A stretch of DNA of 64,000 bases, taken from assembly GCA_046329385.1 (NCBI GenBank), contig JAXLUT010000007.1:20640-84639 (forward strand), written 5' to 3'. Under the pieces are notes generated by a model that made no database searches, was not told where the DNA came from, and saw only the letters and a list, made by a program, of their open reading frames with translations. Source of the stretch: Saprospiraceae bacterium (GTDB lineage: Bacteria; Bacteroidota; Bacteroidia; Chitinophagales; Saprospiraceae). The position numbers and the translations under genes were made by a program. How positions within the stretch are numbered: position 1 is the stretch's first letter; each line of letters begins with the position of its first letter. Positions 1 to 64,000 of this stretch are shown here, piece by piece.

Positions 1-485
1 CCAATCTGATCACTGGTATGCCTTTGATGTCTTTTTTGGGTACTGTGACCACAAACGAAGGTCGATATTCAGGGACAGTTTTTTCGCTGATGATGGTACT
101 TACATTAAGTGTAGGGATATCTGCTTTGGTGTCGATGCCATCTACTTTGAAACTTGTTTCTTTGATCGTTTTTTCATGAAAATAGCAAACACTTCATTCT
201 CATCAAAGTTGATGTCGTTGTTGGCAGACTTTACATAGACCTGCATCGAATTTTTTGACTTGAAGTGGAAGGCTCGATTGCCGTCTTGTACTATTTGGGT
301 TTGATCCAGTTTGTAAGTTGATGATATATCTTTGCACCAGAGCCTTCTAAGCTTTACTATCGTTTTGCACCCACTTCTCCTTTGGGTTGTTGTCGTAGTG
401 TCGGCGCCCGTACTAGCTTTATCATTTTGAAAAATGATCGTAATGACAAGGGCAACACAAGTAAAAAAGAAAAAATAGACTTCAT
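1..485 (-). pseudogene. degraded secreted-protein gene, partial (runs off window start)
   Basis: ATG at 485..483 followed by signal-like MKSIFSFLLVLPLSL. The reading only continues by switching frame at least twice (near 424-427 and near 140-150). No ORF >=60 aa in the track. Confidence 0.3.
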
Positions 486-654
486 TTTATTCTAATTTTT
501 AAAAAATCTTGACTAATAAATTTTTGTAAATATCTGAATTTAATTCAGGCCGCAAAAGTAAGCTTTTTTGCATTATTTTTTACAATTTCAATATTTTTGA
601 ATGGAGAAATGACAAGTTTTTCTTTTACGTGAGCTATTCATTATGTATTATATG

Positions 655-749
655 ACCAGCCAAAGTGTAATATTATGTTAATTTTGGCTGACTATAATTT
701 TCTATAATCAGCCAAAATGTATTAAAAAAGTTGGTTTTGGCTGATTATA
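655..749. repeat. ~95-bp repeat copy A with two AGCCAAA..TTTGGCT palindromic arms
   Basis: Direct repeat of 2271..2366. The 49-bp core 701..749 is identical to 2318..2366. Each copy contains two inverted repeats CAGCCAAA(N~19)TTTGGCTG. Confidence 0.8.
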
Positions 750-1048
750 TATTTTGATATTATTTATTATTATATTCATAATATTTAGAATAACAATTAA
801 AAATAATTATTTTGTAGAATTTTTGTTAACTTCAACTTGAGAATAAATCACTGAGTTCAATATTGTTTTGAATGAGTTCATAATAGTATTCATTTTTTGA
901 CAATCCAAATGTCGTGATCATCGTTAAGAAGAGATTTTTTTTGGGTGCTACTTGAAAAAGTGGCTAATTTTTGTCTTAAATTGATAGCTGTTAACTTATC
1001 GATGGAGTAAATAGATTTGGAAAATTTTATTTCGCATACATTGATGAT

Positions 1049-2253
1049 TTAGTCAGCTCTTGAGATGATGAGATCTATTTGGGTTCCTGTATTGTTTGAT
1101 TTTGTTGACCAGGATGAAGCTTCTGTTTCAATCACTGTCAAGCCTAAAGCGTCTTTTATTTGTGGAATGTGTGCAAAACATAGTCTCTCAAAGGCCAGTC
1201 CAGACCAAGATTGATATGATTGGTTTTTTGATATGGTGAGCCAGCTTCCCTTTTGTCTGACTCCATTTTTGATCATAAATTTGTGATAGAAAAGTGTAAA
1301 AAAGTCATTCAATTTATACCACTTACCATTTTGATTTTCGCCATAGGGTACGATAGTTTGGATAAAACCGGATTGTTCTAATTCTTGAAGGGCATTTGTC
1401 AAAGTTCCACCAGAAGTTAATCCAGTTTTTTCAATGATCTGATCTCTCTGCATACCTTGCTTTAAGGTAACCAAGGCTTCAATAATGGTTTGATGGTGGT
1501 AACTGTTTTCAAAAAGTGATTTGTACAATTGATCGTATTCATTGTATAAGAATCCTTCCTTATCAAAACACGATCTATCAATAAATTGTGCTACACTCTC
1601 TCCTTTTTGTGCGGCATCAAGATAATATGGGACTCCTCCCGTCGTCATATACAGTTGAGCTATATCATATTGACTCCAGATTATTCCTTTTTCGTTCAAG
1701 AAAGTGCAGTCTCATTAGATAAATGGTTGTAAATTCGATTTTTTCTGATACTCTATTATTGTGGCTCACCTCTACTAGTGATCACTTTTTTAATCATCCA
1801 TGAAGCAGCAGAACCACATATAACTACTATTAAATCTTTCCTTTTGGTGCAATATGCGTTCCAAAAATTTTCAAAGGCCATAAGAAATTTTGATTTTGGT
1901 GTATCCATCCATGGGAGCTCGTCAAAAAACAACACCTTTTTGCCTTTTCTTCTATTTTTATCAAGGAATAACATGAGTTGACTAAATGCATCCATCCATG
2001 TATTGGGTACAGAAATGGCAGCTGAAGGATAACCAGCTAATGCTAATGTTTGGGCGAAATGTTTTATTTGATCTGACATTTCGCCACCATGAAGTCCAGC
2101 TATTTCGAAAATGAACTTGCTTTCAAAATAGTTTCTGATCAAAAAAGTTTTGCCAATTCGCCTGCGACCATACACAGCTATAAGCTTTGATTCTGATGCA
2201 CTCATACAGTGGTCAAAGATGGCTTTTTCTTTTTTTCTACCTACCAATTTCAT
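1049..2253 (-). pseudogene. AAA+ ATPase (archaeal-ATPase-like / DUF234-type), split into two ORFs
   Basis: ORF 1756..2253 carries Walker A (GRRRIGKT) and Walker B-like (VLFFDELPW). ORF 1049..1699 continues a winged-helix-like C-terminal part in another frame. The break lies between 1699 and 1756. Confidence 0.6.
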
Positions 2254-2270
2254 GTTGTGGTATATTTATA

Positions 2271-2366
2271 ACGAGCCAAAGATACAACAAATTTGATATT
2301 TTGGCTGAATATAAATGTCTATAATCAGCCAAAATGTATTAAAAAAGTTGGTTTTGGCTGATTATA
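2271..2366. repeat. ~95-bp repeat copy B, immediately upstream of the ATPase start
   Basis: See copy A. Lies 18 nt upstream of the ATG at 2253..2251. Confidence 0.8.
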
Positions 2367-2594
2367 ATTTATGAAATTAAATTAATTTTAATGTATAAAT
2401 ATAACAAATACACTAAAATATGTTAATTATGTGTCAATTTTATAAAATTTCTATTTTGTAATTTATTGCATTAAAATTTAAAAGTAAATCAAGAACAAAT
2501 TTTGAAAATAGTATCGACTATCATTCCAACATGGCAGACAATTTGTAATGGACAAAGATGGATCAAGTTGCCCTTAATTATTATCAGAATGCTA

Positions 2595-3554
2595 TCAATG
2601 AGGCTCTGGATGCGGATGCTCTTTTTTGTATTTGATAGAGAAATAAATACCTGCTAAAATGGATACTAATATGATGCCTAATGACAATCCTATTGATAAA
2701 TGATAGTGATTGGCTAAGATCAATTTGATGCCCACATAGGTCAAAATAACGGTCAGACTGTACTTTAAATAATGGAACGAATCCAACATATTTGCCACAA
2801 AAAAGTACATCGATCGTAAACCTAGAATGGCAAATATGTTGGAAGTAAATACTATAAATGGATCAGTAGTGATGCCCAAGATGGCTGGTATGCTATCTAA
2901 GGCAAATAGTACATCCGTAAATTCTATCAAGATCAAGGCGAGCAAAAGTGGTGTAGCTATTGTCAAACCATTTCGCTTGATGACAAATTTTTCATGATCG
3001 ATCCTACTGGTCACGGGCATGATTTTCTTGACCATTTTGTACATAAACGAATCTTTTGGGTTGAATTCTTCTTCTTCGTTTGATATAGCCATTTTTATAG
3101 CGGTATAGATGAGAAATGCACCAAATACATATGTAGTCCAGGTGAATTTTTCGATCAAAATGACTCCAAAACCGATCATCAAGCCCCTAAATAAGAGCGC
3201 ACCTATGATGCCCCAAAACAATACTCGATGTTGATATTTTTTGGGAATGCGAAACGACTTAAAGATCATTGCTATCACAAAAATATTGTCTATGCTCAAG
3301 GTGAGTTCAATGATATAGCCTGTGAGATACTCGATGGCTGATTGTGTAGGCGAGGCATGGGTGGGAGATACCATCATGCCATTGCTGTATATAAGGTAGA
3401 TCACGCCAGCAAACAAAAGCCCTAATGTAGTCCATCCTACTGTCCATTTGGTAGCTTCTTTATACGAAATTTCGTGTGCTTCTCTATTAAATACGCCAAG
3501 ATCTATGGCGAGAAATATGGTGATCAATGCTAAAAATGAAATCCAAATTATCAT
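2595..3554 (-). CDS. TerC-family integral membrane protein
   Basis: 319-aa polytopic membrane ORF with typical TerC-like motifs (LSIDNIFVIAMIF, FALDSIPAILGIT). Confidence 0.85.
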   Translation of the reverse strand: MIIWISFLALITIFLAIDLGVFNREAHEISYKEATKWTVGWTTLGLLFAGVIYLIYSNGMMVSPTHASPTQSAIEYLTGYIIELTLSIDNIFVIAMIFKSFRIPKKYQHRVLFWGIIGALLFRGLMIGFGVILIEKFTWTTYVFGAFLIYTAIKMAISNEEEEFNPKDSFMYKMVKKIMPVTSRIDHEKFVIKRNGLTIATPLLLALILIEFTDVLFALDSIPAILGITTDPFIVFTSNIFAILGLRSMYFFVANMLDSFHYLKYSLTVILTYVGIKLILANHYHLSIGLSLGIILVSILAGIYFSIKYKKEHPHPEPH

Positions 3555-3792
3555 ATTGGTGCTATATATTTATGTGTGATGTTTTAAGAAAATATTTTAT
3601 TTTTTTCATTTACTATCATAAACCCAATCTAACAACGATATTATTAAAATGTTTTGATGGATAATAGAGAATGCAAATGTAGCTTAATTGGTACTTGTTA
3701 TTATGTTTTTTGGATAAGTGCTTGGTTATTTTCGCTCAATTCTACACAAATTCATTCAAAGTTCATCGTTCAAAACTTGTCAGGCTCTGCGT

Positions 3793-3947
3793 GATCGTTC
3801 AAATCATTCGTCGTTCTTATCGTTCGATTCATTCGGTTGTTCAAATCATTCGGTTGCTCGATTCACTCGGTTGTTCAAATCATTCGGTTGTTCGGATCGT
3901 TCGGATCGTTCAAATCATTCGGTTGTTCGGATCGTTCAAATCATTTA
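3793..3947. repeat. degenerate 8-9-nt tandem array (about 18 units ending in TTC; higher-order unit aaatcattcggttgttcggatcgttc)
   Basis: Read directly: gatcgttc/aaatcattc/ggttgttc/ggatcgttc units in series, ending 7 nt before a TAnnTTTG box. Confidence 0.85.
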
Positions 3948-3953
3948 TTTTCA

Positions 3954-3961
3954 TATATTTG
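3954..3961 (+). promoter_or_regulatory. Bacteroidota-type -7 box TATATTTG
   Basis: Matches TAnnTTTG, 30 nt upstream of the ATG at 3991. Confidence 0.35.
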
Positions 3962-3990
3962 CATTAATTTTAATTATCACACTATTTATT

Positions 3991-4452
3991 ATGGCATTAC
4001 CCAATATTTTTACAAAAGAAGAAGCAGATAAGCTCATCAATAGAGTCAACTCTTTGACAAAAGATACTCAACCTTTATGGGGCAAGATGAATGTAGCACA
4101 AATGTTAGCGCATAGCAATGTGACTTTTCGCTATGTTTATGAACCAGAGGCCTTCAAAAAGCCAAAATTTCCAATGACATGGGTACTTAAGGCCTTTGTC
4201 AAACCACAAGTCATCAACGAAAAGCCATACCCTAAAAATGGCCCAACAGGACCAGATTTTTTAATCAAAGGCGAACGAGATTTTGAAGCTGAAAAAGAAA
4301 AAATGGTAGGATTTATTAAGCGTATCCAAGCTGAAGGTGCCTCTGGTTTTGATCAGAGAGAGTCCTTCTCATTTGGCAAACTATCATCTGAAGAGTGGAA
4401 CAATATGTTTTACAAGCATTTGGATCATCATTTACGGCAGTTTGGTGTCTAA
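3991..4452 (+). CDS. DinB-superfamily protein (DUF1569-like)
   Basis: Internal ATG (MALPNIFTKEEADKL...) of track ORF 3718..4452. The upstream 91 codons are translation of the tandem array. C-terminal FYKHLDHHLRQFG is typical of DUF1569. Confidence 0.7.
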   Translation: MALPNIFTKEEADKLINRVNSLTKDTQPLWGKMNVAQMLAHSNVTFRYVYEPEAFKKPKFPMTWVLKAFVKPQVINEKPYPKNGPTGPDFLIKGERDFEAEKEKMVGFIKRIQAEGASGFDQRESFSFGKLSSEEWNNMFYKHLDHHLRQFGV

Positions 4453-4511
4453 GTTTTGTTAAATAACATAAAAATTTGGCGAATAATATACTGATTTATA
4501 GGCTTTTATCG

Positions 4512-4856
4512 TCAAATTTTTACTTTGCTACCCTGTTTATTGTAAGCTGCTTTCAATTGCCACAATTTTGATATTTCGTAAATATCATGCGGAGCATTTT
4601 CTTCTGTATCCAGAAATGTTAATGAATATTGTACCTTGCTTGGAGACTCTATTGTTTGGATATTTTTCCATTGGAAAATACCAATCACACCGAGTACGGC
4701 AAGAAAAATTGCTGCAATAGCTATAGATTTGTAAAAGTTTACTTCACCTCTATTTTTAGATGAAGACAAACGATTTTCTAAGACAAGCCAAGCACGATCA
4801 CTTGGAGCTACTTTATGTGCTTCTGATGCATGTCTCAATTTTGATATGTTTTTCAT
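4512..4856 (-). CDS. putative anti-sigma factor, single-pass membrane protein
   Basis: Directly downstream of the ECF sigma gene. One TM helix (IAIAAIFLAVLGVIGIF). ATG at 4856. Confidence 0.45.
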   Translation of the reverse strand: MKNISKLRHASEAHKVAPSDRAWLVLENRLSSSKNRGEVNFYKSIAIAAIFLAVLGVIGIFQWKNIQTIESPSKVQYSLTFLDTEENAPHDIYEISKLWQLKAAYNKQGSKVKI

Positions 4857-4901
4857 TGACAATGATTTATACAAATAAAATGGTTTTTGATTAGATATGC
4901 T

Positions 4902-5465
4902 TTAAATCTTTTTATTGGAAAAAATGGAAGATACATTATCTTTTTTTTTAAGCGCTTCCACTATTTTTTTCTTGGCCATGATCAACTGAGATTTGGATGT
5001 ATTGATGCTGATACTCAACATCTCTGCTATCTCTCTATGCTTATATCCTTCAAAGACATACAAATTGAAAACAGTCCGATATCCAGTTGGTAATTCGTCC
5101 AAAATGCGCATTATTTGGTCAAAATCGAAATCAGTTTCATCATCCATGACTTCATCAGCAATGTCTTGGTCAGGAATAGCTACCGTCATGTGAAGGTTGG
5201 TCTGCCTCCTTATGTACATGAGGCATTCATTGACCATGATGCGTCTCATCCAGCCTTCAAAACTGCCTTCACCTTTGTACATGTCTATCTTGGTCAATAT
5301 TTTATAAAAACCTTCGATAAATACATCTTCGGCTTCGGCATTTGATTTAACATACCTAATACAAATGGCATAAAGATTATCTTTATACATCTCATACAAC
5401 TTTTTTTGAGCTTCAGGCTCTTGCTGTTTGCAATGTTGGATGATATGTTCAAGATTTAAAGACAC
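4902..5465 (-). CDS. ECF-type RNA polymerase sigma-70 factor
   Basis: 187 aa with region 2 (EDVFIEGFYKIL) and region 4 (FEGYKHREIAEMLSISINTSKSQL). Apparent GTG start. Confidence 0.85.
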   Translation of the reverse strand: MSLNLEHIIQHCKQQEPEAQKKLYEMYKDNLYAICIRYVKSNAEAEDVFIEGFYKILTKIDMYKGEGSFEGWMRRIMVNECLMYIRRQTNLHMTVAIPDQDIADEVMDDETDFDFDQIMRILDELPTGYRTVFNLYVFEGYKHREIAEMLSISINTSKSQLIMAKKKIVEALKKKDNVSSIFSNKKI

Positions 5466-5527
5466 TCTTACTACTTTCTGCTAAGATGCAATGGCGTTTT
5501 ATTTTGGTGTATAAAGTGCCGAAAATC

Positions 5528-5965
5528 CTATCGCAATCTATCCATTGATCGGACTGTATTTTCATCTTTGGAGATATACCTTGTGGCTAAGATTGAAAAT
5601 ATCAAGCTTAAAATGGGAAAATAAATGCCGAAACTATCATGTATTTCATTGGCTTTTTCTGTAGCAGTGCCTTCATTGTAAACCAACAAAATAGCTACCA
5701 AAGGTAATAGAATTGAAATGACCGTGGTGAGGTAAGACATCTTGATCTGTAGAGGTCTGTTATTATATAAAAAGATAGCTCCAATGCTGATTAATCCACC
5801 TAATATACACAATACCAGTAAGATAGGACTGTCTTGGATGTTATAAACTCTGTCATCAAATAGGTGTGGAATAGCTACTGTACTATCGGCAAATGGCACT
5901 GCAAAAAGGCTGAAAAATGAAGTGCCACTCAATAATAAGAAGATGCTTTGCAATCTTTGTATCAT
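5528..5965 (-). CDS. DUF4293-like membrane protein
   Basis: N-terminus MIQRLQSIFLLL and four hydrophobic helices. Confidence 0.65.
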   Translation of the reverse strand: MIQRLQSIFLLLSGTSFFSLFAVPFADSTVAIPHLFDDRVYNIQDSPILLVLCILGGLISIGAIFLYNNRPLQIKMSYLTTVISILLPLVAILLVYNEGTATEKANEIHDSFGIYFPILSLIFSILATRYISKDENTVRSMDRLR

Positions 5966-5982
5966 GATATATGATTTTATTT

Positions 5983-5990
5983 TACTTTTG
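5983..5990 (+). promoter_or_regulatory. -7 box TACTTTTG
   Basis: TAnnTTTG, 31 nt upstream of the ATG at 6021. Confidence 0.35.
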
Positions 5991-6020
5991 TAATATTATT
6001 AATTAACAGGCCGCAAGATA

Positions 6021-7148
6021 ATGAATTATAGTTTTTGGGAAAAGAATTTTATCGAATCACCTGTCGAAATTACCATCATTGGGTCAGGAATTGTAGGTTT
6101 AAGTACTGCAATTTCCATAAAAGAAAGGAATCCAAATATTTCTGTCAAAATTCTTGAAAGGTCAGCAACACCAAATGGTGCAAGTACAAAAAATGCGGGA
6201 TTTTCATGTTTTGGTTCAGTTTCAGAGTTGCTTCATGACATTGTTAATATGGGAGAAGAAGCTTGTATGCAAGTCGTCAATATGAGATGGAAAGGCCTCG
6301 AAAAATTAAAAAATAGGGTAGGTCTAAAAAATATGGAATACAAACCATTCGGTGGTATGGAATTATTTCGACCACAAGATGAAACATTAAGAGATAAGTG
6401 TTTTAGTAATATTGATTATTGTAATGAATTAATATACAATACGTTAAGTCTTGATTCTTGCTATCAAATAGTCGAAAATACACGGTTTCCTACATTCAAT
6501 AATTGGAGCATATTCAATCAGTATGAAGGTACAATCAATCCTATGTCTATGATGAATTTCCTTAGACAATTGTGTGCAGACTTGAAAATTGAGATAATTT
6601 ATGGCATTGAAGTTCAGAATATTTTATTTGACGAAAAAGTACTTTTTACTCATGGCAATCTCCATATTAAATATAATAAATTGATAATATGTACTAATGG
6701 TTTTACCAAGAGTTTATATCCTGATTTAGATGTGTTGCCAGCTAGAAATCAGGTGTTGATCACCCAACCAATACCAAATTTGAAATTTGAAGCGGGCTAT
6801 CATGTGGACGAAGGGTACATTTATTTCAGGAGTTACCAAAATAGAATACTTTTGGGCGGAGGAAGAAATTTGGACATCGAAGGTGAGACAACGATGGAAT
6901 TTGGAAACACAACAAATATCCAAACTTATCTTTTAAACTTATTGGAAACTATATACCCAGGTGCATCACATCTTGTAGAGCATTGGTGGAGCGGCATCCT
7001 TGGTATTGGCCCATCAAAATTTCCAATCATCCATTGGCATAATGATAGTGTATTGTTTGGAGTGCGCCTCGGAGGTATGGGAGTAGCTATCGGATCTTAT
7101 CTTGGCGAAACCTTGGCAAATGAAGTAATGGAAAGATTGAGCCATTAA
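6021..7148 (+). CDS. FAD-dependent oxidoreductase (DAO family)
   Basis: N-terminal Rossmann motif IIGSGIVGLSTA; 375 aa. Confidence 0.8.
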   Translation: MNYSFWEKNFIESPVEITIIGSGIVGLSTAISIKERNPNISVKILERSATPNGASTKNAGFSCFGSVSELLHDIVNMGEEACMQVVNMRWKGLEKLKNRVGLKNMEYKPFGGMELFRPQDETLRDKCFSNIDYCNELIYNTLSLDSCYQIVENTRFPTFNNWSIFNQYEGTINPMSMMNFLRQLCADLKIEIIYGIEVQNILFDEKVLFTHGNLHIKYNKLIICTNGFTKSLYPDLDVLPARNQVLITQPIPNLKFEAGYHVDEGYIYFRSYQNRILLGGGRNLDIEGETTMEFGNTTNIQTYLLNLLETIYPGASHLVEHWWSGILGIGPSKFPIIHWHNDSVLFGVRLGGMGVAIGSYLGETLANEVMERLSH

Positions 7149-7200
7149 ACCCATAAAGTTAAATTTTAGTTATTTTTCGATGTAAGGTTACTTTTTTACT

Positions 7201-7208
7201 TACTTTTG
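7201..7208 (+). promoter_or_regulatory. -7 box TACTTTTG
   Basis: TAnnTTTG, 27 nt upstream of the ATG at 7235. Confidence 0.35.
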
Positions 7209-7234
7209 CGTCTTCAAATGAAAATTTTTTATAT

Positions 7235-8278
7235 ATGAACATCAGATTTTTATTTACGGCGAGCGTTGCTTTAATGTATATGTCCGCTATTGCACAAACC
7301 AATAAATCAATTAGTAAAATGGACCAACAGTTTTTAAGTACCCAGCCAGACGGATTGTATGCCAAGTTTGAAACCAATAAAGGCGACATTTTTCTTGTTT
7401 TAGAGCAAAAGAAGACGCCTATGACAGTGGCAAATTTTGTAGGGCTTGCAGAGGGAAATATCAGCAATAAGGCGAAGGCTGCTGGTGTACCATATTATGA
7501 TGGCCTTAAGTTTCATAGAGTTATTCCCAATTTTATGATTCAAGGTGGCTGCCCATTGGGTACTGGTACAGGCGACCCAGGGTATAAGTTTGCAGACGAG
7601 ATTGACGAAAGTCTCAAACATACCGGTCCAGGTATCCTCAGTATGGCCAATGCTGGTCCGGGTACCAATGGATCTCAGTTTTTTATTACACACGTAGCTA
7701 CTCCATGGTTGGATGGTAAGCATACTGTATTTGGACATGTTGTAAAAGGTCAAGATGTAGTCGATGCTATCAAGCAGAATGACACCATTGTGAGCTTAAA
7801 AATATTGAGAAAAGGTTCAGAAGCAGAGGCATTTGATGCAGCCAAAACTTTTGAATCAGCTAAACAAAATGCTGCTAAAATGGAGGCAGAAAAGGCAGCA
7901 AAGATGGCTGCTGCAGCTGAAGAATTGAAAAAGCAATTTACCAATGTGACACCAAGTGGATTGAGATATATGGTCATACAAGAAGGAACAGGTAAGCAAC
8001 CTGCTTCTGCGACCAGTAAGGTAAACGTGCATTATACTGGTTCATTTTTGGATGGAAAAGTATTTGACAGCTCCGTGCAAAGAGGCCAACCTATCGAATT
8101 TGGTCTGAATCAAGTCATCAAAGGATGGACTGAAGGTGTCCAATTAATGAAAGAAGGAGCAAAATATAAGTTTTATATCCCTTACACTCTGGCTTACGGC
8201 GAGCAAGGATATCCAGGAGCCATTCCACCAAAGAGTGATTTGATCTTTGAAGTAGAGTTGCTGAAAGTGACAGATTAA
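7235..8278 (+). CDS. dual-family peptidyl-prolyl isomerase (N-terminal cyclophilin + C-terminal FKBP), secreted
   Basis: Signal peptide. Cyclophilin motifs ([30 protein letters not shown]). Ala/Lys linker. FKBP motifs ([39 protein letters not shown]). Confidence 0.85.
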
Positions 8279-8301
8279 ACCAAAAGTATCACGATATCGA
8301 A

Positions 8302-8337
8302 AAGCCTTGTTCTGTGTTGGGACAAGGCTTTTTCTTT
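8302..8337. terminator. hairpin terminator between convergent genes
   Basis: aagccttgt(N11)acaaggctt followed by a T-run. The reverse strand also has a short T-run, so it may end the cytochrome operon too. Confidence 0.6.
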
Positions 8338-8357
8338 GATATGAAGATGATAACTAA

Positions 8358-9143
8358 CTACAATGATGTGGCCTCTTCCATGATGATATCGTATCTATAC
8401 CCGGCACCAAAATCTTTATTGAGTGCAATTTTACCTCTGAGCACTACTTTACTACCGATAGGTATGTTTTGATTGGTCGTAACTGTGAGGTCGATAGCCT
8501 TACCGTTTGATTGGCTACCATCATGAATGTGTACCCAATTGCGCCCCATGATGCCATTGTTGACTTTGACGCATTCTCCAGCAATAGTGATGATTTGGCC
8601 GTCGTATTTTGATTTTTTAGCCATCAGATCAGATAGTTTTACGGCATCTTTTACTTGTATAGGTGCAGACGAAACAGGCTTTTCTTGTGTAACTTCTGAT
8701 GGCATACTACCGCTAATATTTCCACCAGGATGCGCAGATGCGTCAATGATATTGCTGACAAGATAAATAGTATCAAATGTCCTTTTGAATTCAATACTCT
8801 CAAAATTTGTTTTCATCAGGCCACCTCTATAGAGATAAGTTTGACCTTTGACAGCATCTGTTTTTGAGGTAGCAATCCAGAATTTTTTGCCTGCTTCAGT
8901 TACGTTCAGATAGGTGTATCTGTCTGTTTGCAGGATTTCATTAGCTGTTACTTGGTGTACATCTGCTGCTCCAGCCATGCCACCTGGCTTATTTCCCATT
9001 GGGTTGGTACTATTTGGTGCTGTAACAGGTATAGCAGAGTTGTTAGTGGGTGATTCGTCAGCTACTATCACTTTTGGTTTTGATTCGCAACCAAATAAAA
9101 TATGTAAAGCAATGATGCTGAAAAGTACATTTTTTATAAACAT
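8358..9143 (-). CDS. lipoprotein of unknown function, last gene of the cytochrome operon
   Basis: Signal plus lipobox (ALHILFGC). 7-nt gap from the upstream barrel gene. No CxxCH. Confidence 0.6.
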   Translation of the reverse strand: MFIKNVLFSIIALHILFGCESKPKVIVADESPTNNSAIPVTAPNSTNPMGNKPGGMAGAADVHQVTANEILQTDRYTYLNVTEAGKKFWIATSKTDAVKGQTYLYRGGLMKTNFESIEFKRTFDTIYLVSNIIDASAHPGGNISGSMPSEVTQEKPVSSAPIQVKDAVKLSDLMAKKSKYDGQIITIAGECVKVNNGIMGRNWVHIHDGSQSNGKAIDLTVTTNQNIPIGSKVVLRGKIALNKDFGAGYRYDIIMEEATSL

Positions 9144-9150
9144 GTCAAAC

Positions 9151-10767
9151 TTAATTTTTAATTCTTTGTGTAACGGTTACAAAGTAACGATGCCAAGCTT
9201 TAGTTGGTTCAAATGTGCCTTCATAACTGCACATCAATGTCGTTTTTTTCAATACATTGATGGTGAAGTTGATGCCAGCTATTTTCTGTTTTAAAGCTGA
9301 TTCACTATTGAAGAAGTTATAGTTAATTTGTCGATAATTGATTTCGGTGCTCAATTTGCCCTTAAAAAATGAATCGTTGATTCTCCCACCTATAATATTT
9401 CCCGTAAAAGTATATGACTCCAACTGGTTGTAATTCAATGACAAATTGGTTGATTTCCTTGCTATGCTCGAAATACTTAAATTGACTATATGGTTTTTTG
9501 TTGGTTTTGGTATGCTGCCTTGGTATCGGTAGAACGATGATACATTTATATTGATCCGCCTGAATGGGCTATAATTGGCCTGTAATCTGAAACCTTGTCT
9601 TGTTTCTTGGGCCAATAATTGCTCGATAAATGTTTGGTAAGATTCGTAATAAATAATATTGCGCCTATTATCATAAGAGCCAGATACTGAGAGATTGCGC
9701 CTTAGTCTATATCTGAGCGATGCATAGACGCTTGTCAATCTTGGCTTATTGTCTGTTTCGCCATTTACTTTTTTGAAGAGATCAAACTCAGTAGAAAAGA
9801 AAATATTTAGATTTTTTACTATTGAATTATTATGCTGAAAATACAGAAACCGTCTATCTGTTTTGAAGTCATTTTGCTGCTCAACGATTGCCAAAGATGT
9901 TTGAGCTAATCCTTTGGTTGTTTTATCAGATCTTACCAAATACAATCCTACTTGAGGTAGCCCTGCATTGAATGTGAAATTGGTAAAATCTGGCCTTGTT
10001 CCTAAAATGCCACCAATGGTATATTTACCAATAATGTACTCACCTTGTAGTCCATCTATGGCGCCAATATTAGCAATGTTTTGGTTCATACGTCTTCCTA
10101 ATGAAATATTGAGTCTGTCAGATGGCGAATATGTCATAGCCAACGATAGCACCTTAAAATCATTATAGAAATTGTAATTCGTCTGATCAATACCATACCG
10201 GCGGCGATAGGTCAAATAAGTTTGAATTGAAAATGCTGATTCGTTGATGTTTTGTACATTTAGACTCACAGCAGCCCTAATTCTTTGAAAATTGTTTTGC
10301 TGGTCAGGATTGATACTGGCATTGGTTGATAAAGTGAGTCTTCCAGTTGTGATAGACTTTCTGGATTTTGTTATTGGGATGGAATCTTTGCCGAGGGTAT
10401 CCAATGTCACATTTGTTTTAATTTCTTCGATGGGAAGGGAGATAACTGGCTCCAGAGTCTTTAGAACTTTTTTTGTTACAATTTTTTTAACAGCTTGCCC
10501 AAGATTGATCGTAGTACTTGAGATATTTTGTGTCACACATGAAGTAGTGGATTTCTGTATGACTACCAATGCAGGTACCCAGTTGCTTTGTTCCAAGATA
10601 AGTAAGGTGTCGGTGACATAAATATCACTTGTATTTTCAAATCTGACATAGACATTGGTGCTACTTTTAAAGCTTACATTGCCAAGTATTTCACCTCGTT
10701 CTTGACCAAACAAAAAGCTCGGTGTCAAAATAAAAATTGCCCAAAATATCCTTAATAAATAATTCAT
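9151..10767 (-). CDS. predicted outer-membrane beta-barrel protein (candidate porin partner of the cytochromes)
   Basis: Signal peptide. Long run of alternating-polarity strands rich in Y/R/N/S after a ~110-aa N-terminal domain. 3-nt gap to the cytochrome gene. Confidence 0.6.
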   Translation of the reverse strand: MNYLLRIFWAIFILTPSFLFGQERGEILGNVSFKSSTNVYVRFENTSDIYVTDTLLILEQSNWVPALVVIQKSTTSCVTQNISSTTINLGQAVKKIVTKKVLKTLEPVISLPIEEIKTNVTLDTLGKDSIPITKSRKSITTGRLTLSTNASINPDQQNNFQRIRAAVSLNVQNINESAFSIQTYLTYRRRYGIDQTNYNFYNDFKVLSLAMTYSPSDRLNISLGRRMNQNIANIGAIDGLQGEYIIGKYTIGGILGTRPDFTNFTFNAGLPQVGLYLVRSDKTTKGLAQTSLAIVEQQNDFKTDRRFLYFQHNNSIVKNLNIFFSTEFDLFKKVNGETDNKPRLTSVYASLRYRLRRNLSVSGSYDNRRNIIYYESYQTFIEQLLAQETRQGFRLQANYSPFRRININVSSFYRYQGSIPKPTKNHIVNLSISSIARKSTNLSLNYNQLESYTFTGNIIGGRINDSFFKGKLSTEINYRQINYNFFNSESALKQKIAGINFTINVLKKTTLMCSYEGTFEPTKAWHRYFVTVTQRIKN

Positions 10768-10770
10768 AAA

Positions 10771-13700
10771 TCAATCTTCACCATCTGGATGACAAGCATA
10801 ACAAGCATTGCTATTGTATTGATATCCACCTACACCGTCATGTTTGTCAGCCATGTCAGCAGGATCGTCATGTTCGTGGCAATTTATACAACTAAATAGA
10901 TTGTAATTGCTTGCATTGAAGTGGCAGTCAGCACAAGTATTCCATTCTCCTTGGTGTTTTCCACTATATATTGGGAAATACATGCCATCATGGTTAAAAG
11001 TAGCTGGATTCCAAGCATTTTGAGAGTGACAAGAAGCACAGTCTGTCGGGAATTGTGCAGCTGTATGGTTGGGATTGGTAGTACCATTATAATCGCTTTG
11101 GTGACAACCTACACAAGTATTTGGAGTATTATTGTAATTGCCATTGTGACAAGTCACACATTCTAATGATGTATGGGCACCAACTATTGGATATATACTA
11201 TTGTGGTCTGGGAACAAAGCAGGACTCCATCCAGGTGCTGTAGTATGACAACTCACACAATCGGTAGATATACCTAGTGTGCTGTGATTTGGATTGGTTG
11301 CTCCGTTATAATCTGGTGTATGACAGCCAGCACAAGTGTTGGGTGTATTGGTATAATTGCCCATGTGACATTGGTTACAATCTGCTGCAATGCTACTATG
11401 CGCACCAGTTAATTGATAAAAATTGTTATGATTGAATGACGATGGTGTCCAACTGTTCTGACTATGACAACTTTCGCAATTGGTAGGGAATTGGTTGCTA
11501 CTGTGATTTGGATTAGTAGAGCTATTATAGTCACTCGTATGACATCCGAAGCAAGTGTTTGGAGTATTGTTGTAGTCTCCATTGTGACAAACTACACAAT
11601 TATTGGCAACACTGATATGCGCACCAGCTATCACATAAAAATCATTATGGTTTGGCATCGTAGCTGGTTGCCATCCAGGAGCAGTAGTATGGCAGCTCAT
11701 ACAGTCTGTGGATAGTCCTAAGGCTCCGTGATTCGGATTTTGGGCATTATTGTAGTGCGTCTGATGACAAGAAACACAAGTGGTAGATGTATTGGTATAG
11801 TTGCCGTTGATGTGGCAAAGTGTACAATTATTGGCTATTGCTTGATGTCCACCTGTCAATGGCCAAATAGTATTATGATCAAATGAAGATGGTGTCCAAG
11901 CGTCTTGACTATGACATGTAGTGCAGTTGGTTGGGAATTGATTGACCTCATGGTCTGGGTCATTGGTTGCGTTAAAATCTGATTGATGACAACCAATACA
12001 TGTATTTGGAGTCGTTGAGTAATTGCCATTAATGTGACATTCTGTACAGTTATTGGCGATAGCGGCATGAGCTCCAACCAAAGGATAAACAGTACTGTGG
12101 TCAAATGTTGATGGCGTCCAAGCATCTTGACTATGGCATGTAGCGCATTGATTAGGAAACTGTTGAGTAGTATGATTAGGATTGGTAGTGGCATTGTAGT
12201 CAGACTGGTGGCATCCTACACAAGTGTTGGGCGTATTGTTATAATCACCATTGTGACAAGCTGCACAATCACCAGCTATAGCAATATGTGCGCCGGCAAT
12301 GACATAAAAATCATTGTGATTGGCCATCGTGGCAGGAGACCAACCTGGATTGGTGGTGTGACAAGTGGCACAAGCTGTACTCAGCCCCAAAGTAGTGTGA
12401 TTAGGGTTGATACTTTGATTGTAATCTGTCTGGTGGCAACTGACACATTCTGATGAGGTATTATTGTAATTTCCATTATGACAAACCACACAATTGGTGG
12501 ATATAGCAGAGTGCGCGCCTGTCAAAGGCCAAAAAATACTATGATCAAAATTAGCTGGTGTCCAAGTGTTTTGATTATGGCACGTGGTACAATCAGTAGG
12601 AAACATACCTGCTTCGTGATCTGGATTGGATGTATTATTGAAATCCGATTGATGACAACCGACACATGTGTTTGGAGTATTGGTATAGTTGCATTATGAC
12701 AAGCTGCGCAATCTCCTGCTATGGCAGTGTGTGCGCCAGCTATGACATAGTAATCATTGTGATTGGGCATCATGGCTGGTGCCCATCCAGGTGTGGTAGT
12801 GTGGCATTGTACACAATTATTGGATATACCCAAGGCTATGTGATTTGGATTGACAGCTTGATTGAAGTCAACAGTATGACAATCTACACAGTTAGTAGAT
12901 GTGCCTTGATAACCATTGGCATGACATGATGTACAATCTGCACTGGTGTGTGCGCCCGTCAATGGGAAATTGGTGGTATTGTGATCAAAGATAAAATCTG
13001 CATCGCCTGTAGGATGACATGCCAAACAAGCAGGGCTATTGTAAACATAGCCGCCTACACCGTTATGTTCATTGTCAGTTTGTGGATTGGTATGACAAGT
13101 GATACAAGTAAATTGGCTGTAGTCGGCTGGATTGTTATGGCAATCTTGACATTGTGTCCATTCTCCTTGGTGCTCGCCAGAGTATATAGGGAAATATTGA
13201 TTATCATGGTTGAAAGTGGACGGTTGCCATGCATTTTCGCTATGACAAGAAGCACAGTCGGTTGGAAATTGTAAGGCTATGTGATTCGGGTCAGTGGTGG
13301 CAGTATAATCGCTATTGTGGCAACCTACGCATGTATTTGGCGTATTGTTGTAGTTACCATTATGACAGGCGGCACAATCATTTGCTATGGATGCGTGTGC
13401 GCCATTTAAGGTATAAAATTGATTGTGAATGGTGAATGAAGCTGGTGCCCAACCTGGATTGGTAGTGTGACAAGATGCACAATCCGTAGTCAAATTTAGT
13501 CCAACGTGATTGGGATTGCTTGCTTGATTAAAATCAGTGGTATGGCAACTTACGCAAGCTGAATTGGTATTGGCAAATCCATTGGAATGGCACTGCATAC
13601 AATCTACACCTTGGTGTGCTCCAGTCAATGCAAATCCTGTGGTATTATGGTCGAACACTAAATCGGCATCTCCTGTAGGATGGCAAGCCAAACATGCAGG

Positions 13701-16007
13701 GCTGAAATATGAATAACCACCTACACCATTATGTTGATCATTAGTTTCTGGGTTTTGATGACAAGTAATGCATGTAAACGCGGCCCAATTGCCTGGCGTA
13801 GAGTGGCATTCATTACAATCATTCCAAGTACCTTGATGCTTTCCGCTATATATTGGGAAATATTGCCCATCATGGTTGAATGTGGATGGCGTCCAAGCAT
13901 TTTCAGAGTGACATTGTGCACATTCTTGAGGGAATAGTAATTGTGCATGGTTAGGATTGGTAGTGGCATTATAATCATCGTTGTGGCAACCATTACAAGT
14001 ATTAGGCGTGACATTGTAATTGCCATTATGACAACTGGCACAATCATTGGCAATACTGGCGTGTGCACCATTTAGCGCATAATATGTATTATGATCCGCA
14101 AAGGTGGCAGGACTCCAGCCTGGATCAGTAGTATGACATGATTTACAATCGGTATTGATACCTAATGAAATGTGATTTGGATTGGCTGCACCATTAAATT
14201 CAGTCAAATGACAGCTGGCACAATTGGTAGAAGTACCAGCAAATCCTGTAGCATGGCAACTAATACAATCTGTAGCATTGTGGGCACCAGTCAGTGGAAA
14301 AGCAGTAGTGTTGTGATCAAAAACCACTAATGCATCACCAGTAGGATGGCAAGCCAAGCACGCATTATCTTGATAAATATAGCCGTTTACATCATCGTGT
14401 TCTTCAGAAGTCTCTGGGTCTTTGTGACACGATACACATGTAAACTTAGTAAAATCACCCGCAACTTTGTGACAATCTATACACTGGTCCCATTCGCCTC
14501 TGTGTTTACCGCTATATATTGGGAAATATTGCCCATCGTGGTTAAATGTTGATGGTTGCCAAGCATTTTCGGTATGGCAAGTGGTACAATCATGCGAAAA
14601 CTGATTTTGGACGTGATTTGGGTCATTCGCTGCATTGTAGTCGCTATTATGACATCCAATACAAGTATTGGGTGTATTGTTGTAGTCACCGTTATGACAA
14701 GCTACACAGTTATTGGCAATACTCGCATGAGCGCCATTGAGCATATAATAATCGTTGTGAACAGCAAAAGTTGCAGGACTCCAACCTGGAGCTGTAGTAT
14801 GACAAGATTTGCAATCGTTTGACAGATTAAGTTTTGTATGATTTGGATTTTGTGATCCAGCAAAATCTGATTGATGACAATCCACACAAGCTGTCGATGT
14901 ACCTTGAAAACCATTGGCATGACAAGATACACACTCTACTGTGGTGTGTGCCCCTGTCAATGGAAATTGTGTAGTATTATGGTCAAATGCCATATCTCCA
15001 TCACCTGAAGGGTGGCAAGCCAAACAAGCATTGTCATCATAATGGTAGCCGCTGACGCCATTATGTTCGTCATCTGTTTCCATTTTTTTATGACAAGCTA
15101 TACATGAAAATGTTTTGAAATCTCCTGGATTGGTATGGCATTCCACACAATCTGACCATACACCTTTGTGTTTGCCGCTGTATATTGGGAAATGTTTTGC
15201 ATCATGTTCTTGAAAAGTCACTGGTCTCCATCCTGGAGCCAAAGTATGGCATTGGGCACATTCTGTTGTAAATCCAGCAGCAGCGTGATTTGGTGAGGAT
15301 GTATTGTTGAAATGTGTTTGATGACAACTGATACATTCAGCAGAGATGATAGAAAAATCATCTGATAAATGACAAGCCTTACAATCATCTATCTTATGGC
15401 CTTGCTCCAAAGGGAAGAAGCTATGGTCGATGATTTCAGTATTCCATCCGGACCCATTCAATCCATGGCAAGCAGAACAGTCATTGCTAAAGTTGTTTTT
15501 GACGTGATCTGGTTTTTTGGTGCTGATATAGTCATTTCTATGGCAATCAATACAGTTGACGCCTGTAGGAGAAAATCTTACATTGCTTTCGCTTATATGG
15601 CAATCATTGCAATTGATATTGGCATGTACACCCATCAATGGGAATGAAACCTGCTCATGCAATAGGGTGATATTCTCAACTATCCATGATTGTGGTGTAT
15701 GACACCTTGCGCAGTCTTGCCCTACTGTGAGCTGGTGTACATCTTGATGGCAACCGACGCAAGTAGTGGAGACTTGTTTAAACTCCAATGTCTGATGACA
15801 TGATCTACAATCTAGATCTTTGTGCAGACCAACCAATGGAAAAGATGTACTGTCGTGACTGAAGTTAGATTTTTTTTGTTGGTAAGTCCAATTTTCGGGA
15901 TGATGACATTGTGCACAGTCTATGGCAAAGGATGCTCCATGGGGAGACTGAGACAAAACCCTTCCCCAAAGACATACAAAGAACATCAAACCAATATATT
16001 TGAGCAT
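10771..16007 (-). CDS. giant multiheme c-type cytochrome-like protein, ~1745 aa, ~70 CxxCH motifs, interrupted by a 1-nt frameshift near 12692
   Basis: Track ORFs 12522..16007 (44 CxxCH before the frame is lost) and 10771..12606. Adding one G at 12691/12692 restores ...CAACHNGNYTNTPNTCVGCHQSDFNNTSNPDHEAGMFPTDCTTCHNQN..., giving 26 CxxCH downstream of the break. Sec signal MLKYIGLMFFVCLWGRVLSQ. Confidence 0.8.
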
Positions 16008-16195
16008 ATTTTACAAAAATATGACGCAAGTTATAATAAAAAATTTAAATAGCGTAATTTAATGCTAATTTTTTTAACTTATAATTTAATTTTGAATTAT
16101 GGCGTATTGATGAAATTATATTTTGTAAAATTTGGAATTATTTGTTTTGATTTTCATGGTTTTCCATGAGTATAAGAAGAAAAATATCGATTTGC

Positions 16196-18040
16196 TCACT
16201 GATGACAATCTTTGCAGTCCAATTTTTCATTTCTATATAGGATGGTAGATTTGCCATCTTTGACCTCAGATTGGTGGCACTGGTTGCAGTTGACTTTTTG
16301 GTGCGCTCCTTCGAGTTTGAAGCGCGTGTTGTCATGATTAAAATTGCTCCGATCCCACTTTTCAAAACCGTGACATCTAGCACAATCGGTCTGGCCATCT
16401 TGTTCAAATTGATTGCCATGTATGTTGTCGTGGCAGCTTTGACATTTTTGGTCCAATTGGATAAATTTTTGTGTTTTTGGCGTTGTGGTTTCGTCAAAAT
16501 GGCATGACCTGCAAGATATTGTCTCGTGTTTTCCCTTGAGTGAAAATGCGGTTTGGTTATGGTCAAAAGCTACATGAGTCCATGCATCATTGTTGTGACA
16601 AGCAGCGCAATCTTGGTTAGGTATAAATTTGGTTGAAATAAAACCATCATGTATATTATCATGACAATCAATACATAAAGATCCAATATTTCTAAAATTC
16701 CATTTATTATTATCAGGTTTATGGCAAGCAAAACAAGGTGTAGCAATATGAGCACCTTTGAGCGGAAAATTGGATTTTTCGTGTCGGTTGAAATCAAAAC
16801 TACTTTCCAAAAAACTAGTTTCGTCATGACAAGATTTACAATCATTTTCTACCAATTTTTCAAATTGCCCATCATGATAATCTTTATGGCATGATTTACA
16901 TTGGTCATGAGCCAAAGGAGCCGTCATATAGGTCGAAGTATGGCATTTGCGGCAATCGACTGATTGGTGCTTACCATACAATGTATAACCCGTCAAAGTA
17001 TGATCAAAATCTGATTTGATATTTTTAATGCCAAATGATTGCTGGTTATGACAAGATTTACAATCTTGGCCTAATTTTTTTTCATGGGCATCCTCATGAC
17101 AAGTAAGACAAGTTACATTTTGGGTGTTTTCAAATTCCTTGTATGTATCTTTTGTCCCAGATCTATTATCATGACATTTTTTACAATCAATAGTTTTGTG
17201 TTTGCCTTCCAACTCAAAACCTGTCAAACTATGGTTGAAGGCAGATGTGGACTTCATTTTTGAAAATGACTCGGTACTATGACAAGATTTGCAATCTGTA
17301 CCGAACTCACCATGATGAGGATCTTTGTGGCAAGAGCTGCAATTTTTATGAGGCACATTCGCAAAGTTTTGAAATTCTTTTCCATTTTTAATCTCTGTTT
17401 TATGGCATTGGATACACTGCACATTGGCGTGTGCCCCTGTCAATGGAAATTGGGTTTGGCTATGCTGAAATCCTGTAGCTGGTTTGAACTTGTCAAAATT
17501 ATGACACTTTGCACAATCATTGTCCAAGGTTTTTTGGTGATAGTCATCATGGCATGTGATACAAGTAGGAGATAAGCCAAGATAAGTACCTTTATTTTGT
17601 CTTATTTTTGGATCTGTAATATTATCGGCTGTATGGCACTTAGTACAATCATTGATCTTGTGGCTGCCTTTCAGATCATAACCTGTCAATGAGTGGTTGA
17701 AAGTCTTCTTGTCAAAGCGGATCATTTCAAAATTGACGCCATGGTGCTCGCTATGGCAAGTAATGCAGGCCTTGCCTTTGATCTCTCTGGATGAATGGTA
17801 ACCTTTGTTTTGACTTATTTTTTGTTTGAGTGGCTTGTGGCAATCCAAGCATTTTTGCTCTGATATCTTAGAGCCTAGATCATGACATGCCGTACAATTG
17901 CTGATACCTTCGAGTTGGGTATGCGCCTTGGTCAATTTGCCCGGTGACAATTGACTGAAGCCAACACAAATACATAGCGACCAGCATGTAATGATGGAGA
18001 CCAATTGCTTAATGGATAAACTATGTATAAATGATGCCAA
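16196..18040 (-). CDS. multiheme c-type cytochrome-like protein, 23 CxxCH motifs
   Basis: 614 aa with an N-terminal hydrophobic signal. 23 CxxCH by manual count, about one per 27 aa. Confidence 0.85.
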   Translation of the reverse strand: MASFIHSLSIKQLVSIITCWSLCICVGFSQLSPGKLTKAHTQLEGISNCTACHDLGSKISEQKCLDCHKPLKQKISQNKGYHSSREIKGKACITCHSEHHGVNFEMIRFDKKTFNHSLTGYDLKGSHKINDCTKCHTADNITDPKIRQNKGTYLGLSPTCITCHDDYHQKTLDNDCAKCHNFDKFKPATGFQHSQTQFPLTGAHANVQCIQCHKTEIKNGKEFQNFANVPHKNCSSCHKDPHHGEFGTDCKSCHSTESFSKMKSTSAFNHSLTGFELEGKHKTIDCKKCHDNRSGTKDTYKEFENTQNVTCLTCHEDAHEKKLGQDCKSCHNQQSFGIKNIKSDFDHTLTGYTLYGKHQSVDCRKCHTSTYMTAPLAHDQCKSCHKDYHDGQFEKLVENDCKSCHDETSFLESSFDFNRHEKSNFPLKGAHIATPCFACHKPDNNKWNFRNIGSLCIDCHDNIHDGFISTKFIPNQDCAACHNNDAWTHVAFDHNQTAFSLKGKHETISCRSCHFDETTTPKTQKFIQLDQKCQSCHDNIHGNQFEQDGQTDCARCHGFEKWDRSNFNHDNTRFKLEGAHQKVNCNQCHQSEVKDGKSTILYRNEKLDCKDCHQ

Positions 18041-18045
18041 ATTTC

Positions 18046-19368
18046 TTACTTTTTATGAGATAACATGGTGTAATTGAATCGTTTAGATATTTCAATGCCA
18101 GCTTTTTGTAGAAATTGTGTTGGTAACTCTCCACCAGCAAAAATAAAGACCAAATCATTTTTAAGATGCATCTCAGTGCCATCTTTCAATGCAATAGTGA
18201 CATCATCTTGATTGATCTCTTTGACATTGGATTCAAAAAGCATATTAATTTTATTTTCATTAATGGCTTTTTCTATATTTTGAGCATTAAGCGGTTTTAA
18301 CCTATTGAATGCTTCGCTGCGATATGATAGTGCTACTTTGTTGTCTTTGGCCAATAGCAATGCACTTTCGATGGCTGAATCTCCGCCACCTACCACAAGG
18401 ACATTTTGACCAATAATATGTTCTGGCTCCATGAGTTTGTAAGCTACTTTTTCCAAATGCTCGCCTTTTACATCCAGTTTTCTTGGTGTGCCTCTGCGAC
18501 CTATTGCCAAAAGTACTTTTTCGCCTTGGTAGCTTTCACCTTTTTGTGTAGTCACCACGAATTGACCATCTTGCTTGCTGATAAGTTCTACTTTTGAGTT
18601 TTCGACAATATTGATTTTATTCTTATCTAATACTTCGTGCCAAAGGTCGAGCAATTCGGTTTTACTGGTTTGATATAGCTTCACTTTGCCATGTCCAGGC
18701 AGGTCCATAGGCGATGTCATGACGATCTTGGCTCTAGGAAAATTATATACAGTACCTCCAAGAGTATCTTGCTCCAATGTCAATGTTTTGATGCCCATGT
18801 TTTTGGCTTGGAGAGATGCTGCAATACCAGCAGGACCAGCACCGATGATGATGAGATCATAAGTGGCTTTATGATTTTTGTCCAAAGACTGTGAGATATA
18901 TTGGACTGCTTGTTTGCCTTGTTCTACACTATTTTTAATGAGGCCCATTCCACCCAATTCGCCAGCTATAAAAATGCCTTTGACATTGGTCTCAAAATTT
19001 TGGTTGACATGAGGCAGATCGACGCCACGTTTTTCAGTACCAATCTTTAGAGAAATTGCTTCTACTGGGCAAGCGTGAAAACAAGCACCATGACCTACAC
19101 ATCGGGATGCATTGATGAGCGTGGCTCTTCCATTTCTGATACCTATGATTTCTTTTTCTGGACAAGCTATGACGCATGCTCCACTTTTGATGCAATTATC
19201 TTCGTCAATGTATGGATACAAAGATACGGGTTCGAAGGCTCCAACTTCTTTGGCTACTTGGATTTTTTCGTCCACATCTTTGGATTCTTTTTTGAGTTTA
19301 CGCACATAGATCCACACGATAATGAGACAAATCAAGCTGACAACGCTATATATAATGAGCTCTTCCAT
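18046..19368 (-). CDS. membrane-anchored FeS (2 ferredoxin-like motifs) + FAD/NAD(P)-binding oxidoreductase (thioredoxin-reductase-like fold)
   Basis: N-terminal TM helix followed by RKLKKESK. Motifs CIKSGACVIACP and CVGHGACFHACP. Dinucleotide motifs IIGAGPAG and VVGGGDSA. Confidence 0.85.
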   Translation of the reverse strand: MEELIIYSVVSLICLIIVWIYVRKLKKESKDVDEKIQVAKEVGAFEPVSLYPYIDEDNCIKSGACVIACPEKEIIGIRNGRATLINASRCVGHGACFHACPVEAISLKIGTEKRGVDLPHVNQNFETNVKGIFIAGELGGMGLIKNSVEQGKQAVQYISQSLDKNHKATYDLIIIGAGPAGIAASLQAKNMGIKTLTLEQDTLGGTVYNFPRAKIVMTSPMDLPGHGKVKLYQTSKTELLDLWHEVLDKNKINIVENSKVELISKQDGQFVVTTQKGESYQGEKVLLAIGRRGTPRKLDVKGEHLEKVAYKLMEPEHIIGQNVLVVGGGDSAIESALLLAKDNKVALSYRSEAFNRLKPLNAQNIEKAINENKINMLFESNVKEINQDDVTIALKDGTEMHLKNDLVFIFAGGELPTQFLQKAGIEISKRFNYTMLSHKK

Positions 19369-19374
19369 CAGTGC

Positions 19375-20229
19375 TTAAAATATCCAAGTATAACCAAAAG
19401 TCAATGTCACTGCTACGTGAATGATCATGATGATGAGCATGATCAGAGCAAAAGGCAAGTGAGCAATGTGCCAATACCTAAATAATTTTTGCATAGTGAG
19501 CAGTCTTTGTATTTTCCGATTGAGATTCAGCTCATTGGAGATATTGAGCATGATAGATTTCATCTCTGATGATGGAATATTTTGTGTATTCAATCTACTT
19601 CGAATGATTCGCAATTGTTTCTTTTCATCAAGATATTGTGAAATGTATCCACTAAAACCCTTATAGTCTTGAGTGGATTTTGTAGATTCGATCAATCCAT
19701 GTATATCCACATTGGAGTATTGTTGTTGATCGACACTTGCATCTTTTGCTGACATTGCTTGCAATTCAACTAAGCTGAGTTCTCGGCCTTGGATGGTGCG
19801 TGGTATTTGAAGATAAATGAATCGACCTATCACGCCACTCGCCACTACTGCGACCATACTCCAAAAACTGATGGAAACGATGCCACCGAATTTGAAAGCT
19901 GTATGAAATAAGATCATGATGGGGCCCAAAGTACACAGAAAAATGTGAAATTCGAGCCAGTATTTCAACACACCAATCCTACTAAGCGAACGGAATCTTT
20001 TTCTTGCCATATAACCAAACACGCCTATCAAGATAAGCAAAGTGCCGATGATGCCTAATCCATGGCCATACATACCACTAGGTTTTAGGTTTTGATGGTC
20101 TTGATGATAAAAACGCTCCTCAAGTGAAGTAACATAATAATCTGAACCATGTAGTGCTAAATAAATAGTAACACCAACTACTATGGAAGCCAAGGTGGCA
20201 AGATAGATCTTATGGCCTGTCTCGGTCAT
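19375..20229 (-). CDS. polytopic membrane protein with two H-x13-H pairs (candidate di-heme b transmembrane electron carrier)
   Basis: Likely start MTETGHKIY at 20229, preceded by a TAnnTTTG box. About five TM helices. EFHIFLCTLGPIMILFH and HLPFALIMLIIMIIH lie within hydrophobic segments. Confidence 0.6.
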   Translation of the reverse strand: MTETGHKIYLATLASIVVGVTIYLALHGSDYYVTSLEERFYHQDHQNLKPSGMYGHGLGIIGTLLILIGVFGYMARKRFRSLSRIGVLKYWLEFHIFLCTLGPIMILFHTAFKFGGIVSISFWSMVAVVASGVIGRFIYLQIPRTIQGRELSLVELQAMSAKDASVDQQQYSNVDIHGLIESTKSTQDYKGFSGYISQYLDEKKQLRIIRSRLNTQNIPSSEMKSIMLNISNELNLNRKIQRLLTMQKLFRYWHIAHLPFALIMLIIMIIHVAVTLTFGYTWIF

Positions 20230-20251
20230 GGATGATGAGGTTATTCTTTTG

Positions 20252-20259
20252 CAAAGGTA
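20252..20259 (-). promoter_or_regulatory. -7 box TACCTTTG for the cytochrome operon
   Basis: TAnnTTTG on the minus strand, 22 nt upstream of the ATG at 20229. Confidence 0.3.
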
Positions 20260-20854
20260 TGAAAATTTGAATGTCTTTTTGAAATATTTTTTATTTAGAT
20301 GTGGTGCTTTACCAAACAATTTACAAATATTGTAGTAAATTTTGTATGCGTCCAAACATAAATGATTTAGCTTAATCCTGAGTTGCAAGGTAAATTGAGA
20401 TTTATTTATTGAGTATGAGTGATTTAAGGAGTGATAAATTACGAAGTACTAAATTTTTTCAATACCCAAGTTTTTAGATGTATTAAGAGCATTATTAGCT
20501 TTAGAATGGCATCACAAGTCCCAATTTGTATTATTGATATTCTTTACCTAACTTAATATAGACAGTATTCAGCATTTCGTGATTAAATTTATATGTTTTG
20601 AAGACTTAGATTTGTGGTTGAAACTATATAATGGTAAGTTTGTACGCTCAAATTTTTTTAAAAAGTCAAATTAGATCAATAAGTCAGTGGCAATATTGCG
20701 CTGACTTTTTTATATAATACAGTTTATAAATTAACTGATACGATGTTGACAGTGGATTTGATGTATTCATATTATATATTATTATATGTTAATGAAAGAT
20801 TGACCTAATTTAAAATTTTTCATATTATTTACATTATATGTTAAAAAACATCGT

Positions 20855-20862
20855 TACTTTTG
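20855..20862 (+). promoter_or_regulatory. -7 box TACTTTTG in the long intergenic region
   Basis: TAnnTTTG about 290 nt upstream of the LytTR regulator ATG. Preceded by the 12-bp direct repeat ATTATATGTTAA at 20781 and 20833. Confidence 0.25.
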
Positions 20863-21151
20863 CAGTTTATTAATCATGATAAAATAATAGTCTATAAAAA
20901 ATTTTTAATGCAAAATTAAATCCTTAATTTATGTGTTTTTGGTTTGATTATTCTGATGTTGAAGTTTTTACTTGATTTGTACTGATTTTGCATAATTATG
21001 TTATATTTATGACATATTATGCCATTGTAATGTAAATTGGAGTATAATATTTGAAATTGATTTAAGTTTGCATCCTCAAACAGCACCAATTTTTGATGTC
21101 TGTAATTGGTTTACTTATTTAAAAATTTTGAATTTTTTATAAAAAAGTGCA

Positions 21152-21868
21152 ATGGAATTGAATAATGTCGAAATATTATTAGTTGATGACGAAGCAATAC
21201 ATACTGAGATACTCAAGAAAAAACTACAAAATTTAGGATACATAAATGTAAGCGTTGTCAATTCATTTTTAAAGGCTGTCGATTACCTCAATGAAGTTAA
21301 CCCAGATTTAATCATCTTGGATTATTATTTGGACAAGAACCATACAGGAGTGGATTTAGTCAAAGAGTCTTTATTGAATAAAGAAATACCAATTATATTT
21401 ATTAGTTCTTTCTATGGTAACGACTTGTTTAAAGAAGTCATTGGATGTGCCCCCATTGATTTTGTACCTAAAAACGTTTCCGAGTTTGATTTAGATAAGA
21501 CCATTAGATTATCTTTGATCAAAAGGAAGGAAGCAAATATAAATAAGAAATTGAAGGATTTTATTTTTGTAAAATATAAGAGGGAGATAAGGAAATTAGC
21601 TGTTATCGATATTGAATATATGGTTGTAGATGGTAAATATTTGGTTTTGCATGCAGATCAAAAAAAATATCTGATTAGATCTACCCTCAATGACTTTTTA
21701 AAAAAATTACCTGAAAACTTTATTAAAGTACATCAAGCTTATATTATCAATCTTAGGTTTTTAGAATCAATCCAGTTGGATGAAGGCATTTTGAAAATCG
21801 GGACTGTTGATATCCCATTTAGTAGGAATTATAAAAAGGACTTGCTCAATGCATACTATATGCCATGA
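21152..21868 (+). CDS. LytTR-family response regulator
   Basis: REC domain (ILLVDDE, IILDYYL) plus C-terminal LytTR DNA-binding domain (FIKVHQAYIINL). TGA stop. Confidence 0.9.
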   Translation: MELNNVEILLVDDEAIHTEILKKKLQNLGYINVSVVNSFLKAVDYLNEVNPDLIILDYYLDKNHTGVDLVKESLLNKEIPIIFISSFYGNDLFKEVIGCAPIDFVPKNVSEFDLDKTIRLSLIKRKEANINKKLKDFIFVKYKREIRKLAVIDIEYMVVDGKYLVLHADQKKYLIRSTLNDFLKKLPENFIKVHQAYIINLRFLESIQLDEGILKIGTVDIPFSRNYKKDLLNAYYMP

Positions 21869-22387
21869 TCTTATTCAATAGAAACAAATCTATAGTTTTT
21901 TAGATAAGGCAAAAACTCCCATCTTCCTTCATTAAAATTATATATTGATATTCATTATACATTACTATGGAAGATTAATTTACAATAAATTTTCTTGGAT
22001 TATTGGTTAGATGTTAGCTTTGAATAACAGTTAGACTCAAGTAAGTTTGTAAGGATGTAGAATATTACTTACTGCTTGTATGAAACCTAAGTCATTTATC
22101 AATACATATGCCTCGTGTCAAAGCTGTGTTTTGTCCATCACTATTGAATGTTTGTGTGCTTCTGACATTCATTGCATGCAATGTTATTGAATAAATCACA
22201 AAGATTGCATGCATTAAAAAGTGGATCATAGTGCGACAACATATTATTAAATCAAGATACTTTTCATTCTTAACGGGGCATTTTGTTTTACAACGTTCTT
22301 TAATTATTTAATGTATGTATGTAAATCAAAGCATTATTAAAGGAATCTTTCGCTAATATATCCCATTTATAGGTAAAATGCACTCGT

Positions 22388-25300
22388 CTAATTTTGTTTT
22401 GATTTGAGGTCATTCACAACATTTTGTAAGCTTAAAATTATTTTATCAATAGCTTTTATAGATGTATCCGAAAATGGAATGGACGCATCAAGTTCTACTA
22501 AAAGATGACATCATCATAAATATTGTAATTCCCATCTGAAGGCAATAATTTTAGCTTTTAATTTATGGGCAATTTTTTTGACTGTATCTACATCATTATT
22601 TTTTTTGGCGCGCTCCAATTCTGGAATATTTTCGTCACAAAGAGCTATGAAAAGCTCAATGATTTTATTGACAAAGACTTCGTCTCCTCTACTTATTTTT
22701 TTAATTTGACTCAGATCGTATAGCTTATGCATACTGTTCATATCATCTATGTTGTTCCTATTCGTATAATTACTAATATTGATCTGAATTTTTCTGAAAA
22801 ATTCTTGCTCGTCATAGGTTTGATGATGTGAAGTCATTCATACCTATGCTTTAGGTATAATTTTATGTCATGCTTGAATGCATTGGCAGTTAAGGCAATG
22901 ATAGGTATGTCCAACTTGAGTTGTTCTCTGATATATATTTCGTTGCCTCAACACCATCCATTGTAGGCATTTGAATATCCATCAAGATGATGTCAAAATT
23001 ATTTTTTTGAACTTCTTCGACTGCGATTTTTCCATTTTCTGCCTCTCTTGTTTCAAACCCAAGATAGTTCAAACTCTGTATAGCAATAAATCTATTCATT
23101 TCATTGTCTTCGACCAACAAAGCTCTCATCCCTTGAAAACATTTGCTTTAATTTCTGCACTTTTGGGATGTAATTGTGTAGCTTTTGATTTTGTAAACAT
23201 AAGCTCAAAAATGCAAGTTGTCCCTTCATTTTTCTTGCTTTTTATTAACATTTTGCCACCCATCAGTTTGATCAAATCATGAGAAATGGCCATACCTAAT
23301 CCGGTACCTTCAAATTTCTTTTATTGATGTGTTTTTTTGTTTCTTGAGAAAATCTTATCGTACCTGTGATAAATTCCTTTGACATACCGATACCAGTATC
23401 TGAAACTTCAAATCTCAAGGTTTACTAAATTTACCTTGCATCAAGGTAGCCGATAACTCGATATGGCCAAATTGAGTAACTTCATAGAATTTCCAATAAG
23501 ACGATATTTACTTGACGCAAATGTATATCATCACCTATTAATACGAATGGATGTTTGCATCAATATGGATATTAAATTCAAGATTTTTTCGATAGCTGAG
23601 AAGATGATGGAGTAAATATTATTGAGTAGAGTACTTGGACTAAAATTATTTTTCAAAATCTCCATATCTCCAGATTCAATTTTTGCAATATCTAAGACAT
23701 TATTGAGGATGGTCAAAAGATGCCTTGCCGAGCTTTCTGACTGTTTGACATAAAACTGTTGGGGCTCAGTTAGTGCTTCTTTATTGAGCTGCCTTATCAT
23801 GCCTATGATGACATTCAATGGTGTCCTTATCTCATGGCTCATATTGGCCAAAAACAATTCTTTCGCTTTTGCTACTGCTTCGGCAAAGCTCTTAGCTTCA
23901 GCCAGTTCTATTTCTAATCTTTTTTGTGCTGTGATGTCCAAGTGAATGCCAATGCTGCCTATCAATTGGCCTTTGTCGTTATAGTTGGGTGCGCCACTTA
24001 CAAACCACCATCTTTTTTCTCCAGTCTTATTAATTACTTCCAATTCATAACTATCTGACATACCATCGATTCTTATTTGTGTTTTGTCATAGACAATTTT
24101 TTTGTGATGGTCTTGGACAAAAAGTTCAGCTGCTTTGCTATCTTTTAATTCAAAAAGACTGAAGCCTGACATCTCACAAAAACTTTGGTTGGCAAAAATA
24201 ATCACATCATTCAAATCTACTTCTAAAAGGCCCAAATTCATATTAGCAATAATATTTCTGTATTTTTCTTCTTGTCTAATGAGTTGATTCTCCCATTTTT
24301 GTCTATTTCGGATGTTAATCAACATCTGTCCAAATAACATTAAAAGACTTTTTTCTTTATTAGTATATATTTTGTGGTCTTTTACTGAATCGAAACCAAC
24401 GAAGCCAACAAGTTCTTTACCATCTATCATCGGGATAGCTATCAAACTTTTGATACCTTGTGCTTCCAATGCTTCTTGTACTCCATCTTCTTTCTCTACT
24501 TCACTTAATTTCGAAACATCTTCAATATGAAAAGATTCTCCTAATAGGTGTTGCTTTACCCAATATTCTGGTATTGGAACATTTTGCAAATTGTCGATTT
24601 CAGCTGATATTCCATCACCACACCACTCATAGGTATTTGAAGTTGTGTTGGCTTCAAAATCATAATCAAAAATATAAGCTCTGTCTGCACCAACAAACAT
24701 ACCCATTTTCTCAAGTGATTCGGCTATGGTCTTTTCTAATTCTTGGATGTCAAGATTGATATATGTGGTAGCTACATCGATCAATGCAGCTTGAAGCTTG
24801 ATCTCATTGTCAAGTTTCTCTTGTGCAAAATATTGTCGAGTTCGATCCACCAAAACACCATCAATCCTTATAGGTTTATTATCTTCATTATAAATATATT
24901 TTCCTTTATTTTTTAACCATTTTAGTCGCCCTGATGCAGTATTAATCTTAAAGCGAACATTGAATTCTCCCTTTTGATCCAATTTTTGAAATATTTCTCT
25001 TACTACATTCTTATCTGACTCAATAATGGGCGCAATCCAAGCTAGTTTATCTTGCAATACTTGCTCTACACTTAGTTCATAGACTGTGTTGACTGATGGT
25101 GTTATAAAAATAAATTGTTTTTCGGGCAACTTTATAGAATAAACCACGTCTGTCATCTCATTGAGGATACTTTCAAGCATTTGAGTAGTAGAGATCAATT
25201 TTTTTTCTTGAGCTTTTCTTTCACTTATATCTTTGATAAATGCACAAAAAAACTGTTTGTCTTTTTGAAAAAAATTCATCATGTAGATTTCTACTGGAAA

Positions 25301-26323
25301 TTCATGACCATCTGCATGTAATCCTGTAATTTCAACACGCTGCCCGATGATTTTTCCCACACCACTGCTAAGAAATCTTTGCATCCCAGCATTATGTTTC
25401 TCTCTATATTTCAATGGGATGATCATATCTGAAACTTTTCGTCCCAATACATCTTTTTCTCTCCAACCAAAAATTTTTTCAGATGCTGGATTCCAAGAAA
25501 CAAAGCAACCATTTTCATCAGCAATGATGATTGCATCCATAGCATTATCTTGGATCAATCTGTAAAGTTCATCTTTGTCTCTTATCATGATATCCAGATT
25601 GATTTGAGCTGTGATATCTCTATATTGCCATAAGTGCCCTTTGTATTGATTTTCTATAAAAATTGGGATGTAATCCCTTTCAAATATTTTCCCATCTATT
25701 GTAGTTAATCTTTCATTAAAAATAGGTTTTCTGTTTTTTAGTAGCAAATTTATAGCATCAACAAACAGATCTGGCTCAGAAAATAGACCTTTACTTTGTT
25801 CAGCGGCCTTGGAGCAATCTAATCCTACCATTTCATCAGCTGAAAATGGTATATTAAACAAATTACAAAATAGCTGATTGGTAAATAGAATGTGGCGATG
25901 TTCATTTTCGATCAGAACTGCAGATTGCAAATTGGCCAAAAGTGTTTTAAATAGATTATTGGTTTGTATTAAATTTTGTTCATTTGATAGATTTAATTGT
26001 ATTTGTTGGTTGATAATATCTGATAGTTTTAAAATATCTTTTTCACCATCTACAATTTGATTTTTTTCTGTATCTAATTGCTGTAATATACTGCGTAACT
26101 TTTCTATCGTGTTTTGTCGTATATCAGACTCTGCTTTAAGCTCATTATTGATGCTTTGAAATTCCATTTCGCTCATTTCAAAAGCATGATTTAATAATTC
26201 TTTATCTTTCTCAAATGAAAAATAAGCAGTGTCAATACTCTTTAAAAAATCAAAAAGTTGAGCATTATTTTGAAATTCTTTAGGTATGTATTTTTGTATT
26301 TGTCTTTTTAATAAATTGTGCAT
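22388..26323 (-). pseudogene. hybrid sensor histidine kinase (PAS/GAF-HisKA-HATPase-REC-Hpt) with heavily eroded 3' third
   Basis: ORF 23531..26323 is intact through HisKA (MSHEIRTPLN). HATPase (DTGIGM, GTGLGMAISHDLIKLMGG), REC (ORF 22890..23129) and Hpt (ORF 22514..22837, AHKLK) are recoverable only by repeated frame switching. In-frame TGA TGA lies at 22508..22513 inside the Hpt. Confidence 0.75.
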
Positions 26324-26375
26324 TGTGTGCACTGCCTCCCTATAAACTGGACTTTTTTCAAATGGCGTAAATTTG

Positions 26376-27449
26376 CTAAGGCAAATTTACAATATCTTTG
26401 TTTTGGAAACAAACAAAATCCTGAGACTTTTCCAGGTTGACTTCAGGGGAAGGGATTGATGCCACATTATCAGATAACTGCTTTTGTTGCTCATCCTTTT
26501 CTTTGAAGAAAAATATAAATTTGTTTTTGTGTTGCTTTTGATCAATCACACCAGATTCCCATAACTTTATAAACTCTTTTGGAGCATGGTCTAATAGGCA
26601 TGTTAGATACCTCATGTTATTGTACGTCGTGAAGAATCGCTCAAAGACATCATTGGCATGTTCTAAATCTCGGAGCTCATACTTATCGCATACCAGCTTT
26701 TGAACTGTGCTATGAAATGATTCTATATGCCCGTTTAACTGTGGTGTCGCTGGTGGTATGTACACATTCTTAAAGCCAAATCGCTTCATTAAAGCTCTAT
26801 ACACTTTGGATATAAATTGGCTGCCATTATCTGTTCGGAAGCTTATTTCGAGATGCTTTGGATCAATTTGCTTGGTTATTAATTCTTGATCAACAAATTT
26901 CAATATTAATTCAATCAGCTTTTTGGAAGTCATACTTAAATTAAGCGTCCAAACGTAAGCTTCTCTATGAAAGATGTCGTACATTGTGATCAAGTATGCG
27001 TTTCTCTGGAGTCCGTCGATATATACATATTTGATATCTATCTCTATGATTTGCAATGGTTTAGTGGCTCTTGGCTTGGATTTTACGATATCTTTATCAA
27101 ACTGATTGTTTTTTGTTCTATACGGTTGCGTCAAATTATTTTCTGACATTAACCGATATACTTTCTTCTTTCCTAATGCGTACCCTTGGCGCTGTAGATA
27201 GGTCGTAACCTTACGATATCCGTAGTCTAAGAACTCTTCGCCCAGTAGACCTTTGATAGTTTCCACTACTTGCCCATCAGGTACTTCTACACCCCTATGT
27301 AAGCTATGATGGGTTTTGGTTTTACCACCAACTTTGTAATTGCGCTTGTAATAATAGCTTGATTTGCTCATCTTGGCTAATCCAAGGCATTCTTCTAATT
27401 TTATACCTTGCGCAACATAATCCCTAACTATTTGCCTTTTCTCTTCCAT
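26376..27449 (-). CDS. IS3 transposase OrfB (DDE/rve integrase core)
   Basis: 357 aa; rve-type motifs (DIKYVYI, FRTDNGSQF, NGHIESFH). Confidence 0.85.
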   Translation of the reverse strand: MEEKRQIVRDYVAQGIKLEECLGLAKMSKSSYYYKRNYKVGGKTKTHHSLHRGVEVPDGQVVETIKGLLGEEFLDYGYRKVTTYLQRQGYALGKKKVYRLMSENNLTQPYRTKNNQFDKDIVKSKPRATKPLQIIEIDIKYVYIDGLQRNAYLITMYDIFHREAYVWTLNLSMTSKKLIELILKFVDQELITKQIDPKHLEISFRTDNGSQFISKVYRALMKRFGFKNVYIPPATPQLNGHIESFHSTVQKLVCDKYELRDLEHANDVFERFFTTYNNMRYLTCLLDHAPKEFIKLWESGVIDQKQHKNKFIFFFKEKDEQQKQLSDNVASIPSPEVNLEKSQDFVCFQNKDIVNLP

Positions 27450-27733
27450 TCCTCCATCTTTTTTTTAAGCAACTCTCCTTGCATTAAAATTTTCAGATCC
27501 TTTTCTACCAAAAGATCTTTTAGGCGAGCGTTTTCCTTAAGTAGTCGCTTCTTTTCAGCATCGTTGTCCTTTGAATAACTACTAAGTCCCTTAATACCCA
27601 TGGCTTGATACTTCCTATCCCAATCATAATAGGTTGTAGCGGATATCCCAAATTTACGACACCCTTCAATGACCCCTAATTTTGTGATCTCCTTGATCAT
27701 CTTTTCTTTTTCTTCTGCCGACTTGCGTTTCAT
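27428..27733 (-). CDS. IS3 transposase OrfA (HTH)
   Basis: 101 aa with an HTH (GCRKFGISATTYYDW) and leucine-zipper-like tail. Overlaps orfB in the -1 frame. Confidence 0.85.
   Translation of the reverse strand: MKRKSAEEKEKMIKEITKLGVIEGCRKFGISATTYYDWDRKYQAMGIKGLSSYSKDNDAEKKRLLKENARLKDLLVEKDLKILMQGELLKKKMEEWKRKGK
27459..27466 (-). promoter_or_regulatory. programmed -1 ribosomal frameshift slippery run (A8 on coding strand)
   Basis: Coding strand reads TTA AAA AAA AAG near the orfA end, where orfB is open in the -1 frame. Typical IS3 A-run motif. Confidence 0.6.
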
Positions 27734-28086
27734 GCTCTAAAATTACAGTTTAAATGAATAATTTTAGTCCAGTCAATTAGGGGGCCGATACAATACAATG
27801 CAAATGTATTGTTAATTTTATTATATCAAATTATTTCATTAATTTTTTTTCTTAAATTTTTTTTAATTTTAAAATTTATAGAATTTCTGCAAGCTAATTT
27901 GTAAATAGTTTAGCTAAAAACTTTTTAAGTCTTATTGTGGACGTCATTTCCACTTTACATCTTATAAAACTTACAAAATCTTAGTAACCTTTGTAAAACT
28001 AATTTCAATTAAAAAGAATTTGTCGTTGTACTCGATATATCCTTTGATAGATATAGTTACTGTACAAAGTCAAATAATATTCAATC

Positions 28087-28800
28087 TTACTTATCTTGCT
28101 TCGCGAATACTTTTTGTAGCAAGTCTGTTGTACGCTGTGAGATGTCTGTTCTGATGCCAAGTTCTTTCTTTTCAACCAATGCAAAAAGCCCAACCAATGC
28201 TTTATAGCTGACATGATCTGCAAGGTCTGGATTGACTTTGGTCACAAATGGCAGGGTATTATATTTGTTGATGGCGTCGCTCCATAAGTCCAATACACCA
28301 AATTTGTTGAGAGAGTTGACCATGACAGGTTTAAATTCGGCGTAGAGAGGTGTATACGTCTTATTATATAAATATTGAGTCGCTGCATTTTTATCTCCCA
28401 TCAAGATACCCATGACATCGTTGAATGTCATTTGTTTGATAGCTGTAAGGAAGATTGGACCGGCTTTTGTTGCAGCATCCTCTGCAGCTCTATTTATTTT
28501 TTTGATAGCTTCCTCTTCTAAGTTAGTAAATCCTGGTATAAATTTTAGTTTATCAATAACCTTGGTGGCCTCCTCTGGCAATAATATTTTGTATATCGAT
28601 GCATAATAACCATCTGTGGCGGATAAGGTTTTCACGCTTTGATCTACACCTTTGTCCAAGGCTTGCTTAAGTCCAGCAGCAATATCAGCATTGGATAGAG
28701 GAATACTGCCTGAAGTAGAATCTAATATTTTTTGTAAATCTTTGGGATCACATGATACAAGAAAAAAAGGTATCAATAAAAAGCCAAGGTACTTCATCAT
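28087..28800 (-). CDS. DUF4197-like lipoprotein
   Basis: Lipobox FFLVSC; motif AAGLKQALDKG. Confidence 0.7.
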   Translation of the reverse strand: MMKYLGFLLIPFFLVSCDPKDLQKILDSTSGSIPLSNADIAAGLKQALDKGVDQSVKTLSATDGYYASIYKILLPEEATKVIDKLKFIPGFTNLEEEAIKKINRAAEDAATKAGPIFLTAIKQMTFNDVMGILMGDKNAATQYLYNKTYTPLYAEFKPVMVNSLNKFGVLDLWSDAINKYNTLPFVTKVNPDLADHVSYKALVGLFALVEKKELGIRTDISQRTTDLLQKVFAKQDK

Positions 28801-28907
28801 TGTAATGTTATTTTTAATGAATAATCAAATTATATAGAACTGATGACGAGGCTTTGACCAAAAAGTCAACAAGTCAAAAGAATTTTAATATATATTTAAG
28901 AGTCAAA

Positions 28908-29876
28908 CTAAAAGAGCGATTTGATAATTTGCTCTTCGTTCACTCCTTCTGCTTCAGCCTTATAATTTCTTACGATTCGATGACGTAGCACATAATTAGC
29001 TATCGCTTGCACATCTTCTTTGTCGGGTGAATATTTTCCAAAAATTGCAGCATGACACTTTGCACCTAAGACTAAATATTGAGATGCCCTAGGCCCTGCT
29101 CCCCACGAAATATAATTGTTGACTTCTTTAGTTGCCATAGGTGTGTTGGGCCTTGTTTTTGATGCTAATGAGACGGCATACTCCAATACATTGTCAGCAA
29201 TTGGAATCTTTCGTACTAACGACTGAAACCCTAAGATTTGATCGCCAGTTAAGATGTTTTTGAGCGTATATTTGTCATTTGAAGTGGTACTTTTTACTAC
29301 TTGTACTTCTTCAGCGTAGCTTGGATAATCCAATGGTATGTTGAACATAAATCTGTCCAATTGTGCTTCTGGAAGAGGGTAAGTACCTTCTTGTTCTATT
29401 GGGTTTTGTGTCGCTAGTACAAAGAATGGCTTAGGCAGTTGATGTCTCTCACCTGCTACTGTGACGGATCTTTCTTGCATCGCTTCCAATAAAGCAGCTT
29501 GAGTTTTTGGCGGTGTCCTGTTGATCTCATCTGCTAGGAGAATATTGGTAAAAAGTGGTCCTTTATTGAATTTGAAATGTCGATTCTCGTCTAGAATTTC
29601 AGAACCTGTAATATCAGAAGGCATCAAATCCGGTGTAAATTGAATCCTTTTGAAATCCAAATCTAATACATCAGCTATAGTACTCACTAATAATGTTTTA
29701 GCCAATCCAGGTACACCTACCAATAAGCTATGTCCGTTGCTAAAAAGCGATATAATGACAGTTTTCACTACATCATCTTGACCTACAATAACTTTTCCTA
29801 TTTCCGATTTCAATTCTTTAAACGAATCTGCCATTCTATCAATGGCTTCTACATCAGATCTGTACTCTGTGTTCAT
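28908..29876 (-). CDS. MoxR-family AAA+ ATPase
   Basis: GVPGLAKT Walker A, LLADEINR Walker B, 322 aa. Confidence 0.9.
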   Translation of the reverse strand: MNTEYRSDVEAIDRMADSFKELKSEIGKVIVGQDDVVKTVIISLFSNGHSLLVGVPGLAKTLLVSTIADVLDLDFKRIQFTPDLMPSDITGSEILDENRHFKFNKGPLFTNILLADEINRTPPKTQAALLEAMQERSVTVAGERHQLPKPFFVLATQNPIEQEGTYPLPEAQLDRFMFNIPLDYPSYAEEVQVVKSTTSNDKYTLKNILTGDQILGFQSLVRKIPIADNVLEYAVSLASKTRPNTPMATKEVNNYISWGAGPRASQYLVLGAKCHAAIFGKYSPDKEDVQAIANYVLRHRIVRNYKAEAEGVNEEQIIKSLF

Positions 29877-30121
29877 ATTTGAAAGTATAATAATATTTTA
29901 AAGGGATAAAATTACAATTTGTACATGACAAACGACTTATTTGTGTAATTTGTTTGATGATTTTACGAAAAAAATAACATTTCTTAATGATATTCAAATT
30001 TTTATTGTGTCATGAATCGGCAATTGCTATCGTCAAACATTTGTCGTGTTGAAATGTAAATTATAGTTGTTTAATTTGTTGATAATGAACATTGTATATG
30101 TGGGCTTTTTACCAATTTGAA

Positions 30122-30745
30122 CTAGCCCTGAATATAAAGTATGAATTTTTCATCAAAATATGGATCGTCAAAATACTTTCTTATCGCAATTGTTTCTCTG
30201 TATTCAAACTTTGGCAATAAATTGATTTCATCTTTCAAATCACCTTTTAATGCTATCAAACCATTAGGATAAAGATTTTGATGGGTATTTGATAGAACTT
30301 TTCTACACCATGGAAGTAATTTGTCAACTTTAGCTACAGCCCTGGTTACCACAAAATCACATTTTACTTTTAACTCTTCCACTCTAGCATGTTGTGTAGT
30401 AACATTTTGTAGGTTTAAAGCTTCAACCACAGCATTGACCACTGTGATTTTTTTATTGATACTATCCACCAGTTTAAAATCGCATTGAGGAAATAGAATG
30501 GCCAATGGAATACCAGGAAAGCCACCTCCAGTACCTAAATCAATGATTTTTGTGTTTGGTTTGAATTGAATAAATTTGGCTATAGCCAATGAATGTAAGA
30601 CGTGATGAAGATATAAATTGTCTATGTCTCTACGAGAGATTACATTGATCTTTTCGTTCCAATCTCGATAAACAGTGTCCAGATTTTTGAATTGTTCTTT
30701 TTGTATATCTGTAAGGTTAGGAAAGTAGGAGCAAATAATATCCAC
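30122..30745 (-). CDS. rsmG: 16S rRNA (guanine527-N7)-methyltransferase RsmG
   Basis: SAM motif DLGTGGGFPGIPLAI. Start uncertain: GTG at 30745 gives 207 aa, TTG at 30805 gives 227 aa. Confidence 0.85.
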   Translation of the reverse strand: MDIICSYFPNLTDIQKEQFKNLDTVYRDWNEKINVISRRDIDNLYLHHVLHSLAIAKFIQFKPNTKIIDLGTGGGFPGIPLAILFPQCDFKLVDSINKKITVVNAVVEALNLQNVTTQHARVEELKVKCDFVVTRAVAKVDKLLPWCRKVLSNTHQNLYPNGLIALKGDLKDEINLLPKFEYRETIAIRKYFDDPYFDEKFILYIQG

Positions 30746-30936
30746 ATTATAAAATTTTGTCAAAGGTAAAATAATGAAATCACAATATTGGAAATTTATA
30801 AGCAAGAAATGAATGTTATTTTTTAGTACGATTCTCGTAGTAGGAGAATCTGGCTATTCATACATATTAAAAACTAAAAGGAAATAAAAGTGTCATTATT
30901 AACATCTAGAGTTATTTATAGCTTTATTTTTACACC

Positions 30937-31872
30937 ATGAAAAGGCACATACCCAGCCATCATGACAAAATAGTCAAAGAATCGTTCTCCAGACCAGAGA
31001 TTGCTAAGGCATATTTTAATGAATTTTTGCCTAATGAGCTAAAAAATGTCATCGATATCCAATCTTTGACTTATATCGATGGCAGTTACATTCAAGAGGA
31101 GTTTTCAGAATTTTTCTCAGACCTACTCTTCCAATTCAAGGTCAAAAACAGCAACGAAAACCTTATCGTTTCCATATTATTTGAGCATAAATCCTATCCA
31201 GATAGCATGGTCTTGATCCAGGTTGGGCATTATATCTTCAGCCAATGGATCAAGGAAATCAAAGGCAAACAAAAGTTGGTACCCATCATACCATTCATTT
31301 ACTATCAAGGCAGTAAAAAATGGGATGTACCCAGTTTGAACGAAATATTCAAGGCATATCCTATTGAAATTCAGAGATATATACCCAATTATGATTATTT
31401 GTTTTTTGCCATCCGATCACTCACAAAGCCCCAATTGGATAGTATCACTGATATAATGCTTCAACTCACTTTGATAGGACATGACTGCAATCAAGACTTG
31501 TTTGAATTTTTAAAGAAGATAGAAAAAATCTTGTCTTTGAGGCACTTTGAAAGTGAAGATTGGAACTATTTTTCTCTATTCATTGTTTACCAACTTACGT
31601 TGAGCGACATACCCAAAGAAGAAGTAAAATCAGTCATCGCAGCGCTACCTAAACCATACAACGACCACATCATGAGTACATACGAAGCCATCAAGCAAGA
31701 AGGAATAGAAAAAGGTGAGCAAATTGGCATCCAAAAAGGAAAAAATGAAGAAAAAGTTAAAGTAGTTGTAAACTCATTCAAGAATGGGATTGATATTTCA
31801 TTGATAGCGAATATTACCAATCTGTCTGAAGATAAAGTAATAATGATTTTGAAGGAGAATGGTATGATGTAA
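30937..31872 (+). CDS. Rpn-family recombination-promoting nuclease / putative transposase (YhgA-like)
   Basis: N-terminal HDKIVKESFSRPEIAKAYFNEFLP and LFEHKSYPD motifs typical of PD-(D/E)XK Rpn proteins. Confidence 0.75.
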   Translation: MKRHIPSHHDKIVKESFSRPEIAKAYFNEFLPNELKNVIDIQSLTYIDGSYIQEEFSEFFSDLLFQFKVKNSNENLIVSILFEHKSYPDSMVLIQVGHYIFSQWIKEIKGKQKLVPIIPFIYYQGSKKWDVPSLNEIFKAYPIEIQRYIPNYDYLFFAIRSLTKPQLDSITDIMLQLTLIGHDCNQDLFEFLKKIEKILSLRHFESEDWNYFSLFIVYQLTLSDIPKEEVKSVIAALPKPYNDHIMSTYEAIKQEGIEKGEQIGIQKGKNEEKVKVVVNSFKNGIDISLIANITNLSEDKVIMILKENGMM

Positions 31873-31938
31873 AAGATACTGGTGTAAAAGTTTGTTTTTA
31901 AACATCTATGTTTGAATTATGATGTTTACCTTTGAGCT

Positions 31939-33093
31939 ATGAAACACTTTAATTGGCTATTTGTTGTATTGCTTTTTGTTTTCGAATCTGGGTTTGGTAG
32001 TGCTATAGATTCGATCAATATTTCGATCTTGACTTGTGGTCCTGGCCGTGATATTTACAGTATTTACGGGCACAATGCTATTAGAATTCATGATGTTAAG
32101 CATGGCTTAGATTTGGTTTATAACTACGGCACATTCGATTTCAAGACCAAAGGATTTATTTTGAAATTTATGCGTGGCAAACTACCTTATGTACTTGATG
32201 AGGCTGATTACTCACGCTTCTATGCTGAGTATGATTATTTTCAAAGGTCTGTCATCGAGCAAGTTTTAGACCTTGATTCTTTACAAAAAATGAATATTTT
32301 AAAATATTTGGATCATAATATGTTGCCTGAAAACAAGATGTACAAATATGACTTTTTTATGGATAACTGTGCGACAAGACTAAGAGATATCATTGAGCAG
32401 AATGTTCCAGAATGTACTTATGAACAGAATACTCTTACTCAAAAAACATTTCGTGATATCATCAAGGAATATCAAAGAAATCTACCGTGGACCAATTTTG
32501 GTATTGACCTTATCATAGGCTCACCTGCAGACAAATTGGTCACTACTAGACAATCAGCATTCATCCCAGATTATTTGGCAAATATTTTGGGTGATATAAA
32601 ATGTTCCGATGCTAAAGTTCTTCCACTTGTGAAGTCAAAAAGCCATATTTTAAAATTTAATAATGAAAATTCAACTCCAAATTTTTTTCTTGGACCAATA
32701 TTTGTGTTTTTGATTTTACTCATCGTTGAAATCAATTTACTTTTTAGACATTTCAAAGGGGAGATACATTCGTATGTCGCAAAATATGACAATTTATGGA
32801 TATTTGTGATGGCAATTGCCAGCTTGCTCATGTTGTTCATGTGGTTTGGAACTGATCATATTCCTACAAAATATAATTGGAATTTGGTGTGGGCAAGCCC
32901 TTTGATTCCTATTTGGTGGTATTTTAGAAATCAAAACTTTGGCCAAAAAATTGGTTTGTTCTTATATGGATTGCTGATAATTTCATTAATTAATGCAATA
33001 CCTGGGATAAATATTCTACCTCAATATTTCCATCCAGCTATCATCATGATTACGCTTATTATTATGATGAAGATATTTAGGAATACAAATTGA
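31939..33093 (+). CDS. DUF4105-like protein with C-terminal membrane domain
   Basis: ILTCGPGRDIYSIYGHNAIRI and YNYGTFDF motifs; hydrophobic C-terminal third. Confidence 0.65.
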   Translation: MKHFNWLFVVLLFVFESGFGSAIDSINISILTCGPGRDIYSIYGHNAIRIHDVKHGLDLVYNYGTFDFKTKGFILKFMRGKLPYVLDEADYSRFYAEYDYFQRSVIEQVLDLDSLQKMNILKYLDHNMLPENKMYKYDFFMDNCATRLRDIIEQNVPECTYEQNTLTQKTFRDIIKEYQRNLPWTNFGIDLIIGSPADKLVTTRQSAFIPDYLANILGDIKCSDAKVLPLVKSKSHILKFNNENSTPNFFLGPIFVFLILLIVEINLLFRHFKGEIHSYVAKYDNLWIFVMAIASLLMLFMWFGTDHIPTKYNWNLVWASPLIPIWWYFRNQNFGQKIGLFLYGLLIISLINAIPGINILPQYFHPAIIMITLIIMMKIFRNTN

Positions 33094-33240
33094 TTCATTG
33101 CAGCTTAACTGCATTTTAACCAAATAACTCAACAATTAATGTTATTTTAACCAAAGGTGCAATGATTCTTACGTGTTAGTGGTGTATTGATTTTTATTAA
33201 AATTTCAAATCTTTTATCACACTTTTAAAACACAAAAATC

Positions 33241-33930
33241 ATGAGAACTTTTAGAAAATTCCAACTTGTTATTTTATTTGTTGTAGCGGCATTCGTTGCA
33301 AATGGACAAGTCTCTTTAGGTGTAAAATCTGGCGTTAACTTTGCAGATACAAGGGTTAATGGATTGATAGACAATTTGTTGCCAGAGCAAACCGTTTACA
33401 CAGGATTTACTACAGGTATAATGGCAGAAATCCCAATGATCAACGGATTTTCATTCAGACCAGAGTTGAACTTTATCCAGAAAGGCTTCATTTCACAAGC
33501 CAATTTATATGATTTCGAGGTGATAGGTATAGACATTCCTATAGGCGCAAAAGCCAAAACAAGATATAATTATATTGAAATGCCTTTATTGCTTAAATTC
33601 AGTACAGGCAATGATATAGCAAAATTTTATGTCATAGCTGGTCCAAATGTCTCGTATGCTGTAAATGCTCATATACGACCAGTAGCAAATTTTTTGATTA
33701 GTTTCAATTTACCAAAAGTAAATCTTGGTTTGAGCAATGATATTTATCAAAGGTGGGAATTGTCTGGCACATTAGGTGCTGGTGCTGAAATAAAGGCAGG
33801 ACATGGCAAAATATTTGGTGATATCAGATATACTCATGGCTTTACCAATATGGTGAACAATCCAATCATAGATTTTCAAGCCAAAAACCAAGGATTCAAC
33901 TTGTCAGCTGGTTACGCCTATGTGTTTTAG
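33241..33930 (+). CDS. small outer-membrane beta-barrel (porin-family) protein
   Basis: Signal peptide, alternating strands, terminal aromatic YAYVF. Confidence 0.75.
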   Translation: MRTFRKFQLVILFVVAAFVANGQVSLGVKSGVNFADTRVNGLIDNLLPEQTVYTGFTTGIMAEIPMINGFSFRPELNFIQKGFISQANLYDFEVIGIDIPIGAKAKTRYNYIEMPLLLKFSTGNDIAKFYVIAGPNVSYAVNAHIRPVANFLISFNLPKVNLGLSNDIYQRWELSGTLGAGAEIKAGHGKIFGDIRYTHGFTNMVNNPIIDFQAKNQGFNLSAGYAYVF

Positions 33931-33954
33931 TGATATGTTTTGATTAATTGAGAG

Positions 33955-33989
33955 ACCGCTTTACCAGTTTTGGTAAAGCGGTTTTTTTT
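33955..33989 (+). terminator. rho-independent terminator
   Basis: accgctttacca / tggtaaagcggt stem followed by T7. Confidence 0.75.
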
Positions 33990-34096
33990 ATCTAATCCAG
34001 CTCATTCATTATTACTCTTTCTATATTTAAACGAAAACTAATGTTTACAATTACATTTTGAAATAGGCTACTTTATGCCATGTTGGGATTAAGCAG

Positions 34097-34104
34097 TATA
34101 TTTG
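34097..34104 (+). promoter_or_regulatory. -7 box TATATTTG
   Basis: TAnnTTTG, 54 nt upstream of the alaS ATG. Confidence 0.3.
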
Positions 34105-34157
34105 CCGCTTCAAATTTGACACTTCATTAAAAAAATATTTCATTTACTGAGTTTCCT

Positions 34158-36775
34158 ATGACTTCCAACGAAATACGCCAAAAATTTCTAGATTTTTTTG
34201 CTTCAAAAGGGCATAAAATAGTACCATCTGCTCCGATTGTCGTAAAAGATGATCCAACATTGATGTTTACAAATGCTGGGATGAACCAATTTAAAGATTA
34301 CTTTTTAGGGAATGCCAAGCCTGACAATCCTAGAATAGCTGATACACAAAAGTGTCTAAGAGTCAGCGGAAAACACAACGACCTCGAAGAGGTTGGTGTA
34401 GATACCTACCACCATACAATGTTCGAAATGTTGGGAAACTGGAGTATTGGCGATTATTTCAAAGCTGAAGCTATTGCTTGGAGTTGGGAACTCTTGACTG
34501 AAGTGTATAAATTACCAAAAGATAGATTGTATGTATCTGTTTTCGAAGGTGATCCCAAAGAAAATTTGCCACCATCAACAATTGCCCTAAGAGAGTGGTC
34601 AAAACTGGTGCAACCAGAACACATCATTTACGGGAATAAAAAGGACAATTTTTGGGAGATGGGCGATACTGGCCCGTGTGGCCCATGTAGTGAGATCCAT
34701 ATAGATTTAAGAACCGATGCTGAAAGGGCTGAAGTGTCTGGACATCTTTTGGTCAACAATGATCATCCACAAGTCATAGAGATTTGGAATAATGTATTTA
34801 TACAATACAATAGAAAAGCTGATGGCTCATTAGAACAATTGCCAGCCATGCACGTGGATACAGGTATGGGTTTTGAAAGATTGGTCAGGGCGATTCAGCA
34901 CAAATCCAGCAATTATGATACCGATGTATTTACCAATACTATTTATGCTGTAGAGAAAATTACTGGAAAAAAATACGAGTTTGGAGATACTAAATCAGAT
35001 GTAGCATTTAGGGTATTGGCAGATCATATAAGAGCCATTTCGTTTACCATAGCAGATGGTCAACTGCCTTCCAATAACGGTGCAGGTTATGTCATTAGAC
35101 GTATTTTGCGACGTGCCGTAAGGTATTATTATACATATTTGGAATATAAGCAACCACTTCTATTTCAACTGGTTGGAGTATTGGCTGAACAATTTGAACA
35201 CGTCTTCCCAGAATTGTATTTACAAAAATCATTTGTTGAAAAAGTAATTAAAGAAGAAGAAAAGTCATTTCTTAAAACTTTGGAAGGTGGTCTGAGGAGA
35301 ATTGAAGATTTGAAGGTGAATGCCGATCATACCATTGATGGCCATGATGTTTTTGAATTGTATGATACGTATGGCTTTCCGGTTGACCTTACTAGATTGA
35401 TTGCCGATGAAAAAGGATGGAAGGTTGATGAAGCTGGTTTTACAAAAGCCTTGAACGAGCAAAAGGAAAGATCTAGAGCAGATGCAAAGCGTGAGACTGG
35501 AGATTGGGTGGTAGTTGGTGCTGAGACAGGAACAAAATTTTGTGGATATGATGAGTTGATAGTCAATGAAACTAAGGCTATTAAATATCGGGTCTTAAAG
35601 CAAAAGGACAAAGAATTGTTTCAATTGGTACTGGAAAAGACACCATTCTACCCTGAGGGCGGCGGACAAGTTGGCGATCAAGGTTTCTTAATGTTTGAAA
35701 ATGAAGTAGTTAGGGTATTGGATACAAATAAAGAAAACGACCTGATCATACATATTATTGATAGAATCCCAGACAATATCTCTTCGGATATTTATGCAGA
35801 AGTGGATGCAAACAAGCGTTCGTTAACTGAAAATAATCACTCTGCCACTCACTTACTTCACGCTGCTCTACGTCAGGTATTAGGTACACATGTACAGCAA
35901 AAAGGGTCATTGGTTCAAGACAATTATTTGCGATTTGATGTGTCTCATTACCAAAAAATTTCAGAGCAGGAGTTGGCACAAGTTGAAAAAATAGTCAACG
36001 AAAAAATCCGTGAAAATATACCACTTGTAGAGGATAGGAGTTTGCCCATTGAAGAAGCTAAAAAAGCTGGAGCAATGATGCTTTTCGGTGAGAAATATGG
36101 AGAAGCAGTGCGTATGATTACCTTCGACATTGTTTTTCGCGTGAACTTTGTGGTGGATGTCATGTCAAGTTTACTGGAAAATTAGGATTATTCAAAATCA
36201 CATCAGAAAGTGGCATTGCCGCTGGTGTCCGTAGGATAGAAGCTGTCACTGCTTATAAAGCTGAAGAATACGTCAACCATCAAATGAGTGAGTTGGCGGC
36301 TATTAAGTCTTTTTTCAAAAATAATAGTAATACAGCAAAAAATATTTCTGACCTTCAGGATGAAAATAAATCATTACAAAAAGAAATTGTAAAACTGAGA
36401 GCTATACAAGCATCGGCGATTAAAGACACATTGGTCAAATCAGCAAAAAACGTAAATGGTGCAAATGTCATAACCATGAAACTAAAAGACATGGATACTA
36501 AATCTGCTAAGACGCTTTCAGTCAATATTTTATCTGAATTGAAAGACGGTGTAGTTTTATTTGGGTTTGAAGACAACGGTAAAGCGACGATTATGCTTAG
36601 CATTGACGAACCATTGGCAAAATCCAAATCATGGCATGCTGGTAATATCATCAAAGAATTGGCAAAAAACATCAACGGTGGTGGTGGTGGACAAGCATTT
36701 TTTGCTACTGCTGGAGGAAATGAAGTTTCAGGTTTGGATAAGGCTATTAGTCAATTAAATGAATATTTAAAGTAA
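34158..36775 (+). CDS. alaS: alanine--tRNA ligase, interrupted by a 1-nt frameshift at T-run 36133-36137
   Basis: ORF 34158..36185 is AlaRS up to ...VRMITFD. Adding one T restores [42 protein letters not shown], continuing into ORF 36284..36775. Confidence 0.9.
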
Positions 36776-36779
36776 AAGT

Positions 36780-37124
36780 ATGGCAAAAAAAATATGTATG
36801 TGTGGGCTTTTAGTAAGTTTACTTTCGTTGTCATGTTCTCCAAAGCAAGTTTTAACAAAGGAGGTATTTCAAGATTGTATGAAAGACCGCAACAACGTAG
36901 AGACCATTTCTAATGTTGATGGAACAATCGTAAAAGTAGGTGATACTTACATCATTACATCTCTTGATGGAAGTATGAGATACGCACCATGCAATTTGAC
37001 TGATCAAAGCAAACAAGAAGGATTGTTGGTAAAATTTAGTGTTATTACCAAAGAAATTAAATCTAATGAAAGGTGGGTAGGCACTCCTTGTTACTTAATA
37101 AATTTTGAGACAATAAACAAATAA
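36780..37124 (+). CDS. small lipoprotein, unknown function
   Basis: Lipobox LLSLSC; 114 aa. Confidence 0.5.
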   Translation: MAKKICMCGLLVSLLSLSCSPKQVLTKEVFQDCMKDRNNVETISNVDGTIVKVGDTYIITSLDGSMRYAPCNLTDQSKQEGLLVKFSVITKEIKSNERWVGTPCYLINFETINK

Positions 37125-37146
37125 AAATCAATCTAAATCACTTATT

Positions 37147-37473
37147 ATGAGCGAATTAAAATGGAGTTATAACGAATTTTTAGCTTTTTTATTGATTTAT
37201 GTGGCACATGTGGATATGGATTTTTCTGTGGAAGAAAAAGCGGTTATTCGAAAAAAGTTTGGTGATGAAGTGTACGATAAAATGTTGGAAGAATTTTCAA
37301 ACATGAGTGATTACAAAGCTTATGAAACCATACTAATGTACAAAGGTGTTTATTATCCAAGTCCTGATCAAAAGCAAGAAATTCTTGATAAAATGAAGGA
37401 TTTATTTTATGCAGACGATGATTTCAATATCATGGAGAAAGAGCTCCTGCACTTCTTGGATAGGATGATGTAA
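37147..37473 (+). CDS. small acidic hypothetical protein
   Basis: 108-aa ORF in tight spacing with its neighbours. No motif I can name with confidence. Confidence 0.45.
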   Translation: MSELKWSYNEFLAFLLIYVAHVDMDFSVEEKAVIRKKFGDEVYDKMLEEFSNMSDYKAYETILMYKGVYYPSPDQKQEILDKMKDLFYADDDFNIMEKELLHFLDRMM

Positions 37474-37478
37474 AATTA

Positions 37479-39296
37479 TCAATACTTAATAATTCGCTCA
37501 AAATTTATTTGATCTCCACTTGATATTTTGACAAAATACATTCCAGCTTTTAAATTATCAAGAAGAATGTCAGTTTGTTGAAGAGTATGGAAGACTGTCT
37601 CAACTTGTGATGACAGTGATTGGCCATTGATATTGAAAATTTCGACAAAATATGGCTCGATTCCTTCTGATACGATTGACAGATTATCATTTGTAGGATT
37701 GGGAAAGATGCTGTATTCTTGCGCCACTGGGCTATCTATTACATTGGATAGCCGATTATCAACATAAATATTCCCACCCAATGAGTCAATAGGATATGTG
37801 ATAGTATCGGACTTAATAGTAATATCGTCTTTAGTAGGCTTTTCTAAGATGACTCTGATGGCTTGTTGATATTTGCAGCCACATAGCGGATAAATATAGG
37901 TGCTATTAAAGATGCCAGAACCTTTTGCTTCCACCTGCTTCAATTTTATGCTACCTGATTGCCATTTCCATTGATTACCATACTGATCTAAAGATGGACT
38001 GCCATCAGTATTGAATGCTCCAGACCATGGGAAGTCACTGGGTTTGAGCTTAATGGTTTTGGTAATGGTTGGCAAATTTTTTGTATTTATTTGAATTTTT
38101 TTACATTTTGGTGCATTATACCTTGTGCAGGCATGAAGTGTTTTGACACAAATTTCATACTCACCTGCTTGACTGAATGGCATATTAACTGTTAGACCAT
38201 CTTTTGCTGGGTATGTAACTTTTGAGTTTTGTGGTAAAGGTTGTCCATCACGTTTTACTTCCCAATGCAACTCTAATTCTTTTATATTTTTGAGCGAATA
38301 ATTGGAATTTGGGTCTTCAACTATTGATACAGGAAATGTTCCAAAGCCCTGACAGAGCTTTGATGAGCATTCATTAACCACTTTAATGTCAAAGTTTAGA
38401 GGTATCTGACATAAATGAAAGTCTCCCACCACTTGGATATAATAAGAACACACCGATCCTGAATAACCATCCATCCAGAATACATAAGTTTTGCAAGGTT
38501 CCAATCCTGATGCATCTACGGTGACAGTGCCAGTTTTGGCACTTCCATTACAGACTATATATGGCCCACCTGGACTACAGACATCCATTAAACCGTATTG
38601 TACACCTGTGCCAGCACAAGAAAAGATGGTGAATTGAATAGAATAATTTCCTGTACCTGCCACAAAACCAAAGAATGATGTATTTTGATATTCTCCACTA
38701 CAATTTTTTTGACCAGACCATGGTCCCAAATAAGTTGGGTTTTGCCCGCATGCAAAGTCGCCAATTACTCTTAGATCACATAGTGGATTGTTATATGCTA
38801 AGTCACATACGTTGTCAACAGAATAAGGATTGGATGTACAGTCAGGTGGTGGGTAACCTAAGTCGCAATATCGGTTGCCTGGGGAAAATGAATCTAACGT
38901 AATACAACAATTTTTCGGGCTTGGTGTACTAGAAGGTGCACCTTCACCTCCTTCTCTAATTTGCACTGTGTACATTCCATCGGGTAAATTTATAAAACTG
39001 TAGTTTCCATTTACATCGGTGGTTGTAGAATCAAATATCACTGTAGATGTGCAACCAACCAATAGGTCAACTGGTGCACCACGAAAACCATAATCTTTAG
39101 CCGCATCAAAAGTACCAGATGCATCAAGATCGATATAAACTTTGCCTTTAATGGTATCTTGATTTTTAGTTTGGCTGCAAAGCTTTTCACCATGGACGAA
39201 TGCAAATGTATTTGGTAATATACCTAAGGCCATAAGAAGATACATACCAAACATCATCAAGAAATTTTGCCATTTTACACTTTTTTTTGTTTTCAT
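37479..39296 (-). CDS. Cys-rich secreted protein with T9SS C-terminal sorting domain
   Basis: Signal peptide; SdrD-B/CarboxypepD_reg-like module (DVNGNYSFINLPDGMYTV); C-terminal IFPNPTNDNLSI...GMYFVKI tail. Confidence 0.7.
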   Translation of the reverse strand: MKTKKSVKWQNFLMMFGMYLLMALGILPNTFAFVHGEKLCSQTKNQDTIKGKVYIDLDASGTFDAAKDYGFRGAPVDLLVGCTSTVIFDSTTTDVNGNYSFINLPDGMYTVQIREGGEGAPSSTPSPKNCCITLDSFSPGNRYCDLGYPPPDCTSNPYSVDNVCDLAYNNPLCDLRVIGDFACGQNPTYLGPWSGQKNCSGEYQNTSFFGFVAGTGNYSIQFTIFSCAGTGVQYGLMDVCSPGGPYIVCNGSAKTGTVTVDASGLEPCKTYVFWMDGYSGSVCSYYIQVVGDFHLCQIPLNFDIKVVNECSSKLCQGFGTFPVSIVEDPNSNYSLKNIKELELHWEVKRDGQPLPQNSKVTYPAKDGLTVNMPFSQAGEYEICVKTLHACTRYNAPKCKKIQINTKNLPTITKTIKLKPSDFPWSGAFNTDGSPSLDQYGNQWKWQSGSIKLKQVEAKGSGIFNSTYIYPLCGCKYQQAIRVILEKPTKDDITIKSDTITYPIDSLGGNIYVDNRLSNVIDSPVAQEYSIFPNPTNDNLSIVSEGIEPYFVEIFNINGQSLSSQVETVFHTLQQTDILLDNLKAGMYFVKISSGDQINFERIIKY

Positions 39297-39427
39297 AATA
39301 TTTCAAATTTAGACAAAGATAATGCAAAAAAAACGTGCGGTCAATACATTTTTCCATATTTTTTTATCAATAAGTGATTTGAATGACAAAATTTTATACT
39401 TAATATTTTTAATATATTGATTTTTTA

Positions 39428-39435
39428 TATATTTG
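39428..39435 (+). promoter_or_regulatory. -7 box TATATTTG
   Basis: TAnnTTTG, 24 nt upstream of the ATG at 39459. Confidence 0.35.
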
Positions 39436-39458
39436 CACTCTTAAAAAATTTAACCATC

Positions 39459-40097
39459 ATGGTGATCACCAATAGTACGATAGATGTTAGCATTTTGGAT
39501 GATGATTTGAATATCTTACATTCAATCAATGAAGTATTGTCAACTCAAAAAAACATGACTTTACGATGGGCTGGGTCAGATTATAATCATTTTAAACAAC
39601 ACGGTTTGCCAAAAACAGATATCCTATTGCTTGATATTTTGATGGAAGGTATAGTTGGGACTGATTTGATTGAAGAATTGAAAAAAATAAACCCATCTGT
39701 TAATATTATAATGTATTCTGTAATTGAAGATGTAGATGTACTATTTACGTGTATAAGTAATGGAGCTGATGGATACTTGTTGAAAAATTCTTCCATTGAT
39801 GAATTAATAAAAACCATTCAATGCACTTATGATGGTGGATCCAACATAAGCCCTATGATGGCAAGAAAACTTTTTCATCACTTTAAAAAAAGTAGAGATA
39901 GCAAGTTTGAAAATATCTTGAATGAACATGAATATCAAGTATTAAAGCTGTTATCAGAGGGATTTAGTTATAAAATTATTGGTTCAAAATTGGATATAAC
40001 ATTGGATTCAGTAAGATACTACATCAAAGGGGTATATAAAAAGCTCAATGTCAACTCAAAAGGTGAAGCCATCATCAAATTTATTGGGAAAAGCTAA
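39459..40097 (+). CDS. LuxR/NarL-family response regulator
   Basis: REC domain plus C-terminal LuxR HTH (EYQVLKLLSEGFSYKIIGSKLDITLDSVRYYIKGVYKKL). Confidence 0.85.
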   Translation: MVITNSTIDVSILDDDLNILHSINEVLSTQKNMTLRWAGSDYNHFKQHGLPKTDILLLDILMEGIVGTDLIEELKKINPSVNIIMYSVIEDVDVLFTCISNGADGYLLKNSSIDELIKTIQCTYDGGSNISPMMARKLFHHFKKSRDSKFENILNEHEYQVLKLLSEGFSYKIIGSKLDITLDSVRYYIKGVYKKLNVNSKGEAIIKFIGKS

Positions 40098-42418
40098 GCA
40101 ACATTTAGTTCAATCCTAAAAGTTGTACCAAGCTTATCGCTATTTACAATACTGAACTGACCCTTGTGTTTTTTGATGATTTCTTGTACTAATGTAAGGC
40201 CTATTTTGTTGGAATCAACACCTATGTTTTTTGAAAACGTATTTTGATTGAAACTATGGTTGATACCAGATCCATTGTCTTCATAAGTATAAATTATTTT
40301 GTCTTTTTGACGAACTGAATACAATGAAATACGGCATTCGTTTTCTTTTTTATGATATTTGATAGAGTTGGAAATGAGATTTTCCCACATTATCTTCAAT
40401 AACAAAGGATCTGCTATGATTGGCAAGATATTTTTTGACTCAAAAACAACCTGTTTATTATATTTTTCTTGCATCTCATCTATTATATCTTGTACTTGTT
40501 CACTAATATTTATGGTTGTCGCTTCAATGTCAAATTTTTGAATTTTGGAAAGTAATAACAATTTCTCTACTACATCATGCATTTTTTGGGTCATTTCAGT
40601 TATTTCTTTTAGGTCTTTCTCCTTGTCGGCATCTATATAACGAGATAAATTATTAAGTTTGTTTTGAATGACTTTAATGGGGCCTTGGATTTCGTGGCTT
40701 ATTTTGAAGCTAAAGCTTTTAGTTTCATTGACCACTTCAGAGACAGTTTTTTCGAACATTGCAAATTCATTTTTTATATCATGAAAATGAGAGGACGATA
40801 TTGCTTTGTCATGTTGCACAAAATTTGTGAAATCATCCAATTGCGTTTTGGCCTGTATCATTCTTTCTGTACCTTCGTGTAGGATATTTTCAAGATTTTT
40901 TTGAATCTTTGTTTTCTTCCATAGTATATATATGAATATACTTGCTAATAATATTAAGATTAAACAACTAATCAGAATAGCTTGATTGAAAAGCTTGTCT
41001 TTATAAAGGATGTCCAATTCTTTTTCAGCTATTTTCAACTTGTTTGTTTTAGCATTTAAAAGCATTTGGTTGTTGAGGTTTTCATTTTGTTGGATAGCAA
41101 TTTTTTGATTTTGGTCTAAAATTTTATTTTCAGAATTTTTTAACTTAAAAAGGCTTGACCAAATTTTGGCCTCGTTTTCTTTTTCCAACAGAAGAATCTT
41201 GTTTTGAAGGATGGTTTTGTCCTTTTTCTCAGATTCATATTTCAATTCGGATGCCAACAAGCTTTTTTTACTATTTTCAGATTCATATTCTGCCTTTGAC
41301 GTGCTATATAAACCATAATAATCAAGGGCTTTTTGAAAGTCTTGTAAATTTTCATAACAATATGAAATATAGTGATAACAAGAGTAAGCTTGGTTCATTG
41401 ACAGTATTTTGTACTCGTCTGCTAATGGTTCAAAAATGGATATTGCTTTCTCATAATTGCCATTTCTCATTTCAAAATTGCCCTTATACATCTTGAAATG
41501 CAATTTGGCAATTTGTGATGTTTTATTTGAAGTTAGTTTTTCAGCCTCATCCATCAATTGTACAGCTTTATTTTTATCATGGTCGATACTTACTGTTGCT
41601 ATATTTGTCAATAGAAACATTTGAGATTCGTTATCACCAAGTTTTTTGGCATAAGAATAGGCCTTCTCACCATATTGTATGATGGTGTCCATGGGCGACT
41701 GCTCATTCGCTTTTAGATACATCAATACTTCATAATTATTGGGCAAAAATAAGATCATTTTGTGCTTATTTTGTATATCGATGGACATTAGCGCATAACG
41801 TAAAGACTCATTATATAAAGACTGGTGTAAAAAATATCTTGATAAATTGGAGTAAATATGTGATATGGTTTTAAAGTCATTATCTTTAGTAAATTTTAAT
41901 GCTTTAAATGCCATTTGTGTCGCCCGACTGTAGTCAGAAATGTAACAATAATATGTGCCTAAAGTTATATAAAAAAAGGCGTTATTGGATTTTTCTGCCA
42001 TGGGCTTAATATTCATTAAAACTTGGTAAGCTTGTTCACTTTTTAGACCGTTTGAAAGTGACAATGCATATAAGCAATTTGCTTTGATGATATCATTTTG
42101 TCCTTTTACTTTGCATGTATTGAACCAATTATAATATATAGAGTCATTTTCAAAAGTATTGTGTTCTTGCGAAGTTTGCCAAAGTTCTAATAATGTTTGA
42201 GTGTATTGACTTTGCTGATTTGAAAGAAGAGATAATGCCTGGTTATAAGCATTGATTGCTTTTTCATAATCATATATTTCTAACGCAAGTTTTGCTTCGG
42301 TTAGATTTTTATTAACTTGTTCGTTATTGTTTTGACCAAAACCAGCATAAAATTGTAATATTGAAAATAGCAATATTGTTAGAAATTTATGTCTTATTTT
42401 TGAAAAAATGTTTGCCAT
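40094..42418 (-). CDS. TPR-repeat sensor histidine kinase
   Basis: Signal/TM, TPR-like N-terminal half, coiled coil, TM, HisKA (SHEIQGP) and HATPase (DNGSGI...GLTLV). ATG at 42418. Confidence 0.8.
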   Translation of the reverse strand: MANIFSKIRHKFLTILLFSILQFYAGFGQNNNEQVNKNLTEAKLALEIYDYEKAINAYNQALSLLSNQQSQYTQTLLELWQTSQEHNTFENDSIYYNWFNTCKVKGQNDIIKANCLYALSLSNGLKSEQAYQVLMNIKPMAEKSNNAFFYITLGTYYCYISDYSRATQMAFKALKFTKDNDFKTISHIYSNLSRYFLHQSLYNESLRYALMSIDIQNKHKMILFLPNNYEVLMYLKANEQSPMDTIIQYGEKAYSYAKKLGDNESQMFLLTNIATVSIDHDKNKAVQLMDEAEKLTSNKTSQIAKLHFKMYKGNFEMRNGNYEKAISIFEPLADEYKILSMNQAYSCYHYISYCYENLQDFQKALDYYGLYSTSKAEYESENSKKSLLASELKYESEKKDKTILQNKILLLEKENEAKIWSSLFKLKNSENKILDQNQKIAIQQNENLNNQMLLNAKTNKLKIAEKELDILYKDKLFNQAILISCLILILLASIFIYILWKKTKIQKNLENILHEGTERMIQAKTQLDDFTNFVQHDKAISSSHFHDIKNEFAMFEKTVSEVVNETKSFSFKISHEIQGPIKVIQNKLNNLSRYIDADKEKDLKEITEMTQKMHDVVEKLLLLSKIQKFDIEATTINISEQVQDIIDEMQEKYNKQVVFESKNILPIIADPLLLKIMWENLISNSIKYHKKENECRISLYSVRQKDKIIYTYEDNGSGINHSFNQNTFSKNIGVDSNKIGLTLVQEIIKKHKGQFSIVNSDKLGTTFRIELNVA

Positions 42419-42742
42419 GTTGCACAAATAGGGATTATATGTTTGTGAAATTTCACAAATATATCCAATTAAGCTTATATAACATTTCAATATTTGTTAT
42501 TTATTAACCGAAAGTATTGGTATTTTGGAATGCGTGATTGCGATTTAGAATTATTATCATTAAGGAAGTAACTTTAATTATGAATTACATACAAAAAACA
42601 TACTTTAAAAGTGAAAAAATGAAAATTATAAAATAATAAAACGGAGAGTAGATGCACATCATTGTGCAAATAAACATCAAAATGTTTAAGTATATACATC
42701 ATAATGTATGACATATTAAAGATTATTATAATGTTAGCGAAC

Positions 42743-42750
42743 TACTTTTG
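42743..42750 (+). promoter_or_regulatory. -7 box TACTTTTG
   Basis: TAnnTTTG, 71 nt upstream of the ATG at 42821. Confidence 0.3.
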
Positions 42751-42820
42751 CCCCTGCCTTTGAGAATGGTTCATAATAGGATTTTAAAAATATATTAATT
42801 GGTTTTTAAAATTATTATTT

Positions 42821-45800
42821 ATGAAAGGTTTGTTAAAATATCTGCTAATTACTTTTTTTTGTTTAGCATTTTCCAAGTTTGGTTTTGGCCAAGTGTCTGG
42901 TACCGTCTTTAAAGACTTCAATATGGATGGGATCAAGGGTACATCATCTCCCAATTTGGATGTAGGTATGTCTGGAGTCGTCGTATTGGCCACAAAGCCA
43001 GATGGTAGTGCGCTCACAGTGACTTACACTGGTGGCGGCACAAGTACCAGTAATTCAGGTGGTTATTCAGTCACTGGTGGTGTACTTGGACAAATTCGTC
43101 TTGAATTTGTGATGCCAGACAGTCACACTTTCGCATCTAAAGGTGCTTCTGGAGGCACCACTATCTTATTTCCTTCTACTGCTACGCAGAATTTAGCCGT
43201 AAACTATCCAGCTGATTATTGTGGTGTAGCAGATCCACTGTTGGTGACTCCTTGTTATGTGGGAAATAATGCATCTGGTGTGAATGATGTGTTGGTACAA
43301 TATAATTATTCCTTTTCAGGAGGACACTCAGCATCTCAACAAACCTTAGCATTCAAAGATGAAATTGGGTCAACATGGGGTATTGCATATAATAGAGCCA
43401 ATGGAGATGTTTATGCTGCGGCATTTTTGAAAAGGCATGTTCCTTTGGTAGATAACGATGGTGATGGTAAAGAAGATATTGGAGCTATATATATCAAGCC
43501 AAGTTCGGGCAGTGCTACTTTGTGGTTGGACGTTACTACCTTGGGCGTTGATGTAGGTATGAGTTTGATGCCAACTATTGCTACTCGCGCATTACCAATT
43601 CCTCCCACCACTTCAAGTTTAGCTGCATCTCACGATACACAAGTTTTCCCTTTGGTTGGTAAAATTGGACTAGGCGACATTGAGATGTCAGATGACAATA
43701 AATTCTTATATTTTACAAACCTGTATGATAAAAAAATATACACTGTAGATGTTGCTTCAAAAAACCTAGTAGGCTCAGGAGTAGCAGTTCCAAATTCATG
43801 TTCAGGGGGAAATCCAAGACCTTTTGCATTGGCATTTCATAAAGGTAAAATTTATGCCGGTAGTATTTGTGATGCAGCTACTTCAAAGTCTTTTGCAGAC
43901 ATGGAGGCCAATATTTACCGATTAGATGGAGGCACTTTTACTAATATCCTCTCTTTTCCATTGAATTATACCAAAGGTGCAGCGTTTACTTGGGGCGGCA
44001 TATTTGGTGATAAGTGGAATCCATGGGAAGATAACTTTAATGATGTTTTTTGGTATTTAAGTCCGTCTGGAAGTGGAAATCATGTGCAAATTGAGCCTCA
44101 AGCGATTTTGGCTGATATTATTTTTGATACTGATGAATCTTTGATATTGGTTTTTAATGATCGGTTAGGTCACCAAACAGGTTCAACAAACTATGGTGTT
44201 GATCCATCAGACAATACTACTTTTTATTTTGGAGTAGCAGCAGGTGATATACTCAGAGCCTCCTTAGTATCTGGAAATTATGTTTTGGAAAATAATGCTT
44301 CGTCAGGTGGAGTCACTACAGCAGGAGCAAATAATAGTCAAGGTCCTGGAAATCCTACTGGCACTGGATACACTAGCCCTTCAGGTGAATATTATGTCGG
44401 TGATGATGAAAATAACGTTCACCAAGAGGTGATTGGTGGTGGGGCAGTCATAATACCAGGTCGTGGCCAAGTAGTTGCACAAGTATCTGACCCTGCCTAA
44501 AACTATTTTGCAGGAGGATCATATTATTTTAATAACACAACAGGTGAGTACGACAAATATTATGTAGTATTTTCCGATCCATTACAAGGTGAAGCACCTT
44601 GGTTATTTGGAAAAGCTAATGGACTTGGTGATTTGGAAGCAAAATGCATTAATGCACCCATTGAGATTGGTAATAGAGTTTGGGATGATACAGATAATGA
44701 TGGAATCCAAGATGCGGGAGAAAATGGTATCAGTGGTGTGGTTGTGACTCTTTATGCAGCAGATGGTACTACAGTAATTGCTACCGCAACAACTGATACA
44801 AATGGGAATTACTTTTTCTCATCAGCATCGGCAACTAATACACCATCTGCAAAGTATGGTCTAAGTCTTAATTTTAATTCAAATTATGTCATTGGTTTTC
44901 CTCCAACAAATGGTGTGAAATATTTGACAGCTATCAATTCTTTGACAAATGACCTTGTTGATTCTGATGCCAATAGAACCACAGGTTTATTAACTATTAC
45001 AACAGGTTATGCTGGGGAAAATAATCACAGTTATGATGCAGGTTATAGCACATTGCCACCTTGTTCACTTTCAGTTTCATGCAATGCAACAAATACAAGC
45101 TGTGGTTTGGGCAATGGGTCCATCTCCACTTCGGTTTCAGGCAATACGGGCGCAGTCACTTACTTATGGTCTAACGGAGGTACAAGTGCTTCTGTGACTA
45201 ATTTGAGTGCAGGAACCTATACGGTAACAGTTACTGAAGGTGCATGTACATCCACTTGTTCTGCAACTATTCTTTCTAGTTCTGTATTACCAGTAAGCTG
45301 CACCAAAACCGATGTGACCAGTTGTACACCCGTCAATGGAAGTGCCACAGCCACGGCAACAGGAGTAACATATCTGTGGAGTAATAGTGCTACTACATCA
45401 TCGATAAACAATTTAGTATCAGGTACATACACAGTGACTGTAACGAGTACCACCACTGGATGTACAGCCGCATGTCAATCCATAGTAGGTGATAACACAA
45501 CTCCACCAAGTGTCACATGCTCCAAATCCGATGTGACAAATTGTACTGCACCAAATGGAAGTGCCACAGCTACAGCAACAGGCGTAACTTATGTTTGGAG
45601 CAATGGCGCTACAACATCTACAATCAACAATTTGATCGCTGGAACATATACTGTCACTGTAACGAGTTCAACCACCAGTTGCAAATCAACTTGCGAAGCG
45701 GTAGTAGGTACCTCTTCAATTTTACCTTCTGTGGATTGTTCAAGTACAAATGTTACTAATTGTACTCCTGCGAATGGAAGTGCATCAGCTACATCTACTG

Positions 45801-47434
45801 GAGTTACTTACCTGTGGAGTAATAGCGCCACTACAGCCAATATTAATAATTTGATGACAGGATCTTATACCGTCACTGTCACAAGTATAACATCAGGTTG
45901 TACAGCTACTTGTGTAGCCGTAGTAGCAAGTAATATTGCCCCTTTTTCTGTATTATGTGAATATTCACCCAACACAAATTGTGCGATAGCAAACGGTAAT
46001 GCTGTAGCTGCAACAACAGAACCTAATGTAACTTATTTATGGTCAAATGGAATGACTACTAATGTTGCCAATAATTTGAGTGCTGGAACATATACTATCA
46101 CCGTCACCAGTAGCTCAACTGGATGTACCAGTACATGCCAAGCTACGATATTTAATACTTTTACTTATCCTACCTGCGACATTACAATTAATAGTCAACC
46201 AAGCTGCGCCAATCTAAATGGAGGAGCCATGCCACAGCTACAGCAATGTGCGTAACTTATGTTTGGAGCAATGGCGCTACAACATCTACAATCAACAATT
46301 TGATCGCTGAACATATACCGTCACTGTAACGAGTTCAACCACCACAATCAACTTATGAAGCAGTAGAAATTCTTCAATTTTACCTTCTGTGGATTGTCAT
46401 ACAAATGTTACTAATTGTACTCCTGCGAATGGAAGTGCATCAGCTACATCTACTGGAGTTACTTACCTGCGGAGTAATAGCGCCACTACAGCCAATATTA
46501 ATAATTTGATGACAGGATCTGGTACGTCACTGTCACAAGTATAACATCAGGTTGTACAGCTACTTGTGTAGCCGTAGCAAGTAATATTGCCCCTTTTTCT
46601 GTATTATGTGAATATTCACCCAACACAAATTGTGCGATAGCAAACGGTAATGCTGTAGCTGCAACAACAGAACCTAATGTATCCATTATTTATGGTCAAA
46701 TGGAATGACTAATAATGTTGCCAATAATTTGAGTGCTGGAACATATACTATCACCGTCACCAGTAGCTCAACTCGATGTACCAGTAAGCGCCAGTTGCTG
46801 ATATTTACTACTTTTACTTATCCTACTCATGATATTACAATTAATAGTCAACCAAGCTGCGCTAATCTAAATGGAGGAGCCATGACAGTAAATCCAAGTC
46901 CTGTTGGCACATATACTTATAACTCGATAGTGACATAGTATGCAAAAGTAGCGCCAGTAGAACGGGTTTGACTGGTGGGATTATACAGTTACTGTCACTA
47001 ATAACACAAATGGTTGTACTGGAGTGTGCCAACAAACACTTATAACTCCTACTAATTGCTGTAATATCAGTGCCATTGTACCGCAAAATTTGAATGTATT
47101 GATAATGGCAATGACCCAACTTGATGACAGACAATAGGATAAGATTTAGAGCTTTTGTTTCAAATACTAATAGCATTTCTTGTCGCTTACATGCTGTATC
47201 AATCAATGGTGGTACTACAATTACACCAAATACAAATGTACCTTATGGACTAACACAATTTACGTTGGGACCTTATACAGCAGGTGTGAAGGAGCAACAT
47301 TTACGGTGACAATGACGGACAGTGCTACACCATATTGTACTCAGACTCTTCAAATACTAGATCCATGTAATCCTGGTAGTGAGTGTTCAACTCCTCAGTG
47401 TGGGAGTGCAAGCATTCAGACCAATGGTAATTAA
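42821..47434 (+). pseudogene. large SprB-repeat / SdrD-B-domain surface adhesin, disrupted (in-frame TAA at 44498, decayed 3' part)
   Basis: ORFs 42821..44500 and 44633..46255 share one frame and are separated only by a TAA. SdrD-B motif (IGNRVWDDTDNDGIQDAGE). About 77-aa SprB-type repeats (GVTYLWSNGATT..GTYTVTVT). From 46231 on, multiple frame breaks. Confidence 0.7.
45563..46883 (+). repeat. 668-bp tandem duplication (copy 1 45563..46230 intact; copy 2 46231..46883 with many small indels)
   Basis: Read directly. Copy 2 repeats copy 1 nearly base for base but is 15 nt shorter through scattered deletions and has substitutions. Confidence 0.85.
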
Positions 47435-47632
47435 TCCCTCCAAGGTCGGGACAAGTTGTGATGATTTATTGATGATCACACAAGGAGACAAGTTGATGTG
47501 ATGTACTCGATGTAAGAATCAATCATAGCACAACAAGATTTGAAGATTTAATAATCATAAAAATCAACAAATCACTTAATTTTTTAATCGCCATATCATC
47601 TAATCGAACAAAGATTAACGCTTTCATAAATG

Positions 47633-47666
47633 AGGGGCCTTTGCAAACGAGCAAGGGCTCTTTTTT
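47633..47666 (+). terminator. hairpin plus T-run downstream of the adhesin locus
   Basis: ggcctttgc(aaacga)gcaagggct followed by cttttttt. Stem has one G-T pair. Confidence 0.4.
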
Positions 47667-48603
47667 AAATAATGATAAAAAAGATTTTATCATATATATT
47701 TATACTAAAAATCATATCGAGCTATTCTAAAATATAGAGATTCGAAAATTGTTGCGGTATATTTTGATGATTATCAATTAGATATTTTCAAGTCACGAAT
47801 ATACCTAAAATACTGTACAGATACTTTAGCTCTAAATGATGTGATTTTGGCAAGTGTCAAAAAAATGAACAAAGCTATGTTACTCATTTTAAAAGTATGA
47901 TTCTAAATCCACGCTTTTGTGATTTAGGATGTGCTCTGTTCGTTTTTGAAGACATAGATTTAGAGCTACATTTTTGCTATAGCATCTGTTAAAAAAGATA
48001 ATGGAGAGTTAGTTTTTCTACTTTTGCTGGGTGTGCCCAAATGAACATGGGATCCATTTCAGAAGATTCTTTAATAGATTTTTGGGCTATAAATCATTAG
48101 AATATGTAGAAAAAGTGGTTTTATCGATTTATCAGAATGAAATATTCATATAGGCATAAATTGAAAACTTGCACCTTTAGATATCTGTCTAACTTTATCA
48201 AAATACATATTATCTGCCTATCTAAAAAAGAACCGACTTACACAAAGAAATCAGCCTTGTTTATGAGTTAAACCAATTTTTTAAGAATTTTAGTTGCATC
48301 GTCTTAGCTAACTTTGTAACCCGATCCTTGAAGTTTGTAACTTCGATGAGCGATATTTTAAGAATTTGTTATTCTGCACGTAGTAATATAGACAATAAGA
48401 ACTAATATAAGTGAATCAAAAGAATTTGAGCTCCTGTATCTACTTATTGGTTATTTCTTGAAGTTGGTTGTAAAATTACAAATTTGTCAAATATGGTATC
48501 GCAGTTGCATGCTTGGTAAGCTTTAACGGTTCTGCGATAATCAGATAAGGTCATAAAACATTTTCTACATATAATTAGTTTTAACAAAATAAAATATATA
48601 AGA

Positions 48604-49011
48604 ATGGCTTACAAAATTGGAACAAATGAAAACCCAATGGCTTTAAAAACTCCGCCATTGACGAGCGAATACACCATGCACATCAAACAAAAAGATGGCA
48701 AAGATGTCTTGGTGTGTACCGTTGGAAAAACTATATTGCACTACAATATTGCCATTTTGGACGACTTATACCAAATGCTCAAGAAGCATAACGATTGGAT
48801 GGAATTGGGTAGTGCAGACGAACAAAAACCAGCCAAAGAAGGCACAGTTGAATTTTGGGGACGGTCAGAAAGCAACCCAGTTGGTGGTTGGTACGGGCTT
48901 AAAAAAGGCCTACGAGGACGAGTAGGTATGTACATACCACCATTGATGGAAGCATTAGGATTGGCTGAAGTTACACACGACCCTAAAGGAAATAAGATGA
49001 GAGTGAAATAA
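48604..49011 (+). CDS. conserved-looking hypothetical protein (135 aa)
   Basis: Clean ORF with an ATG start. No motif I can assign. Confidence 0.55.
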   Translation: MAYKIGTNENPMALKTPPLTSEYTMHIKQKDGKDVLVCTVGKTILHYNIAILDDLYQMLKKHNDWMELGSADEQKPAKEGTVEFWGRSESNPVGGWYGLKKGLRGRVGMYIPPLMEALGLAEVTHDPKGNKMRVK

Positions 49012-49107
49012 GATTTCAAGTAATCAATAAATCACCTTTCATTAATCCAGATGATAACGAAATATATGAGTATATGAAATGAAATCAAAAACCAATTTAA
49101 GTAAAAA

Positions 49108-49851
49108 ATGGATTATTTACAAAAAATACTTATTGATTTCGAGCTTCATTCTCCTGATGGAATAAGAGAGTGTTTTGACCATGGAGTGGATCCAAACACC
49201 ACCATAAATGGCAAACCATTGGTGTATGAATTGATCAATATGTACACGAGAGGGGCCTCGTTCAAATCCTGTATCAAGTCATTTGTTGACTATGGATTAA
49301 TTTTCGAAGATAAAGCGCTACTTTCTGTGCTATTGGATGACGCAAGTATGCTGACCGAACAACTGTTCGTTAACAATAATCTGATTTATAAAAAATATTC
49401 ACTTGATTGCGCATTTACACCACTTTATGAGGTATCTTTACTTCACATCTGTGCTGAATACAATCATTTGGCTTGTGCAAAAGTATTACTAAGTCATGGC
49501 GCAGATGTCAATGCAAAAGCTGGTTTCGACCAAAACGGTTTTGGAGGACAAACACCTATTTTTCATACTGTCAACCAAGATGCCAACAAAAGTATGGACA
49601 CTCTGAAAATTCTGTTAGCTCAGAATGCGGACATCACTTTAACTATAAAAGGACTGGTTTGGGGTAAGGGGTATGAATGGGAGACATTTATTCCTTCTGT
49701 AAATCCTATTAGCTATGCCATGATGGGTTTACTCCGCCAGTTTCAACGGTCTGAAAATCAGATTTACGAAGTTGTCTCACTTTTGCTCAAAGCAAGATAT
49801 GACATAGATTACTATCCACCAAATATCCCGAACAAGTATTTGAATGGGTGA
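49108..49851 (+). CDS. ankyrin-repeat protein
   Basis: Ankyrin consensus stretches (LLHICAEYNHLACAKVLLSHGADVNAK; GQTPIFHTV). TGA stop. Confidence 0.8.
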   Translation: MDYLQKILIDFELHSPDGIRECFDHGVDPNTTINGKPLVYELINMYTRGASFKSCIKSFVDYGLIFEDKALLSVLLDDASMLTEQLFVNNNLIYKKYSLDCAFTPLYEVSLLHICAEYNHLACAKVLLSHGADVNAKAGFDQNGFGGQTPIFHTVNQDANKSMDTLKILLAQNADITLTIKGLVWGKGYEWETFIPSVNPISYAMMGLLRQFQRSENQIYEVVSLLLKARYDIDYYPPNIPNKYLNG

Positions 49852-50029
49852 AATACCGTATTTTCTGATAATGAAAGCAAACCATGAGCAGAGTATTCAG
49901 GTAATAATAACAATTTAGGTTTATCGTTTGATACATTCTGCCACACATAACACTATTTTTGACAAAAATGATTCCTTTAAAATATTTTCAAAAAATCAGG
50001 ATATTGCTTTTTACTTTCCTTTTTAGTTG

Positions 50030-50037
50030 TATCTTTG
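50030..50037 (+). promoter_or_regulatory. -7 box TATCTTTG for tRNA-Leu
   Basis: TAnnTTTG, 30 nt upstream of the tRNA 5' end. Confidence 0.4.
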
Positions 50038-50066
50038 CGTCGCTTTGACAAAAAGCACTTTGACAT

Positions 50067-50148
50067 GCGGGTGTGGTGAAATTGGTAGACACGCCAGACT
50101 TAGGATCTGGTGCTGCGAGGCTTGGGGGTTCCAGTCCCTCCACCCGCA
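50067..50148 (+). tRNA. tRNA-Leu (anticodon TAG), long variable arm
   Basis: Acceptor GCGGGTG/CACCCGC, anticodon stem ccaga/tctgg with loop ctTAGga, T-loop GGTTCCAGTCC. No encoded CCA. Confidence 0.9.
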
Positions 50149-50301
50149 CATTTTGTATGTTTTAAATAACTACATTTATTTTTGAAAGGATGGATATTTT
50201 TTTGATTTTCTACATGGTTGTACAAACTCAATAATGCCAATATTCGACTTCACATTTTGTTTATGTTCCAATTAATTCTTTAACCTTACTTTAGTTTTTC
50301 T

Positions 50302-51675
50302 ATGCAGATTGTTAGAAAAGATGCTGACGCATTAAATGTTACGATTGACATCACTTTAGAACCCAATGACTATGCTCCCAAGTACGAAAGCGAGCTGAAA
50401 AAATATAAAAATCAAGCCCAACTCAAAGGATTCAGAAAAGGGATGACACCTATTTCTGTGATCAAAAAAATGTATGGTAAATCCATTCTTTCTGATGTCA
50501 TCAACGAAACATTGCAGACCAAATTATTTGGATATATTGATGAGCAAAAGCTTAATTACTTGGGACAACCATTGCCCAATAGAGATGAAAATTTTGTATT
50601 CAACCTAGATGTAAATAATCTACAGGAGTACAAATTTAGCTTTGATCTTGGCTTAGCGCCTACCTTGCAAATACAAGGAGTTTCGGCTACTGATAGCTAT
50701 GATTGTTATGAAATAGATGTAGAAGATGCACAAGTGGAGAAAGAGTTTGAAGCACTTAGACGCAGATATGGTACCAGAGTAGATGTTAGCGACACCATTC
50801 AAAATATGGATATGGTAAAGCTGGATGCTGAAGAATTGGATGGCAATGTAGTGAAAGAAAATGGCTGGAAGACAGAATTCTCTGTATTAGTGGACATTAT
50901 ATATGATCAAGATGTCAAGAATGAAATGTTGACCAAAAAGCTTGGTGATACTATTACTTTTGATATCTATACTTTGGAAGATAAAGATGCTGCTCATATA
51001 GATAAGTACATCTTAAAAAAGACAGAAGATCAAGAAGTAGGCAATATGTTTGTGGCCAAAATCATTGAGGTCTCCAGGATAGAGCCTGCCATATTGAATG
51101 AAGAGTTTTATCAGATGTTTGGAGATGAAGCCATTGTAGATGAGGCTTCGCTCAAGGCATTGATGAAAAATGATATAAAAACACACAATGCACAGCAGAC
51201 CAACCAATACATGAATAGAGATATCATGGATGCATTGTTGGAAAAAAATAGGGTAGAATTGCCAGAGACTTTCTTGAAAAAATACCTGAAAGAGTCTAAT
51301 GAGAATGTCTCTGATGAAGTATTGGAAAAGGAGTTTGATTCTTTTGCCAAAAATATGAAGTGGTCATTGATCAAATCTCAGCTGGCCAAAGATTATGGCA
51401 TCGAGGTAAAAGAAGATGATTTAAAACGCCATTTTACCAATTCTGTATTTTCGTATATGAGGAATTATGGCAATATGGATTATGCCATCATTTCAAAGAC
51501 TGTAGAAAGATTGATGGAAGATAAAGATCAAGTCAATAAGGCTTATGAAGAAATTCAGGCAGATAGGATATTTGCAAACATTGATACCATCATTCAGAAA
51601 AATATCATTCCCATAAGTCAAGAATCATTTACAGAAAAAGTCAAAGAGCTCAACGAAAGACTTAACAATTTATAA
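50302..51675 (+). CDS. tig: trigger factor
   Basis: 457 aa; N-terminal GFRKGMTP motif; gene order tig-clpP-clpX. Confidence 0.9.
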   Translation: MQIVRKDADALNVTIDITLEPNDYAPKYESELKKYKNQAQLKGFRKGMTPISVIKKMYGKSILSDVINETLQTKLFGYIDEQKLNYLGQPLPNRDENFVFNLDVNNLQEYKFSFDLGLAPTLQIQGVSATDSYDCYEIDVEDAQVEKEFEALRRRYGTRVDVSDTIQNMDMVKLDAEELDGNVVKENGWKTEFSVLVDIIYDQDVKNEMLTKKLGDTITFDIYTLEDKDAAHIDKYILKKTEDQEVGNMFVAKIIEVSRIEPAILNEEFYQMFGDEAIVDEASLKALMKNDIKTHNAQQTNQYMNRDIMDALLEKNRVELPETFLKKYLKESNENVSDEVLEKEFDSFAKNMKWSLIKSQLAKDYGIEVKEDDLKRHFTNSVFSYMRNYGNMDYAIISKTVERLMEDKDQVNKAYEEIQADRIFANIDTIIQKNIIPISQESFTEKVKELNERLNNL

Positions 51676-51750
51676 TTTTGATTGTTATAGATAATGCACA
51701 TACAAAAAAGCTGTGCATATTTATAAACCATAAACAATCAATTTTACTAA

Positions 51751-52449
51751 ATGTATTCACAAGAAGAGTTTAAAAAGTTTGCTGTAGGTCACCTTGGAAT
51801 GAGCAAGATGCACCTTGACAAATATATGCAAACGTCTGTTCCAAATATTTCTGACTTCACTCCACAGGTCATTGAAGAAAGACAAATGAATATAGTGGGC
51901 ATGGATGTGTTCTCAAGACTGATGATGGATAGAATCATCTTTATGGGTGTACCTGTCAATGACTATGTAGCCAATGTTATCCAAGCACAACTATTATTTT
52001 TAGAGTCCACTGATCCAAAAAGAGACATTCAAATGTTTATCAATAGCCCAGGTGGATCTGTCATTGCTGGCATGGGTATTTATGACACGATGCAGTATGT
52101 AGCACCAGATGTAGCAACTATTTGTACTGGTTTAGCCGCATCCATGGGAGCAGTACTCCTCTGTGCTGGTAAGACCGGCAAACGCACCTGTTTGCCACAT
52201 TCCAGAGTCATGATACACCAGCCATCAGGAGGTATGCAGGGTCAATTTACAGATATGGAGATATCTTACAAGCTGATCAAGCAACTGCGCAATGAACTGT
52301 ATGACATCATGGCACACCACACTGGCAAAACTTTTGAAGACATCGAGAAAGATTCTGATAGAGACAACTGGATGACAGCGCAAGAAGCCAAAGATTACGG
52401 CTTGGTAGATGAAGTTTTAGAAAGAAAAGCTGCTCCTAAAAAAGCTTAA
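51751..52449 (+). CDS. clpP: ATP-dependent Clp protease proteolytic subunit
   Basis: Catalytic-region motifs [11 protein letters not shown] and IHQP. Confidence 0.92.
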
Positions 52450-52471
52450 ATTTTTTATTAAAAGAAATCAA

Positions 52472-53715
52472 ATGTCTAGATATAAAGAAAATATCAAATG
52501 CTCGTTTTGTGGCAAAGATAAGCGTGACGCACTCATGCTTATTGCAGGTATTGATGGCCATATATGCGAAGCCTGTGTAGAGCAAGCTTATGACATCATC
52601 TCAGATGAAATAAAGACGAATAAGAAAAAGCCTGGTAAGGATAGTTTCCGTGGCTTACCTGCCAATGTCACACCAGCTCAAATCAAGGCTTTTTTGGATC
52701 AATATGTAATAGGTCAGACAGATGCAAAAAAATTTCTATCTGTAGCAGTCTATAATCACTATAAAAGATTGGTAAACAATAGCTTGGGTGATGTGAGATT
52801 GAAAAATCTAATATTGTCTTGGTAGGTGAAACTGGCACTGGTAAGACACTTTTGGCCAAGACCATAGCCAAATTTCTCGATGTACCATTTGCTATAGTAG
52901 ATGCAACTGTATTCACAGAGGCTGGATATGTGGGCGAAGATGTTGAAAGTATGTTGAGTCGTTTGCTCAACAACTGTGATTTCAACGTAGAAGCAGCACA
53001 GCGAGGCATTGTCTATATTGATGAAATAGACAAGATAGCGCGTAAAAGTGATAACCCTTCCATCACTCGTGATGTATCAGGCGAAGGCGTACAGCAAGCA
53101 CTCTTAAAAATGCTTGAAGGTACCGAAGTCAATGTACCACCTTATGGAGGACGCAAGCATCCAGAGCAAAAGATGATCAAAATTGATACTTCCAATATAC
53201 TTTTCATCTGCGGAGGAGCCTTTTCAGGTATAGAAAGGGTCATCTCAAGAAGGCTCAATACCCAGGTGATTGGGTATAATGGTGATCAGAAAGAGACCAT
53301 AGACAGAGATAATATGTTGCAATATATCATGCACCAAGATCTTAAGAATTTTGGCTTAATACCCGAACTCATCGGGCGTTTGCCTGTTTTGACATATTTG
53401 GAGCCATTGGACAAAGCTACATTGATTTCAATCCTCACTGAGCCAAAAAATGCCCTGTTAAAGCAATATACCAAGTTGTTTGAATTAGAAGGTATCAAGC
53501 TTACATTCAATAATGAGGCTATAGATTTCATTGCTGAAAAGGCTATGGAATACAAATTGGGAGCTAGAGGTTTAAGGTCATTGTGCGAAGCTATCCTGAC
53601 AGACGCCATGTTTGAGTTACCATCTCAGAAAGACATTAAAGAGTTTGTCGTTGATAAAGTATATGTAGAAGATAAACTAAATAAAACGGCCATCAGAAAG
53701 CTCATAGCGGCTTAG
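52472..53715 (+). CDS. clpX: ATP-dependent Clp protease ATP-binding subunit ClpX, interrupted by a 1-nt frameshift near 52795
   Basis: Zinc-finger N-terminus (CSFCGK...CEAC) in ORF 52472..52825. The AAA module (GETGTGKT) is in ORF 52819..53715. Adding one G restores [21 protein letters not shown]. Confidence 0.9.
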
Positions 53716-53850
53716 TTTTGAGAACATTATTGTATTAGTCATAGGCAAAGGTAATTAATTGAATAAGTGATTACCTTTGCCGAATTCTCGTTCCCCGTAT
53801 TTACTGTATTCTGTAAACGACATTTCACATATTGCAAATATTGTTTTAAT

Positions 53851-54166
53851 GTAGCCCGTAGGATGACTGAGTGGTGTTGGGTGGCAACAATTAAGCCAAC
53901 GGATTGGCTTAATAACGAAGGAACTGATCAATACTTTGATCAGCAACTCACATCATGGTTCGATTCACAAATAAGCAAAAAAAAGCATCCAAATGGATGC
54001 TTATGTAGTAGCCCGTAGGATGACTGAGTGGTGTTGCGTGGCAACAATTAAGCCAACGGATTGGCTTAATAACGAAGGAACTGATCAATACTTTGATCAG
54101 CAACTCACACCATGGTTCGATTCACAAATAAGCAAAAAAAAAAGCATCCAAATGGATGCTTAAGTA
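53851..54166. repeat. two tandem ~157/159-bp units, each beginning with the last 12 nt shared with the tRNA-Glu 3' end region
   Basis: Units 53851..54007 and 54008..54166 are near-identical. Each has two perfect 7-bp hairpins (aagccaa/ttggctt, ctgatca/tgatcag) and a terminator hairpin (gcatcca/tggatgc) with an A/T run. Confidence 0.85.
54134..54159 (-). terminator. rho-independent terminator after tRNA-Glu
   Basis: Minus strand reads gcatcca-tt-tggatgc followed by T10. A second copy lies at 53977..54000. Confidence 0.75.
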
Positions 54167-54167
54167 G

Positions 54168-54239
54168 TAGCCCGTAGGGGAATCGAACCCCTCCTACCAG
54201 GATGAAAACCTGGCGTCCTAACCGATAAACGAACGGGCC
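54168..54239 (-). tRNA. tRNA-Glu (anticodon TTC)
   Basis: Cloverleaf read by hand: anticodon stem ccagg/cctgg with loop ttTTCat, T-arm AGGGG-TTCGATT-CCCCT, acceptor GGCCCGT/ACGGGCT (G1-U72). Confidence 0.88.
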
Positions 54240-54421
54240 AATATTTAACAAAAATATGCCTTTCTTAAAAAGCGACGCAAAGATATACACTATTTTGGTA
54301 ATTCAAAATTACTTTTAGATAAATTATCAAAAATTTCTTATATTTTGAATCAAATTCAAGAAAAAAGATGGTTGTCGATGCTACAAAAGTCAAACAACCA
54401 TCTTTTCAAGTGGAAAAATTA

Positions 54422-56635
<2,214 letters not shown>

Positions 56636-56861
56636 TTATTTAATACACTAACAAATGAGTGATCACAAAGTTATAGAGATAAGTAAGGAAAATAGAATGA
56701 TTATGCTTATAATCTTATAAATAGTTCTTTTTGAAAAGTATTCGATGTCAACTTTAAATCTATGTGCATGATCAGAATGTTGAGATGAATACTTAGGTAC
56801 AAATGATCAGCGTGTCAAATTCTTTTACAATGAAGTCTTAATGAGCAGCATTAATGAAATT

Positions 56862-56902
56862 GAACAAAAAGAAAGGGGATCTCACCAAAATGAAATCCCC
56901 TT
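56862..56902 (-). terminator. rho-independent terminator after rplT
   Basis: aaggggat/atcccctt stem with a T-rich tract on the minus strand. Confidence 0.65.
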
Positions 56903-56925
56903 ATTTTTATTTTTTAAATACAAGT

Positions 56926-57270
56926 TTATCTGACAGAATCAACCACAGCTTTAAAGGCATCTGGGTGATTCATTGCTAAATCTGCCAATACTTTTCTATT
57001 CAATCCTATTTCTTTTTGATTCAAGGCATGAATAAATTTAGAATATGACATACCAAACATTCTAGTGGCTGCATTGATCCTTGCTATCCACAATCTACGG
57101 AATGCTCTTTTCTTGTTCTTTCTATCTCTGTATGCGTATTGATAACCTTTTTCGACGGCATTGACGGCTACAGTATAGACTTTACTTCTAGCACCAAAAT
57201 ATCCTTTGGCTGCTTTTAAAACTTTTTTTCTGCGTGCTCTTGAAGCGACTGCGTTGACTGATCTAGGCAT
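56926..57270 (-). CDS. rplT: 50S ribosomal protein L20
   Basis: 114 aa, [19 protein letters not shown]... Confidence 0.95.
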
Positions 57271-57352
57271 ATTTATTGGTTTTAGTACAATACAGGGATC
57301 TAATAATTGATACTTTTTCCTGTATTCTCGTTAAAAAAAAATTATATCATTT

Positions 57353-57547
57353 TTATTTACAAAGCAAGTTCTTGACTTTAGCGTAGTCAGCCTCACTGAC
57401 CAATGCTGATCCGAGCAATCTTGTCTTTGCTTTATTTGATTTTTTTCTCATCAAGTGACGCGCATTGGCTTGGAATCTTTTAATTTTTCCAGTACCTGTG
57501 AAGGTAAATCTCTTCTTTGCACTTGAATGGGTTTTCATCTTTGGCAT
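57353..57547 (-). CDS. rpmI: 50S ribosomal protein L35
   Basis: 64 aa, [14 protein letters not shown]... Confidence 0.95.
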
Positions 57548-57653
57548 AACAAATTCTATTTAGGGCTGCAAAGGTAGCAAAAACGTATTATATTTAATGT
57601 ATGAATTTGAAAAATATTTTCGAAAAATTAAATTATAGTACTTATTGCTAAAA

Positions 57654-58245
57654 TTATACCTTCTTCTTCTTTGGCGAGATCATCACGATCATACGCTTAC
57701 CTTCCAATTTTGGTAACTCTTCTGCTGCGCCCAACTCTTCAAGCTCTTTCAAAAATCTGAGAAGAATCAATTCTCCACGATCTTTAAATACGATGGCCCG
57801 ACCCTTAAACTGGACATAAGCCTTGATTTTCTCTCCATCTTGTAGAAATTTGATGGCGTGTTTGACTTTAAAATCAAAATCGTGATCATCAGTATTAGGT
57901 CCAAAGCGTATCTCTTTGATGACGGTCTTGGCAGTTTTGGCTTTGAGCTCTTTCTCCTTCTTTTTCCTGTCGTAGATAAATTTTTTGAAGTCAATGATTT
58001 TACAAACTGGTGGGTCTGCATTTGGGCTGATTTCTACCACATCCATTTCCAATTCTTCCGCCCACTGGATAACTTGGTATGTATTATAAATGCCTTTCGA
58101 TATTTTTCTTAGCAACTTCGCTGACTTCGTCTAGATTGTCGCCTACTAAACGGATACGTGGCACATTTATCTCCCTATTGAGTCTATAATTGTACTTTTC
58201 GTCCTGAACCTTGTTTTGTTGTGGTTGTACTCTACCTTTTGCCAA
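57654..58245 (-). CDS. infC: translation initiation factor IF-3, interrupted by a 1-nt frameshift at homopolymer 58103-58107; non-ATG start
   Basis: ORF 57654..58115 carries the IF3 core (DVVEISPNADPPVCKI). The upstream frame reads LAKGRVQPQQNKVQDEKYNYRLNREINVPRIRLVGDNLDEVSEVAKK. Removing one A from the A5 run joins them. Confidence 0.85.
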
Positions 58246-58343
58246 ATGTTTTTCTATTTTGTTTTAATAATGTCGCAAAAATAAATACAAAAGTGCATTC
58301 ATTATTAATAATCAATGCACTTATGTAAATAAAAATAATTATT

Positions 58344-60890
58344 TTATGTCTTCATGGGTATTTGCCTCTGAAAAAAGCTGATCACCAAGCCGCTACTATC
58401 TTCATTGATGTCTGCCAATAACTTAGTGCCCTTCTCTGGATTTTCATTTAAGATGAATTCTGCAAGAGGATCTTCGATGTATTTTTGAATGGCTCTATTG
58501 AGTGGTCTCGCCCCAAACTGTGGGTCGAATCCTTTTTCAGCAACAAACGTTTTAGCTTGATCAGTTAGTACCAACTCAAAATCGAGGTTGCTCATGCGCT
58601 TGAACAATTGTTGTAAATTGATATCAATGATTTTGAATATTGATTCTTTCTCTAGGCTATTAAAGATTACGACATCATCAATCCTATTGAGAAACTCTGG
58701 AGAGAATGTCTTCTTTAATGCACCTTGGATGATGGCCTTGGCATTTTCTTCTGCATTCTCTTGTCTTGATGATGTGGCAAATCCTAATCCTTGGCCGAAA
58801 TCCTTCAATTGCTTGACGCCAATATTGGATGTCATGATGATGAGAGTATTTTTGAAATCTACCTTCCTACCCAAACCGTCAGTAAGCTGACCATCGTCCA
58901 ATACTTGAAGTAAAATATTATACACATCAGGGTGTGCCTTTTCGATTTCATCTAGCAAGATGACAGAGTAAGGCTTACGTCTTACTTTTTCGGTTAATTG
59001 GCCGCCTTCTTCATATCCAACATAGCCTGGAGGCGCACCAATCAATCTCGAAATGCTGAATTTCTCCATATATTCAGACATATCGATCCTAATAAGTGCA
59101 TCTTCTGAATCGAACAAATATCGCGAAAGTGTTTTGGCTAATTCTGTTTTACCCACTCCTGTTGGCCCTAAAAATATGAAAGAACCTATAGGCTTGGAAG
59201 GATCTTTGAGTCCAACTCTATTGCGTTGAATCGCCTTTGTCACCTTGGTGATGGCTTCGTCTTGTCCTATGACCATGCCTTCGAGGTCTTTGGTCATTTT
59301 TACGAGCTTGTTAGATTCACTTTGAGCAACTCTCTTTACTGGTATGCCAGTCATCATTGACACCACTTCTGCAATGTCGTCTTCGTTGACAGGGTATTTC
59401 TTGGTTTTAGATTCTTCTTCCCATTCTTCCTTATTTTGCTCCAACTTGCGTAAGAGCTTGGACTCTTGATCTCTTAAGTCGGCTGCTTTTTCGTATTGCT
59501 GATTTTTGACAGCAATATTTTTTTGTTCTTTGACTTGCTCTATTTCCTTTTCAAGATCTTCAATATACTTTGGTACGTGGATATTTTTGTGGTGAGTCCT
59601 GGCGCCTACTTCATCCATGACGTCAATGGCTTTGTCTGGAAAAAATCTATCTGAGATATATCGCTCACTTAGTTTTACACACGCATCGATGGCCTCATCA
59701 GAATACCTGACATTGTGAAAATCTTCATACTTGTTTTTGATATTGTGCAAGATATGAATGGTCTCTTCTAATGAAGGTGGCTCTACCATGACCTTTTGAA
59801 ATCTTCTATCTAATGCACCATCTTTCTCTATATACTGTCTATATTCGTCGAGCGTAGACGCACCAATACATTGTAACTCACCTCTTGCCAATGCTGGCTT
59901 GAAAATATTGGAAGCATCCAATGAACCAGTAGCACCACCTGCACCTACTATAGTATGTATTTCATCTATAAACAGGATGATGTCTCTTGCTTTTTCGAGC
60001 TCAGTCATAATGGCTTTCATTCGCTCTTCAAACTGACCGCGATATTTTGTACCAGCTACTAATGCTGCAAGGTCGAGCATGACCACTCTCTTGTTGAATA
60101 GTGTCCGAGAAACTTTGCGTTGAATGATTCTCAACGCCAAGCCTTCGACAATAGCTGTCTTACCTACACCAGGCTCACCGATGAGGATAGGATTGTTCTT
60201 TTTGCGTCTTGAAAGGATCTGAGATACCCTCTCAATCTCCACTTCGCGACCAATGATGGGATCTAATTTTCCTTCTTCAGCGAGGCGAGATACATCTCTT
60301 CCAAAATTATCTAATACTGGAGTCCTTGATTTGCTACTTGATTTGCGAGATGAACCGAAAGTGTCACCACTATCATCATCGTCCATCGGGATATCTGAAT
60401 CTGAAGGAGCCTGCCCCATAAAATCAAAGCCTATAGGGTCATTTTCTTGCCTGACGTACTCCATTTCTTTTTTGAAAGCTTCGTAGTCCACATTAAAATC
60501 GCTTAGGATTTGATTGGCAAGATTTTCTTCATGCTTCAAAATAGATAACATGAGGTGTTCAGGTCTGATTTCGTCGCTTTTATATACTTTGGCTTCAAGC
60601 GAGGTCACTTTTAGTACTTTTTCTGCATGTTTGTTGAGCGGAATACTACCAAAATTATAACCAGTATCTCCATCATGTCTGGCTGCATGCGTCTTTTCTA
60701 ATCTCGTCTTGAGGGCATCAATATCTACAGCCAAAGAGTCTAAGACTTTGACAGCTAAGCTATCTTTCTCCTGAATCAAGCCCAAAAGGAAATGCTCTGT
60801 ACCTATAAAATCATGGCCCAACCTTATTGCTTCTTCTCTACTCAACTGGATGATTTTTTTTACCTTAGGTGAAAATTTTCTATTATTCAT
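58344..60890 (-). CDS. clpC: ClpC-type AAA+ chaperone / Clp protease ATP-binding subunit
   Basis: Clp_N repeats, two AAA modules ([16 protein letters not shown]), UVR-like linker ([11 protein letters not shown]). Confidence 0.85.
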
Positions 60891-61397
60891 GTATGCTTTT
60901 ATATCTTCTAAAATGATATTTGAATTTTTGTGGTAATAAATGTATCAACAATATCGTGCCATTCGTAGCAATATGTTATTTTGTCAGATATTAAATTTCT
61001 CACAAATATAATACTATTTTTATAAAATTGCTCGATGGTACTCAATAAAGCTGACGATGACAATATAACATGTCCTAATTTTATATACAAATAACAAATT
61101 TTGTTTTGTACTTGTTATATTTTTAAGACACTTTAACTATTTTTTGCTTTATAATGTTATTGGAATAAAATAAAATTAATTTTACAACAATCCAATCTTA
61201 TCTGCAAAAAGGACGCCAATATATGTCTGTACAAAATGAAATTCTTATGTTTTGTTGACTTTCTGAAGGGTTGAGCTATATGTGAAGACCAATCATAATA
61301 GTCGTCCAATCTGCCAACCAATGTGTGATAAACAAATATTGGCATTCAAAATTTTATTAAATAGTACTTAACGAAACATATTTTCCAATTTTTAGTT

Positions 61398-61405
61398 TAC
61401 TTTTG
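61398..61405 (+). promoter_or_regulatory. -7 box TACTTTTG
   Basis: TAnnTTTG, 62 nt upstream of the ATG at 61467. Confidence 0.3.
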
Positions 61406-61466
61406 CAGCGCGAAAAAGTAATGAGGTCATAAAATATTTAAGTAGAAACCAAAAATCAGGTCAAAA

Positions 61467-61850
61467 ATGAAGTTTACATTAGATAAAACAGACAGATATA
61501 CCATTTTCAAACTCGATGAAGAAAATCTTAATTCCATCTTGGCACCTGATTTAAAGTCAGAATTTGTCTTGTTGAGCAACGAAGGTGTAAGAAATTTGAT
61601 CTTAGACTTATCAGATGTTAAATATGTAGATTCGTCAGGATTAAGCGCCATTTTGACAGCCAATCGTTTATGGAAAGATTTTGGTTCATTTGTCTTAACT
61701 GGCGCCACTCATCCTGCTGTCAAAAAATTGATCCAAATATCTCGCTTAGAGTCTATATTGACTATCATACCTACCGTTGCAGAATCAGTTGATTTCGTTT
61801 TTATGGAAGACATCGAAAAAGAACTGACTGCTGAAGGCGAGCAGGAGTAA
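61467..61850 (+). CDS. STAS-domain protein (anti-sigma-factor antagonist-like)
   Basis: DLSDVKYVDSSGLSAIL motif with the phosphorylatable-Ser context. Confidence 0.8.
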   Translation: MKFTLDKTDRYTIFKLDEENLNSILAPDLKSEFVLLSNEGVRNLILDLSDVKYVDSSGLSAILTANRLWKDFGSFVLTGATHPAVKKLIQISRLESILTIIPTVAESVDFVFMEDIEKELTAEGEQE

Positions 61851-61936
61851 TTTTTTGGTTAGTTTAAAGTTAATCAATTTATTCAATGTATTGATTCACA
61901 AAAGCTATTCATCAAAAGATATTACCTCGATTTACG

Positions 61937-64000
61937 TCAATTTCTTTTGATTTTAGACACAGCGTTGCCAATAATATTGATTTCACCATTGTTTTGAACT
62001 ATTGGATCATGATTGCCCAAAATTTCAGAATGGTTGAGATGGATGGTGCCTTGATTGATCAAAGATGGAGTACCTGATGTAGTGATATTGAGTTTTATAT
62101 CATTTAGATCTAACGTTTTACCGGCTGTAAGCTTCCAACCAAATTGATTGTCATTGCTTACTATATTGATATTCGTACCATTGGTAGGGTCACCGACTAA
62201 TTCAATGTTTTTATTGATTTCCAAGCTATCTGTCAGATCGAGTGTAAGTCCAGGATCAAAAGTTATAATATCTCCATCAGATGCGCATTCCAAAATATGA
62301 CGCAGGGTGCCTGCACCTTGATTCATAGTACTAAATACATTTTGACCCGTTTCCACAAATATTTCTTTGCTCGATGTAGAGCTACAATTGACTACTGTAT
62401 GGGTAGCTGTCACTGTATAAGTGGTGGTCATTGATGGACTTATGGATAAGGAAGTATTTGTACTATTGTCATTCCAAATGTAAGTAAAATTGCCAAAAGG
62501 TGACACATTGAGCTCTGTACTTTCACCAGGACACAATACGCTTTTGTCTGCTGTAATATTGGCTTGTGGTAAGCAAGTACATGCGCAGTTGAGAGCTACA
62601 GATTCACCAAAGATACAAGGATTATAGCCCGAAAAAGAGGGAAATGATACTGCTGGCAAACCTGGATATGTTATGGTAATAGTCACATTGAACGATATGG
62701 TAGCAGGACTGCCAGAACAACATGTACCTGTGGCTTGGTCATACATCAAAATCCAAAAGCCATTGGCAGGATTATACCCAGGTAAATTATTTTGATATAA
62801 AGTGATGGTTGAAACTGCGCCTGGTAATCCTAAGTAAATATTAGCTTGAGTGTTGGGATTTCTGATTTCAAGGAGCATTTGTCCTGGTGTGCAGGTAGAA
62901 GGATATACAATATTGGTAATCTGAATGGTATAAGTTGGCGCATTAGGTGGATTGGAAGGTGCACCGGTAATATTGCCGGTGTTAAAACTGCCACCGCTCA
63001 GGTAACCACATCCAAAATTAAGACCTGAAGAAGTGCCACACATACTTGGATTGGAAGTGCAATTTAATACGACATCTGGCACAGCTGCTGCATAATGCGC
63101 CAACACTGGTGTAGCAAAATAATTGACTCCTTCATCCAAAGGGCCGCAATCAAATGATAGTGGAAGGTTTTTTAATGGGCTACCAGATGTAGATTGGATC
63201 AAATGGTTGACAGGGTTGGAAAGTGAGCCATTGATCGTTGCTGTACTTAATGCAGTATTGAAGCTGCTTTCGTCGGTGACCACATCAGTAATAGGGTCAC
63301 CTTGAGTTACCCACCAGCCTATGATCTCATTATTACCTAATGATGTAGTGTTGGTAGTGAGATTGGCAAAATTGCTTGTGGTACAAGATGAAGAGACAAA
63401 ACTTGCACTACTATTGACAGTTGGAATACCCACATCAGAAATCACTTTGATTGTCAATAGTGTGCGACAATTAGGATTGATTTCGTTGAGATCACCCAAA
63501 TACCAGTGATAAACACCAGGCACATTGTTGTTTAGCTGTCCTGCTCCTGATCCAAGAGATGGAGTAAAACTAGATGTATTGGAAGATAATGGTAGCGACT
63601 CAATGTGGCATACCAAGCATAACAAGCTGAAGGGACAAAAATAGGTGCTGGATCACCTACACAAAGTTCAACATAGGTGTCTTCAGACCCATTGGAAAAC
63701 TCTAAGTTGACATTACGATCGCACATTTGTGGACCTCGCGCACACAATAGGCCGTCCAACAATTTTGCTTTTTGACATGTGGTAAAAGTTGTGCGACAAT
63801 TACTACCATTATTATACGACATGATGTTGTTTTCTGTATTGATGTCAGTGGGATAAGGTGTGGCGCATGGTGAAGTACAAGCATTGGGAGACTTATTGCA
63901 TCCACTTCCATTGGCGCAAGTTAAATGTAAACCTGGATCCGCATCAGTATCAGTAATATAGTCACCTCCAGTACAACCATTGGACATATCAGGGCATTCT
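61937..64000 (-). CDS. large Cys-rich secreted protein, partial; M43-like metalloprotease C-terminal region upstream; frame break between about 63560 and 63650
   Basis: ORF 63532..63987 contains NIMSYN...C..TFTTCQKAKLLDGL, resembling the end of pappalysin/M43-type domains. ORF 61937..63625 continues in another frame. The N-terminus lies beyond the window. Confidence 0.5.

Follow-up and report, generated by a model that had tools for sequence, protein, structure and literature searches.

A conserved six-gene cluster of a Saprospiraceae bacterium as a candidate PCC3-type trans-envelope electron conduit with a cytoplasmic input enzyme

Computational analysis of a 64,000-nt stretch of a Saprospiraceae bacterium genome (contig JAXLUT010000007.1, positions 20,640 to 84,639; referred to as the window) revealed a real and widely conserved six-gene cluster, which we regard with moderate confidence as a PCC3-type trans-envelope electron conduit plus a cytoplasmic input enzyme. 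PCC3 is a predicted gene cluster defined by He, Barco, Emerson and Roden in 2017 (Front Microbiol 8:1584; PMC5566968). Judged from the encoded proteins, it looks as though approximately 93 hemes would carry electrons from the cytoplasm across both membranes. A sequence-only reading of the window had proposed a porin-cytochrome conduit with a flavoprotein/FeS and histidine-pair input module. The computational checks were favorable to this idea, but the giant multiheme cytochrome (MHC) gene proved to be frameshifted and the gene combination was not as undescribed as assumed. The features of the locus are listed in Table 1.

Table 1. Coordinates of the genes and regulatory candidates of the cluster within the window.
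Feature	Position	Strand	Remark
TACCTTTG box, Bacteroidota-type -7 promoter	20252-20259	-	23 nt 5' of the IMP gene ATG
Inner membrane protein (IMP) gene	19375-20229	-	intact ORF, ATG start; frame stays open to a TTG at 20388
FeS flavoprotein gene	18046-19368	-	intact ORF
23-heme cytochrome (cyt23) gene	16196-18040	-	intact ORF, TTG start
AT-rich spacer, 188 nt	16008-16195	-	separates the cyt23 and giant cytochrome genes
Giant multiheme cytochrome gene	10771-16007	-	broken by a 1-nt deletion at 12693
Outer-membrane barrel gene	9151-10767	-	intact ORF
Lipoprotein gene	8358-9143	-	intact ORF
Hairpin, 16 bp	8299-8333	none	flanked by the lipoprotein and PPIase genes, which converge on it

Five of the six minus-strand genes proposed by the sequence-only reading are intact ORFs, whereas the span assigned to the giant cytochrome is not a single ORF. 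The gaps between the genes were measured as 6, 5, 188, 3 and 7 nt, in agreement with the reported spacing of 3-7 nt plus one gap of 188 nt. A promoter box ahead of the block had been predicted and was located, but TACCTTTG-type motifs are common in the window (142 observed versus 90 expected) and often lie close 5' of genes, so that this lone copy argues only weakly for a promoter role. Within the 188-nt spacer a TATTTTTG box is found at 16014-16021, directly 5' of the giant cytochrome ATG; at many of the orthologous loci the two cytochrome genes have overlapping open frames and no spacer of this kind. The hairpin expected 3' of the block was found with a 16-bp stem and is likely a bidirectional terminator. 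A tblastn search of the window with a CcsBA protein detected no cytochrome c maturation gene, as previously stated.

Synteny comparison verified that the six genes have stayed together as one block across Bacteroidota. An MHC gene is located directly 5' of the barrel gene in all 72 related loci, and the lipoprotein gene lies 3' of the barrel gene in 66 of 71. The trio of IMP, flavoprotein and cyt23 genes was found 5' of the MHC-barrel pair at 33 of 47 barrel loci; at seven it would lie beyond the flank examined and at seven no trio was present nearby. Cultured organisms with the cluster include Emticicia (plasmid-borne), Flectobacillus, Lacihabitans and Sunxiuqinia, and homologous clusters are carried by Prolixibacter and Prolixibacteraceae MAGs (L063, L079). 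The cluster also occurs with differing gene orders in organisms of 59-70% GC, and across organisms of 39-70% GC the flavoprotein, the IMP, two MHCs and a barrel of approximately 530 aa are grouped in three gene orders. The flavoprotein gene adjoins the IMP gene or shares its cluster in all examined loci with an IMP gene and complete neighbors. A ccsBA gene is present in 44 of 80 loci, and in Emticicia, Lacihabitans and Flectobacillus it lies directly 5' of the IMP gene. In one genome with a split cluster, the flavoprotein and IMP genes stay beside cyt23, and ccsBA stays with the barrel module. Domain and family searches found no NapC/NrfH-, NrfD-, ImcH- or CbcL-type protein in the block, which upholds the earlier reading.

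The IMP (284 aa) contains five TM helices and a cytoplasmic helical insert of approximately 100 aa, and an AF2 model was generated. Two WX3HX13H motifs (W91/H95/H109 in TM3 and W253/H257/H271 in TM5) supply His pairs that are 14 residues apart at matching membrane depths, and TM4 bears an SGXXG motif (S131-G135). H109, H257 and H271 show no variation across 41 diverse homologs and H95 almost none, and the equivalents of all four His are invariant in a more distant set; no Cys pair is among the invariant residues, which comprise His, Gly, Trp and Ser. Family searches with the 41 members yielded weak matches to DUF4405 (26 of 41), Ferric_reduct (15 of 41, below threshold) and Ni_hydr_CYTB (9 of 41), consistent with the previously described His-pair membrane protein, and no quinone-site motif could be identified. 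As neither a structural match for the model nor a sequence match for the profile was found in the PDB, it is the motifs that predict heme b binding and a role as a di-heme b transmembrane electron carrier.

The flavoprotein (440 aa) starts with a TM helix followed by a basic RKLKK stretch, which puts its body on the cytoplasmic side. It combines a ferredoxin-like domain (C59x5C65x3C69P and C90xxH93xxC96xH98xC100P) with a YpdA/TrxR-like FAD and NAD(P)H domain that keeps the GGGDSA and SYR motifs. Pfam matches are Pyr_redox_3 (1.7e-50) and Fer4 families, and the nearest solved structures are YpdA/Bdr (7a7b), thioredoxin reductases and TrxR-type Fd-NADP reductases. Cys14 of YpdA is absent (GAGPAG instead), and neither a CxxC motif nor a redox-active cysteine pair is found in the protein. 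Conserved Cys residues are confined to the FeS motifs in 36 orthologs, and the motifs are kept in these orthologs and in clusters from the 39-70% GC organisms. These features hint that NAD(P)H may feed the entry of electrons; we infer the electron link from cytoplasmic NAD(P)H to this protein, which was found stated nowhere in the literature searched.

The cyt23 protein (614 aa) was confirmed to contain a Sec signal peptide and 23 CxxCH motifs, and nearly all orthologs keep 23 hemes. With 29 His outside CxxCH, 26.7 aa per heme and a triheme-like motif spacing, it is predicted to be a periplasm-spanning wire; no relative of solved structure was found by sequence search. The second cytochrome had been described as a secreted protein with approximately 70 CxxCH motifs, which holds once its gene is repaired. 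The 5237 nt of the gene are not divisible by 3 and are split into an upstream ORF (12522-16007; 1161 aa, 44 CxxCH, tail out of frame) and a downstream ORF (10771-12606; 611 aa, 25 CxxCH, lacking a signal peptide). The gene is intact in contig L007 (98.5% identity; 1745-aa ORF), and comparison shows that the break is one absent G (CATAAT-GCAAC versus CATAATGGCAAC in L007). Putting it back yields a protein of 1745 aa with a Sec signal, 70 CxxCH, 77 His outside these motifs and 24.9 aa per heme. As there are only 16 Met for 70 hemes, almost all of them are probably bis-His ligated. A motif spacing of 35-15-25 recurs approximately 23 times in the repaired protein and describes c7-like triheme modules. 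Both cytochromes are wire-like, with approximately 25 aa per heme and no fewer than one additional His for every heme, and profile-HMM searches identified them as bona fide cytochrome c7/c3-type arrays, with Cytochrome_C7 as the best Pfam matches. Domain and signal searches detected neither a lipobox nor a T9SS C-terminal domain in either of them. The MHC encoded directly 5' of the barrel holds 13-94 hemes across related loci.

The deletion is present in the sequence as given, and if it were genuine the giant cytochrome would be a pseudogene and the system dead in this genome. Such decay would agree with an adjacent hybrid histidine kinase gene that is split over at least five frames and with IS elements close by. 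However, alaS, an essential gene, likewise carries a frameshift in the window, in a T-run homopolymer, and this suggests indels of the assembly. The other five genes are intact, as is the giant cytochrome gene of L007, and the comparison with L007 gives no sign of decay: 3' of the shift 10 codons differ synonymously and 6 non-synonymously, versus 20 and 10 on its 5' side. A dead system is thus considered unlikely, and the frameshift is most likely an assembly error.

In the barrel protein (538 aa), the signal peptide is followed by a small beta domain at the N terminus (residues 25-97), a disordered linker and a barrel domain (residues 139-537) of approximately 22 strands. Its confident AF2 model (mean pLDDT 82) supports the predicted outer-membrane beta-barrel. 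A relationship to nutrient porins had been named as a possible objection, but no membership in a nutrient-porin family was found. The protein matched no Pfam or NCBIfam family, 674 homologs were found, and the Foldseek structural search returned only generic barrels (TM <= 0.45 normalized to the query). The lipoprotein (261 aa) has the lipobox LFGC, and a conserved SKPKVI stretch comes directly after it. Its first domain is SH3-like (Pfam GW, 29 bits versus a cut-off of 21, matched in 12 of 12 orthologs) and its second is OB-like, with weak OB-fold matches; no heme motif and, by sequence, no PDB relative was found.

The data show which genes, domains and motifs are present, the barrel fold and the co-conservation of the genes; cofactor loading, protein contacts, electron donor, direction of flow, surface exposure and acceptor are inferred, and the path that we propose is as follows. 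The FAD of the flavoprotein would oxidize NAD(P)H, or possibly reduced ferredoxin, and deliver electrons to its two unusual FeS clusters, from which they would enter the two stacked b-hemes of the IMP (H95/H257 on the cytoplasmic and H109/H271 on the periplasmic side). The IMP would reduce the 23-heme periplasmic cytochrome, which would in turn feed the 70-heme cytochrome in or through the 22-strand outer-membrane barrel, a stage to which the SH3/OB lipoprotein may be accessory. Candidates for the extracellular acceptor include Fe(III), Mn(IV) and humics, with O2 as a further possibility. The flavoprotein and the IMP would thereby act as a split NOX/ferric reductase that bypasses the quinone pool. 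By standard potentials, NAD(P)H (approximately -320 mV) can push electrons outward, and electrons from Fe(II) should not be able to reach NAD(P)+ inward against the membrane potential. Since energy would be lost along this path and not conserved, a role in venting electrons or in extracellular reduction would suit the conduit. Against the conduit model stand the seven of 47 barrel loci without a nearby trio, the missing lipobox and T9SS domain of both cytochromes, and the published PCC3 view of inward flow with a quinone-active IMP. The hosts, mostly aerobic heterotrophs that are not known for metal respiration, also speak against it.

Other readings of the cluster were weighed against this model. 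In a quinone-coupled PCC3, electron exchange between the di-heme IMP and the menaquinone pool would resemble that of cytochrome b in bc1 or hydrogenase, and the flavoprotein would not be the direct donor but a partner at the periphery, with an NAD(P)H:quinone or a regulatory role. This agrees with the quinone-active cytochrome b proposed for the PCC3 IMP by He et al. 2017 (PMC5566968), with the quinone-reactive family Ni_hydr_CYTB matched by some IMP members and with a Proteobacteria PCC3 definition that lists no flavoprotein. It is nevertheless judged unlikely, as the flavoprotein is found beside the IMP or in its cluster in all examined IMP loci with complete neighbors and in three gene orders, possesses its own membrane anchor and FeS wire, and no quinone site is identifiable. 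An inward conduit for the uptake of extracellular electrons, e.g. from Fe(II), reduced humics or Fe(0), with the flavoprotein as cytoplasmic sink, appears rather improbable. The PCC3 literature connects the cluster with iron oxidizers, and homologous clusters occur in Prolixibacter, a genus that includes Fe(0)-corroding strains, and in the Prolixibacteraceae MAGs; yet the step from Fe(II) to NAD(P)+ should need energy input and oppose the membrane potential, and the cultured hosts Emticicia, Flectobacillus and Lacihabitans are aerobic organotrophs.

The cytochromes might also serve as a periplasmic store (capacitor) or reductase that never crosses the outer membrane, with the barrel and lipoprotein used for e.g. 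assembly or anchoring. A capacitor was proposed before for giant MHCs of Saprospiraceae and for PCC3, the MHCs bear no recognized surface-export signal, and the variable heme number of the large MHC is expected if capacity matters over geometry. This is considered quite improbable, since the invariant adjacency of MHC and barrel genes, a hallmark of every known porin-cytochrome complex, is hard to square with a purely periplasmic store. Finally, the flavoprotein and IMP could export reductant for apocytochrome CxxCH thiols or heme, similar to TrxR-CcdA/DsbD, and serve the 93 heme sites. The TrxR/YpdA-like fold and the frequent ccsBA genes, directly 5' of the IMP gene in three genera, would fit this role. 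It is at odds with a flavoprotein and an IMP that both lack a suitable Cys pair, with the split cluster in which the two follow cyt23 instead of ccsBA, and with the absence of ccsBA from the window, and is considered highly improbable.

The conduit model shares individual traits with several known systems. MtrCAB, MtoAB and PioAB (Shewanella, Sideroxydans, Rhodopseudomonas) likewise have an MHC gene directly 5' of an outer-membrane barrel gene and follow the logic of a barrel-insulated heme chain across the outer membrane. However, family and structure searches found no homology of the proteins described here to MtrB/PioB or MtrC/OmcA, nor to MtrA/DmsE (33-56 bits versus a cut-off of 192). The MtrCAB-type barrel has 26 strands instead of 22, its cytochromes have 10 and 10 hemes instead of 23 and 70, and its input is a CymA/NapC-type quinol dehydrogenase, which is not the case here. 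NOX, FRE and MsrQ-Fre share the route from NAD(P)H via flavin and two His-paired b-hemes on two TM helices to a trans-side acceptor. In contrast, the dehydrogenase encoded here is a separate polypeptide of TrxR/YpdA instead of FNR fold with two additional FeS clusters, the membrane part has five TM helices and matches Ferric_reduct below threshold in some family members, and the acceptor would be a multiheme cytochrome c. Tmc and Hmc of sulfate reducers resemble the cluster in a periplasmic c3-type MHC, a membrane cytochrome b, a cytoplasmic FeS protein and a quinone-independent inner-membrane link. They differ in that the present cluster has an FeS flavoprotein in place of an HdrD-like CCG protein as its cytoplasmic subunit, NarI/HdrE, NrfD and HmcB-type subunits are absent, HmcA scores far under the cut-off, and an outer-membrane module is attached. 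The Geobacter GSU1996 family ('nanowire_3heme') has the same tandem triheme modules of approximately 75 aa, approximately 25 aa per heme and linear wire shape, but contains four modules versus approximately 23 per chain here, where TIGR04257 stays under the cut-off.

PCC3 occurs in Sideroxydans lithotrophicus ES-1, Leptothrix cholodnii SP-6 and other Proteobacteria (PMC5566968) and was later treated as a functionally unverified EET candidate (PMC10734462; bioRxiv 10.1101/2025.02.27.639646). It comprises a porin with 22 TM strands in L. cholodnii, a periplasmic MHC whose 21-27 hemes take up about 26-27 aa each, a repeat-rich second MHC with 10-85 hemes and a five-TM IMP of approximately 300 aa. 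In this IMP, TM4 bears SGXXG, and TM3 and TM5 carry two WX3HX13H motifs, whose HX13H pairs were remarked to be FRD-like (PMC5566968). Compared by these described features, the 22-strand barrel, the 23-heme MHC, the variable giant MHC and the 5-TM IMP are shared, and the IMP motif signature is identical to that of the PCC3/PCC4 IMP of He et al. 2017. The sequence-only reading, which did not recognize the combination as a described system, therefore does not hold for four of the six components. The cluster analyzed here differs from PCC3 in its occurrence in Bacteroidota and 59-70% GC organisms, in the large MHC gene directly 5' of the barrel gene, in the SH3/OB lipoprotein (in Bacteroidota) and often ccsBA, and in a co-conserved membrane-anchored FeS/FAD/NAD(P)H protein, whereas the published model ties the IMP to quinones and Fe(II) oxidation. 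The new parts are the flavoprotein without redox cysteines, the SH3/OB lipoprotein and the Bacteroidota range.

The tight minus-strand block at 8358-20259 that had been described in the sequence-only reading was confirmed by an ORF listing: five ORFs are intact and closely spaced, and both the upstream box and the downstream hairpin are present. The intergenic gaps measure 6, 5, 188, 3 and 7 nt. A TACCTTTG box is located 23 nt 5' of the first ATG of the block; motifs of this type occur 142 times in the window versus 90 expected and are repeated upstream of many genes, and the single copy before the gene for the inner membrane protein (IMP) provides only poor evidence of a promoter. A candidate internal promoter in the 188-nt spacer was unconvincing, as its box lies just 6 nt from the ATG.

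Genes of the porin-cytochrome block and other features of the window
Feature	Position	Strand	Remarks
Membrane protein (IMP)	19375-20229	-	ORF listing; frame open up to TTG at 20388
FeS flavoprotein	18046-19368	-	ORF listing
Cyt23, cytochrome with 23 CxxCH	16196-18040	-	ORF listing
Giant multiheme cytochrome, first ORF as it stands	12522-16007	-	44 motifs, out-of-frame tail
Giant multiheme cytochrome, second ORF as it stands	10771-12606	-	25 motifs
Barrel candidate	9151-10767	-	ORF listing
Lipoprotein	8358-9143	-	ORF listing
16-bp hairpin	8299-8333		between block and convergent PPIase gene
LytTR response regulator	21152-21868		divergent from conduit operon
Hybrid histidine kinase, broken	22514-26332	-	at least five frames
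rve integrase/transposase	26376-27449	-	
Transposase_31 (YhgA-like)	30937-31872	+	
Two T9SS cargo proteins (Por_Secre_tail, SdrD_B)	37479-39296; 44633-46255	-; +	
tRNA-Leu	50067-50149		
tRNA-Glu	54167-54239		
Catalase-peroxidase (KatG-like)	54422-56617	-	

The giant multiheme cytochrome (MHC) had been read as one ~70-CxxCH gene at 10771-16007, which did not hold for the sequence as it stands. This interval spans 5237 nt, which is no multiple of 3, and contains two ORFs; 70 CxxCH motifs are obtained only after a 1-nt repair. The window could be aligned over 11.9 kb with L007, a contig from another metagenome, at 98.5% identity and with two indels only. One of these is a G missing from the window at 12693 (CATAATGGCAAC in L007, CATAAT-GCAAC in the window). 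L007 encodes the giant MHC as an intact ORF of 1745 aa, and insertion of a G at 12693 results in a window product of 1745 aa with 70 CxxCH motifs. The codon differences between both contigs amount to 10 synonymous and 6 non-synonymous changes downstream of the shift and 20 and 10, respectively, upstream of it. The essential gene alaS (34158-36775, plus strand) is also shifted in frame, near a T-run at 36130-36137: ORF 34158-36185 leaves the frame after '...VRMITFD', the conserved 'RELCGGCHV...GVRRIEAVT' is read in a different frame, and ORF 36284-36775 contains the DHHA1 domain. This observation points to indel errors in the window assembly. The broken cytochrome frame could also mark a real and recent pseudogene, in which case the system would be dead in this genome, but the intact L007 copy, the G repair, the codon differences and the alaS frameshift together make an assembly indel the probable cause.

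Frame breaks were observed in related loci as well. In several MAGs (L019, L021, L032, L074 and L083), the large MHC upstream of the barrel is split into 2-7 overlapping frames; the tig... contig names of these MAGs presumably denote long-read assemblies. Repetitive giant cytochrome genes thus seem prone to frameshift calls, and heme counts derived from MAG gene calls would be underestimated. Elsewhere in the window, a hybrid histidine kinase gene is interrupted over ~1.1 kb, far more densely than the rest of the window, and is either a decaying pseudogene or a badly assembled stretch. Its domains are PAS-PAS-GAF-PAS-HisKA, HATPase pieces, a receiver and possibly an Hpt domain without Pfam match, and it is flanked by the LytTR response regulator and the rve-family transposase genes.

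The IMP (284 aa) contains the motifs W91x3H95x13H109, S131GVIG135 and W253x3H257x13H271. Its family is large, with 2803 cluster representatives (50% identity) at E <= 1e-3. An alignment of 41 diverse members shows no variation at H109, H257 and H271 and almost none at H95 and H254, while S131, G132, G135 and W253 are conserved; the equivalents of H95, H109, H257 and H271 are all invariant in a subset of distant relatives. The positive-inside rule puts H95 and H257 close to the cytoplasmic side of the membrane and H109 and H271 close to its periplasmic side, and the protein is predicted to carry two bis-His sites stacked through the membrane. An AlphaFold2 model (pLDDT 73) features five TM helices and a cytoplasmic helical insert of ~100 residues. 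The window IMP has no Pfam match at a cut-off of 0.01, including Ferric_reduct (PF01794), for which the best match in the family reached E 5.5e-4. Weak Pfam matches among the 41 members were to DUF4405 (26/41), Ferric_reduct (15/41) and Ni_hydr_CYTB (9/41). Neither a Foldseek search of the model against the PDB (best E 0.39) nor a search of PDB sequences with the family profile identified a relative, and the assignment of b-type hemes is therefore drawn from the motifs and the weak Pfam matches.

Profile-HMM searches of the block proteins agreed with the earlier functional assignments, as the cytochromes matched C7/c3-type models and the flavoprotein matched Pyr_redox and Fer4. The flavoprotein consists of an N-terminal TM helix followed by RKLKK, a ferredoxin-like domain and a Pyr_redox_3/2 FAD and NAD(P)H domain. 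The position of RKLKK directly after the TM helix indicates that the remainder of the protein is cytoplasmic, and a twin-arginine motif is absent. The solved structures nearest to it are those of YpdA/Bdr (7a7b; E 2.8e-31 over residues 171-429), thioredoxin reductases and TrxR-type ferredoxin-NADP reductases, with which it shares the FAD/NAD(P)H two-Rossmann fold; its score against TIGR04018 was 182 bits, for a cut-off of 339.9. However, the flavoprotein differs from YpdA in lacking Cys14 (GAGPAG instead of GGGPCG) and from thioredoxin reductases in lacking any CxxC, and its FAD 'GD' segment (residues 120-160) precedes GxGxxG, an order permuted relative to YpdA/TrxR. Across 36 orthologues, GGGDSA and SYR are conserved and the sole conserved cysteines are those of C59x5C65x3C69P and C90xxH93xxC96xH98xC100P. 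As the conserved cysteines are confined to these FeS motifs and redox cysteines are missing, the protein is not considered a disulfide reductase. The FeS motifs contain six cysteines and a conserved histidine instead of the usual eight cysteines; the two missing residues are replaced by a strictly conserved His (CxxHxxCxHxCP) and by Ser/Thr/Gly. This suggests non-standard clusters, either a His-ligated 4Fe-4S or a 3Fe-4S cluster, and the overall make-up would fit an NAD(P)H (or ferredoxin):FeS oxidoreductase.

Both MHCs match the Cytochrome_C7, Cytochrom_c3_2, Cytochrom_CIII and MtrC/MtrF domain II/IV models of Pfam and stay far under the cut-offs of all named NCBIfam cytochrome families, including DmsE/MtrA, OmcA/MtrC, HmcA and GSU2203; a phmmer search of PDB sequences identified no solved relative of either protein. 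The repaired giant MHC contains 70 CxxCH motifs, 77 further His and only 16 Met residues at 24.9 aa per heme. Its motif spacing of 35-15-25 recurs in ~23 repeats, and it is predicted to be a chain of c7-like triheme modules whose hemes are probably all bis-His ligated. Cyt23 (614 aa) has 23 CxxCH motifs and 29 further His residues at 26.7 aa per heme. Nearly all of its orthologues retain a count of 23, and the barrel-adjacent MHC carries 13-94 hemes in relatives. Sec-type signal peptides are present on both MHCs. Unlike T9SS cargo, including other window proteins, the MHCs and the lipoprotein have no C-terminal sorting domain (Por_Secre_tail), and a lipobox was not found on either MHC; export of the MHCs by T9SS or as lipoproteins was therefore considered and rejected. 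The mature N-terminus of cyt23, Q-[LI]-SPG-x-L...H (residue ~31 onward, window ~17950), is kept in organisms of 39%-70% GC (L089, L090, L091), and the [SN]PHG N-terminus of the barrel-adjacent MHC is kept over the same range. These ends may possibly serve for docking to the IMP or the next partner.

The 9151-10767 product had been proposed to be an outer membrane barrel, and its AlphaFold2 model (43 homologues in the alignment) is confident, with a mean pLDDT of 82. A small N-terminal beta domain (residues 25-97) and a disordered linker precede a barrel of ~22 strands (139-537). Identity with an unrelated nutrient porin was not found. Pfam returned zero matches, the best NCBIfam score was at chance level (15 bits versus a cut-off of 332) and a Foldseek search of the PDB yielded generic barrels only (ushers, Occ/OprD porins, AlgE and MOMP; TM <= 0.45, query-normalised), with MtrB absent from the top 50 matches. 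The model thus describes a predicted beta-barrel outside any characterised family and not a recognisable nutrient porin. The lipoprotein has an LFGC lipobox, after which SKPKVI is conserved, and contains an SH3-like domain (Pfam GW, 29 bits; seen in 12/12 orthologues) and an OB-like domain indicated by weak matches only. It has no heme motif, and its family profile detected no solved relative among PDB sequences.

Synteny across Bacteroidota supported the block as a conserved unit. The 674 barrel homologues that were identified belong, where named, nearly all to Saprospiraceae MAGs, joined by Emticicia, Lacihabitans and Haliscomenobacter. Scanning a single genome of each species yielded 218 loci, and 80 of them entered the analysis; these stem from Saprospiraceae, Lewinellaceae, Emticicia, Lacihabitans, Flectobacillus, Aquirufa, Prolixibacter(aceae), Draconibacterium and Marinilabiliales. 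An MHC gene, encoding 19-94 hemes in these loci, is located immediately 5' of the barrel gene in 72/72 loci and the lipoprotein gene 3' of it in 66/71. Upstream sequence of 9.5 kb or more was available for 47 loci; in 33 of these the trio (IMP, flavoprotein, cyt23) is complete and on the same strand, in 7 more it is cut by the flank limit and from 7 it is absent. In one 5.2-Mb Saprospiraceae-like genome, the block is split: the trio (L005/L006, 10001-20858) lies by a Crp-family gene ~3 kb from the N2O reductase accessory genes nosDFYL, and a second module elsewhere (L003, 5000-15578) holds the genes for the giant MHC, barrel and lipoprotein along with ccsBA, which encodes the system II cytochrome c synthase as a ResB-CcsA fusion. 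As the trio stands alone near Crp and nos genes, it may supply periplasmic acceptors as well.

Plasmid pEMTOL02 of the type strain Emticicia oligotrophica DSM 17448 (NC_018749.1, 78197-90781; L088) carries the whole set, where it bears generic annotations only, in the order ccsA, hypothetical, NAD(P)-binding, cyt c3, cyt c3, hypothetical, GW protein. Genes for an ECF sigma factor, a further OM barrel, a Rieske protein, a DUF5777 barrel and a YceI protein adjoin the plasmid-borne set. The GC content of the window block is 0.37-0.43, compared to 0.28-0.35 in its flanks, and IS elements are close by. Horizontal transfer of the cluster is plausible. Distant IMP relatives (30-40% identity) are still found in the same type of cluster, in three gene orders. 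The loci L090 (59% GC) and L091 (Sunxiuqinia, 39% GC) follow the gene order of the window with extra genes inserted, L089 (70% GC) has the order IMP, 209-aa protein, MHC, MHC, barrel, flavoprotein and L092 (67% GC) the order IMP, MHC, MHC, barrel, flavoprotein; a fifth cluster, P0419, starts like L092 with IMP, MHC, MHC, barrel. The GC content of L089 and L092 implies that they cannot be typical Bacteroidota. All four clusters with available DNA (L089-L092) retain the motifs of the IMP as well as the unusual ones of the FeS domain. That the five parts stay together despite rearrangement strongly indicates a joint function.

The idea of a porin-cytochrome conduit fed by the flavoprotein and the IMP was largely borne out by the in silico tests. 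The analysis establishes the gene parts, their motifs, the topology predicted by the positive-inside rule, the predicted barrel fold and the co-conservation. The best-supported reading of the locus is a trans-envelope heme conduit of the predicted porin-cytochrome cluster class PCC3 with a two-protein, NOX-like entry at the inner membrane. We infer the steps, direction and physiological role of the electron path as follows. Electrons would pass from NAD(P)H via FAD to the two FeS clusters, all within the flavoprotein at the cytoplasmic face, and on to the two b-hemes of the IMP. Cyt23 would then accept them and carry them across the periplasm to the large MHC, which would deliver them in or through the barrel to an external acceptor. 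The published PCC3 model offers a different entry: its IMP was likened to a ferric-reductase domain and proposed to be a quinone-active cytochrome b (PMC5566968), and the IMP of the block may be coupled to quinones in the same way. Across phyla and gene orders, the PCC3-type IMP is accompanied by a membrane-anchored FeS/FAD/NAD(P)H enzyme, which provides a testable alternative to the quinone model.

Electron uptake in the inward direction is a rival reading, but the transfer from Fe(II) to NAD(P)+ would cost energy. Outward flow is favoured on these energetic grounds, since NAD(P)H is a strong reductant and outward transfer goes with the membrane potential. As no energy would be conserved at the inner membrane, the outward path suits redox balancing, Fe/Mn acquisition and the reduction of humics or extracellular O2 in aerobic heterotrophs. 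Alternatively, the flavoprotein/IMP pair could serve cytochrome maturation, and ccsBA is indeed present in 44/80 loci; this role is disfavoured and was rejected as the main one, as the pair has no redox cysteines and remains linked to cyt23, not to ccsBA, in the split cluster. A further rival is an electron store confined to the periplasm. Undescribed giant MHCs in Saprospiraceae have been noted, with speculation on a role in extracellular electron transfer (EET) or as a capacitor and no gene context (mSystems 2024, PMC11495043). Returning to the outward conduit, we tentatively propose, at somewhat under an even chance, that the flavoprotein and the five-TM di-heme b protein form an unrecognised split NOX-like, quinone-independent oxidoreductase. 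It would wire NAD(P)H to a heme chain across two membranes, here with a 70-heme single-polypeptide wire, and be the missing entry of PCC3, so that aerobic sludge and freshwater Bacteroidota (Saprospiraceae, Emticicia, Flectobacillus) could reduce extracellular Fe, Mn, humics or O2.

PCC3 is the most widespread porin-cytochrome system known from prediction only. The presence of the system in cultured aerobic isolates such as E. oligotrophica may allow genetics. The system is also found in abundance among wastewater-plant Saprospiraceae, where giant cytochromes had been noticed and so far left unexplained. If the proposal is true, EET would be commoner in ordinary heterotrophs than assumed, and bioelectrochemical engineering would gain a new quinone-independent entry module.

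The barrel has no MtrB/PioB family match, which separates it from MtrCAB, MtoAB and PioAB, and the cytochromes scored 33.8-56.5 bits against MtrA/DmsE (TIGR03508, cut-off 192.2) and 22.7 bits against MtrC/OmcA (TIGR03507, cut-off 209.3). For the Geobacter Pcc/Ext systems, compared through profiles of family-specific cytochromes and porins such as the GSU2203 decaheme and ExtN/ExtO, scores were 31.6 versus 325 bits for NF041028 and ~44 versus 200 bits, over 43 residues only, for NF040967 and NF040968. Tmc/Hmc complexes differ in that no block protein matches CCG or Nitrate_red_gam. With regard to NOX/FRE proteins, whose Ferric_reduct domain has two bis-His heme b sites, the IMP shows the four-His pattern, while the Ferric_reduct matches of its family are weak and the structure search was empty; in contrast to these enzymes, the dehydrogenase is encoded separately and has the Pyr_redox_2/3 (TrxR/YpdA) fold with Fer4, not a fused FNR-type domain.

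The closest system is PCC3, which was defined by comparative genomics (He et al. 2017, PMC5566968). It comprises a porin, an 'extracellular' repeat-rich MHC with 10-85 hemes (median 34), a periplasmic MHC with about 21-27 hemes (median 21) at about 26-27 aa per heme and an IMP of ~300 aa whose five TM helices include WX3HX13H motifs on TM3 and TM5 and SGXXG on TM4; the L. cholodnii representative combines a porin of 22 TM strands with a periplasmic MHC of 24 hemes (27 aa per heme; PMC5566968). The block matches this description in its ~22-strand barrel model adjoining an MHC, the heme number and density of cyt23, the repeats and heme content of the giant MHC and the size, topology and exact SGXXG and two WX3HX13H motifs of the IMP. 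With exact IMP motifs and agreement of the three remaining parts, four of the block's six genes are assigned to a PCC3-type cluster by these published features. The earlier claim of an undescribed gene combination was therefore overstated. PCC3 has been known from Alpha-, Beta- and Gammaproteobacteria (PMC5566968) and was still termed 'functionally unverified' in 2023-2025 (PMC10734462; bioRxiv 10.1101/2025.02.27.639646). Putative novel PCCs in Bacteroidetes were mentioned without detail (He et al. 2019, PMC6344600), and porin-less clusters of MHC, IMP and an 'other redox protein' of 412-425 aa are included in Table S6 of He et al. 2017 (PMC5566968). A flavoprotein-containing cluster or a Bacteroidota version was not described in the literature searched. 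The published PCC3 definition has neither flavoprotein nor lipoprotein, whereas the window cluster has both. What is new here is the co-conserved FeS flavoprotein and the hypothesis of NAD(P)H input that it implies, together with the lipoprotein, the wide range in Bacteroidota, which extends to cultured aerobes and a plasmid, and the predicted 70-heme single-chain wire.

Follow-up and report, generated by a model that had tools for sequence, protein, structure and literature searches.

A frame-corrected cytochrome with 70 haem sites from Saprospiraceae and its gene cluster, a candidate trans-envelope electron conduit

A stretch of Saprospiraceae DNA of 64,000 nucleotides (the window) raises the question of whether a reading frame broken by the loss of one base encodes a single very large multihaem cytochrome and, if it does, what such a protein is for. 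A sequence-only reading had put the protein at about 1745 residues, with 44 CxxCH motifs ahead of the break and 26 behind it, one of them in the segment that bridges the two frames. Automated counting on the repaired translation bears out each of these figures. When one G is restored, the minus strand from 16007 to 10771 gives a single unbroken 1745-aa ORF with exactly 70 CxxCH motifs (44 + 26), or one per 24.9 residues. By ORF listing and motif count, the 5′ part of the gene (12693..16007, minus strand) codes for residues 1-1105 and haem sites 1-44, while the 3′ part (10771..12690, minus strand) codes for residues 1107-1745 plus the stop codon, with haem sites 45-70. Left unrepaired, the first 44 motifs fall in an ORF of 1161 aa (12522..16007, minus strand) and the other 26 in a second frame (10771..12693, minus strand), in which the bridging segment, 5′ of the ORF's first ATG, holds the motif CVGCH. 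Of the protein's 141 cysteines, 140 lie within motifs. Its 147 histidines include 77 outside them, the abundance of extra histidine already remarked upon, and just 15 methionines are present besides the initiator. Composition shuffles of the same protein (n = 2000) contain 0.94 CxxCH on average and at most 6, and, save for an adjoining cytochrome gene with 23, every other ORF in the window has one at most.

The giant protein scores far above the cutoffs of Pfam Cytochrome_C7 (PF14522; E = 6e-60, 199 bits, cutoff 24.8), Cytochrom_c3_2 (PF14537; E = 2e-45, 153 bits, cutoff 25) and Cytochrom_CIII (PF02085; E = 6e-40, 136 bits, cutoff 22.9), in keeping with the c-type cytochrome proposed earlier. 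With these scores and many CxxCH motifs in an exported protein, it belongs by sequence to the c3/c7 (class III) superfamily. The Sec signal peptide that had been predicted is present at residues 1-19 (MLKYIGLMFFVCLWGRVLS↓QSPHG), and the Q at the predicted cleavage site is conserved. It is an ordinary Sec signal with no lipobox, and the C-terminus is a haem module, with no space seen for a T9SS sorting domain. Judged from its sequence, the window from 16007 to 10771 (minus strand) is a real gene, predicted to encode one secreted c-type multihaem cytochrome with 70 sites, all of which would be loaded with haem. The sequence-only reading had also raised the prospect of a Cys/His-rich metal-binding protein, whose CxxCH motifs would hold metal ions and not covalent haem, and nothing specific beyond that suggestion speaks for it. 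We consider it very remote, given that all cysteines but one are in CxxCH, that the spacing is c7/c3-like with matched distal histidines, that Pfam cytochrome families match at E values of 1e-40 to 1e-60, and that a cytochrome c synthetase gene (ccsBA-type, System II) is linked to the surrounding gene cluster, at 10 kb or less, in 41 of 79 related loci. The window itself has no ccsBA-type gene, and the corresponding plasmid cluster of Emticicia contains one.

The break is a single-base deletion at 12691..12692 (minus strand), where one G of a GG is absent from codon 1106 (GGC, Gly), splitting the gene into two ORFs; a G restored between window bases 12692 and 12691 (AAT-G[G]C-AAC) repairs it. 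Were the deletion real, the gene would be a true pseudogene in this strain, and either a 1161-aa, 44-haem fragment with a junk tail or nothing would be made. The window sequence as given does carry the frameshift, and the site is a mere GG dinucleotide with no long homopolymer, yet we find a real deletion improbable. Contigs from three independent samples (L001, L002 and L003), with 98.2% nucleotide identity to the window over the giant gene, differ from it by one indel only, AATGGCAAC in the contigs against AATGCAAC in the window (aligned as AATG-GCAAC against AATGGCAAC). Their allele is intact, and its 1745-aa product (P0002), which has Gly at the repaired codon, carries 20 substitutions in all. 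Synonymous and non-synonymous codon differences from this sister strain stand at 46:12 upstream of the shift and at a similar 25:8 downstream, where the gene thus still looks selected. Elsewhere in the window the essential alaS has a frameshift too, near a T5 run, and an ATPase gene is likewise split, both pointing to indel errors in the assembly, and homologues of the giant cytochrome are often split in like manner in Nanopore-derived MAGs. Because the sister allele is intact in three samples and alaS and the ATPase gene are frameshifted in the same window, we regard the single-base frameshift as most likely an artefact of assembly.

The repaired protein consists of one lone haem site and 23 tandem c7-like three-haem modules (70 = 1 + 3 x 23), each module being 66-78 aa long with three CxxCH motifs. 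The module alignment contains three invariant or near-invariant non-motif histidines per module and no conserved methionine, and all sites are therefore predicted to be bis-His ligated. Residues 1-336 make up a 13-haem core; three super-modules of 222 aa, each with 9 haems (a-b-c), come next, then further modules, and the chain ends in a type-c module (...ACYACHPDGED). A 13-haem orthologue aligns colinearly to residues 1-338, with 46% identity over the core, and a 22-haem orthologue aligns to residues 1-559. AlphaFold2 produced only a poor model for residues 337-633 (pLDDT 56), with which Foldseek gave no match. The 1+3n rule is kept by 104 of 120 homologues, the exceptions being mostly truncated or frameshifted, and across Bacteroidota orthologues carry from 13 to 94 haem sites, nearly always 1+3n. 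We propose that wire length has been tuned in evolution, between 13 and 94 haems, by the gain and loss of three-haem modules. The earlier idea of a long intramolecular haem wire would fit such tandem c7-like modules.

Along the minus strand, the giant gene is preceded by three genes and followed by two. At 19375..20229 lies a gene for a 284-aa membrane protein with five TM helices, in which alignment, hydropathy and charge topology reveal invariant His pairs 14 apart (H95/H109 in TM3, H257/H271 in TM5) and a positive-inside topology. Of 26 family members, 24 give weak matches to Pfam DUF4405 and two match Ni_hydr_CYTB; the matches to DUF4405 and cytochrome b561 are sub-threshold, while PDB returns no sequence match, Ferric_reduct no significant one, and the more than 7500 homologues are all unannotated. 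From the His spacing and the sub-threshold Pfam matches only, we assign it as a putative di-haem b-type cytochrome. Next comes a membrane-anchored FeS-flavoprotein of 440 aa (18046..19368; Pfam Fer4 families and Pyr_redox_3, E = 2e-50), with an N-terminal TM helix at residues 4-22, two Cx5Cx3CP iron-sulfur motifs, and FAD and NAD(P)H GxGxxG/A sites. In PDB it matches YpdA/Bdr and TrxR-type ferredoxin-NADP reductases best, and a check of its Cys positions found no redox-active CxxC disulfide. The 23-haem cytochrome (16196..18040; 614 aa, 23 CxxCH by motif count, Pfam Cytochrome_C7 E = 5e-29) has a signal peptide and directly adjoins the giant gene. Starting 4 nt downstream of the giant's stop codon, a 538-aa outer-membrane beta-barrel with a signal peptide is encoded at 9151..10767; in its AlphaFold2 model (pLDDT 81) a beta-sandwich at the N-terminus (about residues 22-100) is joined by a disordered linker to a barrel of about 22 strands. 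Foldseek matches this model to the ushers FimD and PapC, Occ porins, AlgE and PfeA in PDB (E = 1e-10 to 1e-7), generic matches with TM about 0.4, and no Pfam family matches at E <= 10 except Porin_4 (E = 1.7); one NCBI source names it an "outer membrane beta-barrel family protein". The last cluster gene (8358..9143) encodes a lipoprotein of 261 aa with the lipobox LFG↓C and a GW/SH3-like domain (Pfam GW, E = 1.6e-6), whose Emticicia orthologue RefSeq calls a "GW dipeptide domain-containing protein". Between it and a convergent PPIase gene, a terminator-like scan found, by consensus match only, a 16-bp GC-containing hairpin (8299..8333), likely a bidirectional terminator at the 3′ end of the operon.

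This arrangement recurs widely, at least 561 GTDB species genomes containing barrel homologues. In each of the 51 informative loci, those with enough upstream DNA, the gene directly upstream of the barrel gene encodes a multihaem cytochrome. A partner with 20 or 23 haems can be seen in 40 of the 51, beside a neighbouring cytochrome that ranges from 13 to 94 haems, and the FeS-flavoprotein is found in 41, the 284-aa-type membrane protein in 38 and the GW lipoprotein in 40. All six genes also occur together in cultured Emticicia oligotrophica, on plasmid pEMTOL02, while a Bacteroidales form (L075) has 20 + 61 haems and a barrel. We define operationally, for the present analysis, a Bacteroidota barrel-linked variable multihaem cytochrome family. 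The giant shares its traits, being encoded directly upstream of the barrel and having the 1+3n count, the 13-haem N-terminal core and the type-c C-terminal module, as does the window cluster, with the 23-haem partner, FeS-flavoprotein and 5-TM His-pair protein directly upstream of the giant. The giant is a typical member of a widespread, uncharacterised family in which 70 haems are ordinary, its nearest named homologues being Saprospiraceae MAG proteins. The description "exceptionally haem-rich" therefore holds against MtrA and MtrC only and fails within the family, where the best 120 homologues have 58-82 CxxCH each. Nor is 70 the largest count known, being exceeded by the 94 of an orthologue and by 112 motifs cited in a 2024 survey for another phylum (PMC11495043). 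The conserved gene cluster and the 1+3n length variation, the most informative parts of the locus, were absent from the sequence-only reading.

What, then, would the six genes do together? By a modest margin over even, we judge the cluster to be a porin-cytochrome-type trans-envelope conduit that exports electrons from NAD(P)H, with the giant as its length-variable haem wire, probably carrying electrons out of the cell. The membrane-anchored FeS-flavoprotein would take electrons from NAD(P)H in the cytoplasm, and the five-helix membrane protein with its two His pairs would pass them over the inner membrane via two b-haems. The fixed-size 23-haem cytochrome would bridge the periplasm, from where the 70-haem single-polypeptide wire would lead electrons to, and probably through, the ~22-strand barrel. 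Motifs, modules, domain families, barrel fold and synteny are observed, and to these we add by inference haem loading, b-haem binding, the giant's topology, the outward direction and a physiological acceptor. Several points count against a conduit. With no lipobox and no visible room for a T9SS domain, the giant's route to the cell surface is unexplained; no sequence relation of the barrel to MtrB/PioB or Geobacter porins is detectable; and in at least one genome (L004) the trio of giant, barrel and GW genes is separated from the inner-membrane module. Extracellular respiration is not known from many of the hosts (Saprospiraceae, Emticicia, Flectobacillus), which are aerobic heterotrophs.

The plain Sec signal, without lipobox or surface-sorting domain, would also suit a giant that stays in the periplasm as an electron store, or capacitor. 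Together with its 23-haem partner it would buffer up to ~93 electrons per pair and help the cell through oxic/anoxic swings of the sort that occur in activated sludge, the barrel being merely a docking or assembly partner. Haem number varies freely over taxa, which storage capacity would tolerate, and the first describers of Saprospiraceae haem-rich proteins proposed "capacitor-like" functions (PMC11495043). We nevertheless think such a store unlikely. A purely periplasmic store has no obvious need of the outer-membrane barrel next to which the gene invariably lies. At about 1 nm per haem, as in GSU1996 and MtrCAB, an extended 70-haem c7-like chain would exceed the width of the periplasm several times over, and it is the fixed-size partner, not the variable giant, that looks like the periplasm-constrained part. 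Quite improbable, and more so than a store, is a conduit running inward, through which the cell would draw electrons from outside donors (Fe(II), Fe(0), cathodes or partner cells). The porin-cytochrome systems MtoAB and PioAB do run inward, and a homologous cluster (20 + 16 haems and a barrel) is present in Prolixibacter denitrificans DSM 27267 (L058), of a genus that includes iron-corroding nitrate reducers. Here, however, the chain terminates at the inner membrane in a flavoprotein of NAD(P)H type with fused FeS clusters; reduction of NAD(P)+ from haems at typical potentials would be uphill, with no coupling device visible in the cluster, whose genes also provide no connection to the quinol pool or a terminal oxidase.

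Returning to the outward conduit, a fuller and more tentative version, which we hold to be possible but doubtful, is that the cluster is an undescribed, self-contained and quinone-independent export chain. It would run from NAD(P)H through the FeS-flavoprotein, a NOX-like di-haem b protein and the 23-haem bridge to a barrel-threaded nanowire, whose length would be encoded in the genome in increments of three haems, from 13 up to 94, giving a wire of roughly 10 to 90 nm when extended. If true, hundreds of Bacteroidota species seen as ordinary aerobic or fermentative heterotrophs, abundant activated-sludge Saprospiraceae among them, would come with a ready means of extracellular electron transfer.

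Proteins of this kind are mentioned in passing in two papers and characterised in neither (PMC11495043, PMC13013709). The 2024 survey noticed haem-rich secreted proteins in Saprospiraceae, which by description resemble the giant in phylum and family-level taxon (PMC11495043). A Lentimicrobium "gigantic porin-MHC cluster" of 2026, with 61 + 20 haem sites in two adjoining MHCs plus a porin and not syntenic with known PCC modules, fits by description the Bacteroidales form found here (PMC13013709). Both papers give motif counts only, without the 1+3n rule, the barrel family, the fixed 20/23-haem partner or the FeS-flavoprotein/di-haem-b module (PMC11495043, PMC13013709).

Among characterised systems, MtrCAB and MtoAB/PioAB likewise have a multihaem cytochrome gene adjoining that of a large outer-membrane beta-barrel, and the barrel-insulated haem chain of MtrCAB-type systems follows the logic proposed here. 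Part of the giant weakly resembles the DmsE/MtrA decahaems (TIGR03508, E = 3e-15, 56.5 bits, below the cutoff of 192.2) and it matches the Pfam MtrC/MtrF domain II/IV model, but it has 70 haems against 10 in an MtrCAB-type decahaem. The MtrC/OmcA model TIGR03507 finds no match in the giant, and the sole lipoprotein of the cluster is the haem-free GW protein. The 538-aa barrel, with about 22 strands and an N-terminal beta-sandwich, has no MtrB_PioB match, and MtrB is not in its top 50 Foldseek matches. At the inner membrane, an NAD(P)H-type FeS-flavoprotein and a putative di-haem b protein stand in place of the CymA/quinol-type donor of MtrCAB. The Geobacter poly-c7 cytochromes (GSU1996, GSU0592 and a 27-haem relative) also string c7-like three-haem modules of about 70-75 aa along one polypeptide, with similarly about one haem for every 25 aa. 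They have 4-9 modules against 23, however, and the GSU1996 family has one His-Met haem per module where the giant's sites are all predicted to be bis-His; the giant, unlike them, is encoded beside an outer-membrane barrel. The poly-c7 "nanowire" model TIGR04257 scores 16.1 bits on it, below the cutoff of 40, and a PDB profile search with the three-haem module reaches PpcA and GSU1996-type chains only at E > 0.1. Its best match among solved structures is the 16-haem HmcA of Desulfovibrio (PDB 1Z1N, E = 3e-5), likewise built of concatenated c3-like units, although the NCBIfam HmcA model gives the giant 21-36 bits against a cutoff of 400 and the operon setting is another, the Hmc complex being linked to sulfate respiration. 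Two-haem transmembrane electron carriers of the NOX, ferric-reductase and MsrQ type have two His pairs 13-14 residues apart on two TM helices and are coupled to a cytoplasmic NAD(P)H flavoprotein. By analogy, the inner-membrane module would share their logic of moving NAD(P)H electrons over the membrane without quinones, with the difference that the flavoprotein here is a separate TM-anchored polypeptide with two FeS clusters.

The giant cytochrome gene (window 16007..10771, minus strand) consists of two overlapping open reading frames that together form one gene, 12522..16007 (1161 aa) and 10771..12606 (611 aa), both on the minus strand. Counted frame by frame, CxxCH occurs 44 times in the first, 26 times in the second, and not at all in the third, with no CxxxCH or CxxxxCH variants. 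The break itself is one missing base, between 12692 and 12691: the window reads TGT CAT AAT GCA ACT where all paralogous modules read C-H-N-G-N/D-Y, and one added G (AAT GGC AAC TAT) leaves the frame open over 1745 aa. The repaired protein contains 70 CxxCH motifs, 141 Cys (140 of them within motifs), 147 His, and 16 Met, while shuffles of the same residues yield a mean of 0.94 CxxCH and a maximum of 6 (2000 trials). The automated count on the frame-corrected translation gives the same figures as the sequence-only reading (44 + 26, or about 70), and the Sec signal peptide and abundant extra His which that reading described are both present.

The frameshift is probably an assembly error. The closest database protein, P0002 from a sister strain, is intact at 1745 aa, with 20 substitutions relative to the giant and a Gly where the codon was repaired. 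Contigs from three separate sequencing runs encode it; their copy of the gene is 98.2% identical to that of the window and departs from it by exactly one indel, located at the break site. One of the sister-strain contigs, L001, aligns colinearly with window 2337..20265 (98.3% identity). Synonymous to non-synonymous codon differences from the sister strain stand at 46:12 upstream of the shift and 25:8 downstream, and homologues in Nanopore-derived MAGs are often fragmented (L008, L016, L018, L030, L054). Elsewhere in the window, the essential alanyl-tRNA synthetase gene alaS (34158-36775, plus strand) carries a frameshift close to a T5 run (about 36125-36140), with its conserved continuation in another frame than the end of the truncated ORF, which points to indel errors in the assembly. 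An ATPase_2/AAA-family gene (1049-2253, minus strand) is also split over two frames (165-aa and 216-aa ORFs), either by another assembly indel or as a real pseudogene. Taken together, the intact sister contigs, the codon-difference ratios, the alaS and ATPase breaks, and the fragmented Nanopore-MAG homologues favor the error, and it is improbable that the giant allele is a real strain-specific pseudogene. Programmed frameshifting was rejected: no shift is conserved at this position, and the reading frame continues uninterrupted through it in the sister strain and in every full-length homologue. Two SdrD_B-domain proteins (37479-39296, minus strand; 44633-46255, plus strand) match the type IX secretion C-terminal sorting domain, confirming a Bacteroidota host with a T9SS; in the second, the match is internal (residues 181-206), which may be another frame problem.

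The giant begins with a signal peptide (MLKYIGLMFFVCLWGRVLS, followed by QSPHG); a Gln at +1, as here, is typical of signal-peptidase-I sites in Bacteroidota. One lone haem site comes next, and then 23 modules of 66-78 aa with three CxxCH each. In an alignment of 18 modules (two related types), H7, H18, and the three CxxCH are invariant and H54 is near-invariant, with no conserved Met; the five 'type-c' modules (FNHDGQYFPIYSGKH...EH..V.GY.Y...ACLACHP.GD) likewise carry three extra His each. This amounts to about one conserved non-motif His per haem site, which predicts bis-His, low-spin haems suited to electron transfer rather than catalysis. Residues 337-1002 form three 222-aa, nine-haem super-modules (types a-b-c) that share 65-69% protein identity and about 68% DNA identity. 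Tandem Repeats Finder detected no DNA-level repeat in the gene and all exact repeats are shorter than 30 nt, so the repeats are old, and assembly collapse or expansion was rejected as the source of the motif count. The composition (K+R 1.9%, D+E 8.5%, N 11.5%, T 10.3%) gives a very acidic, polar surface, and the protein has neither a lipobox nor a recognizable surface-sorting signal.

Pfam places the giant firmly within the c7/c3-type cytochromes, and it falls far below every cutoff of the NCBIfam DmsE/MtrA decahaem, HmcA, QrcA, and nanowire_3heme models. Its module profile finds weak matches in the PDB (HmcA at 3e-5, all others >0.007), and a phmmer search of residues 1-1105 against PDB sequences returned no match at E <= 1e-3. 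An AlphaFold2 model of residues 337-633 (12 haem sites, 31-sequence alignment) is of low confidence (pLDDT 56, pTM 0.30), and Foldseek found no match to it in the PDB.

The protein had been described as exceptionally haem-rich. Its 70 motifs are many in absolute terms but ordinary for Saprospiraceae: the best 120 homologues span 1424-2027 aa with 58-82 CxxCH, or 24-27 aa per motif. The gene is real, and its haem count normal for its family. Among these 120, the named sources are Saprospiraceae, Lewinellaceae, and other Chitinophagales MAGs, and the annotation is 'hypothetical protein'. A 1+3n rule for the motif count is kept by 104 of them; of the 16 that break it, nearly all lack an N- or C-terminal part or carry a frameshift. 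The module profile, searched against 1.84 billion cluster representatives, matched 5575 clusters at E <= 1e-3 and 1093 at E <= 1e-30, and the largest among the matches listed has 2321 aa and 94 CxxCH. Up to 75 motifs have been reported in Desulfuromonadia (PMC11492766), and a separate survey gives 112 in a Paludibaculum MAG (PMC11495043).

Cytochromes encoded next to the barrel protein of this cluster carry 13, 16, 22, 37, 43, 46, 49, 55, 61, 64, 67, 70, 73, 76, 88, or 94 motifs, while the haem count of their partner cytochrome is constant, at 23 (Chitinophagales, Cytophagales) or 20 (Bacteroidales). A 13-haem orthologue aligns end to end with giant residues 1-338 (46% identity) and a 22-haem orthologue with residues 1-559 (51% identity), indicating that the family lengthens through three-haem modules inserted behind a constant 13-haem core.

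The giant is the fourth of six minus-strand genes. A 284-aa membrane protein (19375..20229), a 440-aa FeS-flavoprotein (18046..19368), and a 614-aa cytochrome with 23 CxxCH (16196..18040) precede it; a 538-aa barrel protein (9151..10767) and a 261-aa GW-domain lipoprotein (8358..9143) follow, and a strong hairpin (8299..8333) closes the cluster, facing a convergent PPIase gene. The promoter scan used a sigma-70 model, with Bacteroidota promoters outside its coverage. Synteny with the 98%-identical sister contig stops just upstream of the cluster (window 20265-27449 versus L001 1-4210), where the window has a LytTR response regulator (21152-21868), a PAS histidine kinase (23531-26332), and an IS integrase (26376-27449), and the sister strain a type I restriction-modification system. 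A YhgA-like transposase gene lies at 30937-31872.

The 538-aa protein matches no Pfam family. Its model (pLDDT 81) consists of an N-terminal beta-sandwich and a barrel of about 22 strands, and against the PDB it resembles outer-membrane barrels (ushers, Occ porins, AlgE, TonB-dependent receptors) generically, at a TM of about 0.4. Scanning the barrel alignment against one genome per GTDB species confirmed at least 561 loci, in Chitinophagales (Saprospiraceae, Lewinellaceae, Aureispira, Haliscomenobacter), Cytophagales (Emticicia, Lacihabitans, Flectobacillus), and Bacteroidales (Prolixibacter denitrificans DSM 27267, Mariniphaga, Draconibacterium, Lentimicrobiaceae). Of the loci retrieved, 51 extend at least 9 kb upstream of the barrel; a multihaem cytochrome gene lies directly upstream of it in all 51, with a 20- or 23-haem partner visible in 40, the flavoprotein in 41, the membrane protein in 38, and the GW lipoprotein in 40. 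One genome carries the giant-barrel-GW trio apart from the inner-membrane genes. Many Saprospiraceae loci have two more cytochrome genes (13 and 10 CxxCH) downstream of the GW lipoprotein gene (L008 12394-14970, L013 12420-14973, L016 12479-15098, L026 12306-14911, and others); the window is without them.

In the cultured Emticicia oligotrophica DSM 17448 (L005, NC_018749.1 78197-90781), all six genes are located on the 100-kb plasmid pEMTOL02, which suggests that the module is horizontally mobile. Here, the cluster (haem counts 23 and 40) stands directly behind a gene for a 1028-aa ccsA-type cytochrome c synthetase, and both adjoin parA and replication genes. Of 79 loci, 41 have a homologous synthetase gene no more than 10 kb from the barrel, and no ccsA-like gene is present anywhere within the 64-kb window.

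At the inner-membrane end, the flavoprotein has one N-terminal TM helix followed by RKLKK, which predicts that its bulk is cytoplasmic. It contains two Cx5Cx3CP iron-sulfur motifs and GxGxxG and GxGxxA dinucleotide sites, and among solved structures it is closest to YpdA/Bdr and TrxR-type ferredoxin-NADP reductases; because it has no Cys beyond the iron-sulfur motifs, it is no disulfide reductase. In residues 59-100, Ser/His replaces the second Cys of the classical Cx2Cx2Cx3CP, and the three Cys per cluster suggest [3Fe-4S] clusters or a non-Cys ligand. In the 284-aa protein there are five hydrophobic helices, and the K/R-rich loops (76-89, 143-248) are predicted to be cytoplasmic. Its invariant His residues form two pairs, 95 + 109 in TM3 and 257 + 271 in TM5, each 14 residues apart and at matching depths. 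Such pairs are the classic signature of two-haem transmembrane b-cytochromes (cytochrome b, NOX/ferric reductases, MsrQ), making the protein a putative member of this class. Its family has >7500 matches, all unannotated; 24 of 26 members weakly match Pfam DUF4405 and two match prokaryotic cytochrome b561, all sub-threshold, and the 284-aa protein itself has no Pfam or NCBIfam match above threshold and no meaningful profile match in the PDB.

These parts suggest a route for electrons. First, judging from its domains, the anchored flavoprotein would have its FAD and FeS clusters reduced by NAD(P)H. The inner membrane would then be crossed on two b-haems, as the His geometry implies, and the periplasm bridged by the 23-haem cytochrome, whose invariant size fits a fixed distance. 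Finally, the giant, associated with the barrel, would take up the electrons and relay them through its 70 bis-His haems. The giant and barrel genes are adjacent, and we infer that the giant threads the barrel and is surface-exposed. Haems are spaced at about 1 nm each in GSU1996 and MtrCAB, and 70 haems, if extended, could reach 60-70 nm, well past the width of the periplasm. A survey of Danish treatment plants suggests either extracellular electron transfer or a capacitor role for haem-rich secreted proteins there; of the MAGs that encode the 50 most haem-rich of them, 90% are Saprospiraceae (PMC11495043). As a capacitor, the giant would be a periplasmic electron store; both the reach it would have if extended and the free variation of its length count against this, and we favor the outward-reaching wire. 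Outward electron flow is also favored by the NAD(P)H-type enzyme at the cytoplasmic end. In our view, this survey and the description of a 'gigantic porin-MHC cluster' in Lentimicrobium (61 + 20 haem sites; PMC13013709) fit the proposed mechanism.

If this reading is right, very common bacteria of wastewater, freshwater, and sediment carry an unrecognized electron-export machine, whose parts share no sequence relationship with the Shewanella and Geobacter systems on which the field is built. Across the family, haem number runs from 13 to 94 in three-haem steps while the scaffold stays constant, a natural series in which one could ask how far electrons move along a single polypeptide and what determines the length needed (capsule, sheath, or floc matrix). 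Cultured carriers in Emticicia (40 haems in the E. oligotrophica orthologue), Flectobacillus (49), Lacihabitans (43-49), and P. denitrificans DSM 27267 (16) make the question directly testable, and in E. oligotrophica the role of the cluster could be approached by curing pEMTOL02.

Our literature search for a named or characterized version of the cluster returned passing mentions only (PMC11495043, PMC13013709); the giant family has been sighted twice in surveys, and never dissected or named. The giant of the window adds one member to the family, at 99% identity to metagenome sequences already on record. The Bacteroidales form of the cluster, compared by description alone, matches the Lentimicrobium porin-MHC cluster (PMC13013709). 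In its proposed working, the cluster is like the porin-cytochrome conduits (Mtr, Pcc), but sequence tests do not place it with MtrA, MtrB, MtrC, HmcA, or the Geobacter poly-c7 family. With the latter, the giant has in common a design of tandem c7 modules, while ligation pattern, scale, and context differ.

Follow-up and report, generated by a model that had tools for sequence, protein, structure and literature searches.

The window, the whole 64,000-nt stretch of Saprospiraceae DNA analysed here, carries on its minus strand an operon whose second gene is a 440-aa ORF at 18046..19368, with an ATG start and the stop codon within these coordinates. The plus-strand reading of the same interval gave stops only, and the gene is that of the minus strand. 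An identical protein is present in public data and 119 close homologues carry both of its ferredoxin-like motifs; therefore the ORF, which the earlier note had read from the letters as a membrane-anchored flavoprotein, is a real, conserved gene and not a chance one. It starts 6 nt past the stop codon of the upstream gene, and a 5-nt gap separates its end from the gene of a 23-heme cytochrome, which suggests co-translation. The genes and features of the operon, in the order of transcription, are as follows.

19375..20229, minus strand: upstream partner IMP, 284 aa, 5-TM, inner-membrane, of the PCC3 'IMP' type, a predicted di-heme b cytochrome
18046..19368, minus strand: flavoprotein, 440 aa, membrane-anchored protein with predicted 2xFeS, FAD and NAD(P)H sites
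19303..19359, minus strand: N-terminal TM anchor of the flavoprotein, aa 4-22 by hydropathy, N-out/C-in
19159..19194, minus strand: FeS motif 1, CIKSGACVIACP, aa 59-70, C59-x2-S62-x2-C65-x3-C69-P
19066..19101, minus strand: FeS motif 2, CVGHGACFHACP, aa 90-101, C90-x2-H93-x2-C96-x3-C100-P
18871..19020, minus strand: relocated FAD-binding 'GD-motif' strand and helix (by alignment), aa 117-166, FETNVKGIFIAGELGGMGLIKNSVEQGKQA
18073..18870, minus strand: FAD/NAD(P)H two-Rossmann core with GAGPAG, GGGDSA and Y349-R350...R356; no Cys
16196..18040, minus strand: periplasmic multiheme cytochrome c, 614 aa, 23 CxxCH, signal/anchor sequence; third of the conserved triad
10771..16007, minus strand: giant multiheme cytochrome, two ORFs with 44 and 25 CxxCH, presumed extracellular
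9151..10767, minus strand: candidate outer-membrane porin, 538 aa, signal peptide, conserved operon member
8358..9143, minus strand: predicted lipoprotein, 261 aa, GW-domain match; last gene of the operon

The two ORFs of the giant cytochrome read as one protein of ~1746 aa and 70 hemes across a frameshift near 12693-12713. The porin candidate gave a weak Porin_4 match alone (Pfam, E = 1.7), and its homologues hold the same operon position in 8 FCB-group loci and are present more distantly in 5 others; the position of the lipoprotein is kept in loci L009 and L011. At 31-47% identity (E = 1e-68 to 1e-157), the 23-heme cytochrome shares its heme spacing with the 20-24-heme cytochromes found beside the module in other phyla, and its identity to the 21/24-heme cytochromes of proteobacterial loci was 31-33%. 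The cytochromes neighbouring the flavoprotein also gave weak matches to the HmcA model.

The N-terminal hydrophobic helix of the flavoprotein is followed by RKLKKESK, from which the catalytic part had earlier been placed in the cytoplasm, and the statistics of the family bore this placement out. An N-terminal TM helix was found in 40 of the 43 unfused family members, the number of K and R within 15 residues of the helix averaged 0.05 on its N-terminal side versus 4.2 on its C-terminal side, and the positive-inside bias was observed in all 40 members that have the helix. Since a twin-arginine motif was found in none of the members checked and the positive-inside bias is strong, the catalytic part is cytoplasmic, and a periplasmic (Tat-exported) FeS protein was ruled out on the same grounds. 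The anchor is kept in proteins that fuse the IMP to the flavoprotein (5+1 TM helices), and the topologies of these fusions are self-consistent: the IMP runs from N-in to C-out, and the flavoprotein anchor returns the chain inside.

Pfam detected a Fer4 dicluster domain at aa 52-106 (Fer4_10, 39.2 bits, cutoff 25.5), and two other dicluster models also scored above threshold (Fer4_21, 38.9, cutoff 35; Fer4_7, 32.1, cutoff 27). Both three-Cys motifs that had been claimed for the protein are present here. Its Cys residues are at 14 (in the TM helix), 59, 65, 69, 90, 96 and 100 and nowhere else, and the eight-Cys ligand set of a 2x[4Fe-4S] domain is absent: there are six, with Ser62 at position 2 of motif 1 and His93 at the corresponding place of motif 2.

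Conservation at these two positions was counted in the 119 close homologues (at least 68% identity), in 125 representatives at 50% identity and in 77 genome loci. The His of motif 2 was found in 119/119, 114/125 and 77/77, respectively, with the family consensus C-[IV]-G-H-G-x-C. The second ligand position of motif 1 was Ser in all 119 close homologues, which belong to the Bacteroidota clade; among the representatives it was Cys in 59, Ser in 56, Thr in 5, Ala in 3, Ile in 1 and Val in 1, and among the genome loci Cys in 42, Ser in 23, Thr in 10 and Ala in 2. The earlier note had offered the conservation of the Ser and the His as a test of its reading; the His held family-wide, whereas the Ser did not, being Cys in about half of the family. 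Judged by these alignments, the His of motif 2 is a family hallmark and the Ser of motif 1 is clade-specific, alternating with Cys, Thr and Ala. Because the Ser position is so often Cys, the first cluster is probably an ordinary [4Fe-4S] in many relatives, and the second site is probably the special one.

No solved ferredoxin domain with CxxHxxCxxxCP was found; the top PDB matches (MvhB, FwdF, Fsr and HdrA) have Cys at the His position. Fsr contains a loosely similar 'KGHGMCFEVCP' with a different Cys spacing. Replacement of a Cys ligand, giving a 3Fe-4S or His-ligated 4Fe-4S cluster, typically raises the cluster potential above that of all-Cys ferredoxin clusters. In the AF2 model of the flavoprotein the ferredoxin domain was poor (pLDDT < 50 for aa 43-121), and for this reason the model was kept out of judging cluster ligation by His93 or Ser62 and the distance between FAD and cluster. 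For spectroscopy of non-Cys-ligated or 3Fe clusters, the conserved CxxHxxCxxxCP site offers a clean target.

The flavodomain has the fold with two dinucleotide-binding domains, as indicated by both Rossmann motifs (GAGPAG, aa 176-181; GGGDSA, aa 327-332) and by Pfam scores that exceed the gathering cutoffs (Pyr_redox_3 at aa 173-429, E = 1.7e-50, 172.5 bits, cutoff 30; Pyr_redox_2, 110.4 bits, cutoff 26.1). Its closest PDB relative was the NADPH-dependent YpdA/Bdr 7a7b (E = 2.8e-31 by sequence and 5e-23 by fold using Foldseek), Foldseek against TrxR gave E = 6e-21, and the TrxR-like FNR structures 3ab1, 5ygq and 6gar were among the PDB matches. These matches, and a flavodomain free of Cys, agree with the earlier description of a thioredoxin-reductase-like FAD/NAD(P) fold lacking a redox-active Cys pair. 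Two Arg residues aligned with the HRRxxxR motif of TrxR suggest a preference for NADPH over NADH.

The order of the elements in this fold is unusual with respect to YpdA. The native sequence covers only positions 1-266 of the YpdA profile, and aa 117-166 gives positions ~264-314 only once it is moved to the C-terminus; in HMMER alignment, aa 120-161 correspond to the YpdA C-terminus (residues 275-317). The artificially re-permuted flavodomain covers positions 1-314 of 316 in one stretch and scores 196.9 bits, compared with 170.4 for the core alone, and the TrxR score similarly rises from 91.6 to 110.2. Within the relocated segment, G136, E137 and G140 are invariant throughout the flavoprotein family. 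According to these profile alignments, the flavodomain is circularly permuted, with the C-terminal FAD 'GD' strand and helix placed before GxGxxG. The earlier note had missed this permutation, which is a tidy example of fold rearrangement alongside domain fusion.

The scores against the curated models for YpdA and TrxR both fell below their cutoffs: TIGR04018 (YpdA) gave 182.2 bits for the native and 196.9 for the re-permuted sequence (cutoff 339.9), and TIGR01292 (low-Mr TrxR) gave 98.3 bits (cutoff 343). No Cys occurs between aa 101 and 440, and the position of YpdA Cys14 (G-G-G-P-C-G) is Ala180 here (GAGPAG) in the alignment to 7a7b. Cys14 is conserved in Firmicute YpdA and is required for activity in S. 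aureus (YpdA structure paper). Since the flavodomain has no Cys, disulfide chemistry is excluded. The TrxR-like FNRs (Chlorobaculum tepidum 3ab1, B. subtilis YumC, R. palustris 5ygq) and YpdA/Bdr (7a7b) share the two-domain FAD/NADPH fold with the flavodomain; the FNRs have no Cys, as here, and YpdA has a non-catalytic one. TrxR-like FNRs exchange electrons between NADPH/FAD and the FeS clusters of ferredoxin. Unlike the protein in the window, which is membrane-anchored and permuted and carries its ferredoxin in cis, FNR and YpdA are soluble, have the linear domain order and work with a separate ferredoxin.

On its own, a flavoprotein in the cytoplasm has no access to hemes in the periplasm. 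The operon's first gene, which encodes the IMP and is a fusion partner of the flavoprotein elsewhere, had been missed by the earlier note. Its true start is the ATG at 20229. TM3 carries W91-x3-H95-x13-H109, TM4 carries S131-G-x-x-G135 and TM5 carries W253-x3-H257-x13-H271; H95, H109, H257 and H271 were the only His residues invariant across 35 diverged IMP domains, in which W91, S131-G132-x-x-G135 and W253 are invariant as well, and one member of each pair lies near each membrane face. The window IMP gave no Pfam match above threshold and no match to Ferric_reduct (PF01794). Diverged IMPs gave sub-threshold matches to DUF4405, Ni_hydr_CYTB and Ferric_reduct, the last at E = 0.002-0.39 in 4 of the 8 tested and at E = 5 in a fifth. 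Comparing the IMP model with PDB by Foldseek gave nothing significant (best E = 2.7; cytochrome b561, E = 4.9), a profile search of PDB sequences with the IMP gave no match, and the IMP was assigned to no structural family. The motifs, together with the sub-threshold clan matches, point to heme binding by the IMP.

The linkage between the two proteins was assessed by fusion and by neighbourhood. The IMP HMM matched ~40 of 150 representative flavoprotein clusters as a fused domain, which was C-terminal in most and N-terminal in P0253, P0259, P0299 and P0304, and stop-to-stop ORFs of the IMP fused to the flavoprotein were found in 7 genomes, including Anaeromyxobacter, Planctomycetota and Brocadiaceae, the Anaeromyxobacter and Planctomycetota forms being ~750 aa long. 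Direct fusions of the flavoprotein with a cytochrome, with a TM helix between them, also occur (P0311, P0315, P0348 and P0382). Among the 52 genome loci that had 3 kb or more on each side, the IMP was fused or within 5 kb in 46 (88%), in more than 10 phyla; a cytochrome of 10 or more hemes, usually a 20-24-heme one, was near the flavoprotein in 46, and both were present in 42. These loci span Bacteroidota, Ignavibacteriota, Proteobacteria, Gemmatimonadota, Acidobacteriota, Planctomycetota, Myxococcota and others. In about 6 of the 52 the IMP is missing from the surroundings, and certain family members carry a fused TPR or FHA domain in its place; the flavoprotein may therefore also work with other proteins. 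Altogether, gene context at 82 loci supports the earlier suggestion that the flavoprotein is the cytoplasmic electron entry (or exit) point of a multiheme system.

We next compared the operon with PCC3, a putative porin-cytochrome c gene cluster with a conserved 'IMP' (He et al. 2017, Front Microbiol 8:1584, PMC5566968). Published PCC3 has four components, namely a porin, one MHC that is extracellular, one that is periplasmic, and the IMP; a di-heme b signature was noted for the IMP of PCC3 and PCC4, and the proposal made for PCC3 in iron oxidisers was that it takes up electrons, with a link to the quinone pool (PMC5566968). The window IMP has the published signature (~300 aa, 5 TM, SGxxG on TM4 and W-x3-H-x13-H on TM3 and TM5), and behind it, as in PCC3, come a periplasmic cytochrome with ~21-24 hemes and a multiheme cytochrome of very large size. 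With this IMP signature, a 23-heme cytochrome of the ~21-heme periplasmic type, a ~70-heme cytochrome and a candidate porin, the operon matches the putative PCC3 type. The carrier taxa overlap as well (Bradyrhizobium, Methylococcaceae, tubeworm endosymbionts, and Betaproteobacteria related to Leptothrix). Among the carriers of the flavoprotein gene that can be cultured are Thermobacterium salinum TK19130, Undibacterium sp. Ji22W and Ideonella sp. YS5. The match to this published type is a further point that had gone unnoticed. In contrast to the four published components, an FeS-flavoprotein lies within the operon here; in the proteobacterial loci examined closely, it is divergently transcribed beside the IMP gene. 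No literature linking PCC3 to the FeS-flavoprotein was found in open-access papers, where absence is not proof.

On this basis we consider it fairly probable that the flavoprotein serves, on the cytoplasmic side, as the NAD(P)H-oxidising subunit of an inner-membrane electron-export module that has three parts and is independent of quinone. In this mechanism, the N-terminal helix would tether the flavoprotein to the membrane with its catalytic part inside the cell, and the permuted YpdA/TrxR-like domain would take hydride from NAD(P)H onto FAD, which would pass single electrons to the fused two-cluster ferredoxin domain. The clusters would then reduce the cytoplasmic-side heme b (H95/H257) of the adjacent 5-TM IMP, and the periplasmic-side heme b (H109/H271) would reduce the 23-heme periplasmic cytochrome, which would hand electrons to the ~70-heme cytochrome and the probable porin. 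The whole would be a split, FeS-containing analogue of NADPH oxidase or ferric reductase, charging a PCC3-type extracellular electron-transfer wire and bypassing the quinone pool. Export from NAD(P)H (-320 mV) would be redox-downhill and also favoured by the inside-negative membrane potential, and the step from FAD to FeS would be feasible because replacement of a Cys ligand typically makes the cluster potential higher. There are two counterpoints to export: electrons leaving the cytoplasm dissipate membrane potential, and PCC3 was originally proposed for uptake via the quinone pool.

Two known types of systems resemble this arrangement. The NOX/FRE enzymes move electrons from cytoplasmic NAD(P)H through FAD and two bis-His b hemes across the membrane to an acceptor at the outer face, as is proposed here, and they have H-x13-H on two TM helices, as in the H95/H109 and H257/H271 pairs. 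However, they use an FNR-like FAD_binding_8/NAD_binding_6 unit fused to a 6-TM heme domain and have no FeS clusters, whereas here the dehydrogenase is of the permuted TrxR/YpdA type with two Rossmann domains and a predicted 2xFeS relay, the predicted heme protein, with 5 TM, is in most cases a polypeptide of its own, and the acceptor would be a multiheme cytochrome c. In TmcABCD and HmcABCDEF of sulfate reducers, electrons cross the inner membrane by way of a periplasmic multiheme c, a membrane cytochrome b and an FeS protein in the cytoplasm, and these three kinds of proteins are encoded together, as are their predicted counterparts in the window. Their cytoplasmic subunits, however, are CCG proteins of the HdrD-like type that lack a flavodomain for NAD(P)H, and their membrane subunits are of other families; no homology of the latter to the IMP was detected.

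The IMP may instead be a quinone-reactive cytochrome b, with the cytochromes fed by the quinol pool and the flavoprotein serving as an accessory module of NAD(P)H:quinone, regulatory or repair type, and this we regard as unlikely. He et al. hypothesised such coupling by analogy with the cytochrome b of bc1 and that of NiFe-hydrogenase (PMC5566968), and Ni_hydr_CYTB, which diverged IMPs weakly match, is a quinone-reactive family. In addition, the flavoprotein stands without the IMP at some loci and PCC3 was described without the flavoprotein (PMC5566968). Nevertheless, the repeated independent fusions of the IMP and the flavoprotein in both orders and the frequency of their co-localisation argue for direct physical transfer between them, and FAD, two FeS clusters and two b hemes, as predicted, would already connect NAD(P)H to the periplasm with no need of quinone.

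Quite unlikely, in our estimate, is the same complex working in reverse, in which electrons from extracellular Fe(II), minerals or cathodes would pass through the multiheme cytochromes, the di-heme b and the FeS-flavoprotein to NAD(P)+ and supply lithotrophs with reducing power. TrxR-like FNRs are generally known to be reversible, the PCC3 IMP gene is upregulated in the iron-oxidising Sideroxydans CL21, and the flavoprotein family is also present in chemolithoautotrophs (Endoriftia, Thiodiazotropha, Sedimenticola, Nitrosomonadales and Nitrospirota). PCC3 itself came to light in Fe(II) oxidisers, with a proposed role as conduit for uptake (PMC5566968). However, electrons moving inward run against a membrane potential that is negative inside, and the typical potentials of multiheme cytochromes and of Fe(II)/Fe(III) are higher than that of NAD(P)+ (-320 mV), so uptake would be uphill in both respects, and a coupling ion site is not evident. 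The substitution of Cys ligands, by usually raising the potential of the cluster, would also disfavour NAD(P)+ reduction. Saprospiraceae and other FCB-group bacteria, to which the window host and the majority of the closest carriers belong, are known as heterotrophs, and this too speaks against uptake.

That the flavoprotein is a thioredoxin reductase or a YpdA-type (bacillithiol) disulfide reductase with an incidental ferredoxin domain and no relation to the cytochromes, as suggested by the source annotations 'thioredoxin reductase (NADPH)', by the best NCBIfam model (TIGR04018 YpdA) and by the best PDB match (Bdr/YpdA), is effectively refuted because Cys, and with it any CxxC, is absent from the flavodomain, and it is opposed further by scores far under the curated cutoffs (182 and 98 bits), by the permuted fold and by the linkage of a membrane-anchored, FeS-motif-bearing protein to the IMP and cytochromes across phyla.

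Returning to quinone-independent export, its extension to the family is more tentative: we see it as possible, if somewhat short of probable, that PCC3 systems in more than 10 phyla are wired to cytoplasmic NAD(P)H, in place of the quinone pool, by an unrecognised two-subunit and sometimes fused oxidoreductase. Its subunits would be a permuted TrxR-like flavoprotein with a His-bearing FeS relay and a member of a new family of 5-TM di-heme b cytochromes. Such a bacterial counterpart of NADPH oxidase, containing FeS, would deliver electrons directly to a ~20-heme cytochrome that spans the periplasm, and PCC3 would then be primarily a device for exporting electrons and regenerating NAD(P)+, not an uptake route for iron oxidation. 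To our knowledge, of all the steps of extracellular electron transfer, the crossing of the inner membrane is the one least understood beyond Shewanella and Geobacter, and the well-studied Gram-negative routes that we know of (CymA, ImcH, CbcL and CbcBA) all start from quinol. A path from NAD(P)H through FAD, FeS and heme b to a multiheme cytochrome would thus be a new type of entry point. It would give a testable function to two abundant families, 'hypothetical' or mis-annotated at present, namely the PCC3 IMP and the proteins, thousands in number, that bear the label 'thioredoxin reductase' or 'NAD(P)-binding protein', and it would change how PCC3 genes are read as markers of iron oxidation in metagenomes. 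The giant cytochromes of activated-sludge Saprospiraceae could likewise find their explanation in it.

The open reading frame that the earlier note had placed at 18046-19368 was borne out: it runs for 440 codons on the minus strand, and the plus-strand translation is full of stops. The translated flavoprotein begins with MEELIIYSVVSLICLIIVWIYVRKLKKESK and carries the following features.

aa 52-106, ferredoxin-type dicluster domain (Pfam)
aa 59-70, FeS motif 1, CIKSGACVIACP
aa 90-101, FeS motif 2, CVGHGACFHACP
aa 173-429, Pyr_redox_3 domain (Pfam, E = 1.7e-50)
aa 176-181, GAGPAG
aa 327-332, GGGDSA

Its seven cysteines are C14 in the transmembrane (TM) helix and the six of the motifs, and the flavodomain therefore has none. 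The gene is conserved: an identical protein is on record, along with 119 homologues of at least 68% identity, chiefly from Saprospiraceae MAGs and annotated as 'NAD(P)-binding domain-containing protein', '4Fe-4S ferredoxin' or 'thioredoxin reductase'. The best NCBIfam model was YpdA (TIGR04018) with 182 bits, far under its 339.9-bit cutoff, and the TrxR model gave 98 bits against a cutoff of 343. The nearest solved structures, by sequence and fold, were YpdA/Bdr (7a7b, 7a76), low-Mr thioredoxin reductases and TrxR-like ferredoxin-NADP reductases.

HMMER weakly aligned aa 120-161 (ETNVKGIFIAGELGG...) to residues 275-317, at the C-terminal end of YpdA. On its own, the core (aa 167-432) matched positions 1-263 of 316 of the YpdA profile (170.4 bits) and 1-250 of 300 of the TrxR profile (91.6 bits). 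When aa 117-166 were added at its C-terminus, the YpdA match became one stretch over positions 1-314 (196.9 bits) and the TrxR match covered 1-298 (110.2 bits). This gain indicates that the last FAD-binding 'GD-motif' strand and helix have moved ahead of GxGxxG, a circular permutation overlooked in the first reading; the relocated segment sits directly after the ferredoxin domain. Among 43 sequences of 34-59% identity, aa 117-166 is one of the best-conserved segments, with G136, E137 and G140 invariant and L138, L143, I144, N146 and Q150 conserved at 90% or more. By their defining tests, the flavoprotein lies outside YpdA, TrxR and NOX.

The earlier note held that its reading would fail if the Ser and His at position 2 of the two motifs (Ser62 and His93) were not conserved. 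The residues were counted in three sets: the close homologues, 150 sequences representing clusters at 50% identity, and 80 loci in genomes of many phyla.

Residues at position 2 of the two FeS motifs
Close homologues: motif 2, His 119/119; motif 1, Ser 119/119
Representatives with two motifs (125): motif 2, His 114; motif 1, Cys 59, Ser 56, Thr 5, Ala 3, Ile 1, Val 1
Genome loci: motif 2, His 77/77; motif 1, Cys 42, Ser 23, Thr 10, Ala 2

The His thus held family-wide, and its near constancy, together with the motif 2 consensus C-[IV]-G-H-G-x-C-x3-C-P, makes it a defining feature of the family. The Ser, constant in close homologues, varies elsewhere; it is characteristic of the Bacteroidota/Ignavibacteriota branch, and in many relatives its place is taken by the canonical Cys. 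In 2x[4Fe-4S] ferredoxins, the motif-1 position ligates cluster I and the motif-2 position cluster II. Judging from the motifs, cluster I is probably an ordinary [4Fe-4S] in the Cys-bearing relatives and would be Ser-ligated or [3Fe-4S] here; in fumarate reductase FrdB, Val at the corresponding position gives a 3Fe cluster. Cluster II is predicted to be either His(Cys)3 [4Fe-4S], or [3Fe-4S] with the His nearby. The five best-aligned ferredoxin domains in the PDB all have Cys at the His position, and the AF2 model of the ferredoxin domain is unreliable (pLDDT < 50).

The cytoplasmic placement proposed earlier was upheld. An N-terminal TM helix was found in 40 of 43 unfused family members, and K+R within 15 residues of the helix averaged 0.05 on its N-side against 4.2 on its C-side; the count was higher on the C-side in 40/40, and the unfused members contained no twin-arginine motif, which together place the FeS/FAD part in the cytoplasm. 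Periplasmic c-type hemes are beyond the reach of a cytoplasmic flavoprotein by itself. A candidate partner, an inner-membrane protein (IMP), is encoded directly upstream by a gene that ends 6 nt ahead of the flavoprotein ATG. This gene truly begins at the ATG at 20229, and the 284-aa product has five TM helices. It has no Pfam family and no solved relative by fold or sequence search, and its thousands of homologues are all labelled 'hypothetical'. The IMP HMM detected a fused IMP domain in about 40 of the 150 representative flavoproteins, C-terminal in forms of ~740-760 aa and N-terminal in four (P0253, P0259, P0299, P0304), and seven genome loci have stop-to-stop fused reading frames. The topologies of the fusions agree with one another: the IMP starts inside and ends outside, C-terminal fusions come after the cytoplasmic flavodomain, and N-terminal fusions keep the flavoprotein's own anchor, which returns the chain to the inside. 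Four His residues, H95, H109, H257 and H271, are the only ones invariant across 35 diverged domains; TM3 and TM5 each bear one H-x13-H pair, whose two members lie near opposite membrane faces. The residues W91, W253, G59, G132, G135 and R136 are likewise invariant. Diverged IMPs gave consistent sub-threshold matches to DUF4405, Ni_hydr_CYTB and Ferric_reduct, which belong to a single clan of two-heme cytochromes b.

In a relative at 77% identity, the core that is conserved comprises the IMP, the flavoprotein and a 614-aa multiheme cytochrome. Among the 52 genome loci flanked by at least 3 kb on each side, the IMP was fused or within 5 kb in 46 (within 700 bp in 32 of these), a cytochrome with at least 10 CxxCH motifs was present in 46, and both were present in 42. 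Carriers include Bacteroidota, Ignavibacteriota, Zixibacteria, KSB1, Nitrospirota, Gemmatimonadota, Acidobacteriota, Planctomycetota, Myxococcota, Calditrichota, Alpha-, Beta- and Gammaproteobacteria, and others. The order in the FCB group is IMP, flavoprotein, 20-23-heme cytochrome, larger cytochrome, ~520-540-aa signal-peptide protein and ~255-aa lipoprotein; in the three proteobacterial loci inspected closely (L031, L042, L044), transcription of the flavoprotein gene diverges from that of the IMP-cytochrome operon. Adjacent cytochromes are 31-47% identical over their full length and have a common heme-spacing plan (15-16, 26-31 and 40-41 residues, then repeating triplets). Single-chain flavoprotein-cytochrome fusions were also found, with a TM helix between the halves in P0311, P0315, P0348 and P0382.

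The cytochrome genes of the window showed further features.

16196-18040 (-), 23-heme cytochrome; its last ~43 residues (aa 572-614, 16196-16324) match positions 28-70 of the NCBIfam models ExtO/ExtN, subunits of selenite/tellurite-reduction operons (E ~1e-11, far under cutoff), probably just a common heme-motif module
12522-16007 (-), 44-heme ORF, whose hydrophobic 'C-terminus' is out-of-frame translation
10771-12606 (-), 25-heme ORF, overlapping the former by 85 nt

Given a single-base frameshift, with the junction near 12693-12713, the last two form one continuous repeat pattern (…DCAACHN / NYTNTPNTCVGCHQ…), and the joined giant cytochrome (10771-16007, -) would have ~1746 aa and 70 CxxCH motifs. 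Possible explanations of the frameshift are an assembly indel, a pseudogene and a programmed shift.

Such a set of genes was defined as the putative 'PCC3' cluster by He et al. 2017 (PMC5566968), comprising a porin, extracellular and periplasmic multiheme cytochromes (median 34 and 21 hemes) and a conserved IMP of ~300 aa with five TM helices, SGxxG on TM4 and W-x3-H-x13-H on TM3 and TM5. The window protein upstream of the flavoprotein carries this signature exactly. He et al. compared the PCC3 IMP with the NOX/ferric-reductase domain. Later PCC3 papers (Gallionellaceae, Sideroxydans) keep to four components, describe the function as untested and make no mention of a flavoprotein, and our search of open-access PCC3 literature found no paper mentioning it. 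Giant-cytochrome Saprospiraceae have been recorded in activated sludge.

Other genes and architectures near the module were as follows.

7235-8278 (+), 347-aa protein with cyclophilin-type and FKBP-type peptidyl-prolyl isomerase domains in one chain, encoded on the strand opposite the cytochrome operon and a short way downstream of it; such isomerases are named as components of other cytochrome conduits, e.g. UetB, in a PCC3-related paper
21152-21868 (+), LytTR-type response regulator, divergent from the cytochrome operon and ~900 bp upstream across an AT-rich region, which may regulate it; in the relative L001 a LytTR regulator (3223-3945) is likewise a few kb from the module
22514-22837 (-), 107-aa ORF with no Pfam match, read as HPt-like
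22890-23129 (-), 79-aa receiver-domain-like fragment after the sensor kinase
22514-26332 (-), region of a 933-aa PAS/PAS/GAF/PAS/HisKA sensor kinase, with only 45 aa after HisKA and no HATPase_c match
26376-27449 and 27428-27733, IS element (rve integrase) directly upstream of the kinase

The 22514-26332 region has the look of a hybrid kinase that frameshifts have disrupted; this suggests that the window contains indel errors or genes in decay. In L001, a relative from the Saprospiraceae, genes for ApbE (flavin transferase), DUF4266 and DUF3570 proteins (777-3166) precede the module by ~6 kb and bring to mind the electron-transfer clusters associated with extracytosolic flavinylation; no counterpart was seen beside the window operon. 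In P0244, P0245, P0247, P0250-P0252 and P0262 (1100-1400 aa), the TM, FeS and flavoprotein unit is fused to long TPR-repeat regions, and in P0346 (981 aa) it follows N-terminal FHA domains and heme motifs; these architectures misfit simple electron export and hint at other partners or regulatory roles.

The earlier interpretation, an electron entry point for the multiheme operon, stands in outline, with a di-heme b partner, the permutation and the PCC3 identity added and family-wide conservation restricted to the His. By analogy, the flavoprotein would work like a TrxR-type ferredoxin-NADP reductase fused to its own ferredoxin and docked on a NOX-like heme conduit. Electrons would pass in the cytoplasm, tethered at the membrane, from NAD(P)H to FAD and through the two FeS clusters, then to heme b at the inner face (H95/H257) and heme b at the outer face (H109/H271), and on to the 23-heme periplasmic cytochrome, the ~70-heme cytochrome/porin and an external acceptor; we consider this whole chain reasonably probable. 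Alignment of Y349-R350...R356 with the TrxR HRRxxxR is the sole pointer to a preference for NADPH. Non-Cys or 3Fe clusters usually have potentials above those of all-Cys ferredoxin clusters, so transfer from FAD to FeS would be favourable, which offers a rationale for the conserved His.

It is unlikely that the IMP is instead coupled to quinone with the flavoprotein as an accessory, although electron exchange with the quinone pool has been hypothesised for the PCC3 IMP (PMC5566968). Electron uptake to NAD(P)+, to which the iron-oxidiser context of PCC3 points, seems quite unlikely, because inward flow would be uphill in redox potential and against the membrane potential, both of which, inside-negative in the latter case, should favour outward flow. 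The database label of thioredoxin/bacillithiol-disulfide reductase was rejected as highly improbable, given the Cys-free flavodomain, sub-cutoff scores, permuted fold and cytochrome context.

Since electron export through the proposed chain would dissipate membrane potential, its likely role is NAD(P)+ regeneration or electron disposal and not energy conservation at this step. The high interest of the flavoprotein lies in offering a widespread class of multiheme systems an entry point at the inner membrane that can be tested and may be independent of quinone.

What the first reader, a model, noticed from the sequence alone, without database searches (positions are those of the whole stretch)
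19375..20229. Small membrane protein with two H-x13-H pairs: possible di-heme b transmembrane carrier
Predicted TM segments contain EFH-IFLCTLGPIMILF-H and H-LPFALIMLIIMII-H, each with exactly 13 residues between the histidines. Two TM helices each contributing a His pair with about 13-residue spacing is how ferric-reductase-domain proteins (NOX/FRE, MsrQ-type) ligate two stacked b hemes across a membrane. Together with the adjacent flavoprotein this resembles a split, NOX-like NAD(P)H-to-outside electron path. Alternatively it could be a quinol-interacting cytochrome b. A ~100-aa hydrophilic insert separates helix 4 from the last helix.
Basis: inference. Interest (0 to 1): 0.7.

Follow-up and report, generated by a model that had tools for sequence, protein, structure and literature searches.

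The report
Predicted two-haem membrane electron carrier
This small membrane protein very probably holds two stacked b-type haems and passes electrons from a neighbouring NAD(P)H-using iron-sulfur flavoprotein across the inner membrane to giant multi-haem cytochromes; the same kind of protein was predicted from sequence in 2017, but nobody has tested it.

Summary
Window 19375-20229 (-) encodes a 284-aa protein with five transmembrane (TM) helices, H95-x13-H109 on TM3, H257-x13-H271 on TM5, and a roughly 110-aa cytoplasmic helical insert between TM4 and TM5. Across 101 relatives at 27-58% identity, these four His are 93-100% conserved, while the other His are not.

The family is large (3297 clusters at 50% identity; at least 569 species) and is annotated only as "hypothetical". 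No Pfam or NCBIfam model reaches threshold. Members do give consistent sub-threshold hits to DUF4405, Ferric_reduct and Ni_hydr_CYTB.

Context:
- In 78 of 79 Bacteroidota loci the next gene is a TM-anchored ferredoxin-domain FAD/NAD(P)H flavoprotein.
- This is followed by a 23-haem cytochrome, a roughly 69-haem cytochrome, a putative porin and a GW protein.
- Distant proteobacterial relatives sit beside an unrelated FNR-type 2Fe-2S reductase and a 7-haem cytochrome.

It is not new in kind. He et al. 2017 (PMC5566968) described the PCC3/PCC4 inner-membrane protein with exactly these motifs: five TM helices, SGxxG on TM4, and W-x3-H-x13-H on TM3 and TM5. They proposed two b haems. The recurrent NAD(P)H-reductase partner, which suggests a quinone-independent route, may not have been pointed out before.

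Haem binding, electron direction and the final acceptor are untested.

The parts
19375..20229 (-). 284-aa five-TM inner-membrane protein; candidate di-haem b transmembrane electron carrier (PCC3-type 'IMP')
   Evidence: ORF and start codon. Family conservation of the four His. Weak hits to the di-haem b Pfam families. AF2 model pLDDT 93.6, pTM 0.84. Motifs match He et al. 2017.
19900..19962 (-). TM3 (residues ~90-110) carrying W91-x3-H95-x13-H109. H95 codon is 19945-19947; H109 codon is 19903-19905.
   Evidence: Read directly from the sequence. H95 99% and H109 100% conserved; W91 91%.
19810..19884 (-). TM4 (residues ~116-140) with the S131-G132-x-x-G135 motif and conserved R136
   Evidence: S131 97%, G132 98%, G135 99%, R136 93% conserved. 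SGxxG on TM4 is a defining motif of the PCC3/PCC4 IMPs.
19486..19809 (-). Cytoplasmic helical insert of ~110 aa (residues ~141-248) between TM4 and TM5. Its sequence is variable but it is always present. It may be the docking surface for the reductase (inference).
   Evidence: Hydropathy and charge. AF2 helices 153-170, 176-181, 193-214 and 220-277, the last continuous with TM5. Low conservation. Also present in the short proteobacterial relatives.
19402..19482 (-). TM5 (residues ~250-276) carrying W253-x3-H257-x13-H271. H257 codon is 19459-19461; H271 codon is 19417-19419.
   Evidence: Read directly from the sequence. W253 96%, H257 93%, H271 94% conserved. DUF4405 positions 41-63 and Ni_hydr_CYTB positions 128-167 align here.
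18046..19368 (-). 440-aa flavoprotein: N-terminal TM anchor, ferredoxin-type domain with two variant cluster motifs (Ser and His in place of the second Cys), and a TrxR/YpdA-like FAD + NAD(P)H domain. Proposed cytoplasmic electron donor.
   Evidence: Pyr_redox_3 1.7e-50, Fer4 families about 1e-10, YpdA family 1e-53 but below its cut-off. GAGPAG and GGGDSA motifs and no CxxC. Starts 6 nt after the IMP stop. Adjacent in 78/79 loci. Motif variants conserved in 83 orthologues.
16196..18040 (-). 614-aa multihaem cytochrome c with 23 CxxCH motifs and a signal-peptide-like N-terminus. Proposed periplasmic wire.
   Evidence: Cytochrome_C7 4.6e-29, Cytochrom_c3_2 7.5e-20. 23 CxxCH. Follows the flavoprotein in all but 3 of the 79 loci, where little DNA lay downstream. 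PCC3 periplasmic cytochromes have 21-27 haems.
10771..16007 (-). Giant multihaem cytochrome c read as two overlapping ORFs: 12522-16007 (44 CxxCH) and 10771-12606 (25 CxxCH, no signal peptide). Most likely one ~1740-aa, ~69-haem extracellular cytochrome interrupted by a 1-nt frameshift near 12690.
   Evidence: Pfam cytochrome c7/c3 hits. CxxCH counts. The repeat unit continues in another reading frame.
9151..10767 (-). 538-aa secreted protein with no family match. Putative outer-membrane beta-barrel (porin) of the conduit.
   Evidence: Signal-peptide-like N-terminus and strand-like alternating sequence. No Pfam, NCBIfam or PDB match. Homologues are conserved in the cluster, including in distant lineages at 21-25% identity. 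The beta-barrel fold was not tested.
8358..9143 (-). 261-aa GW/SH3-like domain protein, the conserved last gene of the cluster. Role unknown.
   Evidence: GW domain 1.6e-06. Co-occurs downstream of the putative porin in many loci. Annotated 'GW dipeptide domain-containing protein' in Emticicia.

Best explanation
The gene encodes the inner-membrane electron gate of a PCC3-like porin-cytochrome conduit. It is a five-helix protein that ligates two b haems between TM3 and TM5. One haem sits near the cytoplasmic face (H95 + H257) and one near the periplasmic face (H109 + H271).

Proposed path in this Bacteroidota version:
1. NAD(P)H is oxidised in the cytoplasm by the TM-anchored flavoprotein encoded 6 nt downstream.
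2. Electrons pass FAD, then two Fe-S clusters, then the inner haem b, then the outer haem b.
3. They continue to the 23-haem periplasmic cytochrome, then through the putative outer-membrane barrel to the ~69-haem extracellular cytochrome, and finally to an external acceptor (Fe(III)/Mn(IV) minerals, humics, or possibly O2).

This flow is electrogenic and non-conserving, as in NOX, and bypasses the quinone pool.

Shown by computation: gene structure, topology, His conservation, remote similarity to di-haem b families, and gene linkage. Inferred: haem binding, which His pairs with which, direct docking of the flavoprotein (perhaps on the polybasic 76-89 loop and the cytoplasmic insert), outward direction, and the acceptor.
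For: - **Conservation.** The four His are 93-100% conserved at 27-58% identity, while the other His vary.
- **Geometry along the helix.** Fourteen residues is about 21 A, a spacing that suits two haems stacked across the membrane (established knowledge of cytochrome b and NOX).
- **Topology.** Positive-inside analysis places one His of each pair at each face.
- **Remote similarity.** 69, 43 and 30 of 86 members weakly hit DUF4405, Ferric_reduct and Ni_hydr_CYTB. The consensus minus the insert aligns to Ferric_reduct positions 1-110. Two acidobacterial members carry precomputed PF14358 or PF01292 hits. A DUF4405 protein was shown to bind haem b (PMC11334425).
- **Linkage in Bacteroidota.** The flavoprotein is adjacent in 78/79 loci and the 614-aa cytochrome follows in nearly all.
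- **Linkage in distant lineages.** In metagenomic lineages at 49-65% GC, orthologues of the flavoprotein, the putative porin and the cytochromes stay within a few kb although gene order is shuffled.
- **A second, unrelated reductase.** On Methylophaga, Legionella and Acetobacter plasmids, a short homologue sits between an FNR-type FAD/NAD/2Fe-2S reductase and a 7-haem cytochrome.
- **Orientation of the flavoprotein.** Its TM anchor is followed by RKLKK, which puts its catalytic domains in the cytoplasm.
- **Literature.** Motifs and cluster content match the PCC3/PCC4 IMP description.
Against: - No haem, flavin or activity data exist for any member. PCC3 was still called 'functionally unverified' in 2025.
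- No Pfam or NCBIfam model reaches its threshold for the window protein.
- Profile searches against PDB sequences find nothing.
- Foldseek of a pLDDT-93.6 model finds no PDB neighbour with E below 1; cytochrome b561 appears only at E about 3-4.
- I could not read the model coordinates, so whether the His pairs face each other is untested.
- One acidobacterial locus (L083) has the cytochromes and the putative porin but no reductase on the 9-kb contig.
- He et al. favoured a quinone-active role, and PCC3 is mostly discussed for Fe(II) oxidation, which is inward flow.
Confidence: 0.62

Rival explanations
1. It is a quinone-active di-haem cytochrome b, as He et al. 2017 proposed. The protein exchanges electrons between the menaquinone pool and the periplasmic multihaem cytochrome, like CymA, CbcL or the NarI-type subunits. 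The flavoprotein would feed or drain the quinone pool, or serve another role, and would not dock on the cytochrome b.
For: He et al. compared the IMP to the cytochrome b of the bc1 complex and of [NiFe]-hydrogenase, both of which are quinone-active. Weak hits to Ni_hydr_CYTB occur in 30/86 members. One acidobacterial locus shows no adjacent reductase. All well-studied inner-membrane extracellular electron transfer (EET) gates in Gram-negatives are quinol-dependent (established knowledge).
Against: A transmembrane two-haem wire with protein partners encoded at both ends does not need a quinone site. The reductase gene is tightly packed against the IMP gene (6-nt gap) and adjacent in 78/79 loci. 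An unrelated NAD(P)H reductase occupies the same position in Proteobacteria. No quinone-site motif was identified, although none was specifically sought.
Confidence: 0.2
2. It is the same di-haem wire run inward. Electrons from extracellular Fe(II), reduced humics or a cathode enter through the cytochromes and are delivered to the flavoprotein to reduce NAD(P)+, giving a dedicated reverse route for reducing power.
For: PCC3 clusters were found in Fe(II) oxidisers and are discussed as candidate iron oxidases. The PCC3 IMP gene was upregulated with iron-oxidation activity in Sideroxydans CL21. Mtr-type conduits are reversible.
Against: Moving electrons inward against the membrane potential and uphill to about -320 mV needs energy input. 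No coupling device (proton-translocating subunit or bifurcating module) is encoded in the cluster. The hosts here are Saprospiraceae and Cytophagales, which as far as I know are heterotrophs.
Confidence: 0.1
3. It is not a cytochrome. The conserved intramembrane His bind a metal ion or act in transport or sensing, for example metal handling linked to cytochrome or copper homeostasis.
For: The proteobacterial plasmid copies lie among copper and metal resistance genes: a multicopper oxidase, CopB and DUF411. No haem evidence exists.
Against: Two His pairs spaced x13 on two parallel helices at two membrane depths is the classical bis-His di-haem pattern. Similarity points only to haem b families. 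The invariable partners are redox proteins.
Confidence: 0.05

Closest known systems
Inner-membrane protein (IMP) of the PCC3 / PCC4 porin-cytochrome gene clusters and of related MHC-IMP-redox-protein clusters (He, Barco, Emerson, Roden 2017, Front Microbiol 8:1584; PMC5566968)
   Same: About 300 aa, five TM helices, SGxxG on TM4, W-x3-H-x13-H on TM3 and TM5, annotated hypothetical, and predicted to hold two b haems. Encoded with a 21-27-haem periplasmic cytochrome, a very large extracellular cytochrome and a porin. The window has all the motifs and the same cluster content.
   Different: PCC3 was described in Proteobacteria as a four-gene set without a reductase and was modelled as quinone-linked, mainly for Fe(II) oxidation. 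Here the hosts are Bacteroidota, a TM-anchored Fe-S flavoprotein is an almost obligate neighbour, and the extracellular cytochrome has about 69 haems. Direct sequence homology to the Sideroxydans or Leptothrix IMPs was not tested. Homology to the short proteobacterial IMPs of the Suppl. Table 6 type was found (tblastn E 1e-8 to 6e-5).
Ferric-reductase domain (FRD, PF01794) proteins: NOX/FRE, STEAP, MsrQ/YedZ
   Same: N-terminus inside. Bis-His pairs on TM3 (x13) and TM5 (x12-13), both running in to out. A polybasic TM2-TM3 cytoplasmic loop. NAD(P)H as the ultimate donor in NOX/FRE. Weak collinear match to the Pfam model.
   Different: Five helices rather than six. A ~110-aa insert in the TM4-TM5 loop. 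Scores are below the gathering cut-off. There is no Foldseek match to NOX, STEAP or MsrQ structures. The reductase is a separate TrxR-type flavoprotein with Fe-S clusters, not a fused FNR-type dehydrogenase domain. The acceptor is a cytochrome c chain.
DUF4405 (PF14358), PepSY_TM (FoxB) and FezC cytochromes (Huang et al. 2024, mSystems; PMC11334425)
   Same: This is the most frequent weak Pfam hit (69/86 members, best 5.7e-06). It aligns on the His-x13-His helices. DUF4405 and FezC were shown to bind haem b and have four central His.
   Different: Those proteins are six-TM (DUF4405) and are associated with flavinylation (ApbE) or ferrosomes, not with multihaem cytochromes and NAD(P)H reductases. 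The window protein scores only 10.8 bits against a 26.7-bit cut-off.
Tmc/Hmc-type transmembrane redox complexes of sulfate reducers (established knowledge, from memory)
   Same: The same three-layer logic: a periplasmic multihaem cytochrome c, a membrane cytochrome b and a cytoplasmic Fe-S protein.
   Different: Their cytochrome b is NarI/HdrE-like and their cytoplasmic partner is HdrD-like, not an NAD(P)H flavoprotein. No sequence relation was detected. Flow there is usually inward.

Membership tests
PCC3/PCC4-type inner-membrane protein (He et al. 2017) | About 300 aa with five predicted TM helices | tested here: met
   284 aa. Hydropathy and AF2 give helices at 8-26, 57-75, 90-110, 116-140 and 250-277.
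PCC3/PCC4-type inner-membrane protein (He et al. 2017) | W-x3-H-x13-H on both TM3 and TM5 | tested here: met
   W91-LEF-H95-x13-H109 and W253-HIA-H257-x13-H271. Conservation is 91-100%.
PCC3/PCC4-type inner-membrane protein (He et al. 2017) | SGxxG on TM4 | tested here: met
   S131-G132-V-I-G135, 97-99% conserved.
PCC3/PCC4-type inner-membrane protein (He et al. 2017) | Encoded with a periplasmic multihaem cytochrome (21-27 haems), a large extracellular multihaem cytochrome and a porin | tested here: inconclusive
   Cytochromes with 23 and about 69 CxxCH are present. The 538-aa secreted protein is conserved in the cluster, but its beta-barrel fold was not tested and it has no family match.
PCC3/PCC4-type inner-membrane protein (He et al. 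2017) | Sequence homology to the reference IMPs of Sideroxydans ES-1 or Leptothrix SP-6 | not tested
   The reference sequences were not obtainable with these tools. Only homology to the short proteobacterial plasmid IMPs was shown.
Ferric reductase domain, PF01794 | Score at or above Pfam's gathering cut-off (28 bits) | tested here: not met
   The window protein gives no hit. The best family member scores 22.2 bits, and 43/86 members give sub-threshold hits. The consensus scores 15.9-16.7 bits.
Ferric reductase domain, PF01794 | Two bis-His pairs on TM3 and TM5 spaced 13 and 12-13 residues | tested here: met
   x13 on both helices.
Ferric reductase domain, PF01794 | Six-TM fold superposable on NOX, STEAP or MsrQ structures | tested here: not met
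   Five TM helices. Foldseek of the pLDDT-93.6 model against the PDB finds no hit with E below 1. Foldseek is weak on small helical bundles with large inserts, so this does not exclude a shared core.
NADPH oxidase (NOX) proper | Fused C-terminal FNR-type dehydrogenase domain (FAD_binding_8 / NAD_binding_6) | tested here: not met
   The protein ends 8 residues after TM5. The neighbouring reductase is Pyr_redox_3 + Fer4. Distant relatives pair with a separate FAD_binding_6/NAD_binding_1/Fer2 protein.
DUF4405, PF14358 | Score at or above the gathering cut-off (26.7 bits) | tested here: not met
   10.8 bits for the window protein. 69/86 members give weak hits, best E 5.7e-06. One acidobacterial relative (P0504) has a precomputed PF14358 hit.
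Prokaryotic cytochrome b561, PF01292 | Score at or above the gathering cut-off (30.1 bits) | tested here: not met
   No hit for the window protein. 30/86 members give weak hits, best 1.1e-04. P0511 has a precomputed PF01292 hit.
Any b-type cytochrome | Binds haem b (two per monomer) | not testable with these tools
   Needs expression, a pyridine-haemochrome assay and redox spectra.

The most novel reading that the evidence does not exclude
The IMP plus its reductase may be a widespread, quinone-independent 'split NOX'. In this reading, a cytoplasmic NAD(P)H flavo-Fe-S reductase injects electrons directly into a two-haem membrane wire that feeds a trans-envelope multihaem conduit. Two unrelated reductase folds have been recruited for this in different phyla. 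Aerobic heterotrophic Bacteroidota (Saprospiraceae, Cytophagales), Acidobacteriota and others would then have a dedicated route for exporting reducing power to minerals, humics or O2 without passing through the respiratory chain.
Probability: 0.4. Interest if true: 0.7.

Novelty: new member of a known kind. Interest (0 to 1): 0.5.

Why it matters
How electrons cross the inner membrane in the large, uncharacterised porin-cytochrome systems (PCC3-like) is an open question. Saprospiraceae carry some of the largest multihaem cytochromes known (PMC11495043).

All established Gram-negative inner-membrane gates draw on the quinol pool. A direct route from NAD(P)H through a flavoprotein and di-haem b to cytochrome c would be a different, NOX-like solution. 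It would change how reducing-equivalent budgets and extracellular redox chemistry are modelled for abundant wastewater, freshwater and soil bacteria.

The family is large and has no Pfam or NCBIfam model, so thousands of genes are currently labelled hypothetical.

The question is directly testable. Complete clusters exist in cultured strains: on a 100-kb plasmid of Emticicia oligotrophica DSM 17448, in Emticicia aquatica CECT 8858, and at least the first three genes in Lacihabitans sp. CCS-44, whose contig ends there.

Tried and rejected
- **Sequence searches against PDB chains.** I used the single protein and two profiles. Only coiled-coil noise from the insert came back.
- **Foldseek against the PDB.** I ran two models, at pLDDT 71 and 93.6. 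No significant neighbour was found, so I could not place the fold or check His geometry. Model coordinates are not exposed by the tools.
- **hhalign against MsrQ and NOX2.** The His helices aligned but the probability was below 1%, which is uninformative. The MsrQ database search returned only relatives at 78% identity or more and was a poor use of a capped search.
- **Cluster look-ups for distant representatives.** They gave no organism names.
- **Literature.** Searches for a Bacteroidota-specific description found only general notes on giant Saprospiraceae cytochromes. The 2026 peat preprint on acidobacterial porin-cytochrome clusters does not mention an inner-membrane cytochrome b.
- **Longer ORF.** I rejected the TTG-initiated ORF running to 20388, because relatives start at the ATG.
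- **H254 as a ligand.** I rejected it, because the proteobacterial relatives lack it while keeping W-x3-H.
Full report
**1. Observation**

The finding lies on the minus strand. The ORF lister gives a 337-aa TTG-initiated ORF (19375-20388). The ATG at 20229 is the real start, because every close relative begins at that Met. The product is 284 aa.

Both quoted strings are there, each with exactly 13 residues between the His: EFH95-IFLCTLGPIMILF-H109 and H257-LPFALIMLIIMII-H271.

Hydropathy and the AlphaFold2 secondary structure agree on five transmembrane (TM) helices at about 8-26, 57-75, 90-110, 116-140 and 250-277. A hydrophilic helical stretch of about 110 residues lies between TM4 and TM5, and its last helix (220-277) runs straight into TM5.

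The 76-89 loop (RKRFRSLSRIGVLK) has six K/R and no acidic residue. By the positive-inside rule, the N-terminus, this loop and the insert are cytoplasmic. H95 and H257 then lie near the inner face, and H109 and H271 near the outer face.

**2. Is it more than chance?**

The protein has more than 7500 relatives in the 90%-clustered collection, all unnamed or "hypothetical" and without Pfam domains. A profile search of 1.84 billion representatives found 3297 clusters at E <= 1e-3 and 387 at E <= 1e-30.

In 101 full-length representatives at 27-58% identity, conservation is:

| Residue | Conserved |
|---|---|
| H95 | 99% |
| H109 | 100% |
| H257 | 93% |
| H271 | 94% |
| H254 | 86% |
| H6, H42, H45, H56 | 31-68% |

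These figures are; the 86-sequence alignment A2 agrees.

W91, W253 and S131-G132-x-x-G135 are also more than 90% conserved.

**3. Relation to known families**

Pfam and NCBIfam give nothing for the window protein beyond a DUF4405 hit at E = 0.72 on TM5.

I then scanned 86 family members one by one:
- 69 hit DUF4405 (best 5.7e-06).
- 43 hit Ferric_reduct, PF01794 (best 1.5e-04).
- 30 hit prokaryotic cytochrome b561, PF01292 (best 1.1e-04).
- No other family recurred in more than 7 members.

The matches fall on the TM2-TM3 region and on TM5. The family consensus with the insert removed aligns collinearly to positions 1-110 of the 121-position Ferric_reduct model (E = 0.014). Two acidobacterial members carry precomputed PF14358 or PF01292 hits. 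A DUF4405 protein and FezC were shown experimentally to bind haem b (PMC11334425).

All of this is below the curated thresholds. It is consistent in pointing only to bis-His di-haem b families.

On the structural side, a deeper alignment raised the AF2 model from pLDDT 71 to 93.6 (pTM 0.84). Foldseek against the PDB still found nothing with E below 1, and profile searches of PDB sequences were empty. I could not read the coordinates, so the facing of the His pairs remains untested.

The topology equals that of the first five helices of FRD proteins, as I recall them for NOX: N-terminus inside, polybasic TM2-TM3 loop, and His pairs on TM3 and TM5, both running in to out. The protein has five helices rather than six, and a much enlarged TM4-TM5 loop.

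**4. Context**

The gene heads a tightly packed minus-strand operon:

| Coordinates | Product |
|---|---|
| 19375-20229 | inner-membrane protein (IMP) |
| 18046-19368 (6 nt after the IMP stop) | 440-aa flavoprotein |
| 16196-18040 (5 nt further on) | 614-aa cytochrome c, 23 CxxCH |
| 10771-16007 | two overlapping ORFs, 44 + 25 CxxCH, almost certainly one frameshifted ~69-haem cytochrome |
| 9151-10767 | 538-aa secreted protein with no family match |
| 8358-9143 | GW-domain protein |

These assignments rest.

The flavoprotein has an N-terminal TM helix followed by RKLKK, so its domains are cytoplasmic. It then has a ferredoxin-type domain and a TrxR/YpdA-like module with GAGPAG (FAD) and GGGDSA (NAD(P)H) motifs and no redox-active CxxC.

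In 79 genome loci with enough downstream DNA, the flavoprotein gene directly follows the IMP gene in 78. The 614-aa cytochrome follows in nearly all, and the putative porin and GW protein follow in many. The hosts are Saprospiraceae, Lewinellaceae, Aureispira, Cytophagales, and MAGs labelled Chlorobiota and Bacteroidales. The scan reported at least 569 species.

Cultured carriers:
- Emticicia aquatica CECT 8858 and Lacihabitans sp. CCS-44, where RefSeq calls the protein hypothetical.
- Emticicia oligotrophica DSM 17448, where the whole set, preceded by ccsA, lies on plasmid pEMTOL02.

In distant metagenomic lineages (49-65% GC), the order is shuffled. Orthologues of the flavoprotein (39-45% identity, same TM anchor), the 520-554-aa secreted protein and the multihaem cytochromes stay within a few kb. 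One acidobacterial contig shows cytochromes and the secreted protein but no reductase within its 9 kb.

Short homologues (242-253 aa; tblastn E 1e-8 to 6e-5) occur on Methylophaga, Legionella and Acetobacter plasmids. They keep H-x13-H on TM3, SGxxG on TM4, W-x3-H-x13-H on TM5 and an insert. Each lies between an unrelated reductase and a 7-haem cytochrome c. The Methylophaga reductase scans as FAD_binding_6 + NAD_binding_1 + 2Fe-2S, with a weak Ferric-reductase NAD_binding_6 hit; the Legionella and Acetobacter reductases are annotated only as 2Fe-2S cluster-binding proteins and were not scanned.

Two unrelated NAD(P)H-type reductases in the same genomic position is the strongest argument that the IMP takes electrons from the cytoplasm rather than from quinol.

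**5. Mechanism proposed**

NAD(P)H passes electrons to FAD, then to two Fe-S clusters, then to the inner haem b (H95/H257), then to the outer haem b (H109/H271). From there they go to the 23-haem periplasmic cytochrome, through the outer-membrane barrel to the ~69-haem extracellular cytochrome, and on to an external acceptor.

Fourteen residues on a helix span about 21 A and rotate by about -40 degrees. Both His of a pair therefore lie on roughly one face, at a spacing that suits two stacked haems (established knowledge of cytochrome b and NOX).

Outward flow is downhill and aided by the membrane potential. It would dispose of reducing power rather than conserve energy, as NOX does.

Steps shown by computation: gene structure, topology, conservation, remote similarity and linkage. 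Steps inferred: haem binding, His pairing, direct docking, direction and acceptor.

Rivals:
- a quinone-active cytochrome b (0.2);
- inward flow for NAD(P)+ reduction (0.1);
- a non-haem metal site (0.05).

**6. What is already known**

He et al. 2017 (PMC5566968) described "PCC3" and "PCC4" porin-cytochrome clusters with a conserved inner-membrane protein. It is about 300 aa, has five TM helices, SGxxG on TM4 and two W-x3-H-x13-H motifs on TM3 and TM5. They compared it to the FRD and to cytochrome b, and proposed that it carries two b haems and may be quinone-active.

Their Supplementary Table 6 lists porin-less clusters containing a multihaem cytochrome, an HX13H inner-membrane protein and "another redox protein". 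The plasmid modules I found are of that type.

PCC3 periplasmic cytochromes have 21-27 haems, and the window's has 23. PCC3 was still "functionally unverified" in 2025.

The window protein meets every motif-level criterion of that description. Direct homology to the Sideroxydans or Leptothrix proteins was not tested.

I found no earlier statement of:
- the Bacteroidota clade;
- the near-obligate Fe-S flavoprotein partner with its variant cluster motifs;
- the recurrence of a second, unrelated NAD(P)H reductase.

Together these shift the likely donor from quinol to NAD(P)H.

**7. Verdict**

This is a new member of a known but experimentally untested kind.

Interest is moderate (0.5). It is not surprising in kind. 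It does offer a concrete, testable answer, in cultured strains, to how PCC3-like conduits are wired to the cytoplasm. It also shows that a large family lacks any database model.

Noticed in passing
window 18046-19368 (-), residues 59-70 and 90-101: Both ferredoxin-type motifs of the flavoprotein lack the second Cys: C-IKS-GA-C-VIA-CP has Ser there, and C-VGH-GA-C-FHA-CP has His. In 83 orthologues, motif 2 has His in 83/83. Motif 1 has S 70, T 8, G 4 and C 1. This implies either [3Fe-4S] clusters or His/Ser-ligated [4Fe-4S] clusters. A His-ligated cluster could be the exit point toward the haem b, as in the distal cluster of [NiFe]-hydrogenases (from memory).
   Followed up: partly
window 10771-16007 (-), junction near 12690: ORFs 12522-16007 (1161 aa, 44 CxxCH) and 10771-12606 (611 aa, 25 CxxCH, no signal peptide) overlap by 85 nt. 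The cytochrome repeat unit continues in another reading frame after '...CAACHN'. This is most likely one cytochrome of about 1740 aa and 69 haems, broken by a 1-nt frameshift that is either a sequencing error or a real disruption.
   Followed up: partly
window 22514-26332 (-): A PAS/GAF/HisKA sensor kinase ORF (23531-26332) ends just after its HisKA domain. It is followed by a short receiver-domain ORF (22890-23129); for the next ORF (22514-22837) I assumed a phosphotransfer-type domain from its position, and did not scan it. Together they look like one hybrid kinase split by frameshifts. An rve-family transposase lies next to it at 26376-27449. With the cytochrome frameshift above, this suggests either indel errors in the assembly or local gene decay.
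   Followed up: no
window 20230-21151; motif at 20252-20259 (-): A 920-bp, 28% GC non-coding stretch separates the operon from a divergently transcribed LytTR-type response regulator (21152-21868). TACCTTTG lies 22 nt upstream of the ATG and fits the Bacteroidetes -7 promoter consensus TAnnTTTG (from memory). No -33 TTTG was evident.
   Followed up: no
L090 (Emticicia oligotrophica plasmid pEMTOL02, NC_018749.1 78197-90781); L060 6850-9954: In Emticicia the cluster is preceded by a ~1030-aa ccsA cytochrome c biogenesis gene. This is annotated in E. oligotrophica; in E. aquatica it is only inferred from an ORF of matching size and position. In E. oligotrophica the whole system sits on a 100-kb plasmid beside a ParA gene, so the module may be mobile. 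The window has no ccsA at that position.
   Followed up: partly
L091 2974-6751, L092 2950-6412, L093 3537-6259: The proteobacterial plasmid modules (FNR-type 2Fe-2S reductase, short IMP, 7-haem cytochrome c) lie among copper and metal resistance genes: a multicopper oxidase, CopB, DUF411 and isoprenylcysteine carboxyl methyltransferase-like genes. The Methylophaga and Legionella reductases have an N-terminal secreted His-rich segment (HQAHHPD / HAAHHPG) before a TM helix. This hints at a periplasmic metal-reduction role.
   Followed up: no
L001/L002 14219-20858: In one Saprospiraceae-like genome (P0040), only the three-gene core (IMP, flavoprotein, 615-aa cytochrome) is present. It is followed by a Crp/FNR-type regulator and, a few kb on, nosL-nosD and the ABC-transporter genes of a nitrous-oxide reductase accessory set. 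The core may therefore also serve periplasmic reductases, not only an outer-membrane conduit.
   Followed up: no
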